Source: Antedon mediterranea (lineage: Eukaryota > Animalia > Echinodermata). From it: a stretch of 64,000 nt of DNA. How positions within the stretch are numbered: the first letter of the stretch is position 1; each line of letters opens with the position of its first letter. The position numbers and the translations under genes were made by a program. Of this stretch, positions 1 to 64,000 are shown piece after piece. The stretch is from the NCBI RefSeq assembly GCF_964355755.1, contig NC_092674.1:18910001-18974000 (forward strand), in the 5' to 3' direction. A model generated the notes under the pieces. It was not told where the DNA came from and ran no database searches. It worked only from the letters and a program-made list of their open reading frames with translations.

Positions 1-160
1 CAATTTAAAATTTATATTTGTTTAAATAATGACTAAAAAATACCAAATAAAATGATTTAATTTCCATTTGTTAACATTTCAAACACACACAAAACTGTTA
101 CAACACCAAAGTCTATCTAAAATGAACAAAACACTAATATCAATCTTTTTATCTACTTAC

Positions 161-286
161 CTGTTATCAGTTGCATCCTCAATAAGCCAAGAATCTTTTG
201 AAGATAGATGCAAAGATTTAATGTGCACTGGGACATCAACACTATATGCACTGCCCTCTAATATGTTAACAACATATAGTATTCCA
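161..286 (-). CDS. VWA8: VWA8 exon (GILYVVNILEGSAYSVDVPVHIKSLHLSSKDSWLIEDATDN)
   Basis: ccag acceptor, gtaagt donor, phase fits previous exon; resembles VWA8 NSLTVLDVLEG...WLL segment. Confidence 0.85.
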
Positions 287-3200
287 CTGGAGAAAATAAA
301 TGAGAACAAATGTGGAACTTTGTTGCTGGGTATCCATATAAAGAGAACTATACTGGTAAGGTTTTAAACAGGAAGGGGGAGTATACTATAAAAATGACCG
401 GTTATACCATTATGAAGGGGTTGTGGGTTGGAAGTAATGGCCAGAATTTGTACTGGGAAGGTTTTAAACTAACTGTAAACCACCCCAAAGTGGGGGTTAC
501 CATGCAGAATTGTACTAGGAAGGTACAATTTGGTACATTTTGGAATGTATATTTGAACAGCACCCAGGGAGCGGGACGCATGTTTTTTTCTAGTATAGTA
601 TGAAATGGTCTCAGTACCTTTCTTGATAAAACACCAGACAATTTTCATGAGCCAAATGACTACACATCTTAAAGTTCTCTTGATCTGTTCCTGTAAACCT
701 CTGTGTAAATTTTTTCTTTGCTTCTTCATACATGGATGTTAGATAGAGTCGTTGAATACTACCATTTGTAGTGTCAATGACAAGAACAACATTACCCTAA
801 AAATTGTACAATAGATTCATTAACTCTTACACACTTTACATTGCCCCGTGACCAACAATGAAGTTTTGTAGTTTATGCCCTGGTGTGTGTTAACTCTGGA
901 ACTTTAGTTTTGAATTAAGACCAAATTTTCCATAATATCTAAAAGAGTGTAAATCTAAGTCTAATTTTAGTACAAAAACAGTATAAATAATATATAAAAA
1001 AATTCATTAAATCTGATCTGATCATTGAAAAAAATACTTAGGCTTAACATAAAATTGACATAGCATTGTAGGTCAGTGATTGCTTGTCAATACCAGGGCT
1101 GTTTAATTTTCTACTGTAAGCCTCGCATTAAAACATGCTTTTTAAAAGGTTTAGTACTTTTTATAATTACAGTACAAGTCTTGTAAATTAAATAACTTTA
1201 AATTAATTTTCACTCTTACCTGTTCTTCATGCATTACAATTTGGCCAAGTAATGGGTGTCCCAGAGCAGCAATACGTACCATCTTGCGACTGAGACCAGG
1301 AAACACATCATACAGGTCTAAGAAGTTCATGGTAGTTCCAGCTGAATGCATTGAGTACAGTCCTACAGGGCTGCATGTAACAAGATGAATAGATTCAGCT
1401 GCCTTATCTATAATGTACCAATAATAAAACATGTACATTCACTATTACGATTTTGCTGTTCCATACATGTAGGTTTACAAAAGATTTGTTTTTTACGTTT
1501 GCATCAAGAGGAAGAAAACAAATTGCTCAAATGGCCCATATGATGAGGATTTATAATGATGGTACTGTACGTGAAGTTATATAAATAGATTTTTTGAGTT
1601 TTTTTGTTGTTAAAAAGCGGTCCTTTAATTTAATGAAGCAATTGATTTTACCAACTTAAAATAGTAATCTTTGTGGAATTTATTGTAATTATGGTAGATG
1701 TAATGATTGAATTCCCTGTTTTAAATACACAATAACCAGGTGCACGTACAGTGCAGCAGGTGTACCGTAATTTTTAATTTATTATTATTATTAATAAAAT
1801 AATTTTTTATATTTGAATTGTTCGGAAAACCTCCAACAAATTTAAAATTACAATAATCTATAGAATATTAAATTATTCATTTGACCATGTATGTATGTCT
1901 TTACCATGCTCAGACCATGTATGTATGTCTTTACCATGCTCAGACCATGTATGTATGTCTTTACCATGCTCAGTTCAATAAATTTTGTTTTAAATATATG
2001 GCTAAGCCTATTGTTACCTAATATTTACGTTTTGAGCCCCACTAAAAATAAATACCGCACACGCCACTGGCACGATCTCAATAAATTATGTTTTGTCAGA
2101 CACTTTTATCTATCTAAATAAATAAATGTAGAATCAAAGAATGATAATGTGCTGTTAAAATAATCTTACTTGAGTCAAAATACTGAATAGACTACTTTAT
2201 ATCGTTAATATGTATTTAATGATTCACCTTTAGTAACTGCTACATCAGTAATAATGTTGTGTTCATCAAGAGGAATGACCCAGCGAGCAACCTCTTCCCC
2301 AAAGCCTAAAGATCTTGCTTCTGTTCTCTCCATAGGAAGACATCTGACACCAAGTTGTACAGGACCCTAAAACAAAATTTACAACAATTTCAACACTACA
2401 ACAACAAAAAACAGAGTTTGAAAATTTATTTATTTAAAAAAGATTTGTCGGCAAAGATGCACTATTACACTGTGTACAGTACACCCCAGTACAGTATGTT
2501 GAATTTTATTCATTTTTTTCAAATTCCAACTCTGAATGCTCACTTCATGCTGCTTGATTTCAGGATCATTAAACAAACTGTATATTATAGGTTTGTGTTT
2601 ATAAATCACTATTAGCTCAACATAAAAACACATCTTACCTTAACTTTGATGTTTTTTTCTTCTACTGGACACAGCATTTTGCGGTCACTTGACCGAAAGT
2701 TATCATACTTCCAGTGAGATGAAAGGATGATGGCTGGCAGAGGTAATCTACAACATCAAGAATTGCTGTATAAACTAACTGTTGTAAGATGTTATAAATC
2801 ATTTGTTCAAAACCTGCCTGCCTGTCTTGATGACAACTTTGCACTTACAGGAAAGGTATATTGAAATGACTGTTAACATTAAGTTTCAAAACATATATAC
2901 TAAGTTTAAATATTAGGAAAAGCAGTGGTAATAGTTTTGAATAGCAGTTAAACAGTGTTTGCTATGATGAATATAGTAATTCAATTCCTTACCAATAAAA
3001 TTTGGTTACTACTGTATGTATAATTTTATATGGAAATTTATTATTTATAAAAACATAATAGAATGACTCAAGAACTTCAAGAAAGACAAAACACAAGTCA
3101 TCCCGAAATTGCTTCTTTATTAAAAATGTATGCAATATATATATAATTTGACAAGTCCATAATTATATTGTAATATATATACAGAAATAAAATAATAGTG

Positions 3201-6200
3201 CGTATCTTATTCAATCATATCTTATACCAGACTGACATTTATAATTTAAAATTAGACACGATAGCATTGCACAGGACATGGGACAAAATGCATGCGCATC
3301 TTGAATGATAGGATGAATGAGGTAAAGACTAAATCTATTTTAAACATTTCTTCTTTTATTTCTAAAATTGTTTTTACTGTATAAACAGTACCCATAATTT
3401 GGATGTTACAAAACATGAGTCTTCAATACTCCAAGTATGAACCAGTCTCTTTCTGCTACACAATGAAACAAAAACATTCAATTTGAAGTAATTAATTAGT
3501 TTATGTGCACTATTACAGCATAAAATATCCAAAACTGCTTACTCTTTGGCAAGCTGTACATTGGTAGGTTGTGCTCCAATTGGAATTCCATGTTTGTGTA
3601 GTGTATCTATTAACTGTTCTTGTACCTCTTGGTTGTAAACATCAAAATCAAACACATTCTTCACGACATTAGCAATGCCTTCATTAGGAAATTTCTGAAA
3701 ACAATAAAGAATATCAATAAAGTTGTGAATAAAGTTTGGTTGTACACGATGGTCACTGATTTCATCAAGTGACATGCATGTGAGCAGACTGAAGCTTCAC
3801 GTTTCCTACAAGTAGTAAAAAGGACCATTGTATAATTCATTTAATGTTTTTGATATTAGGAACTGTTTCTAATATGGAAAACAGGTTTTAAAGTTGTTGG
3901 AAACAAACTAAAATCAGCTTCTCATTTGCTTATTAAGGTCATTATTTTTTTGATCAAAAATATCCTTACTTTATGTTTCACTGTACTGTACCTGTATTAT
4001 ATTGATTTAATTATCCATTGTACAGAATTTAGACATTTTAAGAGTTTTTTCTTTTTATAATAAATCAGTTGTATACTACCGTTTCTTGTCTATTTCTCAC
4101 TATAAAATTATATTTCTATTATTCTTATTCAAAATAATATATATCCCTTACCTCTAAGTGCTTGACCATATTGACAACTTCTCTGGTAGAGTATGGATAT
4201 GATATAAGGCCTTGATCTGCCATGCTCCGTAGTTCTCCAAAGGCAAGTACTAACTTTTTCAATATAGTATCTGGAACACTTGGTCCGTACTTCTTTAACA
4301 TTGCCATTTCCGATTCCATGTCTGGGTTATCCACAGCATGACAACTAAAAATATCACCTTTAACCAAATATAATAATATATTATTATAACAAACACAAGT
4401 ACAGTATATCTATGCCATTTGATTTTGTATCCCACAGTCATTTGTTACAAATAAATTGCTTCTAAAGTTTAGTGTGGATTTGCTGATTTTGTATAACACA
4501 TTGTTACTATAGCACTGGATATTTCGTCTTATTTAATGGTAAGTAAAATCGAATGGTAATGTTAATAATCAGCAAGATTTGTTGTGCTACCCATAGTGTA
4601 GTACTAAAGGCATACCATTATCCAAGTAATATGCTGTATCAGTTAACACTAATATTTCCAAACCTGTGTACATAAATTCAATGGTTTCCAAGTCCAGTAT
4701 GTATACATATTTAATAAAAAATACAGCCACTTAAAACCTTCTGGTGAATATGGTTTACACAGAATTTTACTGACTTATCTCACTGATTTAGCTAATTCAA
4801 TAATAAAATACAGTACCACAAATATTTTTCTATAATATATACACCAGAAAAAATGATTTTTTTTAAGATTGCCATTCGAGATTGATTCTCTTTAAAGTAT
4901 TGCTTTAACTTACCTAACGAACCGAAGAAGTCATTACCAAGAAAAGGAAAACCAGGTCTATTGGCTAAAACAACCATACGGAAGTTGGGATGAGTTACAA
5001 TTACATTCTCAGATGGTTGAATATGAGATCCACCTTGAAAAACAAATATAAACCAAAAGAATAATATCTGTAGTGATGAAATGGATACAATTAGCAATGT
5101 AAGTTAATTATGGTTTTATTTCACACCCTCTATTTTCAATCATTTACTTATGGTACATTAATGCTTTACAGTAAACATGTGTTGATCTATTCTGACTTTA
5201 TTTTAAAATCATTATTATTAAATCATTAGTTGTAGATAAATTGTGGCTAATGACACTATTATTGTAGATCTAATTTGCTTGTTGACCTGCTATTTTATAA
5301 TGTTATTATTTATTTCCATTTCAGCAAGGTTCAATATAAAAATAGAAAGTACTGTAAATGCATTTACAAAAAAAAAATGACACTTTATCATGTTGTCTAG
5401 CTTATAAAGAAAGTAATATAGAGAAGAAAAACAAATAATGAATGAATAAGACAGACAGACAGTCCTCAGTAAAAAAGAACGGAGTTATAAATGGGAAATT
5501 TTAAGAGGCAATATAATTGGACCATGTAGTGAATAAATTGTATACAGTCAACTCTCCCAATACCGGACTCACGGAAAACCGGACTTTTTTGGAGGGCCCA
5601 ATTTGTCCCTATTCTAAATGTACTGTAATTTATTATGAAAACCGGAATACCCAATTCCGGAATCCGGACAAATTATGAAGTACAAAACACAAAAATTAGT
5701 GTCTGAAAACCGGACTGACAGTTAAAAAACTCCAAATATTTACGAAAACAACGTAACATCGTCGTCGCTGACTCGGATTCAATACATTCACAATGTACAA
5801 AAGCTTTTAACCATACCCTGACCATGCATGAAGTGCGCGACGTTTCGCGGTACGATCAAATAATGTTGCCATGGAGCGTTACACTGTGATTGACAGATCA
5901 GTTCATTGTTAACCCACGAGGCGGCAATTGCTTTGTTGCGTATCGAACCGCGGTGGGCTTTTTCACATCGAAGCGCTATGTCTTAATGTCTATTGTTTTT
6001 AGCAGGGAGTAGTTAACAACTCCCTGTTTTTTAGCATATGAATTGTTTTTTAATAAAGTTCAATTTACATTCCACTTTGTGTCTTTGTTTTGTTTAAATT
6101 ATTGTTAAATTCACAATTGAAATAGGACTTTAAAAAGGAATGTTTCACTAAAAATGTGCATCATTATAAATTTGGAAATCATTATGGCAAAACGTAAACG

Positions 6201-9200
6201 GAATGAACTTGACTTAACTAGTGTTAATAAACTTTGAAATGTTACCAATTAATTATTGTGTCATTATTGCTTGGCTCGTTTACCTAATCAATTTTCATCA
6301 TTGCTATCAAATTACGTCAAAATAAAGGAGCTTAAAAAACATGTGGTCTAGGTGTGGGCGTTTTTATTTGATTATGACACCTCTGCACATGCGCATCAAT
6401 CAAAGCCCCGCTCTGCTATTTTTATCACCCATGCTGCTGCTAGCTCGCGATAAACAATAAACAGACCAAAATTATGTTCACCGTACGTACGTAGGCCTAG
6501 CCTATCAGTATTTATTTAATTAAAACTAGCTTGACACAATAATAGCCTTAGGCCTTCCCTATGCTAGACCGTACCGGGCAGCATTCGGACCGGTGATTCA
6601 AAGCATTTTTAGTGACAACGTGATGACTTTAAAAATGTTTTCAGGAAACCGGACTTTCGAAAAACCGGAAAATATATGCCTGCCCAAGGGTGTCCGGTAT
6701 TGGGAGAATTGACTGTATATCCATGAGCAGTTTTCAGTGATAATAAGATTGCTAAATATTTGGTGCACAACCTAATTCCAAAATGGTTTGGCAAAGCGAG
6801 TAAATACTTCTGCTAGCTTTTCATGTTAAAAAAGTTAAAATTGCTCTCGATATATGGCAAATGGAGTAAAGTCAGAAAATAACAAACTTGCAACAATTTT
6901 TCTTCCATCTGCCAAGACCATCTCACCATTCTCTACCAGTGATTTCAAAATACATGTAACATTGGTTGGAGCCTTGTCAGCTTCATCTATCACTAGCACA
7001 TGACCTAACTTTACAGCTTTTACCTACATAAAATGAATACAAATAAACTGTCTTTTAAACATTAGATGTATGTGTGAAACTAAATACTTAAAATGTGTAA
7101 AACAATCTTAAAAGTTATATATATGAAGATTAAATTTCATGTTTTATTCATATATTTCACAGTAAATATAACACGTTATAGCACATTTACCGTACTAAAT
7201 TTGATTGTTATCTACAATAGCATGTGCTATTGATCTTTAGCCAGTGCAAATCATTGTCTAATATCTGATAGCAGTATACAACAGCATTGTATATACCCTA
7301 TAGAAAAAACATCCGGGATCCCGCCGATATCACGGTCGGGATCCCGCCGGGATCTCGCCGTGATCCCGATATTTTCGACCGAAATTTTTGGTCGGGAATT
7401 TCGGTCGAAAATATCGGGATCCCGATTGACGTCCCGATCTTTTGGGAATCCCGATTACCCATCCATATCGGGATTTTTATCGGGATTCACGAAAAATCGG
7501 GATTTTTGGTCGGGAATTTCGGTCGAAAATATCGGGATCTCGAACGACGTCCCGATTTTTGGGATTTCCCGATTACCCATCCCGTATCGGGATTTTCATC
7601 GGGATTCACGAAAAAATCGGGATTTTTGGTCGGGAATTTCGGTCGAAAATATCGGGATCCCGGACGACGTCCCGATCTTTTGGGAATCCCGATTACCCAT
7701 CCCGTATCGGGATTTTTCATCGGGATTCACGAAAAATCGGGATTTTTGGTCGGGAATTTCGGTCGAAAATATCGGGGTCCCGGACGACGTCCCGATCTTT
7801 TGGGAATCCCGATTACTCATTCCTTATCGGGATTTTTATCGGGATTCACGAAAAATCGGGATTTTTGGTCGGGAATTTCGGTCGATCATCGGTGAAATTG
7901 TAATCGGGATAATGCGCAAAAACGAACGGGATTTTTAACCGGGATATCGATCGGGATCCCGCCAAGAACCCCGATCGATACCCCGGTTAAAATTCGTTTT
8001 TGCGCATTATCCCGATTAAAATTTCGCCAAAAAATCGAGATGTAAATTTAAGACGACTATGCCGAATACATTTAATCCCGCCAAAATTTAGACTTATAAA
8101 TCGAAAATCCTGGTCGGTACTCCCGTTCTGAAATACTGTGATTCTACCGAACTCTTTACGCCATGAAGGAAAGACATCTAGAAATTAAAAGAAATCTGTT
8201 ATAAAAGTAAATATACAAATTTCATTACGGTAATATTGTGCTTAAATCTTACACTAAAATGATGATTAAACTGATTCATTGTTATCGGTAGTAATTGGCA
8301 ACATTTTGGTTGTCTGATATTTTTTTCTTTTATTTCAGAATAAAATATGTGATAAGTTTTTTGTTTTACTAACAATGTCCATTATTTATTCTAAATAATT
8401 ATTTGTATTAATATCGTAAATGATTGAACACCGATCTGCCGATGTAGGATAATATGTCATAGTAATACAATATAGCCAAAAAATATGAGATTTTCAAAAC
8501 CCTCTGCAATACTCATCCGGCATTATTATCAGTGTTCCATCTTTTACGATTTGTTGTTTATGATTTAATAACGAGTTAAAACAACACTTTGGAGTTTGTT
8601 ATATTATTGAATAGGTTTTCATTGTTTTTACGATATTGGATGACCAAGTTGAGTTTTGTTAACTTGTTGAGGGTATTAAGCTATTGGAAAGACAGTAATT
8701 TGTAACAGACGGTAAGTTATTATTTGATTAGGGTTAATGTTGTTTTTGCTTTGAATTGAGTTATTTTTGTTTTAAATACATGTACCAGCAGTATTAATTC
8801 TAAAGACAGTTTACTTTATGTACCACACCTTTTGCTGCGCCGCCACGGCTACTTTGATCGTTATATAGTTATATAGTTACATTATTATATCATTATTTAA
8901 CACCTCATCTTTAGTAATACTAACAACGAGTTGATTTCTTATCGTATTATTATCATCACACTTACCTTACTATGTTTACGTTTTACACCATACCTTTCGA
9001 TTAACATGTTTATGACCAAGTTGAGTTGCTTTAATATGTTGAGGGTATTACGCTATTGGTTTACCAGCTGATGAGTGCAATATGCACTCCTGCATAGACA
9101 ATGCATGTTTCGTTTTATGCAGGAGATCCAATCAATAGCCACCTCCCTAACTGTAAGGATCGAAACAGCCATAACATCATCGATAATATTTCCAATTAAT

Positions 9201-12200
9201 AAATTCTCAGTAATTAATGTAAAACAACACTTTTTAAAAAGTAATTTTCGAACATTTTCTAAACAAATTAAATGAAGGTGATGATATGGTTGTCCTGGGA
9301 TAAACCCATTTCAATTTCAAAAAGTGTTTTTCATCTAATGTTGTTTTTGCAATGACTCCTACAAATATAACGAAAAGCGCAATATATTATATATAGGCCT
9401 AATCAGATACGTATGTGTTTTTTTGTTTACCGTTTATACGTTTACAATTAGTAATTACATTTCTTTTAAAAACAATAATCCTTCAAATTCTAAATAGATA
9501 GCCTATAGGCCTAAGTATAACTTACCTTAGAAAATATTTTGCCCCTTTACAATCATAAATATTCTGATCGTGTTATTTATAGGCCTAGTTTACCCATTCA
9601 TTTATAGGCCTAGGTCTAGTAGTAGGCTAACCTAGCTTGCCTGTTCCTTCTTCATCATCATTCATCGGATCCTCAATTTTTCCGAATTAGGCCTAGCCTA
9701 GGCTATAGATATTGATAGGAATAGGCCTACTACTACTAGGCCTATTAGTACTTCTCATCTGCCTGTTTACTCCGAGTTCAAGTCCTTTTTAATTTTACAC
9801 AAAGCAATATTCATAATATTATTAAGTATGGTGGTGTACGATAAACATTTATTAATTAATATGCACAAAATAGTTTTCCCATTGTGTCTGGAGAGACCAA
9901 AATAACAATACTGTAATATATAGGCCTATTAAAGCTTAGTATCAAAGGCCTAGTATCAAATAGGCGGAGGGAGGAGGCCTACGACGCACGGGAGCGGGCC
10001 TACGACGCACGGGAGCGGGGTCGGTTGTAGGCTAGACTGATGATGAGGAAGGAGAGGAGGCAGGCTAAAATACTGTACTTTTTTGACTTGCAATATATGC
10101 TCCACAAATATGAGCTTCTAGGCCCTATATTTCAACTAAAGGAGCCACTATGATAAGGTATAACAATAAGGTGTAATTAATAAATAATCACAACGAATAA
10201 ATCTATGAATTTATCAAAAACACCTACGGTTTGAATGCGTTGTACGTCATCGCTAGCCGGCCAGAATTGCTGTGGTCTGGTTACAAATTTAAATCAAGGC
10301 GGGAAAGAGATGCGCGCGTGCGTACGCAAGTTCCCATCGCGCGCTGCGTGCTATTTTCACAAGCACGTTCTTAAAATTATTATTTTGTTATGATAATTAA
10401 TTACAGGCCATACTAACGTGTCTAATTACAACTCCTGGTGTGATGCTGTTACTCTGGAGTACTAATCTTAGGCCTATGTCAAAATAATACAAACAAAATT
10501 GTAAATTTAAGGGTTTTTACTTAGGAAATCCCATTCCATAAAACAATGAATGCTTAAAGCTGTCGTCAAGACACCCACTTTCCGCTAGAACTTCCTACGC
10601 CTAAGGAGTCGAGTCAGTTTCTAAATATAGATCTTGGTACCTGCTTTACAGTCTACACAAAGAGATGCCGACAATTAAAGCCGTCCAACAAGCCAGACCA
10701 CGTGACTTTTTCAATGAACTGAACGAGGAGACTGCAGCATTCCTTTCTATGTCGTCAAGACAACCACTTTCCGCTAGAACTTCCCACGCCTAAAGAGTCG
10801 AGTCAGTTTCTAAATATAGATCTTGGTACCTGCTCTACACAAAGAGATGCCGACAAAAAGCCGTCCAACAAGCCAGACCACGTGACTTTGTGAATGAACT
10901 GAACGAGGAGACTGCAGCATTCCTTTCTATGTTGACACTTTCAGGCGTATGGTGTAATAACATGGTACATGTATAATCAACCCCTAGATATGCTTGGTAA
11001 ATTGTAGATAAATGAATTCTACTACAAATAAAATATTGTGTATTTATTATTAAATAAATAAACGTCCGTGTACGTTTATTCCAAGATGTTCTATTGAGGA
11101 GTGGAGTGGTTCCCTATTCAAAGCGGGGCGTTTATTCGAATAATTCTTTTTCCACTAGAAAATACACATTTAATACACATTCATATATATATATATATAT
11201 ATTAAAATGGAAAATAAAAAACAATGTACAAAAATACAAAAAAAAAAAATTCCTTTTGCCATTTTGACAAATTAATACGCCCTGTTGCATTTATTATGAC
11301 GGATACAAGACGATTAGGCCTACTCTTAATTTTCTCCTTTTAGTGATTGGATCAATCTCATATTAGGTACGAAAGTCAAAAATCATTTCATTTGTCTTTT
11401 TATTATAATATCGAGATAATTGTTTTGCACCAGTTAGCAAATTCATTTCTATATACCCGTGTAATCTGCATATTTCACTATAATAATTACCATTCTAGAA
11501 TAAAGCTATAACAGTCAATGACAACATCAACATTTTATTCATTTAATAACGTATTCAATATTAAACGTTCAAAGCACTTCAAGACGTAGGCCTACGTCCG
11601 GGCCATTGGACGGTATATTCATTGCAGCAAGACACTTGGGTTGCTGTGAACGTACAGCAACCTCTTAGAAATTGCAGGATTTGTTTAAACATTATTTTTA
11701 ACAAATTAGTATTAAAAAAAACTGGGTTTATTCCCAGGACAGCCATCATCATCATCATCATGTGTTTTATAAATAATTAATCTTTGCTGGAAACAATTCA
11801 GAAAATACCTCATAAATGTTTTTAAAATAAAAGCTTACTATTGATGATGCATGGCTGTTTCGATCCTTAATGTTATTGGAGGTAACTATTGATCGGATCT
11901 CCTGCATAAAACGAAACATGCATTGTCTATGCAGGAGTGCATATTGCACTCATCAGCTGGTAAACCAATAGCGTAATACCCTCAACATATTAAAACAACT
12001 CAACTTGGTCATAAACATGTTAATCGAAAGGTATGGTGTAAAACGTAAACATAGTAAGGTAAGTGTGATGATAATAATACGATAAGAAATCAACTCGTTG
12101 TTAGTATACTGAAGATGAGGTGTTAATAATGATATAATAATGTGATTAACTATATAACGATCAAAGTAGCCGTGGCGGCGCAGCAAAAGGTGCGGTACAT

Positions 12201-15200
12201 AAAGTAAATTGTCTTTAGAATTAATACTATTGTACAAAGGAATGCACGGCTGGTTTGATCATTAGTACATGTATTTAAAACAAAAATAACTCAATTCAAA
12301 GCAAAAACAACATTAACTGTAATAAAATAATAACTTACCGTCTGTTACAAATTACTGTATTACCCAATGAAATTAAAATACTGCGTACAAAATCCCGATG
12401 TTGCGTACAAAATCCCGTAATTTTATAAACAAAATCCCGCCAATCCTGATGTTGCGTACAAAATCCCGTGTCTACAAACACAATCCTGTCGATCCCGATC
12501 TTGCGTACAAAATCCCGTAATTTTATAAACAAAATCCCACCAATCCCGATGTTGCGTATAAAATCCCGATCTTGCGTACAAAATCCCGTAATTTTATAAA
12601 CAAAATCCCGCCAATTTCGATGTTGCGTACACAATCCCGATGTTGCGTAAAAAATCCCGATGCTGCGTACAAAATCCCGTAATTTTATAAACAAAATCCC
12701 GCCAATCCCGTTGTTGCGTACAAAATCCCGCAGTCTAAAAACACGATCCCGATATTGCGTAAAAAATCCCGCAATTCTTAAAAAAATCCCGTCTATCCCG
12801 ATATTGCGAAAAAAAAATCCCGATTTCGTCCCGGTGGGATCGTCTAATCCCACCGGGATCGGCCGATCCCGGTGGGATTCCACCGCATCCCGATCGGGAT
12901 CCCGATCTCATTTTTTATGGGGTAGTTACATATTCACAAAACAAATTGAATGGATCAGAATACATCATATTTTATAGTGATTTACATATTAATTATTAAA
13001 TAATTTAATCATTATAATATCACAAATGATAGTTTTTTTTATGATAGAACGAAGAACCATATGCACTCCGCAATATATCACAACACACACGGATGACTAC
13101 CATAGTTTCAATACATATAAACTAAAAATTACATCCTAACAGTATGTTTAATTTTTTTTAAATTTAGTGTAAAATATAGGGTTTGAACTTATGATAGATA
13201 AAACCCCACAAAAAGACTGAAACCCTAGACAACAGTACACGTTCTATGGTGTATTCAATTGCTGCTGTTCTTTGAAGTATTTTCCTTAATTTATATCTGA
13301 ACTTACCAATGGCGAGTCCTCATATATGATAACACCTCCTTGCACATTAGGTTGTAGTGTCAAGCTTTGTACAGTTGTGTCTCTAGAAAAAAAATAACAT
13401 TAATTACTCACCTAGGGTATTATGCTGTCTATTACAATAATAATAATAATATAATACACCTAGATGTTTACAGCTTTTTACTCTTTGTAGCCAAACATTG
13501 TCTATGTTTATATTTAGATCAATATTTGCTAATTTTACAAGCCTTTGTTGTGTTCCAATTAACATACACTGAGTTTTATTTAGATTTAGACTAAGCTTGT
13601 TACTTGCTAGCCATGATTTGATTTTGTTTAAATCTTCATTAATTCTTGCAAGTACTTCATTTATTTCAGAAGATGCAAAGTAAAGGGTTGTATCATCTGC
13701 ATACATACTAATCTGTACACTATTTACATACTTTGGTAGACCATTTACATAAAGTATAAATAAGAATGGTCCCAAAATTGATCCTTGGGGGATTCCACAA
13801 TTACTATAGCATTTATCTGATCGAACACCATTTACTTGTGTTAAGTGCGTACAATCACAAAGGTAGTCTTTAAACCAATTTATAATAGAGACATCTATGT
13901 TAAATAATTTAAGCTTGTCTATAAGTATGGTATGGTCTACCGTATCGAAAGCTTTTTTTAGATCAAGCATGACTACATCAATATACTTCCCACAATAAAT
14001 ATCATTTATCCAATCTTCTGTAATATTTAATAATGATACAGTAGAGAAATTAGGACGAAATCCGGATTGGTAAGCATAAATCATATTTTTTGAGTTAATA
14101 AATTGATCAAATACAACCCTCTCGATAATTTTAGAAAGAATCGGAAAAATTGATATGGGTCTGTAATCTCTGGGCATATTTTGGCACATTTTCATCTTTT
14201 CGGAAAAGTACTAGTTGAAAGTGAAGGATTTACCAAATAAGTGAGAGGTCCAACAATTTGATAAATAATATTTAATAATAAATAGCTGGAAGCTCATCTA
14301 AGCCTGTTGCTTTACTTACAGAAAGTGAGTTAAATTGTTTATAAATGCATTCTTGGTTTACAAAACTAAATTTAAGTAGGTCCCTGCTTTGATTAGTAAT
14401 ATCTTCAATAAGTAATCTAGGGAGAGTCTGCTGTTAGTTTGTTATCACTTGTTTTTAGGTTTGATATTTCTGTATTTATACTCTTTGCTGGAACAATAAT
14501 GAACAATATTACATAGCCTATGTAAATACGAGAACGTGATTGGTTGAAACTGCATCACATGACTACCGCTGCGAGGATCGTAAATCGTATATATCCTCGA
14601 GAACGATGATATTGACTGAGTAATTTTCACGTAATTATCGTTTCCCTGTCATTAATCATATACATTCTCGAGTACGATGATATTGACTGTGTAATCTTCG
14701 TGTGGCAACACTCGCGTTTGCCGATAAATAAACAAATGTCATCTACTGGGTCTTGAACTCGCGATGCAATTGTCACTCCATCACAAGACAACGCTTCATG
14801 CGCCGCGCCACGGAACTTGCTTTAAGAAATTAGTCATCTAAACTATTTAAACTCATACATAGTGCCCTCATTTATTATTAGTCCTCCCTAAATGTGATGA
14901 AACACTGTTTGTGATTGCTCAATATTCACGCCAGTAGCCTAGTAACTAGTACGCGCTGAACATCCGGTGATTCGGCTCCTCGAAGAGCTAGAAGACGAAT
15001 TGTTTATTCGGCCTACCTGATTATAATATTATTAATAGGCTTATTGAGGGAAATTCTTCTGTTAATTTAAACGACCTAGGCCTAAGTGAATTTTTTATTG
15101 CCAAGGAATCATTAATTAGTAATTATCTGTATATTATTCTTTGCAAGGTAAGAGGTCTAGGCAGGCTTGTTTACATACAATACAAATACTATAGCCTAGG

Positions 15201-18200
15201 AGGCCTAGCCTAGCTTCACCCAACCTAGCAGACTTGTTCTTGGCTATATAATATAATAGATATCGCCTTTTATATCGGTAAAATATAAGATTTAACATCC
15301 CCTCGGGATGATATTATGTTCTCGGGGAATTATATATATCCCTCAGCTGCCGCTTCGGGATATATATATTCCCTTGAACATAATATCATTCCCTCGGGGA
15401 TGTCAAATCTTATATTTCACCTCTAAGCAGAAAATATCTGTATAATAATACACAGTTCAGTGTACAAATTGGTTTAGGCAGCTTTACAAATTATCTGAAC
15501 AAGGTTTACCTATGAAGTTGTATATACTGTCTAGGTTTATTAAGCAGATGTAAAAACCTATCAATGACTTTATTCTTGCCAACACCTTGGTTTCCAATTA
15601 ACAGTAAATGTTCACCCAAAAGAAAATCTTTCAACATATCTTCCATTATTGAAAGGTGCTGAAATATCAATTCGATAGTGTTACTACAGTACATTTATTC
15701 AATTTAAATACAAAATTATTCTTTCGATTGAAAAAAATCAAACTTACAATGAATAATAAATACAACACATACAAAGACAAAAGTCAAAAACAACTGGTTA
15801 GAACATAAATACATTTATCCAAAAAGGTTTTAACAATAACTTTCAGTTTATAAGCATAATAAATGTATATGTGTGTAATGGCTCAAGTTCTACAATGGCA
15901 TAATTTAATGTAGATGCTTACCTGGGAATTTTCATAAAATAGTGTATCTGGTACCATCATTTGATTGTCAGGTGAGCTCACAGGTATGGTGGTAGTACCA
16001 ATACGTACAATATTATTTGTTACCTCACCTGAAAAATACAGTAACAAATCTAAATGTTTGTATATTAATTTCCTGAAAAAGAGTTTTATAATACTAAATA
16101 AAATACTAAATGCTATTAGAAATCACAAAACGATTATATTGGGATTTATATACATGATTGTTTGCAGATTAAATTATATATTACATATTGCTTGTTTTTG
16201 ACCTAATTTATTTTCACACTATTATTAGATAAAACGGAAAAAAAAATCTTGAATCATCAACATTGGGCAAATTGATTAATTGGTGAATGTGTAGACCTAG
16301 CCTGGCCCTTTCCTTTGATACTCACATGATATAGCAGTTTTCATGTCAATATCAGTAGGCCTTGGATGCATTCCTGCATCCTCCAATGCCTTGTCTAATG
16401 CCTGATGTGCCAGTTGAGGTAAAAATCTGAATTAATGTAAAAGAAATTAAAATGAATTGAAAATTGATAAGGAATATATTCAAATATACAATTCATATAA
16501 AAATTGAAAACTAGAATTGCTATTAAATTCTTTTTCATCACAGAATCACCTTTTTTTTGGTTAGATATTTTTATTAAATATTGGTCATATTAAATGATTT
16601 CCTTACTAAAGGAAGACACACCATTATACAAATTATTTGGGTATTACTGGAAATTTTAGTTGAAATCTAACTATTTTGTAGATTTTTAATTTGATTTTGT
16701 TTTATTATACCTTTTAACCATTTCATGATTTACTTTTAAAATGGTTGTACATAATGAAAAAATATTCATATTCCTGGATTACTCAATCTGGTGTAAAATG
16801 GACATTTATCCGAATAGGTTTATTTTAAGATCAGCAGCCAGGTAAAATGTCTATGCATTTAGAGTTCTGCAATTATTGCTATACAAGGCCAGGTGAGAAA
16901 ATAAAATTCTTAGTTGGTTAAGAACTGTCAATACCTGGAAAGATTAGCTTTATTAACAGCATAATGTAGGCAATCATTTGGATGAGTTGACAGACGCCTT
17001 GCTATCCTAACAAGATTCCTTGTTGATAAAGATGATGACAGTGACTGCAACTAGAGATTAATAGAAAATGTACAGTATTTAGTTTTACGCATTTTTATCT
17101 TATTTTAAATTCTGAATTGTAACCGCATTTTACAACAGTTTTTGTGCAATAATGTGTGTGTATTCTATATATTAATTTTTGTTTATATTATATATACATC
17201 TGTATTTTATCTTACTAATATTTGCCAATCTTCAAGAAAAATTTCTATTGTTATTGTATGATAATGGATAAAAGCATTTCAGTATTCAGTATATGTCATT
17301 GTCATGAAATCTTATTCTGGATATTCATTGAGAACTTCCACTGCATTGTTATTATTCGAAAATTAGACTTAGTATCATTAGTAATTTAACAGGAAATTAA
17401 ATTGGTAAATTAATATCTAATAAAGCTCAAAAGTTGAATAAATATTAAGTACAATCAATTTACATTTTACATAAAATAAACTAGTGCTATAAACCAACAT
17501 ATGCTATAAATTAGTTCCACCCACATTATGGTCACTGCAGAGGAGTAAAGCATAGTGTATTCTATAATAAATTACAGAATGTAGGAGGTATGCTGACTGT
17601 GAGTGTGAGGTGAATTCTTGAGTGAGGAACTGTGATTCTAGTAAACAAACACTTAACTTACTGTAGGATCTGTTGCATTTCTCAGACGATGTGAGAAGTT
17701 AAGCAACTGCTCTAGACTAGCTTCATGAAATCCAGGAACCTACAATATTTACAAAATAAACAATGACAATCATTGAAAGATTTACTTAATTACATCCATG
17801 TTTTGATATGTTGAAAATATGAGAGCAAATAAAAAAGTAGGAGAGCATTATTTATTATAAAATAGGAATTACAAAATAATGTAGCTGCTATAAAACAGAG
17901 AAAGAAGCTTAAACAAAGTAAAGGATCCAAAACACAAGTTGTTGAGTTATATCTTAGTAACAAAGTAAAGGATCCAAAACACAAGTTGTTGAGTTATATC
18001 TTAGTAACAAAGTAAAGGATCCAAAACACAAGTTGTTGAGTTATATCTTAGTAACAAAGTAAAGGATCCAAAACACAAGTTATTGAGTTATATCTTAGTA
18101 ACAAAGTAAAGGATCCAAAACACAAGTTGTTGAGTTATATCTTAGTAACAAAGTAAAGGATCCAAAACACAAGTTGTTGAGTTATACCTTAGTAACAAAG

Positions 18201-21200
18201 TAAAGGATCCAAAACACAAGTTGTTGAGTTATATCTTAGTAACAAAGTAAAGGATCCAAAACACAAGTTGTTGAGTTATATCTTAGTAACAAAGTAAAGG
18301 ATCCAAAACACAAGTTGCTGAGTTATATCTTAGTAACAAAGTAAAGGATCCAAAACACAAGTTGTTGAGTTATACCTTAGTAACAAAGTAAAGGATCCAA
18401 AACACAAGTTGTTGAGTTATATCTTAGTAACAAAGTAAAGGATCCAAAACACAAGTTGTTGAGTTATATCTTAGTAACAAAGTAAAGGATCCAAAACACA
18501 AGTTGTTGAGTTATATCTTAGTAACAAAGTAAAGGATCCAAAACACAAGTTGTTGAGTTATATCTTAGTAACAAAGTAAAGGATCCAAAACACAAGTTGT
18601 TGAGTTATATCTTAGTAACAAAGTAAAGGATCCAAAACACAAGTTGTTGAGCTATACCTTAGTAACAAAGTAAAGGATCCAAAACACAAGTTGTTGAGTT
18701 ATATCTTAGTAACAAAGTAAAGGATCCAAAACACAAGTTGTTGAGTTATATCTTAGTAACAAAGTAAAGGATCCAAAACACAAGTTGCTGAGTTATATCT
18801 TAGTAACAAAGTAAAGGATCCAAAACACAAGTTGTTGAGTTATACCTTAGTAACAAAGTAAAGGATCCAAAACACAAGTTGTTGAGTTATATCTTAGTAA
18901 CAAAGTAAAGGATCCAAAACACAAGTTGTTGAGTTATATCTTAGTAACAAAGTAAAAGATCCAAAACACAAGTTGTTGAGTTATTTCTTCAATAATTGCT
19001 ATCATATCATCTATTTATATTCATTTTATTTTTGCTCCCTAAGCTTTTATCATGAATTGGTACTTAAAATAAAAGGAATTAAAAAGTGAAATTTCACATT
19101 TCATACATTTATTTAAAAAAATGTAGACAACTAAGATTGTATTTTATACAAATTTTCTATTCTATAAAGAATAATAGCAAAAGTATCCAGATATTCAGTG
19201 CCCATCCCGCCAAATGTGCAATTTCTCGATATTGATTTGGATGAAAATAAAAATCAGATAATGCATACATTTACATTTTTGGCTTTACATTTATATATTA
19301 GACCTACTTCAGTTTAGTTAAGGCCTTACTTTACTAAGAAGGTGATTCCTGATATTTGTAAATGTTTAATTTGAGCACGCTTCCCTAGATTTAATATGAT
19401 CAATACGTACTTTGTATAGTACCTAACTTCATTGCATAGGATAGTACACAGGAGGTATTATTAGTCTATAATTTATTCTTCTAGGTACAAATTCTAGAAG
19501 ATGTGACTGGGTCTAGGCCTAATATAAAAGCCACATGTCAGGTTTCGTTTTGTTTTGTTTCGTAAGATTTATTCAACCAAAAAACATATTATTTAACATA
19601 AATATTAAACATTTTAACATAACATTTCTACTTTTTTTTTTTGGCTGGGATCTGGTATAGAAGTATTAAACTTGTCTCAATCAGACCCCTAACAAAACAA
19701 ATATTAGAAATAGTTTAATAAGGAAAAAGGTATACGCCTTATTTAGACTTCAAATTAAATAACCTGAGAAGGTTATACAATATTTAGATTTGGTTAATCT
19801 AACAAGTGGTACAAGTATCTTAGGCCCTGTTCAGACCCATGGCGTTAGACCGTTTTAGCGTACAACGTTACTATCAAGGTCACGTTACAAACCGCAGAGA
19901 AAAAAACGAGGTGTTCAGACCCATAGCGTACGATTATCGTTACAACGGAAGTACGTCATCCAGGTTGTTTCTAGTTGCATATTCACGTGCTCTTACTGTG
20001 ATATAAAGATATACTTTTATATTTAAGAAATTGACCTTTGTATCGGAATTCAGATAGGTTCACAAAGTTGACCCAGAAAGTCCGAAGGAGAGTTTGTCCA
20101 GATGTTTTAATGACCATTTAGTTTATAATAGAATCCCTAAAGAAAACACTTAGCTTAACTTTGCGACCGTTCCCATCGTAAAACAATTAGATTCTGACAG
20201 TTTTAAGCAGAGATTTGACAGGGCCAATTCATCATTGTAACCTCCCCAGATAAGATCAATCACTCCCACTTAAACACCCCTGGATCAACTTAGGACCAAT
20301 CGTTACCCTCACAGATTACGTAGTGACATATGCAAATGAACTGAGCCAATATACTCCCAAGTTTCAGAAGGGCCCAGACACATCTTACAACCACGCCACG
20401 GAACACACACCTTACAACCACTTCTCCAGAAGCAGACCTACACACACCACACCTCACTGACAGCATCATTGAATGTCCGTTCCTTATGTATACTTATAGT
20501 TGTATATTGTACTGAAGTATTATACAGAATAAATAATATATGTGTTACGACAGTCAAGCGAGTAAGAGTCCTTCATTAGTACCTCAACAACCCAAACATT
20601 ATATTACATGGTGGAAGACCCAAATTTCATAAGGAACGGAGTGAGAAAACAAGAAATAAACACTTAACAAGACACGAAGACGAAGACGAAGACAAAAATA
20701 ACCATATTTGTTTGAAAGGAGAGAAATTTACTTTGACTCAAAAGACAAGCTGAAATTATATTTGAATGAGATCGAGACAAGCAGAAATTTGATCAAATTA
20801 TTACCATTGGATGAAGACAAAAAAGATAATCGAGGAAGACACAAAAGACAAGCTGAAATTATATTTGAATGAAATCGAGACAAGCAGAAATTTTATAAAA
20901 TTATAACCATTGGATAAAGACAAAGAAGATAATCGAGGAAGACCCAAGAAGAATCAAAACAGAAGCAAGCGGACAAGAACTGTTTCGTTTAGAGACTTTC
21001 AACTTCACGCCGTTTTTTTTCGATCGTTTTTTTTACATTTACCTTTTTTGAACATTGATGAACACCTTTCGCATTTTTTTAATTCGTTGTTTGAAAATTT
21101 GAACATTGATGAGCACCTTTAACATTTCTTTAATTCGTTGTTTGAACATTTAGACATTTTTGAACACTTTTTGCATTCCTTTAATTCATTTTTAATTGGA

Positions 21201-24200
21201 TCCGAAGCATTTGGGGTAAGTCAAAACCATTTTGATTTTGATTTGTAACCTTGATTGAAAAAGTGAGAGTTTACATATACACTAAATTGTTTTTGATATT
21301 TGATTAATAATTAATATTATAAAGTATGGTCGACGTTGTTGATAACGAAGTAATTTTAAATGAGCCCGTCAATCCTCACCCCGTGCCCCACCTAAGACAA
21401 ACCGATTTCCTTCCCAAAAGATATGACGGTTCCATAACCGATCACGACCAATGTAGTGCACATTACTTATCGTTTACCGACTACCTTGAGGCCCACACGT
21501 TAGAAAACCCTGTAAACAATGCCCAATTAATTAATGTAATAAGTATTTTTAAACGTAGCCTTCAGGGCCAAGCTAGACTCTGGATTGAGGGAAAGCAGTT
21601 CGATTCACTAGAATCCTTAAAAACCCAATTCATCAACAGGTTTAGTAAAAACAAATCAATCTATGCGCACATAAGAGAATACGATTCAATTACATACACC
21701 ACTGGCGACAACGCCGAAAAGCACTTAACCAAAATCAAACAAGCCGCAGACAGAATTGGATACGCTGACCAGCAGATAAAGAATAAATTTATTTCGACCC
21801 TTCCACCAAAATGTAGAGCAGCTGTAGCCATGTCCACCCCAATCGATTCCACTATTGAAAATATTGTAAATAGCACACAAAATTACCTTGACCTTTCCGT
21901 AGATGATGCCACACGGGAAGTTTCATTCAATATCAATAAGGAAACAGATAGGCCTAATAGTCTCGAATCGCTCCAACATGAGATAAATTCTCTCAAGTTA
22001 GACATGGCCACAACAAAACGATCCCTTAATGATGATACTCGACGCTCACGTTCCCCCACCCGAAATTATATCCCAAGACGAAACCGAAGCCCAAGCCCAT
22101 ACAAACCCCGATTCCAGACCCCACCGACCCCAAGATATAGACAACCTCCCCCAACCTGTTATTACTGCGGGAAACCAGGCCACATAGCAAGGCACTGCCG
22201 ACAACAAAACCGCTCTTACGGAAACTATCCCCCGCCATACCCATACCAACAGTCAAACAATTACTACCCTAGCCACCAGCAGGATTTTTAAAAAGGGGAC
22301 TAGATGCCGCCTATAATCTGGCCCCCCATACTAAATACGACAATTTTAAGGCAAAATACTTAGGAAATTCAGATAATATTGATTTGTTACTTAACGACAG
22401 AAATTACGTTAAAGGAAATTTACCAGATGGTAGAAATGTTTTAACTTTATTTGACAGTGGTTCAACTAGAACTATAATCTCACAATCGTACGTTAATTCC
22501 TCACTTTATTTATCGCGTTTAAAGCCAGTTAAAGTGAACACAACCAAATTTCGATTAGGTAACGGTGACTTCTTATATGCCAACCACTTAGTGCAATTCG
22601 AATTATTTATCCAAGGACACAAATTTAAAATTTCAGCATTAATCGTTAAAAATTTGACAGGTATTGACCTGATACTTGGAACCGAAACATTGTCTGAACT
22701 CGACGGTACTTTAAATTTTAAGGAAAACACATTTCGCATTAGACCAAAGATTTTTAGCTTTCGTCCAGTACACAAGATTTTTCTTAAACCCGGTGATACT
22801 AAAACAGTTAAATTAAAAGGAAGGGTTCCCGCCTTTGTACGCAATTCCGATGTTGTTCTACATGCAACCACCCATATTTCAAAACTTTGTCCATCAGATA
22901 TGTTAGTAAAATTACACAGAGGAGAAACCAACATTGATATCACTAACAACACAAACAGAAACGTATCTCTAAATACACATCAACCTATCGCGAGCCTTCA
23001 CTTAACCAACCTTGTAACAGTTACTAACGACCTACCAATTGATAGAATAAAGTTGACCAATGACAACGCAAATAAGTACCCACATTTAGAACGTACAGAC
23101 CCATTGCTATCTTTAACCGAGGAAGAAATAATTAGAAAACAAGTTGATTTAACAGACAGCGTTTTAACACATAGAGAAAAAGAAGATTTGTATAAAACCT
23201 TACAACAAAACAGAAACGCATTTTCACTTTATGGTGAACTATCTAGCTGCCCAAACTTCAAAGCCGACATACACCTCTCTGACGATGAACCATTTTTTAT
23301 TCGCCCATACTTCGCGACAGACAAAGACAAAAATGTTATTGAGGCCGAATTGAACAAATTAGTCAAACTAGGAATCTTAGCAGTAGGACACCAATCGTAT
23401 ACTTCCCCTGTCCTTCTTGTTTCAAAGAAAAATTCAAAAGATAAAAGAGTTGTCACAGACTTCCGCTATCTAAATTCCAGGATAAAACGTATTAATCACC
23501 CATTCCCATTATTAGCCGAAACTTTGAAAACAATAGGTAACGCTAATGCACAGATTCTTAGCGTAATTGATTTGAAATCAGCGTTCCACTGTGTACCATT
23601 AGCCGAACATGCCCAACAATATACAGGTATAGCTTCATATCATGGTGGAAAACATTATTATTATAAGAGATTAGCACAAGGATTAAACGTTTCACCAGGT
23701 ATATTTCAAGCAAAGATTGACGAAATTTTAAATGAAATCCCAAATTCTAGAGAATTCTGTATCGCCCATCATGATGATATCATTTTATTTAGCCAAGACA
23801 AATTTGCTCATAAGCAGCACCTTGTTTCCGTTTTACAAGCCCTACAATTAAATGGTTTTAGAATTTGCCCAAAGAAATGTAAGTTATTCAAGAATAAAGT
23901 GCAATATATGGGACACACCATCCTGATTAATTCTTCAGGACACGCATGTATCACACCATTAGGCGACAGGTGTGCAGCTATCCGAAATTTGCCAGTCCCA
24001 CGAACCCATAAAGAAACTAAACGATTTATTGGTGCAGTAAATTATGTATCCCATTTTTTCCCTCAAATACAATCAATTTTACGTCCGTTACACACACTCG
24101 CAAGCAAACGCCGAAAATTTGTTTGGTCTACTGACCACCAGAAAGCATTTGACGAAATTAAACAATTAATGGTTAAACCACCTACTCTTCAAATGCCTAG

Positions 24201-27200
24201 AAAAGAAGGTAGATTTACGCTATATAGCGACACTTCAAGAACCGCAACAGGTTCATATTTAACACAAACAGTAAACGATAAAGAACACATAATAGGTTAT
24301 TATTCCAAAATCTTACCACAAGCCTGTCAACGATATAGCGTCACAGAATTAGAGTTATTTGGACTTTACATTAACGTTTCAGCATTTCGACACTTACTAA
24401 AGGGTTGCGAATTTGATGCATTCGTAGACCACTCAGCAATTGTACAAATTTGGAATTCAAAAGATCAGCCATGTACACCCCGTTTACAGAAACTAATATT
24501 ACGATTGTCCGGATACATTTTCCAAATTGGTTATAAGAAAGGAACTGAATTAGTTTTAGCAGATTTCCTCTCCCGAGCCCCTCGTGATGACGATTCCGAA
24601 ATTGATCAAGTTGTACCCATTGCATTTAATATTACAGAGACTGCATCTCTTAACCCGATTACAAACACATCTACTAGCAGACCAGTAACAAGGTCATACG
24701 CCAAGAAAATGGGAATAAATATACCTGACCTACATAAACCCAAACCCAAACAAACGCCTGTCATTAATCAAAACCCAGTGACAACAAACACGCGACCTAC
24801 ACCTCAACCTTCCACTACACCACAGATAATCACGAGACAACAAACAAACGCACATCGATCACCGCCTATCATAACGCCACCTATCGCAACACCACCCCCA
24901 ATACGTAATGTAAACATTCGACAACCTCCAGAGGAACGACTAGTAGACAAAAATAAACAAAGCAAAGACACTACACATCGAAATGTACCAGTTGAATTGT
25001 ATACATCGCCCAAACCACTAGTACCAAACATAACTGAATTTAAGTCAGCACACATCCCAAAACAACAAGACTTAGATAGATTAATGGATGTTATTCAAAG
25101 AAAGATAATTAGAGATTATAACCTCCCAGTAGATGTTAAACAATTACGTGTTGAACAAGAAACTTCACCATTTTTTAAGCCAGTTTACGATTATTTAGTT
25201 CATGATATCCTTCCAGCTGATAAGAAAGCAGCTCGTGCAGTTCAGAATAAGTCAGAGCAGTACATATTGTGCAACGGTTTACTATTCCGTTTATTTTTCC
25301 AAGATAAAGGTGGAGAATTTGTATTGCAATTAGCTGTTCCTGAAAACTTAGCAGAGACTGTTATTTCTCAGTATCACGACAATTTGTTAAGTAGCCACCA
25401 AGGTACGATGCGTACTTACCTTACTATTAGGAAATTATTTTACATGCCTCTTATGTTCGAGAAAGTCAACAATTATACCCAAGCGTGTCTTAGATGTCAA
25501 CAATTTCGTCCCAAAACCGATAAATTACGTCCTTTACACGATCGAGTACCAGCAACTTACCGTCCCTTTCATACACTCAGTCTAGATTTTAAGAGTATGC
25601 CAACATCGCCTTCAGGTTTTAAACATATTATGGTAGTATGTGATGAGATAACTAGATTTTTGATTTGTGTACCTTTGAAATCCATTGATGCCGAAACAAT
25701 TTGTGAAGCACTAATTCAAAAGGTCATCAGTATTTTTGGACCCCCATCTCGTCTTATTTCAGATGCAGCAACCTCCCTTACAGGAAAATTATTAACACTA
25801 TTATGTAACACCCTTAATATTGATAGGAAAATCATCAGCGTCCACAATCACGGTAGTTTACAAGTTGAACGTCATATCCGCACCGTATCGGACCTGTTAA
25901 AAGTGAACCTTAACCAATTCGGAACAGATTGGGTTAGATTTGTATCAACAACATGTTATGCCTATAACTCGTTTTCATCCCCACATCTAGGAAACCACTC
26001 CCCTTACGAATTAGTTTTTGGCCGCCAACCTCCAAGTTTGACCTCATTAGCATTTAACCCTATTTCAGGATTGTCTCATTCCTATGAAGAATACTTTGAA
26101 CATCTCAAGAAGAAATTTCAAAACATTTCACAGACAATGCTACAATTACAGCGAACACAACAAAACGTCCAAAACTCAAAAATTTCCCAACGCTTAGAAA
26201 AATGTCCAATTTACTCAGTAGGACAACTCGTATATTTATACAAGCCAACATCATCATCACTAACGGCAAATTCAAAGAAAATCGCCGCAGAATGGGTCGG
26301 ACCATTAGTGATCCATGAAGTACTAGACAGAACACACTACATCCTAGCGACGATTAAAGGAGAAATACTTCGCGACGTATTCAATTATAACAGACTGAAA
26401 CCCTGTTTTATGAGAACACCCAAAGAACGCAAAAATTTTACACATCTCCAAAAACTTAAACAATTGTTGAATGAACCCACCGATGATAATAACGATAAAA
26501 TCCAAAACACCATTAATGTAGTAAATGACGAAACCAATGTTGAATTTGTAGACGAACATGATAGGACACCCACCCAATTGCAATCAGATACCCTTACACA
26601 TCCAACTAAAGTAGAACCCCTTAACTTTCAACCTTACATTGACTGTGTAGAGAATAACATGGGATTAGCAGCCCCATTCCAAATGAAAGAAGAACAAATC
26701 AAGGAACAAACTAATCTAATTATGACAGCACCTAATGATTCAATTATGACATTAAACCGAGGTAGATTTAAAGCAGGACATTTCCAAGTTTTAGTTTCGT
26801 ATTCTAAACCGACTTCAGCCAAACGCAACACTGATGAAACAAAACACGAATCTAATGATCGCCAATTTTGGTGGAATATTGACAGATATAACGATACAGA
26901 TAAATTGATTAAAGAGATCATTAATGATAAACAGATACCGATAAGTGGATCGCCAAAACGATTCATAAAACGTTTGTATAATGCAACGAATTACTGATTT
27001 AATTTTTTTGCAAGATTATTTTTAAATTACGACATTTGCTAAATTAATGATAGCATAGTCTACGTATTTTTGATGAGATTTGTTAAGTAATGATGTGATT
27101 TCAGTTAAAAGAGAATTGAATTTATGATTAAGTATTGATTTTGTAACGAGTTTGATAATGATTAATTTTGAATTTTGAATGATCGATATATTGAGATATT

Positions 27201-30200
27201 GAAAAGAACGACAATCATTTTGTAACAAATATTTTGTTTAACCTTTGAGTCGTTAATCTCAAGCATTAATTAATTGATATACAATAACAGGAGATTTTCT
27301 TAGTACTTTTAATTGTAATTTTTTTAACATTGAGTACAAAAGTCGAATTTGCCGACCGATTGAAATCGTAATTACCTGTAAATATAAATGCTTAAATCGA
27401 TAAAGTTGTGACGATAACGATATATTGTGGATAAGTTTGTGTCAACGGGACACACACATTTGTTTCTTTAAAGTTTTAAGTGATTGAGTTTGATATTTTG
27501 ATTCTAGGCTAATCAGCCACAGTTTCTTGAGTTTTATGTTTCGATTTGATTGATTTATATTTGAAGGCCATTAGAACGCGATAAGTTGTCGCGCTATTTG
27601 ATATATATTCATTGTACATATTCTTTAAGTTCTTTAAATTTGACCAATTGACGTTTGATTAACGCTCGAGGGAGGAGTAGAGCCAATTACGAGCTATATA
27701 TATAAACAACCGGATGGGCAGACTATAAATAAGTCGCACGAGCGTATCAAATATACAGTATTTACTGTCGAATTATAAGTTAATTTACTTTTGTGAGATT
27801 GTTATAATAGTTGAACTTAAAATTTTATTGTTTGAGTTTTATATTGTTTATTTAGTTTAATATTGTTTATTTTAAATACATTTTAATTTTATTTATCGTA
27901 ATTTTAGTCAATTCCAAATTTCCCCCTAAAATGGAATCCGAAAAGCTTGACCTTACACAGTTATGCTTAAAACACAAAATTCAAATGACGCCCCTGTCCA
28001 CAGAATGTGCCCTTATAAAGAAGATAATCCTTTACCAAAGCGAACAAAACGTAATTCTCCATATTACCAAAACGATGCCATTTACTTTAGATTCCTTGAA
28101 AAGAGTTTTATTATTCCTTTGCGACATCCGTCCAGCAGACCAACTGACAAACCTCAAATTAAATACCCTTTTACACATTGGCAGTTATTTATGTTGTTTC
28201 GACAAAATGTCCTCCCCCATTATAGATTACATTTGGAAGCATAAGAGTGAACCAGCCCTACTTGACTTTTCCACAATCGACCTTTCCATTAATCTAGACG
28301 GCATCGCCACTTGTATACCAAACACACATGAATTTCACAGACAACATATTTATTCTATGACCCTCCTGCTCTTAGCAATTACAAAAGACATCAAAGCCCC
28401 ACAATGCACAGCATTTTTTTCAAGAGTCCGACAACAAACAGGCATCATACCCCAAGACGAATTAAAACCTAGCGAACACTCACCATTTGGATATGTTGTA
28501 ACTAAATATAAGAAAAAACTATATTCGCACATTCGTAACATGCAGTACCTGGAAAATAAATACCAAGATACCCCCTGCCAAATTTGTCAATGTAACCCCG
28601 AAATTAAAAACTTTCATACTGACTGTACAATCAACAAATGCTGCGGAACATTTTTTCACAAAAATTGCCAACAAATATCCCTCAACAAGAAATACCAATG
28701 CTTGAATTGCGGTATGGTATATTTGAATGAGATCCCTTACACAACTACCTACATGTTGGACATACCGTGGAGTGCATTCCGTTTTTATCGATTATTATAT
28801 AAACCCACCGATTGATTTCAATTTATCCTTTATAAAATTTTTTTTTCTATTTCAAATAATTAACGGGAGTCGACTTCTTGACCGATGTTTTTTAGGGAAA
28901 CCCAACCGTTGTGATGTTTATATTTCGGTAATCCGAGTGTAGCATGCCTCCAAAGCAACGGACCCACAATTATGTCGATCTTGAAGAACACTTTTGTTTT
29001 TTTTATATACATTTTTTGTTTTAAATTTTATATAAATTCCGGAATTTTTATACCAAATTCAATTTTAATTTCATTTTTTAAAGAGAGAGAAGAGAGAGAG
29101 TGAAAGTGATAAGGTTACACTTCAGAGTCAATGGTTTTGGCTAACTCAATTTTTGCTTATATGTATAATAATGTTTTTTTCTTTTATATAACTTTAATTT
29201 TGCATGCCACTATTATAACCATTTTTATATGTTAAATAGATTAGAAAAAAAAAAGGGAAACAGAGGGATGTGATATAAAGATATACTTTTATATTTAAGA
29301 AATTGACCTTTGTATCGGAATTCAGATAGGTTCACAAAGTTGACCCAGAAAGTCCGAAGGAGAGTTTGTCCAGATGTTTTAATGACCATTTAGTTTATAA
29401 TAGAATCCCTAAAGAAAACACTTAGCTTAACTTTGCGACCGTTCCCATCGTAAAACAATTAGATTCTGACAGTTTTAAGCAGAGATTTGACAGGGCCAAT
29501 TCATCATTGTAACCTCCCCAGATAAGATCAATCACTCCCACTTAAACACCCCTGGATCAACTTAGGACCAATCGTTACCCTCACAGATTACGTAGTGACA
29601 TATGCAAATGAACTGAGCCAATATACTCCCAAGTTTCAGAAGGGCCCAGACACATCTTACAACCACGCCACGGAACACACACCTTACAACCACTTCTCCA
29701 GAAGCAGACCTACACACACCACACCTCACTGACAGCATCATTGAATGTCCGTTCCTTATGTATACTTATAGTTGTATATTGTACTGAAGTATTATACAGA
29801 ATAAATAATATATGTGTTACGACAGTCAAGCGAGTAAGAGTCCTTCATTAGTACCTCAACAACCCAAACATTATATTACATTACCCACGTGTTTTCATCA
29901 TTATTTCCACTGTATATAGGCCTAGATCTCAGCCCTACAATTATGACAAAATTTGCCGTAAATAAAACATACCTCAGCATTTATTTAAGAAAAAAATATA
30001 GTAAAGCCAAATTTCTGTTTCTATTGTTTTTATTTTGTAGTAAAAAACATTTTCCCCAGGCTCTTGTGTTACGAAAATAAAGCAGGCCTCGTAATGATGA
30101 AGAAAACAATGATTGTGATTAGTCTATCCAGTCCAGTCAAAGATATATATTCTTTAGTTCAGTCGGTTGAAAATAACCCTTAACTTGCTAATAAAAGGGA

Positions 30201-33200
30201 CACAGCTCCCCTTGTTTGTTTACTGATTTTTTAGGAGTTAGGGGGTTTTCAGCATTAAACTTGTCCAGTCTAGTCTGCCTTGATGAATGAGTGACTTGAT
30301 GTCCCACGCTAGTTTTTAGCTTGAATGAAATGCGTGAATGGCTCTAGGCCTAGCTAGGCCTAAAAGCGGATGTGATCGTAGTCCCTATGTTTAAATACAA
30401 GGTGCATGTATTTATGTCATTTGTTAGAAAATATAATGGTAATCAGTTGATAATAGTTTGTAGCCTTTGTAACAGTTGTATTTGTAGTGTAGTTAGGCCT
30501 TATTTATTCTGGCCTTTTTGTTATTGAAATCCATCTCACACATTGACGATACAAGATGTCAGCCTAGGTCAAACCTTGTTTCGCGTCATAACAGGAAACG
30601 TTCTGATTGGATACAACGTTGACTTACAGTAGCGTCGTACGCTAAAACGGTACTATCAACCGTTTTCCACTACAACGCTACAACCGTTGTACGACGCGTT
30701 GTACGCTAATCCCCAACTGTTCAGACACACATTCTTTTAGCGTCGTACGCTAAAACGGTCTAACGCCATGGGTCTGAACAGGGCCTTACGTAGATTTCTA
30801 AAATTATATTTGTTTATAACAGTAGATTTAGAAAACAATTCAAGAATAGGTCTAGGTAGTGAGCCCTTTATGAATTTAAACATAAAAATAGAGATTTGAA
30901 TGTTATGGATATCAGTAATTTTAAGAATATTTGATTTCTTAAACAATGGTTCAGAATGAGAATCAAATGGAGCTAAATGCATAATTTTGATTACACATTT
31001 TTGCAACTTTAATAGTTTATCAAGATGAGAGTAGTAGTCAGCTGCCCAAATAAGGTTACAGTATTGTAAATGAGGGAGTACAAGTGTGTTATAAGTTGTA
31101 TTAAAATATTGTAAGGGAAAAAATGTTTAAGCTTATTTATTACACCAATACTCTTGGAAATCTTATTTGCTATAATGTTGATGACCTGTCCAGTTTAGAT
31201 GTTCATTTATCAAAACACCCAGGAATAATAATTCACTTTTTTGAGTGATTTTAACACCATTTAGTAAAATATTATGATTGTTATAGAATGTTATTCTTTT
31301 TTTATGAGAATGAAAGACAATACAATTTGTTTTTGTTAAGTTAATCAGCAATTTGTTTGCAATAAACCAAGTGCTAATTTTTTGTAATTCATTATTAAAT
31401 ACATTAAATAAGGTATCTATATTATCATGTTGGAAAAAAACTGTTGTGTCATCTGCAAATGAGATCACACGTAAATTGTCAGTTACTTGAGATAGGTCAT
31501 TTACGTCAATTAAAAATAACAAGGGGCCCAAAACAGAACCCTGTGGCACTCCACATGTAACCGGACTTGCAGATGACTTACAATTATTGATTTGTACAAA
31601 TTGTTTGCGGTCATTAAGATAATTCCTGAACCATTCAAGTGCAATACCTCTAATACCATAATATGAAAGTTTATCTAGTAATATTGAATGATTTACTACA
31701 TCAAACGCTTTAGATAGGTCGAGAAATGTACTTAACAAAAGTTTATTGTTTTCGAATGCTTAATTTATAGAACTTACTATTCTAGAATAGCATGACAAGT
31801 TGAGTGATTTGACCTAAATCCATATTGTCTATGAGTTAACAAATTATATTTATTAAGGTAATTATACAGTCTAGAATCCATCATTTTTTCAATAATTTTT
31901 GAAATTACAGGAAGAATGGAAATAGGTCTATAATTAGTGATAGATTCAGGGTTTCCCTCTTAATGTTGGCTTAAGACTTCTTCTTCTCACTAACAACTAT
32001 TCTGGCTATTTATTTTAAAAGGACTCCAGTTTAGCCAGTCTAAGCGGAAAGTATGCTTATGGGAGTTTGGCAAAACATTTTAGCATTTTATGACTAATCA
32101 AAATTGTACAGTCAAAAACGCCTGCTTACGAAATGCACGTATTGCGGTATTGTTTGCACAAGGAGGTTTCACTACACAAAAACATTTATTTTTTAAAAAA
32201 TGAAATGATTGTCACTTACTATTCCATGAAGGACAGTCATTTCTTCTTTGAATGACAGTGGTTTAACTTGATGGAATAAAAACATAGTAAGAATCTCAGA
32301 TGATAACCATTGCTGGCCACTGCTACCCCCAATAGACGGAGGTTCTGCTAAACCAATGATTCGGAACGAATGATGAATTGGAAGAATACCACTGCAAATA
32401 AAAATAAAGCCTGTTGATATAAAAGTATACTTGTTTTGTTTATGAGCAGCTCTACACTAAAACAATGAAATGGACCGCAATTATAATCTTTGGTAAGACA
32501 GCATACCTCACCAAAGAAACATACCGCTCTTTACAACCATGAGAAAAGCAAGCAATTTTTATTATATTATTGTTCAAATGTGTTAACATTTATATACACA
32601 TAAATATTAAATAGATGTTGCTTCAACATTTATAACAATGCTTAAGATTTAAATCAGTATGGAATGAAATAGAGTACATTACAAAAAAAATTAAAATATA
32701 TGAATGAATATTACATATCTAAAATGTAAAAAAGTATATTTATATTAAAACATCATTTTTACAACATATTAAATGATACAATATCAAAAAAAAAATCCAT
32801 GAAAAAGATAATTTAAAATGTTCAAGCGCTGGCATCTAAAATAGTAAGATTATACAATAATTTATTATTTTTGAATGTTAAATTACCATTGCTTTAATTC
32901 AGTGTCTGTTAAATCATGTTTCTGCTTAAGTTCTTCGTAACGATCATGGCCAATGAGACGTGTACCATCAAAGAGGGTCACTTCACGATCATGTACCAAA
33001 CTAAAAGATAAAAGTAAAGTACCAATCATTATATATAAACTAGAAATGTTTCTAGCAATAATAGAACAATTATATTACAGTAATTATACATACTATCAGT
33101 AACCTGCAGGGGCGGACGCAGGGGGTTGCCCCGGTTGCCCGGGCAACACCCTTAATTTCATGCTAAGTATTTTTTTCTGTCACTAAATTAAAATTTAGAT

Positions 33201-36200
33201 CCCATTTTATCATATCCAATAACCATTAACGTTATAGAAGTCCAGTTTTGGAAGAGCCTATATGTAAATTGACAGACGGCAGCGTAAAATTAACCAGCAT
33301 TACAATACCGCGTACAATTTCCCGCCGGCTGTCAGCGTATTTTTTGTGTTGATATATTTCTGAACATGCTCAGAATGAATTTCTGACTGTTTGGATTGCT
33401 TGTGTGCGTATGAGAAGGTACGAAAAGCATATACACACTGTGAAAACCCTGTCATATGGGTCGTTGATTTGTCCATAATTATTGCATTTTGTTGGAGATT
33501 CCTTATCATTTAAGTATTTCCATAGTACCCTATTTATCTTTATTTTATGTCCGTAATATTGGGCCCAATTTCCGTAGTAATTACGGAAGTTCCAAACTTT
33601 GTTTAACTGCTTCTTTTTGCAAATTTCGATCATATTTTCTTTCTAAAGTGTAGTTTAAGCAACACTGTTGTACAGATTATAATGGATAAATGGAAATGAA
33701 TGTTGGAAAGTGTGGTTATACTGACTTATTGATCAAATAAATACAATTTAACGTTTTGCTCAATATATTTATAGCAGCAGCTTCATATTTGTTTAATTAT
33801 TAATTGATAATATTAATTAATTTGTATTTATTGATTATAATTGCCAGAATTTATTAGCTTACCGGAAGTACCTTCGTCGGGGACTTCTCTGAGGTTAAAA
33901 ATGGTTGCGTGTATTTTGCCGGCGGAAAAAATAGGCGGGATACGATAGTATAGGCCTATTGCTGTTTGGTAGCCTGATAAAGAGTGTCATTTCTTGCCAA
34001 CTATAGGTGCCATTTATCGTGAATTTTATGTGCGAGAGTACCATATTTCCGGCCATCTAGGGGTGTCATTTAACAAAATTTGCTAAACCACAGGCCCCAC
34101 CATGGGGGGCATGTGGCGCAAAAACTTGTTGTCTACGGTACTGGACTTGTGGGCAACTCCCTTAAAATAGTTCTGTGACCGCCCCTGACCTGTGAGTCTT
34201 TTCTGCCTTTATATGTGGTTATATACTTTGCATGTATAATAAAAGCGCACTCTGATAAAAGAACTTTGACAAATTATCAAACTAAAAACAAACGGTTAAT
34301 AATAAAATTCGGATGTATTTTATGGTCATTGATTTTGTGCTGTGTGAATTAGTTAGATGTACAAAATACGAAACTACCGTATAGATATAATAAAAAAGTG
34401 GACATAAATCGAATGAAAAACACATTACTGCGGAAACACAATTGTTAAGTTGTTTTCATGTTCAACAATGTATCAAACCATTTGGAATCGTTTTGTTTGT
34501 GTGTGTTTTTTTTTCATTTACATTTTTTTTATTTCAATGGTTTTAATATTTTTGCGTGAGGTTTGGTTCTATTTTGCTACTTTTGTATTACATTGTGGTT
34601 TAGATTTTTTGCTTTAAACGGAGATATTTACTATTTACACATATCGCGGATTCGAAATTGTTTAAAAAAAATGAATATTAAATCTAGTTACAATTTCCTG
34701 TGTGCTTAAAATTATAATCCTTCTGCACATTTTTGCTTATTACAAATGGTAAAATCCGCAATTTACAGAAAAACCCCTTGTGATTATAACTTTCTTCAAC
34801 CAACCAAAGTTCTTATTTCTTTCCGCAATATTTTGTGAGTTATGTTTGTAGACCTTCATGAATTAAAACATTGAACATAAATTCAAAAGTAATTCATATA
34901 TACTTATATATATGTTCCGCCGTACCACGCCGAGAATGTTAAAGAGTCGCTATCCAATCGAGTTTGAACAATACCATGAAAGCCCCAGTGGTCTAATGGT
35001 TAGGACATCTGCATATCAAGCAGGCGGTCCGAGTTCGAGTCTCGGTTGGGGCGACTTTTTCTCATTCTCACAGATTTCCTCATCTTTATCGTTTCAAATT
35101 AATTAATTAAATTTCAGTATATCACCGGGCGGTTTCGAATTAATGTTTATTGCCTAATGTGTTTATATATATTTATATATATATAAATCCAAAGGCAAAT
35201 TACTGAAAACAATGACAATGCTGTGGGTATCAGTGGCCAGATCTCAATGGAGATACAAAAGAAAATAAGCAGAAAGCTAAATCAAAACAGCCAGAAAAAT
35301 TATCAGAGCTTTCGGGCAACACTAGCCCTTCATCAGTGCAAGTGAGAGTACTTGGACAAAGTAGATAGTAAAGCAAACAAGCTTATATTATTTTTAAATT
35401 TGACAAAAGTATACTTTATAGCAAGGGTGTAGTGCCGCAAATCGTAAAATCAATTTAAAACATGAAAATCTACAAAATAAAACCTTAAAATCAACGCAAA
35501 TATTCTTCAAAACAAAGTGTATGGCTGCAAATTGTGAAACTATAACTCAAACCATAAAAATCAACACAATTTGTGAAATATATATATTTAATCAAAAATC
35601 TTTTTTTCTCAAGTAATCTATTCTTCATAAAGGTGGATTACACGGAGGAATCTTTTTTCAGGTTTTATTGAATGGTATATAGGTTCGATGTGCAGTGAAA
35701 TCAGCTACAATATTTGAGGAACCAAGATCAAATCCAGGATCTTTCCTGGATGGATTCTGCCAAAAAATAAAAGCGAGACAATGCTAGGCTAGACCTACAT
35801 CTATAGCTAGTACGATTTTTGTACCATTGTTACCAGGCTACGAGTAGAGCCTACAAACTAGCCTATAGGAGAATGTTTAACACAAACTATATTTTGTTAT
35901 TTAATAAAAAAAAAACAATAATTAATAGAGGCAAATTCTTTAATCGCACCAATCCCAAAACCTGGACATGTCCCCCTCCACCTAATTTTGAGGGGATGGA
36001 CTCCCTCACTTTTTTTCTTCCTCAAATTTTATTATTAAAAACTGGTAATATTTGTTAAAAACAAGAATAATATACCGATTTAATACTGCTAATGTACCAG
36101 GATTAACTCGGTGAAGCCCATCAAGTACTGCTATACTGCCATCTACAGCTGCTGTGATAAGTGGTGATAATCTCCAAGATGTGTCACCATTTGGTGAGGT

Positions 36201-39200
36201 CATTCTTTGCTGTAGAAAATCCCTTGAGGTCATATCCTGAATAACAATAATAATAATATAATTCTTGTTTTTTCAGTCAAAAATTTATAGAATAAATTAT
36301 AGCCAAACTTTTCTTATCAAACAATCATCTACAGGATATTGCTTGAAAAATTCACATCATTTTAAACATTAAACAACAATTGTATGTGATTGATATAAAA
36401 CTTTAAAACTATATGCATTGAATAACCCTTTACATGCTTATTTGTATCTCCTAATCTTGAGAACTGACCTGGTACAACATGACAAGTTCAAGTTGATAGC
36501 CTAGCATACTTGCAAAGCGTTTTACAAGCAAACTTTTGCCACATCCCTATAGAAGAGAAAGTATTTTAATTCAACATTTTAACAGGTAATACAATTGACC
36601 TATTAATATTCAAAATAGTTTTTATTTGTCCACTTATTTCTATTTTTTTCTATTTGTGTTGAGCACTTCTACTTTTGCTTTTTTTTAAATATTGTAAAAT
36701 TGTAAAATTTAAAAATAAAAATTAAATTACACACCTATGAATCTGGCAAAATATTGGGATAGTAAAAATTAAGTTTTTTTCATAATATTAAATTTGACTG
36801 TTAAATTGGCAGACTGAATTTAGAAACAAAACCTGATAATTAACAATTTATATTAACATATTGATTTTCTCAATCAAATCCAAACTTTAATTACTTTTGT
36901 GTTTATACCCATCACAGCTTTTGTTATAGTTATCTGTATTGAAAAAATAAATGAAATGAAATGAACTACTAACCTTTGGTCCAATAAGACAAAAGTCTTT
37001 GACACTATGTGAAAGCATCATATCAGCTAAAACATGTTCATGCGATGGTACAGATATATAGTCCATGCTATCAGGTGAAGATGGTGATTGGTTACCTCTT
37101 GCCATGTTAACATTAAACTTTGCTCCTCTGCTTTGGATAGTGACATCTGCATTATCTTCATTTGTCATGTATTGTATATTCGATATACTGCATGGAGTTA
37201 AATTTCCATATTTATCCTCAAGCAATTCAAATTTCTGAAAAAAACAAACAAAACACTCAATCAAATGAAAGAGTTTTAATGAGAATCCAAGATGTTCTAA
37301 AGCTGAAGACAAATCATACTAGGCAACATTGAAGCAAGACTACCGTAAACCTCAAAAAGAAGCCCATGGGCTTAAACCTCGAAAAGAAGCCCATCTCGAA
37401 AAGAAGCCCCCCTCTACAGTTTACAAAAGTGCTCTCGAAAAGAAGCCCATCTTGAAATGAAGCCCCTTGGGCTTCTTTTCAAGATAGTATGGGCTCCTTT
37501 TCGAGAGCACGTTTATTAACTGAACGTCAAAGGAACAGAAATAAACAATACAAATACGTGATTAAGAGTTACTGTAGTAGAATAATTAAATGCCAGATAC
37601 TTGTGATGCAGACTGATGATAATAATTAATATGTATGATTATTTTACAGTTTATTGTCGTCCAAATGGTGCTTTGATCGCATCTTGTATCTTTTACTTGT
37701 CTGCTTCGTTGGCAAATATGTAAAATCGGCAGGGAATTTCCACACCTCCACCAAGTACCCATTTTCCTTCTGGGGCCGTTCGTTCCATTCCAGTTATCTT
37801 GGCTTTAAAGCTGCACTACTGTCCTATCTTCCATCAACGGAGCTATCTGAGCCAAACATTCAGGAACATGTCGAACATCTGCACCATTCAACGAACATAC
37901 CTTTATTGCATTTCTGGCTATACTTTTCTTGTTTTCAGGTTCCAGTTTACATATCATTTCTTTGTTTATTTTGTAATTGTACTGAAAAACATGGTGTCCT
38001 TTAATTCTAGATGAAACAATTGCCACTTTGTGGATAGGACTTGGTGTAGCCATTTTCGTTTACTGTATTATTTATTTTTATATTATGCACCAGCTATAAA
38101 GCAAAAGTATAAGACCCCAGTAAAAAATGTCTGGGCCTAGACGATACGCGTTATGCACAGCGCCTGCACTGCGTATTTGTTGTCAAACGTAACAGTAAAC
38201 AACACGTTGTGTGTGTATTTGCTATTTTTCTTTGCTTTTGCAAAATGGTAAAGACGAGGAAAGTGTATACTCGAGACTATAAGCTTAATGTTTAGCAGTG
38301 GCATGGCACTAATGGCAATTGTGTCACAAAGACTGCAAAAGAATTTAGTATTGATCGTAAGCTGGTGCGAGAGTAGAAAAAGAAAAAGGACGCAATTGCT
38401 GCAATACATTCAAAGAACTGTTCTTCGTTGGCGTGCGAGGAAGAAAGACACCATATGAGACACTTAAGCAAAAGCTTCTTCAAGAGTTCAAAGAAAAGCG
38501 GAATAATGGTATTGAAGTGAAACGATGGTGGATAGAGTCTAGAGATAAGCAAATTGCAGTAGAAGAGGGAGCAGTTGGCTTTAAAACCTCAAATGGATGG
38601 TTTATGAATTTCAAGAAGAGGAATAAACTAAGCCATCAAAGGAAAACGCACCAAGCACAAAAACCACCGACAGCTTTGGGTCCAGCCATTACTTTCTTCC
38701 ACCAAGCCGTCCGAAGACAACGTTTAATGCGAGACTTTGCAGATAGTGAAATAGTTAACATGGATCAAACACCACTGCCCTTTATTATGTCTGATGAAAG
38801 AACGTATGACGTAGAAGGAAAGAAAGAGATATGGGTGGCAAGTGGCTCATCTGGTCTCGAGAAACGACAGTGTACGGTTCAGTTGACTATATTTGCAGAT
38901 GGAATCCCTAGGGTACGACCGATGGTCAAATTTAGAGGAATGGGATTAAGAATTTCACAAAAAGAAAAGTTCAGTTAAAATACCGGTATTATAGTGAAAA
39001 CGGATTTTTAATAATAATTATAACTGTCACTAGCAATCCAATAAAATTTAGACTATAATAAATGCTTAAAAATGTACTTCCATTTTCAGAGTCAATGGGA
39101 TAAGAGAGTCAGGGTGGAATTTCAACCTAAAGCATGGTGTGACGAAGGCATTATGAAGATTTGGATAGATGAAGAGTGGGAAAACCGATTTACCAATCCT

Positions 39201-42200
39201 GTGGCCCCAAATTGTAAGCACATGTTGATCACAGATGTACATAAAGCACAGCAAACAGACACAGTTAAGGAGCTTTTGGCCGCCAAACACAATGTGTTGG
39301 TCAACGTACTCCCTGGTTGTAACAGCAGAGTACAGCCCCTCGATGTTGTATTCAACAAGCCATTTAAGAATGCGATAAAAGAGGAGTTTTTATAACAAAG
39401 TGGGTTGGCAATGCCTGGTCCATGATGAACAGAAATCCATCGCTGCAAATTCGGTCGTTCAGAAAGTGTGGGATAAATGTAGCCCTTGATGGTTCTGAAA
39501 ACAAAGAAGTAAACGCGAAGGGTTGGTTGGATATGAGATGCCATCATCGACAGACGACACTCTTGAAAAGTCCATTGTGGATGATGACGACGATGATAAC
39601 GAAATGATTTTATTTGACGTTGAATCATAGGACTGTTTTTTTTGCTTTTATATTTGTTTTTTAATTGGTATATTAAACATAATTTCATGGTTGAAAAAAT
39701 GTCTCAAAAGTCTTATTATTGTAGTAAAAATTCACAAAATTTACAGCATTCATTTCGAAAAGAAGCTCCCCTCTACAGTTTGCCAAAGTACTCTCGAAAA
39801 GAAGCCCATCTCGAAAAAAGAAGCCCATCCAAGAGAACTAGGTGGTTTTACGGTATGCTTTTGGGAAAAACGTGATATTTACTGTATTTGCCAATGTAAG
39901 GTAATTCCTACATTTCAAGCAAAACTAATTAACTTGATTTGTATTTAATTACTTATATCGGTTACATACATTTAGTAATATCCAGAAACTACCATTCCCA
40001 CACAGTTTTTTTCATTATTACAAAACAACGCAACTAAGAATAAGCTTTATATTTTTGATACTACGTCAACAGATTCATTCATATGGAAAGTTGGAATTAT
40101 TTAATTTTCCGCTTTGCCAAATTGGAAAATTTTAATTCATAACGATTTCCTTTTGGCAAATTGGAAGATATTGTGTTTATTACATTTGCACACTGCCGGT
40201 TGTAAAGGAGAAGATAATACGTGTCATGATGGCACAGGTGTGCATGTCATGACATATGAAATAATCACCCATCTGATTATAGAATACATGCCACTCACAA
40301 TGTATTTATAAATTATAGTAAAATTAATAATATCAATTATTATTATTAATATTAAGAAATGTGATTATGTGAATGTGGTTTAATGAAATCTCTATGGTGT
40401 TATAACCAACCACAAATATAACAATTGTAGGTTCCAAGCAAAATGGGTACAATTGTTCAGCCTACATTTTCTAACAGTTTTTAGTCAATTTTTAAATTAC
40501 ATGACCAAAACAACCTTGTCAGCTGAAATAATATATCTCCCATATTATGTATGTATCATCTACAGTAATTACTGCCAAACAAAATATCCTAAAAAAACAT
40601 ATTCTATGAATAATAGAGATGGTGACAAAATAAATGGCTAAATTCAACCAAAAATCCATTAGCTGGCAGCCAATTTTTGGTCAAAGTGTATAAATTATGA
40701 GACATTAAAATGGCATATTCAACAGAAAAATGTTTAAGAATTATTTTGTTCAGGGGGACAATACATCTTTAAGTCTGGATATCACATTTGGTATGCTGGG
40801 ATTTTTAATTCCTAATTGAAATTTAGAACACACTAAATCAATGATTTATTCTTTTAAGGTATACTAAATATAAATACAGAAGTGCATAATGGGTGAAAAG
40901 TAAACAAATATCATTCCTGTATATTATAAGTAATACTTCAAATAATTATATTAAATAGAATATTTGAATTATGTTTCCAAACAAGATATAAAATATATAT
41001 TATTCATATTTTAATTTAAAAAATCTATATATAAATTTATGTAAGGGCAAAATCCGGTAAATCGCGCGTTACTTCTAGAATGTTTACTCGATGGTATATA
41101 AAGTTGGTTCGTACATTCGGTACTGATTTTAACCACCTGATGAAACCCTGTTTACTAATTAAATTGAGTTAGATAATTAGTTATTGAAAATTAAATGATT
41201 CAATGATTTGCCCCAAATAGGGGTGTTTTCTTGTATCTGGACAACTACCCCCTGGACAATTACCCCCTGGACAATTACCACCCGGACAACTACCACCCAG
41301 ATAATGAACCCCCTAGGACAACTACCACCCGGACAACTACCACCCGGACAATTACCCACTAGGACAACTACCCTCTAGGACAACTACCCCCTTAGGACAA
41401 CTACCCTCTAGGAAAACTACCCCCTTAGGACAACTACCCTCTAGGACAACTACCCCCTTAGGACAACTCCCACCCCGACAACTACTCCCTAGGACAACTA
41501 CCCTCCTAGGACAACCCCTCTAGGACAACTACCCCCTTAGGACAACTACCCTCTAGGACAACTACCCCCTAGGACAACTCCCACCCCGACAACTACTCCC
41601 TAGGACAACTACCCTCTAGTCCAACTGCTATGCCCCTAGACAACAACACCCTCTGAACAACCACACCTATATCATGACACCTACACCTTAGGTTATAATT
41701 ACGATCTTGTAAAACTTACTGAACTTCAAAACATAGGGAGAGAGATTGATCTTAAATGAAAGCTTTTGAATATTTTAATATGCGTATCGTCAGCAGTTAT
41801 TTTACATTAAACGAGAATTGATCAAATTATTAAAACGTATTCTTGAAAAATAAAGGGGTGGCTTATTTTATTCTTGTGTGACATGAAGATGCCGTATATA
41901 AATCTAGGAACATACAGTTTACCTAGCTGCACCAGTCAATTAAACAGACGTCTTTCATTTAAGATCAATCTCTCTCCCTATGTTTTGAAGTTCAGTAAGT
42001 TTTACAAGATCGTAATTATAACCTAAGGTGTAGGTGTGGTTGTTCTAGAGGGGGAGTTGTGCTAGGGGCATAGCAGTTGGACTAGAGGGTAGTTGTAAGA
42101 TAGTGGGACTGGAGCAGTCCCTTAATATCGATAAAATTGACCAGATTTTGTTCTCTCTTTTCTTTTTCAAAACAAATGTTTTACCGTAAGAGCTTATGTT

Positions 42201-45200
42201 ATGCTGTTTAATGACATTATACGTTTATTACTACAAGTCCAGTAATAATGGAATATTGGTTTGGCTGTTACTACTTCATAGAAGAACTTTAATTGATTTG
42301 TTTTTTACATTTTCTCCCCACTCCTGAGAAAAAAGGACAATATACGTTTTTAGAACCTAAAAAATAATTATATCCATGATATTAATTAAAAAATTTCTTC
42401 TGGTTTCGACTCGTATAATGATATATGTAGTTCTTTGATAGTAAACCAATAAAACTTACTTACTTACGATCATATTTATTTTTGTATTTTGTATTTGTAT
42501 TAATATTTGTCCTCAGTGAGGAAATTCGGATTAGGCCCTCCAAAAAAAAAATAAATATCGCTACACTTATTACAAAATAGACTACCAATCTTCGATACAT
42601 ACTGTACGTCGATATTTTAATTTCACGTCAAATATTGTTAAATGTATAATGTGGTACAACGCCCTCGTAGTCCCCTCTTCACACACAATTTGATTTTACA
42701 ATACAAGGGGGTAATTTTAAGGGCCCGTCTAGGCATTATATAGTTATTTACAGTTACCGCAACCTTTGGTGGGTAGGAACCAACTTACACGTGGAAATAA
42801 CTAAGTACCGTATAAACTGGCTCTAAGATACTAAACAAATTAGGATAGGCCTACAGTAGCCTACGAAGGATCACATGCCATAACGCAGAACAACTTTGGT
42901 GGGTAGGAACCAACTTAAGTATAAATTGGCTCTAAGAAACAATTGAAAACCATAAGGCAAGGCCTACTAATTAAGTTAAGTTAGATAATTATCCATTTAC
43001 AATTAAAGAAAATTTACGATTTGTCCCAATAGAGATGTTATTTGTAAAACATTAAACAATTAATATTTCGTTTGAAGGTTTGCATGGCGAAATCAAATGT
43101 TGATATAAGTTTGCGGTACACCACGTATGTTAGTTCTGAAAAGAACTGTTGAGTTTCTCAACGTTTCGATCAATATGCTTTGATCGTCCTCAGGAGTGAG
43201 AATGTAGAAAGTCCAGGAAACTTGGAATATAAGTGGAAAAGGGGGGGATTGGTGTGAAAGTTAGAAACAATGGCAAGTTCCCACAAAGGGAGGGATTGAA
43301 ACTAGCTGTAGAAGAGCATTGTTTCTCATGAACAATAGTGAATGGAAACTAGCTATAGGAGAGCCTTGTTTCTGATAGGTGTGAAAAGCAAGGTGTGACA
43401 AGCTAAAAACAATAGCTCTTGATGAACAGTGTTGTGTTTGTAGATTTCAATAGCTTCCCTGGTTCGTCTGGAATGCCAAAAAGGAATGGTAGAAATTAGT
43501 TCAACAACTCGATGTTGTTGTTTGTGAGAATGCATAACTATTGATGATTTGTCTTGCTCTCCTCTTCTGACATGGCCTTGAAGTTCTTTGAGCCTGGTTT
43601 GAAGGTCACGTCCAGTTTCCCCAAAGTATACCTTCGCACATTCACATGGGATACAGTATACACCAGGTTGGCTGTGTTTAGATGGTTTGTCCTTGTACAT
43701 TTGAAGACACTGTGACAGCTTGTTGACTGCACTATGAAATACTTTTATGTCGGCATTTTGTAGTACTCTCTGGATACGATGATAAAAGCTGTCCCAAATA
43801 TGGTAAAGATACAGACTTTCTGAATTCTACAGGATCACTGTTGTTGGTTAATGATAACTTAAAGTGTTTCCTGTTGTAACAATTGAGTTCCAATGCATTG
43901 TTGACATGTTGTATTTCTTGTCGAAGACACTTCTTGTCGCTGATAGTGTGTGCTCTGTTGATGAGAGTTTTACAAACCGATTTCTTTGTTGACGGGTGGT
44001 GGAAAGATCGCTTGTGTAAATATCTGTCCGTGTGAGTAGGTTTGCGATAAACTTTGTGGACAGAGTGCCCTCTGCTTCCTTTGTGACAAATACGTCAAGA
44101 AATGGTAAACTTTGGTCGTTTTCCTCTTTCATGATGAACGTAATATTTTGATGTTGAGAGTTAAGGTGTATTAGAAAACTATCTAAGTCCACCTTGTTGT
44201 GCTGCCAGATGATAAACCTGTCATCTACATATCGAAGCTAAAGTTTTGGTCACTTGTTGGCGGAGTAGAATGCTAGTTGTTTGAACTCCTCCAGATGGAT
44301 GTTGGCAATGACTGGGGATAAAGGAGATCCCATGGCCATGCCTTCAGTTTGTTCAAAGTATTGATCACGCCACTTGAAGTTGGTATATGTTAGACATAGT
44401 AGAAGTAACTCATGGATTTCTTCTGCAGAAAGTGCGGCCCTCTGTTGGAGTTTAGGGTCAGCCTGCAGTCGATGTTTGACTATTATAGTGCAGGCTTCTC
44501 TGACTGGAACATTGGTAAATAAAGACTTAATTTCATTTCATTTTATTGCATATCAAAATCGCAGCCAATGGCTGAATTACATGATACTTACAAATATAAC
44601 AAGAATATTTCTTACAAAAAACGCTGCTCGCTTATTGTTATTGCTAAGGTCAAGTCTGGGGGTCACTTCATCACGCCTAGATACTTCAAGTATCCTATTA
44701 CAAACAAAAACTTCAATGGACTGTTTTGATATAATAATTCAATGATTATCTGACAGCGAATTATATCATGGGACTCATAAATACCAGAATGCTTTGGGAT
44801 TTGTCGTTAGACTCTTTTCTCAGCCGTTTTTGGATTCAACAGGTGGTACCAATAAATTATAGTGGAGTTTCCATTTTAACAAAAATGTCAAAGTGTAGTA
44901 CTATAAAGCTGCTTGATTTCATCTAATGAATGAGTCATCTCGTGTGACGTAGCGGGCTAGAGCAGCAGCGTGAAAACATTTAAAACAGGCATAAAACAGT
45001 ATATAAAGAAGTAAGTATATAATTTATTTACAAGATTATGAAATTTGATAAAATTAGAAAATGTGGAAATTATGGAGTTATTAAGTGATTTACAGTAATA
45101 TTATATTTATTTGTACATATTCACATATTATGTTAAATTTATTTATACATCATTCGTTACTGAATGGATAAAGAATATATTTAAAAATTGTTCCTCTTTG

Positions 45201-48200
45201 AACCAATTTTTTTTCCCATCCCTCAACCTTAATGTTACATACAAAACATGGGTTTTGTTAAATTTTACTCAAACATTTTGTGACTTTCTTTTTCGGAAGT
45301 AATTCCCAGGATGCTAATTTTAGTTGACTACATAAATCACAGTGTCTATTTATTGTTCCTGGAAACGGCTTGTTCTGCGGTATGTACATTTGAAATGAGC
45401 AGTTTTTTTACGCTGAAATTGTACTATTTATTTGAGAACCATCTGTGGGCACGACCTAGATGGTACACAAGGTTTTGTTAACATTTTGTTACACATCAAC
45501 ATTTTAAACTTATAATATATCAGTTAAATTTAATTCAAATTCTTTGATGAATTGCTTTCTATTAAAAACAATATTATTTGATCAATCAAGACATGGCCAA
45601 AGCCCATGGAGCCAACATAGTCCAACGTGCTCATCTCTGTCAACTTTTTTTAATGCGCACTGTAACATTGGTATACAAATTTATTTGTAATACTTTCTAT
45701 TATTTGTTTACTAGTATCGAACAATGTCAGTTAAGCCTTCAACATGTATACCTAGATGTCAGTTAAGCCTTCAACATGTATACCTAGATGTCAGTTAAGC
45801 CTTCAACATGTATACCTAGATGTCAGTTAAGCCTTCAACATGTATACCTAGATGTCAGTTAAGCCTTCAACATGTATACCTAGATGTCAGTTAAGCCTTC
45901 AACATGTATACCTAGATGTGCAATATTACTAGCAGTCTTCCAGTCACTGTTTCTTATTCTTAACATGCAATTTGGCGAATTGTGTATGAAAATGTTGAAT
46001 TACCCCAAATTTCACACCAATACATTAAAATTAAATTTGTAATCTCAAATTTTATTCCGTACATTAGATGCAAGGAATTTAGAATTATTACAAATAGATG
46101 TTCTAAGAGCAAAAAAAACATTCTTAGCTTTTTGACAATTTTACTCAATCATTATTCCATAAACCATTTGAGTTTTTGTATAATCATTTTTAAAATGTTT
46201 TTTTAACATGCCTCCTTTATTGAATAAGATTACTTTTGATTTATACTGTAGTAGCATAGAGGAAATTACAGGATCTACATATTTAATTAATATATATAAT
46301 ATATAATAATAATTATTTAAACATGATGACATCATCAAAATGAAACATGAAGATAGCAATATTCAAATGAATCCAAATTCATATCAACAATTAAACGTCC
46401 GTAAAAAGTTTTAATAATGATGATGGTTACTGTACTTTTCATTTTAAAGAGCTATAAAATATTCAAATGTACTGTGTAGGTGAAATTAAGTGACCCACAT
46501 TATTCAAATTTTGAGGCATGATGATATTCAATCCTGATCTAATGCCAGGCTTGTAACTCGCATTTCATTTTGATTAATAACAAGTTGAGCTGTGTTTTAT
46601 ACACTTTTGGGCAGTATTGATAATTACATACTGCAGTAGTATTAATAATTAAAGATTTTAATTAGATCTGGAAAACATGTTTATTTTACAGAATTTGATA
46701 TTCACTTTATTGCAGATGTAAGGTAATTTCCACATTTTAAGAAAAACTAATTAACTTGGTTTGTTACATACACAGTAGTACTATCCAGAAACTAAAATAC
46801 AATTTTTTCATTATTACAAAACAATACAAATCTGCTGACACACACTATGTCAACAGATATATTCATATGGAAAATTATGGAAGTTGCACTTATTCCACTT
46901 TCCTCTTTGAAATTTGTAACAATTTTTAAGCGACAGCAAGTAAGGATTGGAAGGGAAAATTGAAATAATGAAATAAAAAACTAAAAAATAGGTTTATTGT
47001 ATCGATATCATTTATCAATATTATTAAATCTATAAGTTCACTTCATAACAGCGTAGCATAATGTTCAGTTTTTTTCCCCTTGTGTCCCTCCAATCCCTGA
47101 TGGTTTTTAAAATTTTAAATTAGTAAAAAAATTGTGGATTTCATCATTCTCAGACTTGTTTACTTACTTGTTGCTTCTCTTAGGAACTGTACACTTTTTA
47201 AAAGACATGATCAGAGAAAACATGCCAACCCCTGCTGAAGTGTATAGGTGTAGTTGTAACATGCAAACCCCTGCTGAAGTGTATAGGTGTAGTTGTAACA
47301 TGCCAACCCCTGCTGAAGTGTATAGGTGTAGTTGTAACATGCCAACCCCTGCTGAAGTGTATAGGTGTAGTTGTAACATGCCAACCCCTGCTGAAGTGTA
47401 TAGGTGTAGTTGTAACATGCCAACCCCTGCTGAAGTGTATAGGTGTAGTTGTAACATGCAAACCCCTGCTGAAGTGTATAGGTGTAGTTGTAACATGCCA
47501 ACCCCTGCTGAAGTGTATAGGTGTAGTTGTAACATGCCAACCCCTGCTGAAGTGTATAGGTGTAGTTGTAACATGGCAACCCCTGCTGAAGTGTATAGGT
47601 GTAGTTGTAACATGGCAACCCCTGCTGAAGTGTATAGGTGTAGTTGTAACATGCCAACCCCAGCTGAAGTGTATAGGTGTAGTTGTAACATGCCAACCCC
47701 TGCTGAAGTGTATAGGTGTAGTTGTAACATGCCAACCCCTGCTGAAGTGTATACAGTAGGTGTAGTTGTAACATGCCAACCCCTGCTGAAGTGTATAGGT
47801 GTAGTTGTAACATGCCAACCCCTGCTGAAGTGTATAGGTGTAGTTGTAACATGCCAACCCCTGCTGAAGTGTATAGGTGTAGTTGTAACATGCCAACCCC
47901 TGCTGAAGTGTATAGGTGTAGTTGTAACATGCCAACCCCTGCTGAAGTGTATAGGTGTAGTTGTAACATGCCAACCCCTGCTGAAGTGTATAGGTGTAGT
48001 TGTAACATGCCAACCCCTGCTGAAGTGTATAGGTGTAGTTGTATTACAAGAGATATTTTCACTAGTTGGTTATGGTGTATCTATTTATTTGTCTAACATA
48101 ACCTGACATTGTCAAACATGGAATTCTGGAGATCCTATTAGCTCCTTTTTTCAAAAACTCTCTTCGCTCGCTCCCCCTCTAGGAAGTGTAGACGATGGTT

Positions 48201-51200
48201 CTCGGAATGATAAAAATGTTCTCCTTGTACGTTTTCTGTCGGTTACCATTATTGAAAATGCTTGACATTCGTAAACTAAACTACTCTGTTTCACAGTGTT
48301 TTAGATGATTAATAACATTTTAAAGTATAGTGTTTATTGTTTGGTAGGGCCCTTTGGGGAGGCAGAGTTCATTTGAGGGAGGTGCTTATTCGAGAGATAT
48401 ATGTTAATTTTTTTAGTTTTAATAATATGGTAACATTTATAATCAAATGAAATCCTCTAATAGATATGAAAAGTGGTAAAAAAGAATAACAAAAATTAAT
48501 GCTTGGTAAATTGTAGATAACAGTGCGATGAATTCTACTACAAATAGTATAATGATTATTATTCAAAGTAATGTTTTATTGGAGAAGCGTTTATTCAAAT
48601 AAATACCATCCTAATAATTATTAATACATTACTTAATTTAAACATCTTTTGAAACTAACTGGCGTGACAAGAGTGGGCCCAAGAAAGAAGACATTACGGC
48701 TTGCAACATGGGCAGACATCCCGGTCCTAACGGGACAAAGATAGCCTACAGTTATTCGTGGTTTTCTTCTCTTGACTAATTCCTCTTAGTTTTTAATGCA
48801 TTCTTTTATTCCGATAATTATGGGTTTGAATTATAATTTCTCAAGAACTAATGTATCCGCTTTCAAGCGTAAAAGAGGGCGCCGTGCTGGTCGGAATATG
48901 CGGAAGCAAATACTTGTTCAGATCGGAAGAAGAGTAGATAATATTAATGGTGAGAGAGGGCCTAGCATTCTTGTTCCAATTTTGTGTTAACATAAACTTA
49001 GTAGGTCTAACATTTACCCTAGTGTTTTTCTGTGTAATGCGCGCTCGTTATGTAATAAGATGAATGAATTTGAGTTAGTTTTAGCAAACAGTAACATTGA
49101 TATTGCTGGTATAACAGAATCGTGGTTTCATTCTGATTTTTCTTCTGAGTGTTCGGCAGTTCAGGGTTTCTCATGCATTTGGAATGATAGAAGTAATCGC
49201 GTTGGCGGTGGTGTTGTTCTATATATTAATGAAGTATATGATTACGAAGTTGATGATGCATGTCCTATTGATCTTGAATGCCTATGCGTTGATGTTAAAA
49301 TGAACATAGGCCTATATCCATCACGCCTGTTTTTGGTAGAATTTTTGAGAGCTTCCTTTCTGATTGGATAGCTACTGATTTCAGACCTCTTATGGATTCC
49401 CAACAGTTTGGAAATGCGAAGGGTTCATCACCGACTCATTACCTTGTTCAACTCTGTAATAGGCTTCTGTCAGGATTAGATAGCTCAGGTATGTATGGTA
49501 CTATTTGTGCCATAGACTTTAGTAAAGCCTTTGACCAGGTCAACCATTCAATTCTGATTAACAAATTAATTGGTTTTAATATCATGCCCTCTCTCATTCC
49601 AACGGTGTGTAGCTTCCTCTCGCAAAGAAATCAGTGTGTGCGGTTGGGCGGTTCAGTCTCAATTTGATCTTTATTAATTTGCAGTAATATTTTTATTTTT
49701 TAACTACTGTACCTTCACACACGCGCGGTCCGTTCCTAAAATAAACAAAAAACTGAAATGGCTATGCAACTTAAGCTCCAGTCCTACTATTGGTTTTTTT
49801 CTTCCTTCTTCCAAAGGGACACTGTATTGACCAAAGATACTATAGCGCCACGAAGTGGCGCAAGATAGGGAACTCCTATCTCTTATACACTGCGCATGAG
49901 TGAAATTCCATGGGCAGCCATTCCGGCAAGCAAGTTACGCGATCACATACCCCGGAAGTGTATAATAAACCATTGAACCACATCCACGTGTGACGTGTTA
50001 TTGTTTGTTCGGGAAGTTTTCTCGTGTTGTATTGGGTAAATTGTAGTGGTAAGTTTTTAGAATATATATTTTTTTGTTAGTAAACATTAACAAAATTATT
50101 AAATTGTTGTTTAAATTTAGTTCAGGCAGGCGTTTCTGCGCAATCCGATCTAGGCCTAGGGCCTAGATAGTAGTATGCCTAGTAGGCATATTTAATGCCG
50201 AATACTAGGCCTAGGCCTAGTTTAGTTAGTATGATGATTAATAAAAAAAAGTATGGGAGGATGAATGATATTGATTGGCGTCTTGATAGATGGATCAAAC
50301 AAGGCTTGGATGGATGGAAGATTAAGAAAAAAACTGAAGCTGTTCGGGAATTAGGAGTTTTTAATAAAAATGTACAAGACAATATAGCGTTTTATTAATA
50401 ATAACATTAACAGAAATAATTAAATGTAATGAAATAAAAAATCGTGAGGATGTTATTGTTTGTTTTTTTTTTATTTAATAAATTTAAATTATAAATTTGA
50501 TCCTCATATTTATTTTGTTCTTCATCTTTATTTGAAAAATATTTAGTTAATTAATGTAAACATTTTTGAATACTTACAATATTAATAAATAGTAGGCTAT
50601 TGACTTTTGTTTTGAATTTAAAAATGTATAGTATTTTAAAATACTATAATATTGTAATCAAATGATTATGTAACAGTTCGAAAAGTGACCAAATAATTTA
50701 ATGATATATTTTTCCCTATTTCAGAAAGATGTCTGTCATCATACTGTAAAATTGAGAAGATAGATGATTGAGTGCAAAGTGGTATTTTACACAAGAATTA
50801 AATACAAAGGCCAATAGTAATAATAGTTTATATTTTTGATTCTTGAAAAGGAGCAGTATCCTATGGGATTACAAATAAAATCACTATTTTCACACACCTC
50901 ATACTTTAAAGTGAAAGGAAATAACCAGAATTCAGTTATTATCAGTACTGTTGTTTAGGCCTATTGGCTTCTTTTTAATACAAGAAATCAAAATAATAGA
51001 ATTTTCCTTGTATTTAAGAAGGCTAAAACCATACATTCGTAATTTATTTATTGAGTGTATTTAATTATTCCACCATTATTTATTAATATTGTATAAAGCG
51101 AGATTTTTCAGTATTTTTATTGCATTTTAATCCTGTCTGTAATATTGAAAGTTGAGCTAATAAAAGTGGGTTGAAAAGAACAAATTATGATTATGAATTT

Positions 51201-53467
51201 TTAAAATTAATATTTAATACTTTTACTTTTTTGAAATTAAAAAAATGTAACAATTGTTTTTGTATCTAGTAATGTATGTACAGTATACTACAGTTGTGGC
51301 AGATCGTAGTAAAATTCCCCTTGCAATGAAATAACTTTGTAGGCCTGAAGCACACAAAATAGAAAGAGAGGGTCCGAACAGGGGAAAGAACATCCCTCTG
51401 CCCATAAATTTTTTTTTTTTTAATTAAAAAGACAGTTTTGGACAATATATTTGGCAATTATTACAATTCATCTCCAAAAAATGCTTCTCTCGCACATAAA
51501 CTAAGCCATCATCCCAGCCTAGGCCAAAGGCGGCCGACCTTGGGCGTGAAGTGCGTAGCATCGCGCTGCGCGCCGCGACACTATTTATAACTATGCCTCA
51601 ACCGACTGCCTACAAAATTCGTCCCCCATACAGTCAGTGTTTATTCTGTAGCCGTTTGAGGTTGGACAGTGATATACGCATATGTAAGTGTAATATCAAA
51701 TGGAGTAAATTTATATAATCGAATTTTATATAGATGTTCTTTCATTTTGACGCGAAAGATAAAATAAAGTCGTACTGTTTATCGCGTAGATGTAAATCCT
51801 ATTTGTTTACATTGATTTGGTGGCGTGCCGCATTGCCTACTGGGTAATCCGCTTGCCGGAATGGCTGCCCATGGAATTATCATTTTTCGAGCGTCAGTTC
51901 CATATCTTGCGCCACTACGTGGCGCTATACGATCTTTGGTATTGACTGATAGAAAGTGCCTGTTTCCAGTCACCTTTAGGGTCAAATCTATTATTTTAAC
52001 TGCTCCCTTGTGTATAAAAGAGAGAAAATAGTTGAAACCAGGTTGTTGCAAGGTGAACCCGGAAATTACTTTGACCTGCGAAGAATTGAAATTGAGTTGA
52101 AAATCTTCTGTTGAAATCATAAATTGTGTTAAAAAACTCTTTATAATATCTTCCTAAGATAGAAATATGGAACAATAGCGTCTATGTGAAAACTAATGTT
52201 ATCAAATCTACGTTTCGCGGTACATCTGAGATAGATAAGGTAGGTATCCAAGGCGGAGATTTGTACCGAAGTTTTTGCATTGTGCTCGTCTATGTCAGAA
52301 TTAACCATAATTTATATATACTGTAGACTAGATGGTACGCGAGAGAAGCGAGCGTACCATCTAGGTCGTGTCCACAGATGGTTCTCGAATACACAGTAAT
52401 TTCAGCGTAAAAAAACTTTCAATTTCAAATGTACGTACCGCAGGACTATAAATACATTGTCAGAAACGAATAAATAGACACGATGATTAATGTAGTCAAC
52501 AAAAATTAGCACACTGGGAATTAGGCCTACTTCCGAAGGAGAAACTTGTCTTAAAATGAGTCCAAAAAAATAAAACTGTCCCTGTTATAGTCGATTGAAA
52601 TAGTAAAGTACATGTAACGATACACCACTACGACGTTTAGATTTTTTATAATTACTAATTAATACAATAAACAGTAATCACATTCACAGTAAGAACATTT
52701 CACTTCAAATGGCGACCAAAAATGGTTATTACGTACAGTATTTATTTTAGTAATATTGTCAAAGTATTGCAATGCTATATCTCAGTTGTAAGTTTATTCT
52801 CAAAGGGCCCATAAATTTACCTACTTGTGTTAAACCATGGAGGGCTCATAAATTTACCTACAAACTGGGAGTCTGAGAGATTGGAATGTTCCATTCATCA
52901 CAAATCAATACATTTGTATAAACGTATATTAAATCTATCAAAATAGTATTTTTTTAAGAAAATCGGCCTGTCTTCATTCAACATTATGATACTGTACTCG
53001 AGCTTTTGAACCGGTTTTCAGCTATTAAAAACAATTATCGTAGGAGGAGATAGGAAAATGCGAAGCATCCTCGTATTATTGTGTGCAGGTATTTTTTAAG
53101 AGGACATCCATTAGACAGTGTATACTACGGTCGGAAAACACCCCTATTTGGGGCAAATCGTTCAACCTAAATTCGTTTTAATTGTCAATAACTAATTATC
53201 TAACTCAATTTAATTAGTAAATAGGGTTACATCTGGTGGTTTAAATCAGTACCGAGATTCTAACCAACTTTATATACCATCCAGTAAACATTCTAGAAAT
53301 AACGCGCGATTTACCGAATTTTGCCCTTACGTAAATTTATATATAGATAAAGATCAACATACCTTGAGCATGTCTACAACAGCAGTTCTGCCTTCTTTAG
53401 CAAGCATTACATGAAATGGATACAATTTTTCAAGGACATTTTGAACAGATGCATTTGGTACAGAATT
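161..53467 (-). CDS. VWA8: VWA8 (von Willebrand factor A domain-containing protein 8, AAA+ ATPase), partial multi-exon CDS: 21 internal exons, gene continues beyond both window edges
   Basis: Exons splice in frame via GT-AG to ~957 aa that follow recalled vertebrate VWA8 collinearly, with Walker A GPKGCGKS and GNQGVGKN, Walker B VIDEADKA, and FRMVVLANRPGFPFLGNDFFG and YPYSTREVVN motifs. Confidence 0.95.
618..796 (-). CDS. VWA8: VWA8 exon (GNVVLVIDTTNGSIQRLYL...FKMCSHLAHENCLVFYQE)
   Basis: ttag acceptor, gtactg donor; resembles VWA8 NVILLLDTTG...YKMCKEFSHKNWLVFYKE. Confidence 0.88.
1220..1407 (-). CDS. VWA8: VWA8 exon (KAAESIHLVTCSPVGLY...AALGHPLLGQIVMHEEQ)
   Basis: atag/gtaaga junctions; within ORF 1151..1438. 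Confidence 0.9.
1883..1973. repeat. 30-bp tandem repeat x3
   Basis: GACCATGTATGTATGTCTTTACCATGCTCA repeated three times. Confidence 0.95.
2228..2366 (-). CDS. VWA8: VWA8 exon (GPVQLGVRCLPMERTEARSLGFGEEVARWVIPLDEHNIITDVAVTK)
   Basis: ttag/gtgaat junctions, phase-consistent. Confidence 0.9.
2639..2747 (-). CDS. VWA8: VWA8 exon (LPLPAIILSSHWKYDNFRSSDRKMLCPVEEKNIKVK)
   Basis: gtag/gtaaga junctions, phase-consistent; resembles KLLCPVE motif. Confidence 0.87.
3543..3694 (-). CDS. VWA8: VWA8 exon (KFPNEGIANVVKNVFDFD...GIPIGAQPTNVQLAK)
   Basis: tcag/gtaagc junctions; strong similarity to VWA8. Confidence 0.93.
4152..4357 (-). CDS. VWA8: VWA8 exon (DIFSCHAVDNPD...YPYSTREVVNMVKHLE)
   Basis: aag acceptor, gtaagg donor; highly conserved segment. 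Confidence 0.94.
4914..5033 (-). CDS. VWA8: VWA8 exon (GSHIQPSENVIVTHPNFRMVVLANRPGFPFLGNDFFGSL)
   Basis: caag acceptor, gtaagt donor; AAA sensor-region motif. Confidence 0.94.
5545..6715 (+). mobile_element. Non-autonomous Tc1/mariner (pogo/Tigger-like) DNA transposon
   Basis: 24-bp TIR CAGTCAACTCTCCCAATACCGGAC with 1 mismatch at the right end, TA on both flanks, subterminal AAAACCGGA repeats; internal stub MAKRKRNELDLT at 6184 resembles a Tigger transposase N-terminus. Confidence 0.85.
6888..7023 (-). CDS. VWA8: VWA8 exon (VKAVKLGHVLVIDEADKAPTNVTCILKSLVENGEMVLADGRKIVA), Walker B
   Basis: gtag/gtttgt junctions; not in ORF track, translated by hand. Confidence 0.93.
7376..7885. repeat. ~120-bp CGGGAT-rich subterminal tandem array (~4.3 copies)
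   Basis: TTTTGGTCGGGAATTTCGGTCGA recurs at ~7387, 7505, 7625, 7745, 7864. Confidence 0.93.
10561..10932. repeat. ~185-bp tandem duplication
   Basis: Two near-identical copies starting TGTCGTCAAGACA at 10561 and 10750. Confidence 0.92.
12380..12905. repeat. ATCCCG-rich subterminal array (GTTGCGTACAAAATCCCG units)
   Basis: About ten interleaved copies of TGCGTACAAAATCCCG and AATTTTATAAACAAAATCCC. Confidence 0.9.
13307..13382 (-). CDS. VWA8: VWA8 exon (DTTVQSLTLQPNVQGGVIIYEDSPL)
   Basis: ctag/gtaagt junctions; matches DTTVQTLTLQP...YEDSPL. Confidence 0.93.
13455..14440 (-). pseudogene. L2/CR1-group LINE reverse transcriptase fragment
   Basis: YRPISIFPILSKIIER, DLKKAFDTVDH, GIPQGSILGP, YADDT, KHLG; truncated at both ends. 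Confidence 0.9.
14505..15450. mobile_element. Probable non-autonomous DNA element (Crypton-like?) with a long subterminal hairpin
   Basis: Begins ATATTACATAGCCTATG...GATTGGTT, ends TATCTGTATAATAATA; ~137-nt hairpin at 15281..15417. Boundaries and class uncertain. Confidence 0.4.
15510..15658 (-). CDS. VWA8: VWA8 exon (HLSIMEDMLKDFLLGEHLLLIGNQGVGKNKVIDRFLHLLNKPRQYIQLH), Walker A
   Basis: tcag/gtaaac junctions; P-loop GNQGVGKN. Confidence 0.95.
15922..16028 (-). CDS. VWA8: VWA8 exon (EVTNNIVRIGTTTIPVSSPDNQMMVPDTLFYENSQ)
   Basis: tcag/gtaagc junctions, phase-consistent. Confidence 0.92.
16326..16426 (-). CDS. VWA8: VWA8 exon (FLPQLAHQALDKALEDAGMHPRPTDIDMKTAIS)
   Basis: tcag/gtgagt junctions, phase-consistent. 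Confidence 0.9.
16935..17050 (-). CDS. VWA8: VWA8 exon (LQSLSSSLSTRNLVRIARRLSTHPNDCLHYAVNKANLS)
   Basis: ctag/gtattg junctions; SLSTRxLxRIxRRL motif. Confidence 0.93.
17662..17739 (-). CDS. VWA8: VWA8 exon (VPGFHEASLEQLLNFSHRLRNATDPT)
   Basis: gtag/gtaagt junctions, phase 0. Confidence 0.92.
17912..18984. repeat. 47-bp minisatellite, ~23 copies
   Basis: AACAAAGTAAAGGATCCAAAACACAAGTTGTTGAGTTATATCTTAGT, near-perfect, no spacers. Confidence 0.97.
19997..20608 (+). repeat. 5' LTR
   Basis: TGTGAT...ATTACA; contains CCAAT boxes, octamer ATGCAAAT (20330) and AATAAA. Confidence 0.97.
20609..20622 (+). other. Primer binding site (TGGTGGAAGACCCA), primer tRNA not assigned
   Basis: TGG directly after the LTR CA; the first 7 nt resemble a tRNA-Ala-type PBS, then it diverges. 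Confidence 0.65.
21326..22291 (+). CDS. gag: Gag (capsid + CCHC zinc knuckle), 321 aa
   Basis: PKRYDG...SLQGQARLW...LKTQFINRF capsid-like pattern; CYYCGKPGHIARHC knuckle. Confidence 0.93.
   Translation: MVDVVDNEVILNEPVNPHPVPHLRQTDFLPKRYDGSITDHDQCSAHYLSFTDYLEAHTLENPVNNAQLINVISIFKRSLQGQARLWIEGKQFDSLESLKTQFINRFSKNKSIYAHIREYDSITYTTGDNAEKHLTKIKQAADRIGYADQQIKNKFISTLPPKCRAAVAMSTPIDSTIENIVNSTQNYLDLSVDDATREVSFNINKETDRPNSLESLQHEINSLKLDMATTKRSLNDDTRRSRSPTRNYIPRRNRSPSPYKPRFQTPPTPRYRQPPPTCYYCGKPGHIARHCRQQNRSYGNYPPPYPYQQSNNYYPSHQQDF
22282..26997 (+). CDS. pol: Pol (protease, RT, RNase H, integrase), entered by -1 frameshift from gag
   Basis: LFDSGS protease; DLKSAF, QGL, HHDD RT; SDTS, YSVTELE, DH, ADFLSR RNase H; H..H..CLRC, LDF, SD, VER integrase; frame open from 22273 with no stops. 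Confidence 0.95.
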   Translation, partial: GFLKRGLDAAYNLAPHTKYDNFKAKYLGNSDNIDLLLNDRNYVKGNLPDGRNVLTLFDSGSTRTIISQSYVNSSLYLSRLKPVKVNTTKFRLGNGDFLYANHLVQFELFIQGHKFKISALIVKNLTGIDLILGTETLSELDGTLNFKENTFRIRPKIFSFRPVHKIFLKPGDTKTVKLKGRVPAFVRNSDVVLHATTHISKLCPSDMLVKLHRGETNIDITNNTNRNVSLNTHQPIASLHLTNLVTVTNDLPIDRIKLTNDNANKYPHLERTDPLLSLTEEEIIRKQVDLTDSVLTHREKEDLYKTLQQNRNAFSLYGELSSCPNFKADIHLSDDEPFFIRPYFATDKDKNVIEAELNKLVKLGILAVGHQSYTSPVLLVSKKNSKDKRVVTDFRYLNSRIKRINHPFPLLAETLKTIGNANAQILSVIDLKSAFHCVPLAEHAQQYTGIASYHGGKHYYYKRLAQGLNVSPGIFQAKIDEILNEIPNSREFCIAHHDDIILFSQDKFAHKQHLVSVLQALQLNGFRICPKKCKLFKNKVQYMGHTILINSSGHACITPLGDRCAAIRNLPVPRTHKETKRFIGAVNYVSHFFPQIQSILRPLHTLASKRRKFVWSTDHQKAFDEIKQLMVKPPTLQMPRKEGRFTLYSDTSRTATGSYLTQTVNDKEHIIGYYSKILPQACQRYSVTELELFGLYINVSAFRHLLKGCEFDAFVDHSAIVQIWNSKDQPCTPRLQKLILRLSGYIFQIGYKKGTELVLADFLSRAPRDDDSEIDQVVPIAFNITETASLNPITNTSTSRPVTRSYAKKMGINIPDLHKPKPKQTPVINQNPVTTNTRPTPQPSTTPQIITRQQTNAHRSPPIITPPIATPPPIRNVNIRQPPEERLVDKNKQSKDTTHRNVPVELYTSPKPLVPNITEFKSAHIPKQQDLDRLMDVIQRKIIRDYNLPVDVKQLRVEQETSPFFKPVYDYLVHDILPADKKAARAVQNKSEQYILCNGLLFRLFFQDKGGEFVLQLAVPENLAETVISQYHDNLLSSHQGTMRTYLTIRKLFYMPLMFEKVNNYTQACLRCQQFRPKTDKLRPLHDRVPATYRPFHTLSLDFKSMPTSPSGFKHIMVVCDEITRFLICVPLKSIDAETICEALIQKVISIFGPPSRLISDAATSLTGKLLTLLCNTLNIDRKIISVHNHGSLQVERHIRTVSDLLKVNLNQFGTDWVRFVSTTCYAYNSFSSPHLGNHSPYELVFGRQPPSLTSLAFNPISGLSHSYEEYFEHLKKKFQNISQTMLQLQRTQQNVQNSKISQRLEKCPIYSVGQLVYLYKPTSSSLTANSKKIAAEWVGPLVIHEVLDRTHYILATIKGEILRDVFNYNRLKPCFMRTPKERKNFTHLQKLKQLLNEPTDDNNDKIQNTINVVNDETNVEFVDEHDRTPTQLQSDTLTHPTKVEPLNFQPYIDCVENNMGLAAPFQMKEEQIKEQTNLIMTAPNDSIMTLNRGRFKAGHFQVLVSYSKPTSAKRNTDETKHESNDRQFWWNIDRYNDTDKLIKEIINDKQIPISGSPKRFIKRLYNATNY
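27931..28815 (+). CDS. Gypsy ORF3, 294 aa; possible N-terminal BTB/Skp1-like fold and C-terminal RING-like zinc finger; not env-like
   Basis: Intact ORF with AAAATGG start between pol and the 3' LTR; Cys/His pattern CxxC-x17-CCGTFFHxxC-x10-CxxC; no signal peptide or long hydrophobic run. Confidence 0.75.
   Translation: MESEKLDLTQLCLKHKIQMTPLSTECALIKKIILYQSEQNVILHITKTMPFTLDSLKRVLLFLCDIRPADQLTNLKLNTLLHIGSYLCCFDKMSSPIIDYIWKHKSEPALLDFSTIDLSINLDGIATCIPNTHEFHRQHIYSMTLLLLAITKDIKAPQCTAFFSRVRQQTGIIPQDELKPSEHSPFGYVVTKYKKKLYSHIRNMQYLENKYQDTPCQICQCNPEIKNFHTDCTINKCCGTFFHKNCQQISLNKKYQCLNCGMVYLNEIPYTTTYMLDIPWSAFRFYRLLYKPTD
29243..29268 (+). other. Polypurine tract
   Basis: AGAAAAAAAAAAGGGAAACAGAGGGA abutting the 3' LTR. 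Confidence 0.9.
29269..29880 (+). repeat. 3' LTR
   Basis: Identical by eye to 19997..20608. Confidence 0.97.
32220..32391 (-). CDS. VWA8: VWA8 exon (GILPIHHSFRIIGLAEPPSIG...MFLFHQVKPLSFKEEMTVLHGI)
   Basis: gcag/gtaagt junctions. Confidence 0.93.
32887..33000 (-). CDS. VWA8: VWA8 exon (LVHDREVTLFDGTRLIGHDRYEELKQKHDLTDTELKQ)
   Basis: ttag/gtaatt junctions. Confidence 0.93.
33107..34187. mobile_element. Non-autonomous hAT-like element with 5-bp TSD (hAT5-like)
   Basis: TIR CAGGGGCGGACGCAG / rc CAGGGGCGGTCACAG; ACCTG on both flanks. Confidence 0.75.
34982..35053 (+). tRNA. tRNA-like cloverleaf, anticodon ATC (Asp-like); probably tRNA-derived repeat or pseudogene
   Basis: GCCCCAG/TTGGGGC acceptor, GTCT/GGAC D stem, TCTGC/GCAGG anticodon stem with ATATCAA loop, CCGAG-TTCGAGT-CTCGG T arm, G discriminator, T run downstream. 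Confidence 0.6.
35304..35338 (-). ncRNA. Minimal hammerhead ribozyme motif (Penelope-type)
   Basis: Minus strand CA-CUGAUGA-A-GGGC-UAGUGUU-GCCC-GAAA-GCUC-UG. Confidence 0.65.
36076..36236 (-). CDS. VWA8: VWA8 exon (DMTSRDFLQQRMTSPNGDTSWRLSPLITAAVDGSIAVLDGLHRVNPGTLAVLN)
   Basis: tcag/gtatat junctions; within ORF 36006..36233. Confidence 0.94.
36469..36546 (-). CDS. VWA8: VWA8 exon (GCGKSLLVKRFASMLGYQLELVMLYQ)
   Basis: atag/gtcagt junctions; second half of Walker A GPK|GCGKS. Confidence 0.93.
36974..37234 (-). CDS. VWA8: VWA8 exon (KFELLEDKYG...ADMMLSHSVKDFCLIGPK)
   Basis: tcag/gttagt junctions, 87 codons. Confidence 0.92.
37651..38053 (-). pseudogene. HIRAN-like domain gene inside the pogo element (one frameshift, one stop)
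   Basis: SRIKGHHVFQ..EMICKLEPEN..NAIKV..VRHVP..IAPLM, continuing after a 1-nt shift as KAKITG..APEGKWVLGGGVEIPCRFYIF. Confidence 0.65.
38245..39630 (+). pseudogene. pogo (POGK/Tigger-like) transposase, decayed, with one ~120-bp intron (38970..39089)
   Basis: RKVYTRDYKL..TAKEFSIDRKLVRE (BrkDBD-like), FKTSNGWFMNFKKR (CENP-B HTH), NMDQTP, ITDVHKAQ, QPLDVVFNKPFK (DDE_1); stops and frameshifts. Confidence 0.9.
41234..42102. mobile_element. Foldback-type element with GGACAACTACCC tandem array and ~150-bp inverted arms
   Basis: About 20 copies of GGACAACTACC(C); arms ~41600..41762 and ~41952..42096 are reverse complements. Confidence 0.7.
43135..44528 (-). mobile_element. Penelope-like element fragment (RT + GIY-YIG endonuclease), decayed
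   Basis: KSLFTNVP, MGSPLSPVIANI, RYVDD, LPFLDV; PGVYCIPCECAKVYFGETGR..TRLKE..REAIEI. Confidence 0.92.
43157..43196 (-). ncRNA. Minimal type I hammerhead ribozyme at the 3' end of the Penelope element
   Basis: CUC-CUGAGGA-C-GAUCAA-AGCAUA-UUGAUC-GAAA-CGUU-GAG. Confidence 0.8.
45724..45919. repeat. 32-bp minisatellite x6
   Basis: ATGTCAGTTAAGCCTTCAACATGTATACCTAG perfect copies. Confidence 0.96.
47220..48043. repeat. 39-bp minisatellite x21
   Basis: ACATGCCAACCCCTGCTGAAGTGTATAGGTGTAGTTGTA; one unit carries a 5-bp insertion. Confidence 0.97.
48860..49670 (+). pseudogene. Internally deleted LINE ORF2 fragment (APE endonuclease joined to RT; L2/Rex-Babar-like)
   Basis: KRGRRAG; CNARSLCNK..AGITESWF..GGGVVLY; QQFG..IDFSKAFDQVNH. 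Confidence 0.8.
49832..51938. mobile_element. Non-autonomous P-superfamily-like DNA transposon
   Basis: CAAAG...CTTTG termini, ~100-bp bipartite inverted ends, 8-bp TSD GTATTGAC (49824-31, 51939-46). Confidence 0.8.
52167..52327 (-). mobile_element. Helitron-like 5' segment (family B)
   Basis: TCTA(CAGTA)TATATAAATTATGG start; ~160 bp shared with 63720..63875. Confidence 0.55.
52328..53347 (-). mobile_element. Non-autonomous Helitron-like element (family A), ~1 kb
   Basis: A|TC 5' end; 3' hairpin CTAGATGGTACGC-loop-GCGTACCATCTAG ending CTAG|T; no TSD. Confidence 0.75.
53363..53467 (-). CDS. VWA8: VWA8 exon (NSVPNASVQNVLEKLYPFHVMLAKEGRTAVVDMLK)
   Basis: ttag/gtatgt junctions; resembles LYPYSILLGHEGKMAVEGVLK; followed by a ~16-kb intron. 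Confidence 0.9.
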
Positions 53468-53695
53468 CTAAAAAGAAAAATCATTATTAGGTTTTATAAC
53501 ACTAATTAACTGAATACAGGGAAATAACAAATCATAGTTAAAATAGGTTAGGGAGCCTCTCAGAACAAGTCAAACCGTCGGCCACACCCTGTCATCAACC
53601 TGGTTAATTAACCCATAAATAGCGATGCGCATAGATTATATTGGGAATTTTCCATTACCAATGGGTTAAGAAGGCCACTGAATGGTTCGTATTAA

Positions 53696-54321
53696 AGCCC
53701 CATTCCCTACGTTTTTTAGATCTGATTTAAGATCACAAACTATATTTAATGTAAAAATAATACTATATGATCCTATTGTGATAACTTTTTTCGTCTTTAA
53801 ACGGTTAAAAATGTGAAAAATAAGTCGATTCTAATAATTATAGCGGCCCGCTATAAATCCCAAAATGCATTGCGCGCGGATTGATATTTTTGTTTTTCAC
53901 CTGTAATTCGCCCACTTTTCGATCGATCGTGAGGCCAAAACAAATGGAAGACTCCTAACTTTTCAGCGAAAATACCGGGTTTTCCCCAATTTGTATCAAC
54001 GGAGTCTGGCAAAAATAGAAAGACAATTAATGCAGCAACTATACAACGTCAGGCTAGGTATATAGGTAGCGTACGATGTTCGTACGTTACCGATGTTTAC
54101 CAGCTAGGCCTACAAAACTAAGCCTAGCTAGGCTAGGCCTAAGACTGTCCACGAGAGGTCGATCGCCGCGAGCTACTTAGGTAGTGCATTGTTTCTCACT
54201 TTTTATCATAATTTACCATAAAACGTACATTTAAGACAAGGAATGACATGGTTTAATGTTTTTAAAGTGATATATATGTATTATTTTCCAAAAAACGTCC
54301 AAAATTGCAGGGAAGGGGTCC
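53696..54321. mobile_element. Kolobok-like non-autonomous DNA transposon
   Basis: TTAA on both flanks, purine-purine termini, imperfect TIR AGCCCCATTCCCT / rc GGACCCCTTCCCT. Confidence 0.7.
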
Positions 54322-54839
54322 TTAAACATTCAGTATTCAACAAATTACTGATGTTAGTCTTTAGATCATTGCCGTCGTGAGGTGGTTTCCCGAATGATCG
54401 TAAAATCAAAACGGTACTGGGTATGACCAACTAACGTTCTTGTCACCAACTAGTCATCCATTCATAGAAGTACTGATGTAGTAGCCTATCTGTACGGTGA
54501 CCATAGAATGTGACCCGAGACAAGACTAATACTACAACTTTTAGTTGATAGAAGATTGAAAAAATTTTGTTAAGAAGAGTTGTACTGTATGTGGATGTTT
54601 AATGAAATTATGTCAATAATGATAACATACTAGCCTAGGCATATAAATAGTAATGTTTGTTAGTATAAATAATAAGAATAAGATATAAGGAAGAAAAGCA
54701 AAGAGACTATGGAGTGGCTATTCATACAATACTAAGTATCGTAGTTTTAAATTATAAATTTTAGGCGATCTTGTCAAAGGTCAAGCGCCTATAGCCTGCC
54801 ACGTTTCGATATTCAATATTGAACTTGACCTCAACATCA

Positions 54840-57800
54840 ATGAAAGTACACCAGATTATCAAATCCAGACTAGCAGATGAAACACATCACATCTCAAACC
54901 GAACATCAAAAGAAAACAAGAAATCATTCCCAGCGTGATCGCGGATGCTACTTCTGTGGAGAAGAGAATCATCAAAGAAAGGACTGTAAACATGGTGGTC
55001 CAATCCGTTGCCGCAGTTGCTCACAATTGGGACACAAACGTGGTCACTTTAGTTGCCGAAACAACTAGGTGGTTGGCGAAGAAGCTAAAGCCATACCTGT
55101 ATATCAAAGGGAAGAGACTAGGGGTAATGTGAACTCGTATTTTCTAGTTGTAACAAATATAGTATTTTAACTAATATAATTGAAGATCAAAATATTGATG
55201 AACCTATTAATGTAAATATTAATATTAATAACCAATGTACTCCTAATGGTAAAAGCAAACAAACAAAGCGTAAAGTTATAAGACGTAGCAGGAAATTGAA
55301 ACGTAATTTAAATGAGAATTTCAAAATTGCTTATAACAATATAAGGGGATACAAAAGTAAAAAATACGAAGTACAACGTTTTTTAAACAAAAATAATATA
55401 AATATATTTGGGGTTGTAGAAACCTTTAAAAAAAATAATGATAAGATCAGTATCAAAGGTTACAATTGGATAGGTAAAAAAAGATCAGAAGAATTTAAGA
55501 AAAGCCAAGGTGGAATTGGTCTATTTATTAAAGAAAATATACAAATCTTAGATGATGATGTGTTAAATACAAGGTTTGATAGCCTAGAAAGATTATGGGT
55601 TAAAGTAAAATTAACAAACTCTCCAAGTACAGTATATTACATTGCAATAGTGTATTTTCCATGTGAAGGTACAGACCGAAATTTAATGGATGAACTATAT
55701 ATTTCTCTCTTAGCAGAGAATTAATTAGAAATCACACAAAGTTTTGACGATGCTAGCATCATTATTATTTGTGATTTCAATGGAAAAATTGGAGAGATAA
55801 TCAATGGTGGGGATGACGTAATCAATCACAATGGACAAGGGTTGATTAACTTTTCTAAAGATAGTGATCTCATTGTTCTCAACAGCACAATTAAATGTAC
55901 TGGTACTTTTTCATGGATCAAAAAACAACAACAAAGCGATCATAATGTAATGATTGAAATGTTGATTAACAACCAATTAAACAAATCAAAATATACAGAT
56001 ATTGAAACCGAAGATCAAGTAATGTGGAATATAAAGGCAGACCAAGACTGGGGACCTTTCCAACAATATTTAGATATACAATTTAGTGATTGGGACCCAA
56101 ATAATTTAGATGCAGATGAGGTCTGGAAACATTGGAAATCTATAGTAATCTCGGCCGCTAAAGAATGTTTTGGATATAAACCAAAATATAAACATGTTAA
56201 ACCATGGTTTGACAAAGAAATTGAACAGTCCCTGAAGACGAGAAAAGATGCCTGTCGAGCACACCGTAATTACCATAAATACAATCCACTTAATGATAGT
56301 ACATGTAATAATCTGTGGAATGATTATCAGGTCAAACGTAAACAAACTAAATTATTAATAAGACAAAAAATTATACAAACAAAAGTAGAAAATTGTTCAA
56401 AACTATTGGAAAAGGGAGGCCCTCAATGTCGTGACTTCTGGTATATGCTTAAAGGTAAAAAAGAGAAACAGACAGTAAAAGCAATAATAATACCTGGAAC
56501 TAATATTGTTACAACCGATAGGGAAACAATTAAGACGTCTCTTAAAATCCACTTTAATACATTAGGGAAAATGAACCAAAACCTAAAATGCGATGATCTG
56601 AACGGAACATGGCCAATAATCTGAATGATACTTTTAATTGGCAAGATGGAAATAATGAGAACACTATTGAAGAATTGAATTTTAGTCTAAATAATGTAGC
56701 CATAGCAATAACATATTGCAAAAACAATACAAGTCCAGGAATCGACACAATAACAAATGAAATGTTAAAGAATGGAGGTAATCAGATGACTGAGAACTTT
56801 GTTTAAAATGTTTAATAGATTGAAAGAATTGCAATGCATACCTAATGAATGGAATAAAGGTACAATAATACATGTAAAAAATCTAAACAACTATAGAGGT
56901 ATAACATTAAACTCTTGTGTATCGAAAGTCTACAATAGGATCATCGCCCAAACAGTGTCAAGTTTTATTGAGGAATATGATTTATTAGATGAAGTACAAG
57001 GAGGTTTTCGTAAGAATAGGTGTTGTGAAGACCATGTGTTTACCCTTAAAAGCATAATCGCAACCAGAAAAGCTGAAGGTAAAAAAACTTACCTTGCTTT
57101 CATAGACTTCAAAAAAGCATTTGACACTGTTTGGAGAGATGGCCTTATTCAGGCTGTCAACAATATCAAAGGAAATTTACTTAATATAATTAAGAACCTT
57201 TATCTGAATGTACAATGTAAAGTAGCATTTGGAAACACTGTTACAGATTATTTTGGTAATGACGAAGGTGTAAAGCAAGGATGTACTATTACCCTTATTG
57301 TTTTCAATATTCATTAACGAACTGTATAAAATGATTAAATGTAAGAACTTGGGTGTAAATATAGCCTCTTTTGGGCAGATGATGTGGTTTTAATTGCAGA
57401 GAATGAACGAGATTTGAATTCAGTATTAGAAATGACAGCTGAATTCTCACTAAAATGGAAACTTTCGTTTAATTATGAATAATCAAATGTTTTAATCACA
57501 GGCCAAAGAATCAATTTACACAGAAAATGGCGACTAGGTGAAAATTATATATTGGAAACAGAGACCTATAAATACCTTGGTGTACATATATCTCGATCAT
57601 TGTCTGATGTATGTCATATAAATGAAGTAATTAAGTAAGGTAACCGTATAATTGCTTACATCAAATCCATAATATCGGAACAAGTAGACTTTAACAGAGT
57701 CTACTATGGCGATTTGCTTTGGAAAATGATCGGACTACCTACCATAAACTATGCTAGCTCTGTTTGGCTCTGTAATGGGAAAACCTCACAAGACAAAATT

Positions 57801-58689
57801 GAGAATCTACAATATCAAATGGCTAGAATAATACTAAAAGCCCTGAGAAATGTTGCCAAAGAAGCATTGTATGGTGATTTGGGATGGCAAAGTATTATTT
57901 CCCTACAAAATGATTACAGAGTTCAATATTTTAACAGATTAAAGAATATGGAAGATTGTAGGTGGTCTCGATTACTTTTCAAGGCAATTTTATCTGTTCA
58001 AGAAAATATGACATGGCATTGGTTATCCAATGTTAAAAAGATATTTTAAATAAAACAAATTTTATAGACAAATTTAATCAAGAACCATCTACTAACTGGA
58101 TAAAGCAATTTAGGAAAAATAATAAACAGGTTGATCATAACGAGTGGTTTTCAAAGGCCCAATGCAAAACAACGTTAACGGAATATACTACTGTATGTAT
58201 AAAGGAACTCCAAACCTTGAACAATATTTATTAGATAAAACTAATTTTAAGAGTATTAATTTAAAATTTAAAACAAGATCAAACTCTCTAGATCTAGAGG
58301 GTCATAGACAATCCTGGTCAAGTCATAACATAGGATTATGTAAGATGTGTAGTACTAACGAAAAAGAAAGAGTAAACCATTTTTTATTTAAATGTCCTTC
58401 ATTAAACTCTGTTAGAAATGATGTATACTTGGATCTTAAGAACAACCTCATAGACAATAATTTAAGTATGTACTGGGATAATTTTAATTGTGGATCTCAA
58501 GAATTAAAACACCACTTTATGCTAGACAATTTATTCACTGAAAATGAAACATTAGGAGAAATCTTTGATTTTGATTGTAAAAAATATTTAATGAAAGCAT
58601 GGGTTACTAGATCTACAATTTTATCAACATTGCCTCTCTCAACTAATTGATTAATATAGCAAACAAGCTACAGATATCTCTATGAGGAT
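54840..58689 (+). mobile_element. Decayed LINE, RTEX-like (ORF1 zinc knuckles, APE, RT, C-terminal CCHC)
   Basis: CYFCGEENHQRKDC; YNNIRG..VVET..GGIG; FIDFKKAFDTVWRDGL, GVKQGC, WADD, YKYLG; CKMC..HFLFKC; several stops and frameshifts. Confidence 0.85.
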
Positions 58690-61600
58690 AATAATAATTC
58701 AACATTTATTAGTTTCTATCAATGGTATAACAATACAATAAAAAAGAATGATAATTTATAATGAGAAAATACAAAAAATACCATTAATAGAGGATCTTGC
58801 AAGAAGAGAATACTTGTCACGCAAGACCCATAATCAAAAGAAAAAAATACATTTGTATATAATTATTAAATAAAATAAAAGAAAGTCATGACAAAAACAG
58901 TTTGAAGGTCTAGTTTGAGTACAATGATAACAAATTACTTTTAAGTTTTTTACGAAAAGTTGGGAGAGAGGAAGAGTTAACAATACTAGTATCTAATTGA
59001 TTCCAAATTAAAGGGCCAGAAACATAAATAAAGTGGGAAGAACTAGTTAATCTTACAAAAGGAATAGTTAACTGAAACTTATGAACAGTACTTCTTAAAT
59101 TATGACCATGGTTGAAATCAGCAGTGTTAAATAAATTCATCATGGGAGAAGGAAGATTGTTAGAAAAATATTGAAAGACAAAAGAGGCACTTTGCAATTT
59201 ATGTATATCACCTAACTTCAGTAACTTAAGTTCATAAAATAAAGGTTCAGATGGAGTAATGCGAGACGTACAAGTAATATTTCTAATAGCACGCTTAATC
59301 AGCTTATTAAGTTTATCGAGATGTGATGGATAGTCAGCAGCCCAAATAATGTTACAATAATAAAGATGAGGTAAAATTAAAGAATTATATAATGAAAGAA
59401 GGATACGCCGGGGAAAAGTTTGCTTAAGATTATTTATAATCCCAATTGTTTTAGAAATTTTATTTGCAATATGATTCTGATGACTGGTCCATCTCAAGTT
59501 TTCCTGGATTAAAACACCAAGGAACATAGTCTCTGACGTTTGTTTAATGTTATCTCCATTAATAAATATATTGTAATCAGTAAGGTCTAACGATTGACGT
59601 TGTGTATGAAAAAGAATGTAATTGGTTTTCATGGAGTTTATAAGGAGTTTATTTGAGATGAACCAGTCATTATATTTTGACAATTCATTATTAACTATAG
59701 AAAATAAAACTTTTAAATCTGAATGAGAAAAAAATAGTGTACAGTGTCATCAGCAAAGGAGATGACATGGATGGTGTCACTGACTCTGGATAAGTCATTT
59801 ACGTAAATTAAAAAAAGGAGAGGGCCAAGAACCGACCCTTGTGGCACCCCACATGTCATCTCCTCCTCTGGTGATAAACAATTACCAAACGAGACATATT
59901 GCTTCCTCATACTTAAGTAACTACGAAACCAGTTTAAGGTAATACCCCTGATTCCATAATTGTTAAGTTTATTAATAAGTATACGGTGATCTATAATATC
60001 GAAGACATTGGATAAGTCGACAAAGACAGATAACAAAAATTTTCTTTTTTCAAAGGAGTTTGTTACATTATTTATGAGATCAAGGATTGCATGTGAAGTG
60101 GAATGAGATTTACGAAAACCATATTGATGAGCAAAGAGTACGTTATTGCAATCCAGGAACTCATAGAGACGGGAGTACATTAATTTTTCAATGATTTTGG
60201 AAAAGGTACTAAGTAGTGAAATGGGTCTGTAATTTGAAAGTATATCTTGTCTACCTTTCTTGAAAATTGGAATAACTTTTGCTAACTTTAAATAATTGGG
60301 AAAACTACCTGAAGAAAAAGATGAATTAATACAGAACGTAAGGTGATTAATAATGAATGGAGAAATCAATTTAATAACGTATGGTGTAACTCTATCATCG
60401 CCACCTCCTTTCTTTGGATCAAGATCATTTATAATTATCATCACTTCATGTTCAGTTACAGGATTTATAAAGAAAGAATGGAGAAGGGGATCAGGAAGAT
60501 ATAATTTTGGATTAATTAAGGAATCTGGCATTGCATTTTTAAGTGAAGTGCCAATTTGAGAAAAATATTTATTAAATTGATTACAAATATCTATTTCAGA
60601 TGTAATGGTATTGTCATTTATTGTAAGTTGTTTGGGATAGTTTCGACTTGACTTATTAGGGGATAAAACAGAATTAATAATGGACCAGGTTTTTTTAAGA
60701 TTCAGTTTCAGTTTCAGTTTCAGTTTCAGTTTATTTTCCATTTCAATTTATGAACATAAGATAAACAACTTATATGGATGGATAACCGTGTCAAATTGTA
60801 AAGAAAAATAATTCTTTTTTGCAGTGCGGCAAAGCTTATTAAACATATTGTTATATTTTGTGTATGTTATAGTTTGCGATTAGGATCTTGTGATAAAATA
60901 AATTTTTTGTATAATTTTTGCTTTTTTTTACTACATTTTCTAAGACCAGGCGACATCCATGGTTGTTTAGACATTTTAGTTTTGGGTACAGATTTATAGG
61001 TGGTATGTTTATCATGTATTATAGAATTTTAATAAAAATGTGTCAAAAGCGAGATTAGGTGTGGCGTTATAAACTTCAGACCAATCTTCGTTTATGATGT
61101 CATTACAAAAGGCATTAACATCCTGTATGCGGGGAGACTGTCTATCAATAGGCTTGTTATAATGGCATTGGTCATCATGAATAAGTTGAAAAATGGGAAG
61201 ATGGTCAGAAATATCTGTAATAAGAACACCGGAGAAAATATTAGAATGAGTTTGGTTGGTATAAGTGATCAATTAGAGAGGCAGTTGTTGTAGTTATTCT
61301 GGTAGGTTTCGATATAGTGGGATAAAAAGAATGTGAAAGAAGTAGATCAAGATAATTTCCAGTGCTGTGATGATTATGATATTTAATTAGATCAATATTT
61401 ATATCCCCCATAATGTGACACTTCTTATTTTCAGAATCAATTTTACTTAGAACACTGTCTAGTGATTCAGAAAAATGGTCAATACAACTTCAAGGTGGAC
61501 GGTATATTATACCGACAACAGTAGATTTTTTGTTATGGTTACTAAGTTCAATGAATAGAGATTCATAAGGCAGAGGAAGCAAGATGTCATGTCTGATTTT

Positions 61601-62368
61601 AACATTTATATCATTATGAACAAATAAAGCAACACCACCACCAATTCTAGTTGACCTATTTTTAGAGAAAAAAGTATAGTTATGTAAGGAGGGAGTTGGC
61701 GAGTTATCATATAGCCATGTCTCTGAGAGACCTACTATTGAGAAATCAATGCTTAAATTGTCTAACAGACGTATGAGTGGGTCTACTTTAGTTTTAATAC
61801 TTCTAATGTTCAGATGAAAAAGGGAAAGGCTAGTATTGGAATCATTTGTGAAGGTTGAATTAAACTTGTCACAATCATAATATGAACAGTTATCAAGAGT
61901 AGTTGATCTCGAGTTTAATTGATCGATTAAATCTGCTGACTGCTCATCAAAATTATCAAGGTTGTGAGTTAACGGATTAAAGTTAGGTAGATTCGAAGTT
62001 ACACTATCAATCATTATACAGTTGAACAATTAATATTATATATAATGTACATGACGCAAAAAGTTAAGTAAAATAAATAAAACATAAATAAATAAATATA
62101 CATACATAATTAATAAAAATATGAATACATTATATGCAAGTTCATTACAAAGTAAGTATTATAAATAAATAGTCAATTTCTTTGCTTCTTTGCTTCTTTG
62201 CTCCGCCAAATAATCAGGTACATGATGGTCCAACATAACATAATGGTTCTCGTATATGTAAATAAAAAACGCAATGCACACGTCTACTAGGCCTTCTAAA
62301 GGTAGAATATACGATTATATAAAATAGGCCTACGTGTCAATGTGCGATAAATACTTGAATAGTTGAAT
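58690..62368 (-). mobile_element. L2/CR1-group LINE, near-complete ORF2 (APE + RT), frameshifted
   Basis: HLNIRS..LSETWL..GGGVALFV..IYRPP; SDHLP; NYRPISLL, GVPQGSVLGP, FADDT; 3' stem-loop and AATAAA/(TTA)n tail. 5' boundary tentative. Confidence 0.9.
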
Positions 62369-63185
62369 AGGATGTATCTGTAAGTTTTATTTATTTATTT
62401 TTACTTATTTATTATCATATATTTTTGTTGTTCTGTTTTTATTTTTGTAAGTTATATATATTGTACATACAGTTTACGTATTATGTATTTTCATACAGAT
62501 CTAATTAATTAATTAGTTTACATTTTGTTCTGATGTTATGTGTTAGTATTTAGAACTTTGTACCTTGATGTTTCTTTGTATTTTGTCTGTAAAATGGATG
62601 CACCATTAACTGATAATGTGTGCCACTGATATAAAGGTGATTCCTATGAATAAATAAGCACTGTTGACCATCATTATGAGATTAGGGGAAGCTACTTAAC
62701 ACAATATAACAACACGCTCTTTTAGATATCGCTTGACATACGAACTATTGCCTACATGATTATAAAAATATGTGATAGTTGACATAGAGATGAAATAAAA
62801 TAAATCACCGTGATCAAGGGAAATAGTTATTGTGTAATTAAAATGTGACACCACCGTAATTAATGGACTCTTCCATAAATGATGCTGCATGCTGCTAGAA
62901 TACACACCCGCGAGTTCAGAGAGCACTTGGCCTGGGTAGAATATCTCATGCAAGTACTGTAAATATTAATTAATACAGTCGAGGATGACAATTTACCTTA
63001 ATTAAAAATTCAATAAACTTGTTACCACAATGTGGTTTTCAACCGTGATTAGACAGGCGTAACAAGCTAGGCCTACATTGCAGAGTAGTACAATATTTTT
63101 AATAGGCTAGGTAGGCCTCCTACTAGCTAGTTATTGAGGCTACTGTACACTGTTAACTAGCTTTTTAAGGGTGCGTGAGGAAGTT

Positions 63186-63266
63186 ACCGGTGTATAAGAC
63201 GTACCCAAAATTTAGAGGTCAAATTTGCGTGTCAAAAGTGCATCTTATACACCGAAATATACAGTA
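63186..63266. mobile_element. Terminal fragment of a pogo/Tigger-like element
   Basis: CGGTGTATAAGACG...CATCTTATACACCG inverted subterminal pair ending ATACAGTA; matching left end not found. Confidence 0.45.
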
Positions 63267-63719
63267 ATGTGATTTGTATGTATCTTTGCGATTAAAGGAC
63301 ATCTTTTTAATAATTAATCATAAATTAATCAAAATTGATATTTGAATATCTAAAACAAATAAATTGTGGTTCACGATTCAGTTGAATCACTAAAATCACG
63401 TTGCAGTTCACATAAAAGTAAAGGCCTTCAATAAAAGTTAAATTACTAAAACAAATTGTAGTTCACGTAAAGTAAATGCCTTTAATCAATATAATTGATT
63501 AGTTGAATATCTAAAACAAATTAATTTCAGTAGTTCACGATACGTTGAACCACTAAAATATTTTTTTATTTAATATTGAATGGCGCCACCAACGGCCATT
63601 TTGCCGGAAGTGACGGACCCGGAAGCCAGTTGAACAACAGCGCGAGTGTGTGAAAATAACCTGTGATATCCACAAATTTCGATAGGTAGCGCTAAATTTT
63701 GTCGTCGTAAAAAACAAAA

Positions 63720-63875
63720 GTGGAACAATAGCGTAGTACTGAAAATTAATGTTATCAAATCTACGTTTCGCGGTACATATAAAATAGATAAGGTAGGTAT
63801 CCCAGGCGGAGATTTATACCAAAGGTTTTGCATTGTGCTCGCCTATGTCAGAATTAACCATAATTTATATATAGA
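63720..63875 (-). mobile_element. Helitron-like 5' segment (family B)
   Basis: A|TCTATATATAAATTATGG start; homologous to 52167..52327. Confidence 0.55.
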
Positions 63876-64000
63876 TTTCCATAACTTTTCCATAATGAAA
63901 GTCAATTTTCTGGATTTTCAAAGGCCTTGAAAAAACGGACCTATAACTTTCCAAATCCTGTACGAACCCGGTGCTATAAAATACATTTTACCCCTATTTA

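What the first reader, a model, noticed from the sequence alone, without database searches (positions are those of the whole stretch)
27931..28815. Gypsy accessory ORF3 in the env slot: BTB/Skp1-like N-terminus plus RING-like finger, a candidate TE-encoded ubiquitin-ligase hijacker
Seen: intact 294-aa sense ORF with no signal peptide or TM helix. C-terminus (28576..28710) CQIC-x17-CCGTFFHKNC-x10-CLNC has RING-like ligand spacing with a non-canonical fourth ligand. N-terminus ECALIKKII..PFTLDSLKRVLLFLC..LNTLLHIGSYLCC..IIDYI recalls the Skp1/BTB helices (SxTIKxML..LKKVIxWC..LILAANYL). Established: BTB/Skp1 folds bind cullins, RINGs bind E2s, and viruses use both to degrade restriction factors. 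Inference: an undescribed anti-silencing or anti-restriction gene carried by an active animal LTR element.
Basis: partly seen in the sequence, partly recalled or inferred. Interest (0 to 1): 0.85.

Follow-up and report, generated by a model that had tools for sequence, protein, structure and literature searches.

The report
Gypsy element's degenerate RING accessory gene
A very young Gypsy jumping gene carries, where retroviruses keep env, an intact extra gene with no known relatives whose product ends in a worn RING-type zinc finger; it likely serves as an optional protein-binding tool against host control rather than the cullin-hijacking ubiquitin ligase first proposed.

Summary
The 294-codon ORF is real. 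It sits between pol and the 3' LTR of a very young Gypsy element (identical 612-bp LTRs, TTAC target duplication, intact gag and pol). Its closest named pol relatives come from echinoderms, a limpet and a ribbon worm. Sister copies show an excess of silent changes (pN/pS about 0.3-0.45, partial list), but some carry a stop, frameshifts or a deletion of the ORF, so it looks selected yet optional. A same-clade element has a GDSL/SGNH esterase-like ORF in this slot, so the cargo varies. The C-terminal finger is weakly RING-H2-like (13 of 3000 Cys/His-fixed shuffles reach its score). It lacks the fourth-ligand His and the Trp, Pro and Arg that RINGs use with E2 enzymes. The BTB/Skp1 idea got no support from Pfam or from purpose-built BTB and Skp1 profiles; the folds were too poor to decide. 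No homologue was found. Best reading: an optional RING-derived adaptor or decoy (pseudo-RING). Non-env ORF3s and ubiquitin-related motifs in Gypsy elements are already in print, and this scan noted RING and zinc-finger ORF3s on other DNA before.

The parts
19997..20608 (+). 5' LTR, 612 bp, TG...CA
   Evidence: identical to the 3' LTR over 612 bp
29269..29880 (+). 3' LTR, 612 bp; AATAAA at 29800
19993..19996 (.). left target-site duplication TTAC
   Evidence: same 4 bases at 29881-29884
29881..29884 (.). right target-site duplication TTAC
20609..20626 (+). primer-binding site (begins TGG directly after the LTR; tRNA not assigned)
   Evidence: sequence
21216..21221 (+). candidate splice donor GTAAGT in the 5' leader (a second candidate at 20562)
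   Evidence: pattern scan; use not shown
21326..22291 (+). gag with CCHC knuckle; ends at a candidate -1 frameshift site (22282-22288)
22273..26997 (+). pol (protease, RT, RNase H, integrase), open for 1574 codons
   Evidence: relatives, tree
27644..27760 (+). candidate internal Pol II promoter (CCAAT at 27644 and 27683; TATA-like boxes at 27695-27699 and 27724)
   Evidence: pattern scan; inference only
27733..27930 (+). ATG-free, T-rich leader holding the spacer's only GTRAG donor (27793) and a TTTTAG acceptor (27902-27907)
   Evidence: 2.5% of 10000 shuffles are ATG-free; window chosen after looking
27931..28815 (+). ORF3, 294 aa, orphan accessory gene; start in strong context (A at -3, G at +4)
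27931..28563 (+). ORF3 residues 1-211: predicted mainly helical, fold unassigned; BTB/Skp1 not supported
   Evidence: (pLDDT about 45-59 here)
28576..28710 (+). ORF3 residues 216-260: degenerate RING-H2-like finger; site I ligands C216, C219, H243, C246 present; site II has C238, C257, C260 and Thr240 in place of His; spare Cys at 232 and 237
29243..29268 (+). polypurine tract
   Evidence: sequence

Best explanation
ORF3 is an intact extra gene in the post-pol slot of a very young Gypsy element, and its product likely acts as an optional RING-derived adaptor or decoy (a pseudo-RING) rather than as a working ubiquitin ligase. Shown: an intact ORF inside a freshly inserted element; an excess of silent changes among sister copies; loss or decay in some sisters; a different cargo (SGNH esterase-like) in the same slot of a same-clade element; a weak RING-H2 signature without His4 and without the Trp, Pro and Arg used with E2 enzymes. 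Inferred: the gene descends from a captured cellular or viral RING-H2 gene. It is likely made from a spliced subgenomic RNA (donor 21216 or 20562 to acceptor 27907) or from an internal TATA promoter near 27700. The finger would still bind zinc (site I complete; site II perhaps rescued by C232 or C237) and bind a host RING ligase or other host protein, as the non-catalytic partners of RING heterodimers do (BARD1, BMI1; recalled). The helical N-terminal 210 residues would bind a second partner, jamming or redirecting a host factor that limits the element. Being diffusible, it would act in trans, which would explain copies that drop it.
For: ORF length beyond chance. Base make-up of the ORF matches gag and pol (A/C-rich), unlike the T-rich spacer. 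Among 41 listed single-base differences in sister contigs: 22 nonsynonymous, 18 synonymous, 1 stop; pN/pS 0.34-0.44, p 0.0008-0.01 (one search listed 40 of 86 places, one more came). In the one long gap-free sister piece, 17 of its 20 differences were listed: 9 N, 8 S, p 0.017-0.057. None of the 41 alters a putative zinc ligand. zf-RING_2 is the only Pfam family listed for the finger (E 0.32). The Pirh2 RING (2ecm) aligns with the same H-x2-C-x10-C-x2-C spacing (E 0.36). A profile of 110 viral RING-H2 domains gives 10.8 bits: 0 of 3000 full shuffles and 13 of 3000 Cys/His-fixed shuffles reach it. The E2-face residues are S250, L258 and G261, against Trp in 84 of 110 and Arg in 101 of 110 references. 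L001 (pol 51% identical, same 17-row subclade, SH-aLRT 90) carries a GDSL/SGNH-like ORF after pol (E 1.3e-5, below Pfam's cut-off).
Against: No partner, target, expression or zinc binding is shown. All RING scores are far below family cut-offs (11.7 vs 27.3 bits). Single-sequence AlphaFold did not fold the finger (pLDDT 30-37). In organism B one high-depth sister piece carries a stop at codon 77, another has frameshifts, and one contig skips 27883-28754, which also fits a gene in decay. The pN/pS tally pools contigs, is a partial list chosen by the tool for support, and may partly record selection before capture or in an ancestor. The reference RINGs were fetched with a motif that forces His4 and Pro, so those two contrasts are by design. 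The cargo-slot argument rests on 1 informative locus of 10 (L002 ends 211 bp after pol; the other 8 are more distant or short).
Confidence: 0.36

Rival explanations
1. CERV-like self-regulator: the zinc finger binds the element's own RNA, LTR or chromatin and promotes export or expression of the unspliced genomic RNA, with no link to ubiquitin.
For: Precedent: CERV of Cer1 is a soluble Cys-rich protein from a spliced mRNA, needed for genomic-RNA export (PMC10309623, abstract and passages). ORF3 is soluble and basic (pI 8.6). Candidate splice signals exist.
Against: CERV is required, while ORF3 is lost or broken in some sisters and replaced by an esterase-like ORF in a same-clade element. The finger scores as RING, and no PHD or RNA-binding family is listed. 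No sequence relation to CERV was tested.
Confidence: 0.22
2. Active but atypical RING E3 ligase: C232 or C237 supplies the missing ligand (a C4HC3 finger of the FANCL or listerin kind; recalled), and the helical N-terminal region is the substrate-binding part. It would ubiquitylate a host restriction or silencing factor without a cullin.
For: RING-H2 signature with the conserved Ile before C2 (I218; 98 of 110 references) and the FH motif. The layout of N-terminal body plus C-terminal RING in a 250-300-aa protein is common in giant-virus RING proteins fetched by motif. Ubiquitination-related motifs are reported in planarian Burro Gypsy elements (PMC6431247, passages).
Against: Trp, Pro and Arg of the E2 face are all missing. 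The giant-virus proteins match only at the finger and were selected by that motif.
Confidence: 0.2
3. Passenger: a captured RING gene fragment that was once selected (in the host or in an ancestral element) and is now decaying; this copy is intact only because it is young.
For: Stop, frameshifts and a near-whole deletion in sister contigs. Loss of several RING hallmarks. Bdelloid ORF3s showed no significant departure from neutrality within genomes (PMC5408684 Discussion).
Against: Silent-change excess between copies from different organism labels. Two of the listed deletions outside the badly decayed pieces keep the frame (3 nt at 28062 and 28791). Base make-up has come to match gag and pol, which suggests long residence.
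Confidence: 0.14
4. One reading: a BTB/Skp1 N-terminus docks on a cullin and the RING recruits E2, giving a one-chain hijacker of cullin-RING ligases.
For: Predicted helices at 24-34, 53-65, 77-87 and 94-103 fall where BTB helices would (low confidence). A forced global alignment to 45 BTBs is slightly above full shuffles (20 of 300 reach it).
Against: No BTB or Skp1 family in Pfam scans of the whole protein or of three N-terminal pieces. BTB profile 0.9 bits, 674 of 3000 shuffles as good. Skp1 profile -0.7 bits, 674 of 3000. hhalign probability 0.25% or less, whereas Skp1 vs BTB gives 95.5%. With the hydrophobic pattern kept, 106 of 300 shuffles equal the forced score. The model puts a helix (38-47) where BTB has a strand (BTB topology recalled).
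Confidence: 0.08

Closest known systems
Non-env ORF3s of bdelloid rotifer LTR retrotransposons: GDSL/SGNH esterase, DEDDy exonuclease (Rodriguez et al. 2017, PMC5408684; passages and Discussion read)
   Same: Soluble captured gene in the post-pol slot, gained and lost between lineages. A clade-mate of this element (L001) carries a GDSL/SGNH-like ORF there.
   Different: This ORF3 has no enzyme motif and ends in a RING-like finger. The words RING, zinc and ubiquitin do not occur in that paper's main text. The host is another, probably marine, animal.
Burro/GYPSM1 giant Gypsy elements of planarians (Arkhipova and Yushenova 2019, PMC6431247; passages read)
   Same: Animal Gypsy elements with motifs tied to ubiquitination and apoptosis (AIR1 RING-type label, MATH-TRAF, BIR, SUMO-like), proposed to meddle with host systems.
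   Different: There the motifs lie in a 5000-aa polyprotein or an upstream ORF of a 30-kb env-bearing element. Here it is one small stand-alone ORF after pol in a 9.9-kb element without env.
CERV of C. elegans Cer1 (Sun et al. 2023, PMC10309623; abstract and passages read)
   Same: Lineage-restricted, soluble, Cys-rich accessory protein of an animal LTR retrotransposon, from a spliced mRNA.
   Different: CERV has a C4 loop, a G-protein-like domain and ring-shaped oligomers, and is required for RNA export. It has no RING finger; no homology was tested.
RING-H2 E3 ligases (Pfam zf-RING_2; Pirh2, PDB 2ecm; giant-virus C-terminal RING-H2 proteins)
   Same: C-x-I-C ... C-G-x-x-F-H-x2-C-x10-C-x2-C spacing; seven of eight ligand positions.
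   Different: Thr in place of His4; no Trp, Pro or Arg on the E2 face; score far below the family cut-off.
Env-carrying errantiviruses (Chary and Hayashi 2026, PMC13524379; abstract, section 5 part 1 and section 7 read)
   Same: Third ORF after pol in an invertebrate Ty3/gypsy element.
   Different: ORF3 here has no transmembrane segment or fusion-glycoprotein match; it is not an F-type or gB-type Env.

Membership tests
Ty3/Gypsy LTR retrotransposon | LTRs, TSD, PBS, PPT, gag, and pol in the order PR-RT-RH-INT | tested here: met
Errantivirus Env | signal peptide, TM anchor, fusion-glycoprotein homology | tested here: not met
   highest 19-residue hydropathy 1.05; 294 aa; no Pfam match; signal peptide judged by eye
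RING-H2 (C3H2C3) | eight ligands with His at positions 4 and 5 | tested here: not met
   position 4 is Thr240; the other seven are present
RING-H2 (C3H2C3) | profile match above the family cut-off | tested here: not met
   11.7 bits vs 27.3; above shuffle controls all the same (13 of 3000)
RING E3 ligase | E2-binding face: Ile before C2, Trp at C6+4, Pro after C7, Arg or Lys after C8 (roles recalled) | tested here: not met
   I218 present; S250, L258, G261 instead
RING E3 ligase | cross-brace two-zinc fold | tested here: inconclusive
   single-sequence models have pLDDT 30-37 over the finger
RING E3 ligase | E2-dependent ubiquitin transfer | not testable with these tools
   needs a bench assay
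C4HC3 RING (RINGv, FANCL or listerin kind) or PHD | an upstream Cys as ligand 3, Cys4-x4-His5 | tested here: inconclusive
   C232-x5-C238-x4-H243 would fit (spacing recalled); no such Pfam family listed; viral proteins fetched with this spacing were ordinary RING-H2s
BTB/POZ | sequence-profile match over about 100 residues | tested here: not met
   profile built from 45 chlamydial BTBs, which detects Skp1 proteins at 3-24 bits
Skp1 | POZ profile match plus C-terminal F-box-binding helices | tested here: not met
   profile of 13 giant-virus Skp1-like proteins: -0.7 bits, 674 of 3000 shuffles as good; small profile
BTB/POZ | POZ fold (three-strand sheet plus five helices) | tested here: inconclusive
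   model pLDDT 45; fold searches meaningless at that quality, and residues 1-75 were barely tested
BTB/POZ | cullin binding | not testable with these tools
   needs a pull-down
Non-env ORF3 cargo of animal LTR retrotransposons (PMC5408684 kind) | soluble ORF between pol and 3' LTR, variable between lineages | tested here: met

The most novel reading that the evidence does not exclude
ORF3 is a transposon-encoded manipulator of the host ubiquitin system: a highly diverged POZ-like or other adaptor domain fused to an atypical RING that removes or jams a germ-line silencing factor. It would be a Vif- or ICP0-like counter-defence gene in an env-less animal retrotransposon, swapped in and out of a cargo slot that sister lineages fill with an esterase.
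Probability: 0.2. Interest if true: 0.8.

Novelty: new variant of a known kind. Interest (0 to 1): 0.45.

Why it matters
Few animal retrotransposon genes are known to counter host silencing, and those in print are mostly untested. A compact, intact, selected ORF with a RING-derived finger in a freshly inserted element is an easy protein to express and test for E2, ligase or partner binding. The variable cargo slot in this marine-invertebrate Gypsy clade (RING-like here, esterase-like in L001) adds to the picture of LTR elements sampling host-interaction genes. Interest is held down because extra ORF3s are a known kind, the striking BTB-plus-RING architecture did not survive testing, and no function is shown.

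Tried and rejected
Homologue searches for ORF3 found nothing usable: word-based search, 282 candidates, none scored (lengths 161-515 only); phmmer over 1.84 billion representatives, one hit, a repetitive Cys/Thr-rich 2683-aa protein matching 31 residues, judged spurious; metagenome and viral contig scans, 52 and 6 pattern matches, none confirmed; NCBIfam none, PHROGs two at E 0.12. PDB sequence hits for the N-terminus were SspA/GST at E 0.02-0.25, not pursued. AlphaFold without alignment gave pLDDT 45 and 37. Foldseek on PDB and BFVD had no match at E 0.001 or better; a Solumvirus RING protein ranked second in BFVD at E 0.73 and is not counted. VIA-align best Z 6.3, generic helical bundles. 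The ESM Atlas gave no answer. Pol scans of viral and prokaryote contigs confirmed nothing. No whole genome is held, so copy number and the share of copies with ORF3 could not be counted. Summed contig depth falls about 5- to 10-fold over 27650-28800 in three runs; the tool states that this is no copy number, so it is not used as evidence. No RNA holder was listed (one run guessed RNA), so expression is open. Rfam found nothing over 19900-30000. The bacterial promoter scan is not relevant to this host. No complex prediction was run: there was no alignment for ORF3 and no named partner. Paper searches pairing RING with Gypsy/LTR ORF3 or accessory ORFs returned 0 papers; two searches listed papers, none by title or abstract start about a retrotransposon-encoded RING or BTB protein. 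Repbase, subscription journals and supplements were not seen, so absence from print is not established. PMC6338049 (first of four parts), PMC13547354 and PMC6238403 (passages) gave background only; the clade could not be matched to a named MolGy or other clade.

Full report
The observation. ORF 27931-28815 translates to 294 residues without a break. Its stop-to-stop length of 319 codons compares with a maximum of 175 in 2000 shuffles of the pol-to-LTR region and 210 in 2000 shuffles of the ORF itself. The highest 19-residue hydropathy is 1.05, so it has no transmembrane helix and is not an Env.

The element. The LTRs at 19997-20608 and 29269-29880 are identical over 612 bp and flanked by TTAC on both sides. 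A PBS follows the 5' LTR and a polypurine tract precedes the 3' LTR. gag carries a CCHC knuckle, and pol is open for 1574 codons with PR, RT, RNase H and integrase. The insertion is therefore very recent. The integrase half of pol found 55 proteins; the named close ones are from Diadema, Holothuria, Patella and Lineus (49-62% identity). A quick RT-RNase H tree of 44 rows (the careful search did not finish) puts the window in a 32-row clade (SH-aLRT 96) with the Holothuria and Patella elements. The host is probably a marine invertebrate; no genome is held.

Is ORF3 selected? Fifteen runs under four organism labels and one metagenome hold part of the stretch; seven were laid. ORF3 is covered in runs of organisms A, B and, patchily, C. 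Of 41 listed single-base differences (40 of 86 places, plus one), 22 are nonsynonymous, 18 synonymous and 1 makes a stop: pN/pS 0.34-0.44, p 0.0008-0.01. The one long gap-free sister piece gives 9 N and 8 S among 17 of its 20 differences (p 0.017-0.057). No listed change hits a putative zinc ligand. Against this, organism B also has a high-depth piece with a stop at codon 77, a piece with 49 differences and frameshifts, and a contig that skips 27883-28754. The gene looks selected but optional. Its A/C-rich make-up matches gag and pol, not the T-rich spacer.

The slot. Of 10 loci found with a pol alignment in metagenomes, only L001 is both a close relative and long enough past pol. It lies in the same 17-row subclade (SH-aLRT 90) and carries a 197-codon GDSL/SGNH esterase-like ORF there (E 1.3e-5, below Pfam's cut-off), unrelated to ORF3. 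This matches the interchangeable non-env ORF3s described in bdelloid rotifers (PMC5408684, passages and Discussion).

Expression (inferred). A strong start context, a 198-nt ATG-free leader (2.5% of shuffles), an acceptor at 27902-27907, donors at 20562, 21216 and 27793, and CCAAT and TATA-like boxes at 27644-27731 allow either a spliced subgenomic RNA or an internal promoter. No RNA data decide this.

The finger. Pfam lists only zf-RING_2 (E 0.32, 11.7 bits, cut-off 27.3). The Pirh2 RING aligns with the same spacing from His to the last Cys (E 0.36). I built a profile from 110 distinct RING-H2 domains taken from 123 viral loci. The finger scores 10.8 bits; 0 of 3000 full shuffles and 13 of 3000 shuffles with Cys and His held in place reach this. 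So the residues between the ligands are RING-like too. Site I (C216, C219, H243, C246) is complete. Site II has C238, C257, C260 and Thr240 where His should be; C232 or C237 might stand in, which is untested. Viral proteins fetched with the same upstream-Cys spacing are plain RING-H2s that keep His4, so that Cys need not be a ligand. On the E2 face, I218 is kept, but S250, L258 and G261 replace the Trp (84 of 110 references), the Pro (forced by my motif) and the Arg (101 of 110) (roles of these residues recalled). This argues against an ordinary active ligase.

The N-terminus. No BTB or Skp1 family appears in Pfam scans. Because Pfam's filters hide weak matches, I built directed profiles. One used 45 BTB domains from Chlamydiota genomes: ORF3 residues 1-112 score 0.9 bits, 674 of 3000 shuffles do as well, and 15 left-out BTBs score 39-111. 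The other used 13 Skp1-like proteins from 14 viral loci: -0.7 bits, 674 of 3000. The BTB profile does see the Skp1 proteins (3-24 bits), and the two profiles match each other at 95.5% probability, while ORF3 gets 0.25% or less. A forced global alignment is mildly above full shuffles (20 of 300) but not above shuffles that keep the hydrophobic pattern (106 of 300). The resemblance is thus that of amphipathic helices. A very diverged POZ fold is not excluded, since the references are not animal proteins and the structure models were unusable (pLDDT 45 and 37).

Homologues. None was found in any protein or contig collection searched.

Mechanism. I favour an optional RING-derived adaptor or decoy that binds a host ligase or other host factor and acts in trans (0.36). 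Rivals are a CERV-like regulator of the element's RNA (0.22; PMC10309623, abstract and passages), an atypical active E3 (0.20), a decaying passenger (0.14) and the BTB-plus-RING cullin hijacker (0.08). All functional steps are inference.

Novelty. Non-env ORF3s are known (PMC5408684), and ubiquitination-related motifs are reported in planarian Burro Gypsy elements (PMC6431247, passages). Three searches pairing RING with LTR ORF3 or accessory ORFs returned no paper, but Repbase, subscription journals and supplements were not seen. Unchecked notes of this scan report a double-RING cassette in a flatworm element and a zinc-finger ORF3 in a sea-urchin Gypsy; none shares sequence with this ORF or its integrase. 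Verdict: a real orphan accessory gene, a new variant of a known kind, interest 0.45.

Noticed in passing
window 19823-30785: The Gypsy element sits inside a non-autonomous DNA transposon of about 1.07 kb with 49-bp inverted ends (I8) flanked by TTA on both sides, which looks like a PIF/Harbinger-type MITE (family signature recalled).
   Followed up: partly
L001 5217-5810: GDSL/SGNH esterase-like ORF after pol in a same-clade Gypsy element, preceded by a short tandem-repeat spacer.
   Followed up: partly
window 28826-28863: A 38-bp stretch just after ORF3 also occurs with the same unrelated flanks in contigs of two runs (X5, X11), suggesting a small cis-element shared with another family.
   Followed up: no
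window 27438-27454 and 27577-27593: Two short GC-containing hairpins in the T-rich spacer between pol and ORF3; contigs of several runs diverge from the window around 27550-27640.
   Followed up: no
window 20735-20940 and 21047-21199: Tandem repeats in the element's 5' leader: 2 x 103 bp and 3 x 51 bp.
   Followed up: no
window 17771-19104 and 47089-48199: Homogeneous minisatellite arrays with 47-bp and 39-bp units; the second gives several overlapping open frames.
   Followed up: no
window 13404-14210, 31163-31759, 55128-58650, 58910-62029, 38361-38978: Fragments of non-LTR retrotransposon RT and endonuclease ORFs and a Tc5-type transposase DNA-binding domain.
   Followed up: no
window 8640-12364: Nested long inverted repeats (230, 100 and 82 bp arms, 95-98% complementary) around a 2.7-kb core, possibly a foldback-type element.
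   Followed up: no

What the first reader, a model, noticed from the sequence alone, without database searches (positions are those of the whole stretch)
37343..39853. pogo transposon carrying a divergently transcribed HIRAN-like gene
Seen: inside one TA-flanked element, the transposase starts at 38245 (+) and a ~130-codon gene starts at 38053 (-), sharing a 190-bp spacer with TATA-like motifs. The second protein shows IKGHH, LEPEN..NAIKV, VxHVP..APLM and TG..GGGVEIPC motifs. Established: HIRAN (Rad5/HLTF) binds free 3'-OH DNA ends at stalled forks; Tc1/mariner/pogo elements normally encode only a transposase. Inference: a two-gene cut-and-paste system whose accessory protein may bind transposon ends, protect the donor break or target replication forks. 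Both genes are decayed here.
Basis: partly seen in the sequence, partly recalled or inferred. Interest (0 to 1): 0.8.

Follow-up and report, generated by a model that had tools for sequence, protein, structure and literature searches.

The report
Jumping gene with HIRAN helper gene
This is a broken copy of a cut-and-paste jumping gene (pogo, Passer type) that carries a second, back-to-back gene; that gene is conserved across distant animal elements, is predicted to fold like the DNA-end-binding HIRAN domain, and likely encodes a helper protein that these supposedly one-gene elements were not described as having.

Summary
Confirmed. Window 37343-39853 is a TA-flanked DD35D pogo (Passer-type) DNA transposon in an intron of an animal AAA-ATPase gene. 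A 133-codon gene at 38053-37651 (-) sits head-to-head with the transposase (191-bp spacer). Its frameshift and stop are not shared by other copies laid from related organisms. The same pair occurs in elements whose transposases are only 46-62% identical (L001, L002, L004, L055, L081); L003/L006 carry a second HIRAN type tail-to-tail; L082 lost the transposase but kept the gene. An intact relative passes Pfam HIRAN and its model matches HLTF HIRAN (Z 14.5). Codon positions show purifying selection. Corrections: the TATA motifs are at chance level, this copy's inverted repeat is only 7 bp, and HLTF's 3'-OH pocket is not conserved here (D94 is Ser in 44 of 49; Y72, K113 replaced), so 3'-OH binding is doubtful. 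Fish Passers transpose without such a gene, so it is an accessory. No paper search linked HIRAN to transposons, though two published pogo sequences hold an unannotated HIRAN-like frame (read by eye). This scan noted the association before on other DNA. New variant of a known kind; function untested.

The parts
37341..37342 (.). left TA target-site duplication
   Evidence: sequence; contigs with different flanks end in TACCGTA here: 16 in X1, 11 in X5, 52 in X9
37343..37522 (+). left end: CCGTAAA terminus, five direct and two inverted AAGAAGCC-type subterminal repeats (likely transposase sites)
   Evidence: summed contig depth far above the interior, consistent with many short non-autonomous derivatives
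37651..38053 (-). HIRAN-like gene, 133 codons, decayed in this copy (extra base near 37807, stop at 37695-37693, 3 bases fewer than other copies at 37843)
   Evidence: Pfam HIRAN E 0.002, under the cut-off; profile of relatives hits both pieces at E 1e-17 and 1e-12; lesions not shared
38054..38244 (.). 191-bp spacer between the two start codons (inferred two-way promoter region; no conserved TATA box)
   Evidence: bridged by a 448-nt contig of run X5
38245..39630 (+). DD35D pogo/Passer transposase pseudogene (Brk-like N-terminus, HTH_Tnp_Tc5, DDE_1, acidic tail), with an intron-like insert near 38970-39089
   Evidence: catalytic D in NMDQ, ITDVH and QPLD with 35 residues between the last two
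39751..39853 (+). right end: three AAGAAGCC-type repeats in direct orientation (copy of 37392-37457) and TTTACGG terminus
39854..39855 (.). right TA target-site duplication
   Evidence: sequence; a flank contig of run X5 starts matching exactly at 39854, likely an empty site in a related organism
36974..37236 (-). host exon next to the element; the element lies in an intron of an AAA_5-domain gene (VWA8-like, name recalled)
   Evidence: AAA_5 E 1.9e-10 for the next exon at 36009-36272; acceptor at 37237; a contig of run X8 stops at 37236

Best explanation
The window holds a decayed Passer-type pogo DNA transposon whose family carries a second, conserved gene head-to-head with the transposase, and that gene likely encodes a non-essential helper, predicted to have the HIRAN fold, that would bind DNA ends or single-strand/double-strand junctions made during cut-and-paste. 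Shown: element anatomy, family-wide presence, recurrence in distant elements, purifying selection. Predicted: HIRAN fold (model of an intact relative). Inferred: the two genes are co-expressed from the shared spacer; the helper acts in trans on the broken donor site or the excised ends and tilts repair towards outcomes that favour the element (protection from resection, or refilling of the donor site from the sister chromatid). The binding pocket is remodelled (N91 and H110 kept; D94 to Ser, Y72 to Val/Ala, R71 to His, K113 to Glu/Asp), so the ligand is probably not the free 3'-OH that HLTF reads. About 0.95 for a selected two-gene element, about 0.45 for this mechanism.
For: Other copies lack the lesions: 3 extra bases at 37843 and a sense codon at 37695 in 4 of 4 runs, the 37807 base absent in X5 and X8, VGHVP in 3 of 3 covering runs. 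6 of 80 transposase-anchored loci carry the gene, all among the 13 loci of the animal-type clade. From the other side, 2 of 2 real HIRAN hits lie inside TA-flanked inverted repeats (L081, L082). L001 passes Pfam HIRAN (38.9 bits, cut-off 24.7); model pLDDT 82.6, Foldseek E 2e-6, TM 0.75, Z 14.5 over 111 residues. Second codon positions 69-82% identical, third 27-47%, four-fold sites 41 of 133, in six pairs. L003/L006: 99.8% identical copies at two sites with both genes open. HIRAN binds DNA 3' ends in HLTF (PMC5773155, PMC4666394).
Against: The D94 position is Ser in 44 of 49 proteins of this clade, Y72 is never aromatic, and this element's own family has Lys at Y93. Fish Passer transposases are active in human cells from a single ORF plus oligo-built TIRs. 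67 loci outside the animal-type clade show no such gene, 40 of them with at least 1500 bp on both sides; L018/L019 have none in 1719 bp upstream and 453 bp downstream. A HIRAN-like frame at L081:6818-6417 has no transposase or repeat that I could find. No single contig shows a whole intact gene for this family, and X5's copy has its own frameshift at 37762. No binding, expression or transposition test was made.
Confidence: 0.45

Rival explanations
1. The protein is an anti-silencing or chromatin adaptor: the HIRAN fold would target the element's DNA or a host complex, and in longer relatives bring a SUMO-type protease to it, rather than handle DNA breaks.
For: 5 of 31 longer relatives scanned carry a Ulp1/Peptidase_C48 match; the 3'-OH pocket is remodelled while H17, H55, E99, C102 and an APEGxW loop are kept; deletion derivative L082 keeps the gene. 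A role for SUMO in transposon silencing is recalled, not tested.
Against: This gene and its close relatives are single-domain (lengths; search limited to 64-247 aa); N91 and H110 of the DNA-binding face are nearly invariant; the contexts of the protease fusions were not seen here.
Confidence: 0.25
2. The protein directs insertion to, or times excision at, replication forks, by binding nascent 3' ends.
For: HLTF HIRAN binds the primer 3' end at stalled forks; the second HIRAN type keeps Asp at D94 in 29 of 30 and Arg at K113 in 24 of 30.
Against: The clade of this element lacks D94; no insertion-site data; no link to the transposase shown.
Confidence: 0.15
3. The protein is a direct cofactor or regulator of the transposase (protein-protein), like the second protein of Harbinger elements (recalled).
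For: Divergences of the two proteins correlate across six elements (Spearman 0.71, 25 of 720 permutations); head-to-head layout suits co-expression.
Against: Not significant within the head-to-head group (21 of 120); L081 pairs this HIRAN type with a transposase of another subclade, so partners can be exchanged; Passer transposase works alone.
Confidence: 0.12
4. The gene is neutral cargo, a captured host fragment carried along without function.
For: This copy decays neutrally: 6 of 7 private substitutions change or end a codon; many relatives are broken.
Against: Protein identity of 39-55% with saturated third positions, similar to the transposase's 46-62%; open frames in young copies; stand-alone architecture unlike host HLTF.
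Confidence: 0.03

Closest known systems
Passer (PS) family of the pogo superfamily (PMC7386202, section 8 and passages; PMC9976928, section 17 and passages; supplement rows)
   Same: TA duplication, CCGTA terminus, DD35D, HTH_Tnp_Tc5 plus DDE_1, BrkDBD in intact relatives, about 2.2-2.5 kb, short inverted repeats in relatives (25-27 bp).
   Different: Described with one transposase ORF; HIRAN occurs 0 times in both texts and in the supplements searched. Here a second conserved gene lies inside the repeats. This copy's inverted repeat is only 7 bp, and its transposase has an intron-like insert.
HIRAN domain (Pfam PF08797): HLTF, Rad5, stand-alone bacterial lp_0118
   Same: Same predicted fold (Z 14.5, 11.3, 9.1); G69, Y73, N91, A97, G109, H110 positions kept.
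   Different: Stand-alone and transposon-borne; D94, Y72, R71, K113 replaced in this clade; extra conserved APEGxW loop and GxGxExPC motif with a His/His/His/Cys set that HLTF lacks.
[quoted passage not shown]
   Same: TA-flanked IS630-Tc1-mariner elements that carry non-transposase genes.
   Different: Cargo there is endonuclease, methyltransferase or Fanzor in single-copy elements; HIRAN occurs 0 times in that paper.
PIF/Harbinger two-gene DNA transposons (recalled)
   Same: Cut-and-paste element with a second DNA-binding gene in varying orientation.
   Different: Other superfamily; partner is Myb/SANT-like and needed for transposition; here it is HIRAN-like and appears dispensable in related Passers.

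Membership tests
Passer (pogo) | TA target-site duplication | tested here: met
Passer (pogo) | DD35D catalytic motif in a DDE_1 domain | tested here: met
   (spacing counted on the alignment)
Passer (pogo) | BrkDBD and/or HTH_Tnp_Tc5 DNA-binding motifs | tested here: met
   HTH_Tnp_Tc5 in the window; BrkDBD above cut-off in L001 and L002
Passer (pogo) | short terminal inverted repeats beginning CCGTA | tested here: inconclusive
   CCGTA at both ends but only 7 bp perfect in this copy; 22 of 30 in L002, 25-27 bp perfect in L003, L081, L082
Passer (pogo) | falls in the published Passer clade | not tested
   no published Passer protein was in my trees
Passer (pogo) | single ORF (as described; a description rather than the phylogenetic definition) | tested here: not met
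   second gene; the published Amqu-PasserB sequence also shows a HIRAN-like frame in its first 400 bases, read by eye
HIRAN domain (PF08797) | profile match above the curated cut-off | tested here: met
   met by relatives L001 (38.9) and L002 (28.1); not by the decayed window copy (18.2) or L003 (14.8)
HIRAN domain (PF08797) | beta-barrel with two helices matching HLTF HIRAN | tested here: met
   model of L001: (a prediction; the window's own protein was not folded)
HIRAN domain (PF08797) | HLTF-type 3'-OH pocket (D94, Y72, Y93) | tested here: not met
   by sequence alignment: D94 is Ser in 44 of 49, Y72 non-aromatic in all, Y93 is Tyr or His in 42 of 49
HIRAN domain (PF08797) | binds DNA 3' ends | not testable with these tools
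   needs a binding assay

The most novel reading that the evidence does not exclude
A very large, overlooked family of stand-alone HIRAN proteins in invertebrate genomes is the dedicated accessory factor of pogo-type transposons: acquired or swapped more than once (two HIRAN types, two layouts, Passer and pogoR), it lets a cut-and-paste element control the DNA break that it leaves, and in this clade it does so with a re-engineered, possibly metal-binding pocket that reads something other than a free 3'-OH.
Probability: 0.35. Interest if true: 0.85.

Novelty: new variant of a known kind. Interest (0 to 1): 0.64.

Why it matters
Tc1/mariner/pogo elements are the textbook one-gene transposons, and Passer is being developed as a gene-delivery tool. 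A conserved helper with a DNA-repair fold would mean that these elements manage their own breaks, their targeting or their silencing, and it would explain the many stand-alone HIRAN genes of sponges and corals. It is directly testable: intact young elements exist (L001, L003/L006) and the standard two-plasmid assay can be run with and without the helper.

Tried and rejected
No whole genome is held for this window, so copy number and insertion sites could not be counted. A word-based search with the decayed protein found 3 candidates, none significant; intact relatives were needed. Viral contigs: four scans (transposase, three HIRAN alignments) gave 0 confirmed loci. Genome-contig hit L083 is spurious (23 residues in a bacterial gene). 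TATA motifs rejected as chance. Expression: no listed run is on record as RNA; X8 is only guessed to be RNA; its contigs stop at a host exon edge and cover the element, but also cover part of the intron-like insert, so I draw nothing from it. Summed contig depth was not used as copy number. The splice frame of the 38970-39089 insert could not be fixed. The HIRAN tree is unusable: it was a quick tree, poorly supported, and one row (L081b) was read in the wrong frame. Matching longest-contig lengths between transposase and HIRAN hits (2626, 2219, 18773) are only circumstantial. A metal site from H16/H17, H55, E99, C102 could not be checked because model coordinates are not returned. The two primary HLTF structure papers (PMC4475461, PMC4505575) are not held; residue roles come from PMC5773155 and PMC4666394, and those of R71, H110 and K113 are recalled. 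One search matched the surname Hirano and is uninformative.
Full report
Observation. Only 7 terminal bases are a perfect inverted repeat; the ends are built from AAGAAGCC-type repeats, eight in one orientation across both ends and inverted ones near 37470-37505. The boundaries have outside support: many contigs with different flanks end in TACCGTA at the left end, and a flank contig of run X5 begins to match exactly at 39854, likely an empty site. The element lies in an intron of a minus-strand host gene with an AAA_5 exon (VWA8-like is recalled). The transposase has HTH_Tnp_Tc5 and DDE_1, DD35D spacing and several lesions. The second gene runs 38053-37651 on the minus strand, 133 codons, with all quoted motifs. 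The TATA claim fails: 1002 of 5000 shuffles do as well and three related spacers have none.

Is the gene part of the family? Fourteen runs of four coded organisms hold part of the element; five were laid. In one search, 4 of 4 runs show a sense codon at 37695 and three more bases at 37843; X5 and X8 lack the extra base at 37807 (X9 shows a one-base loss at 37810 in a gappy alignment; X14 is not among the rows shown); 3 of 3 covering runs read VGHVP. A 448-nt X5 contig bridges the gene's 5' part, the spacer and the transposase start. Of 7 substitutions private to this copy, 6 change or end a codon: ordinary decay after insertion. Against: no contig spans a whole intact gene, X5's copy has its own frameshift at 37762, and a minor X8 contig has a stop at 38029.

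Does the pair recur? A metagenome scan with a transposase alignment kept the best 80 of 454 loci. A HIRAN profile that excludes the window found the gene in 6 of 80: head-to-head in L001 (both genes open), L002 (complete TA-flanked element, one stop), L004 and L055; tail-to-tail in L003 and L006, two 99.8% identical copies at different sites with both genes open. All six lie among the 13 loci of the clade that holds the window. Of the other seven, L005 and L053 are cut at the 5' side, L013, L032 and L037 are too short, and L018/L019 (one family) may truly lack it. The remaining 67 loci, most of which group with fungal proteins, have none; 40 have at least 1500 bp on both sides. Searching from the HIRAN side gave three loci: L081, a complete element with 25-bp repeats, head-to-head, 212-bp spacer; L082, a 1.1-kb derivative with 27-bp repeats that keeps the gene and only the transposase's tail; and one spurious hit. 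L081 and L082 are labelled as a bacterial genome but look like animal DNA (inference from a neighbouring Penelope-like reverse transcriptase). The family is large: 247 of 743 candidates, clusters of 56-123 members, one named member from a coral, nearest Atlas clusters from Porifera and Cnidaria, and 1804 representatives at E 1e-10 (the 7738 weaker hits will include ordinary HIRAN proteins).

Fold and selection. The window's protein reaches only E 0.002 in Pfam and E 0.014 to HLTF. Intact L001 passes the cut-off; a 79-sequence profile hits HLTF at 2e-8; the L001 model (pLDDT 82.6) matches HLTF HIRAN by Foldseek (13 hits under E 0.001, all HLTF) and VIA-align (Z 14.5, rmsd 2.3, 111 residues; next unrelated 5.3). 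In six pairs among window, L001, L002 and L004, second codon positions are 69-82% identical, third 27-47%, four-fold sites 41 of 133, protein identity 39-55% against 46-62% for the transposases. Divergences of the two genes correlate over six elements (0.71; 25 of 720; L055's gene stood in by its close relative P0173), not significantly within the head-to-head group (21 of 120), and L081 joins this HIRAN type to another transposase subclade: long co-inheritance with some exchange.

The pocket. HLTF reads the 3'-OH with D94 and pinches two bases with Y72 and Y93 (PMC5773155, PMC4666394; passages). Mapped by alignment, the clade with the APEGxW loop, which includes this gene, has Ser at D94 in 44 of 49, Val/Ala/Ile at Y72, His at R71 and Glu/Asp at K113, but keeps N91 (48 of 49) and H110 (47 of 49); the other clade keeps Asp in 29 of 30 (two loop-bearing sequences fell in the second group by my rule). 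H17, H55, E99 and C102 are nearly invariant; a metal site is a lead from earlier notes of this scan and was not tested.

Mechanism. Shown: a selected second gene inside the element. Predicted: HIRAN fold. Inferred: co-expression from the spacer and action in trans, which fits its retention in L082. I favour a helper that binds ends or junctions at the donor break or excised element and biases repair (0.45), ahead of an anti-silencing adaptor (0.25; 5 of 31 longer relatives are fused to a Ulp1-type protease), fork targeting (0.15), a transposase cofactor (0.12) and neutral cargo (0.03). It is not essential for Passer chemistry in general, since fish Passers jump with one ORF.

What is known. 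Both Passer papers describe transposase ORFs only and never mention HIRAN in text or held supplements. Searches for HIRAN with transposon+pogo, mariner, Repbase, transposable, transposase, and 'HIRAN domain' with transposon gave 0, 1, 0, 6, 12 and 22 papers; from listings and abstracts none describes a transposon-borne HIRAN gene; passages of PMC3417536 and PMC3627910 were checked. Subscription papers, the original HIRAN paper of 2006 and Repbase entries were not seen and may mention it. Read by eye, the first 400 bases of published Amqu-PasserB encode a frame with SVIRGHHVY, NPHD and GHMPR, and those of Neve-pogo1 (pogoR, DD31D) carry GYGLEIPC on the minus strand: the gene is in published sequences but unannotated, and reaches beyond Passer. 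Supplement cells are cut at 400 bases, so no survey was possible. This scan has 27 earlier notes with the words HIRAN and transposon in at least 6 genomes; they are leads, not support.

Verdict. Real, conserved and apparently undescribed: a new variant of Passer/pogo elements. This copy is dead, the function is untested and the helper is dispensable in other Passers. Interest 0.64.

Noticed in passing
window 21323-28815 (+): Gypsy-type LTR retroelement with long open gag (zinc knuckle) and pol frames (1574 aa), followed by a 319-aa frame with a Cys-rich end and no Pfam match; whether that frame belongs to the element was not checked.
   Followed up: partly
window 37343-37522 and 39751-39853: Summed contig depth at the ends is tens to thousands of times that of the interior (up to 1.8 million in X9), and joints link the left and right repeats: likely an abundant MITE family sharing these ends.
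   Followed up: no
window 37343-37400: A 27-bp duplication at the left terminus; contigs show two left-end variants (TACCGTA before 37347 and before 37374).
   Followed up: no
L081:2138-4557, L082:3471-4557: Animal-type transposons and a Penelope-like element on megabase contigs filed as a bacterial genome: likely host DNA in a metagenome bin.
   Followed up: partly
L081:6818-6417 (-): A second, Asp-type HIRAN-like frame next to the Penelope-like element, with no transposase or terminal repeat found in the DNA held.
   Followed up: partly
L003:4180-4275: The transposase of the tail-to-tail family has an intron after the Brk-like domain, at a different place from the insert in the window; L001 and L002 have none.
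   Followed up: no
P0378, P0415, P0441, P0444, P0455: HIRAN fused to a Ulp1-type protease domain; several other long relatives show similar C-terminal motifs below the threshold.
   Followed up: partly
window 41224-41642 and 47111-48106: Tandem arrays (15-17-bp units; 33-bp units) in host introns, and a small inverted-repeat element at 41714-42000.
   Followed up: no
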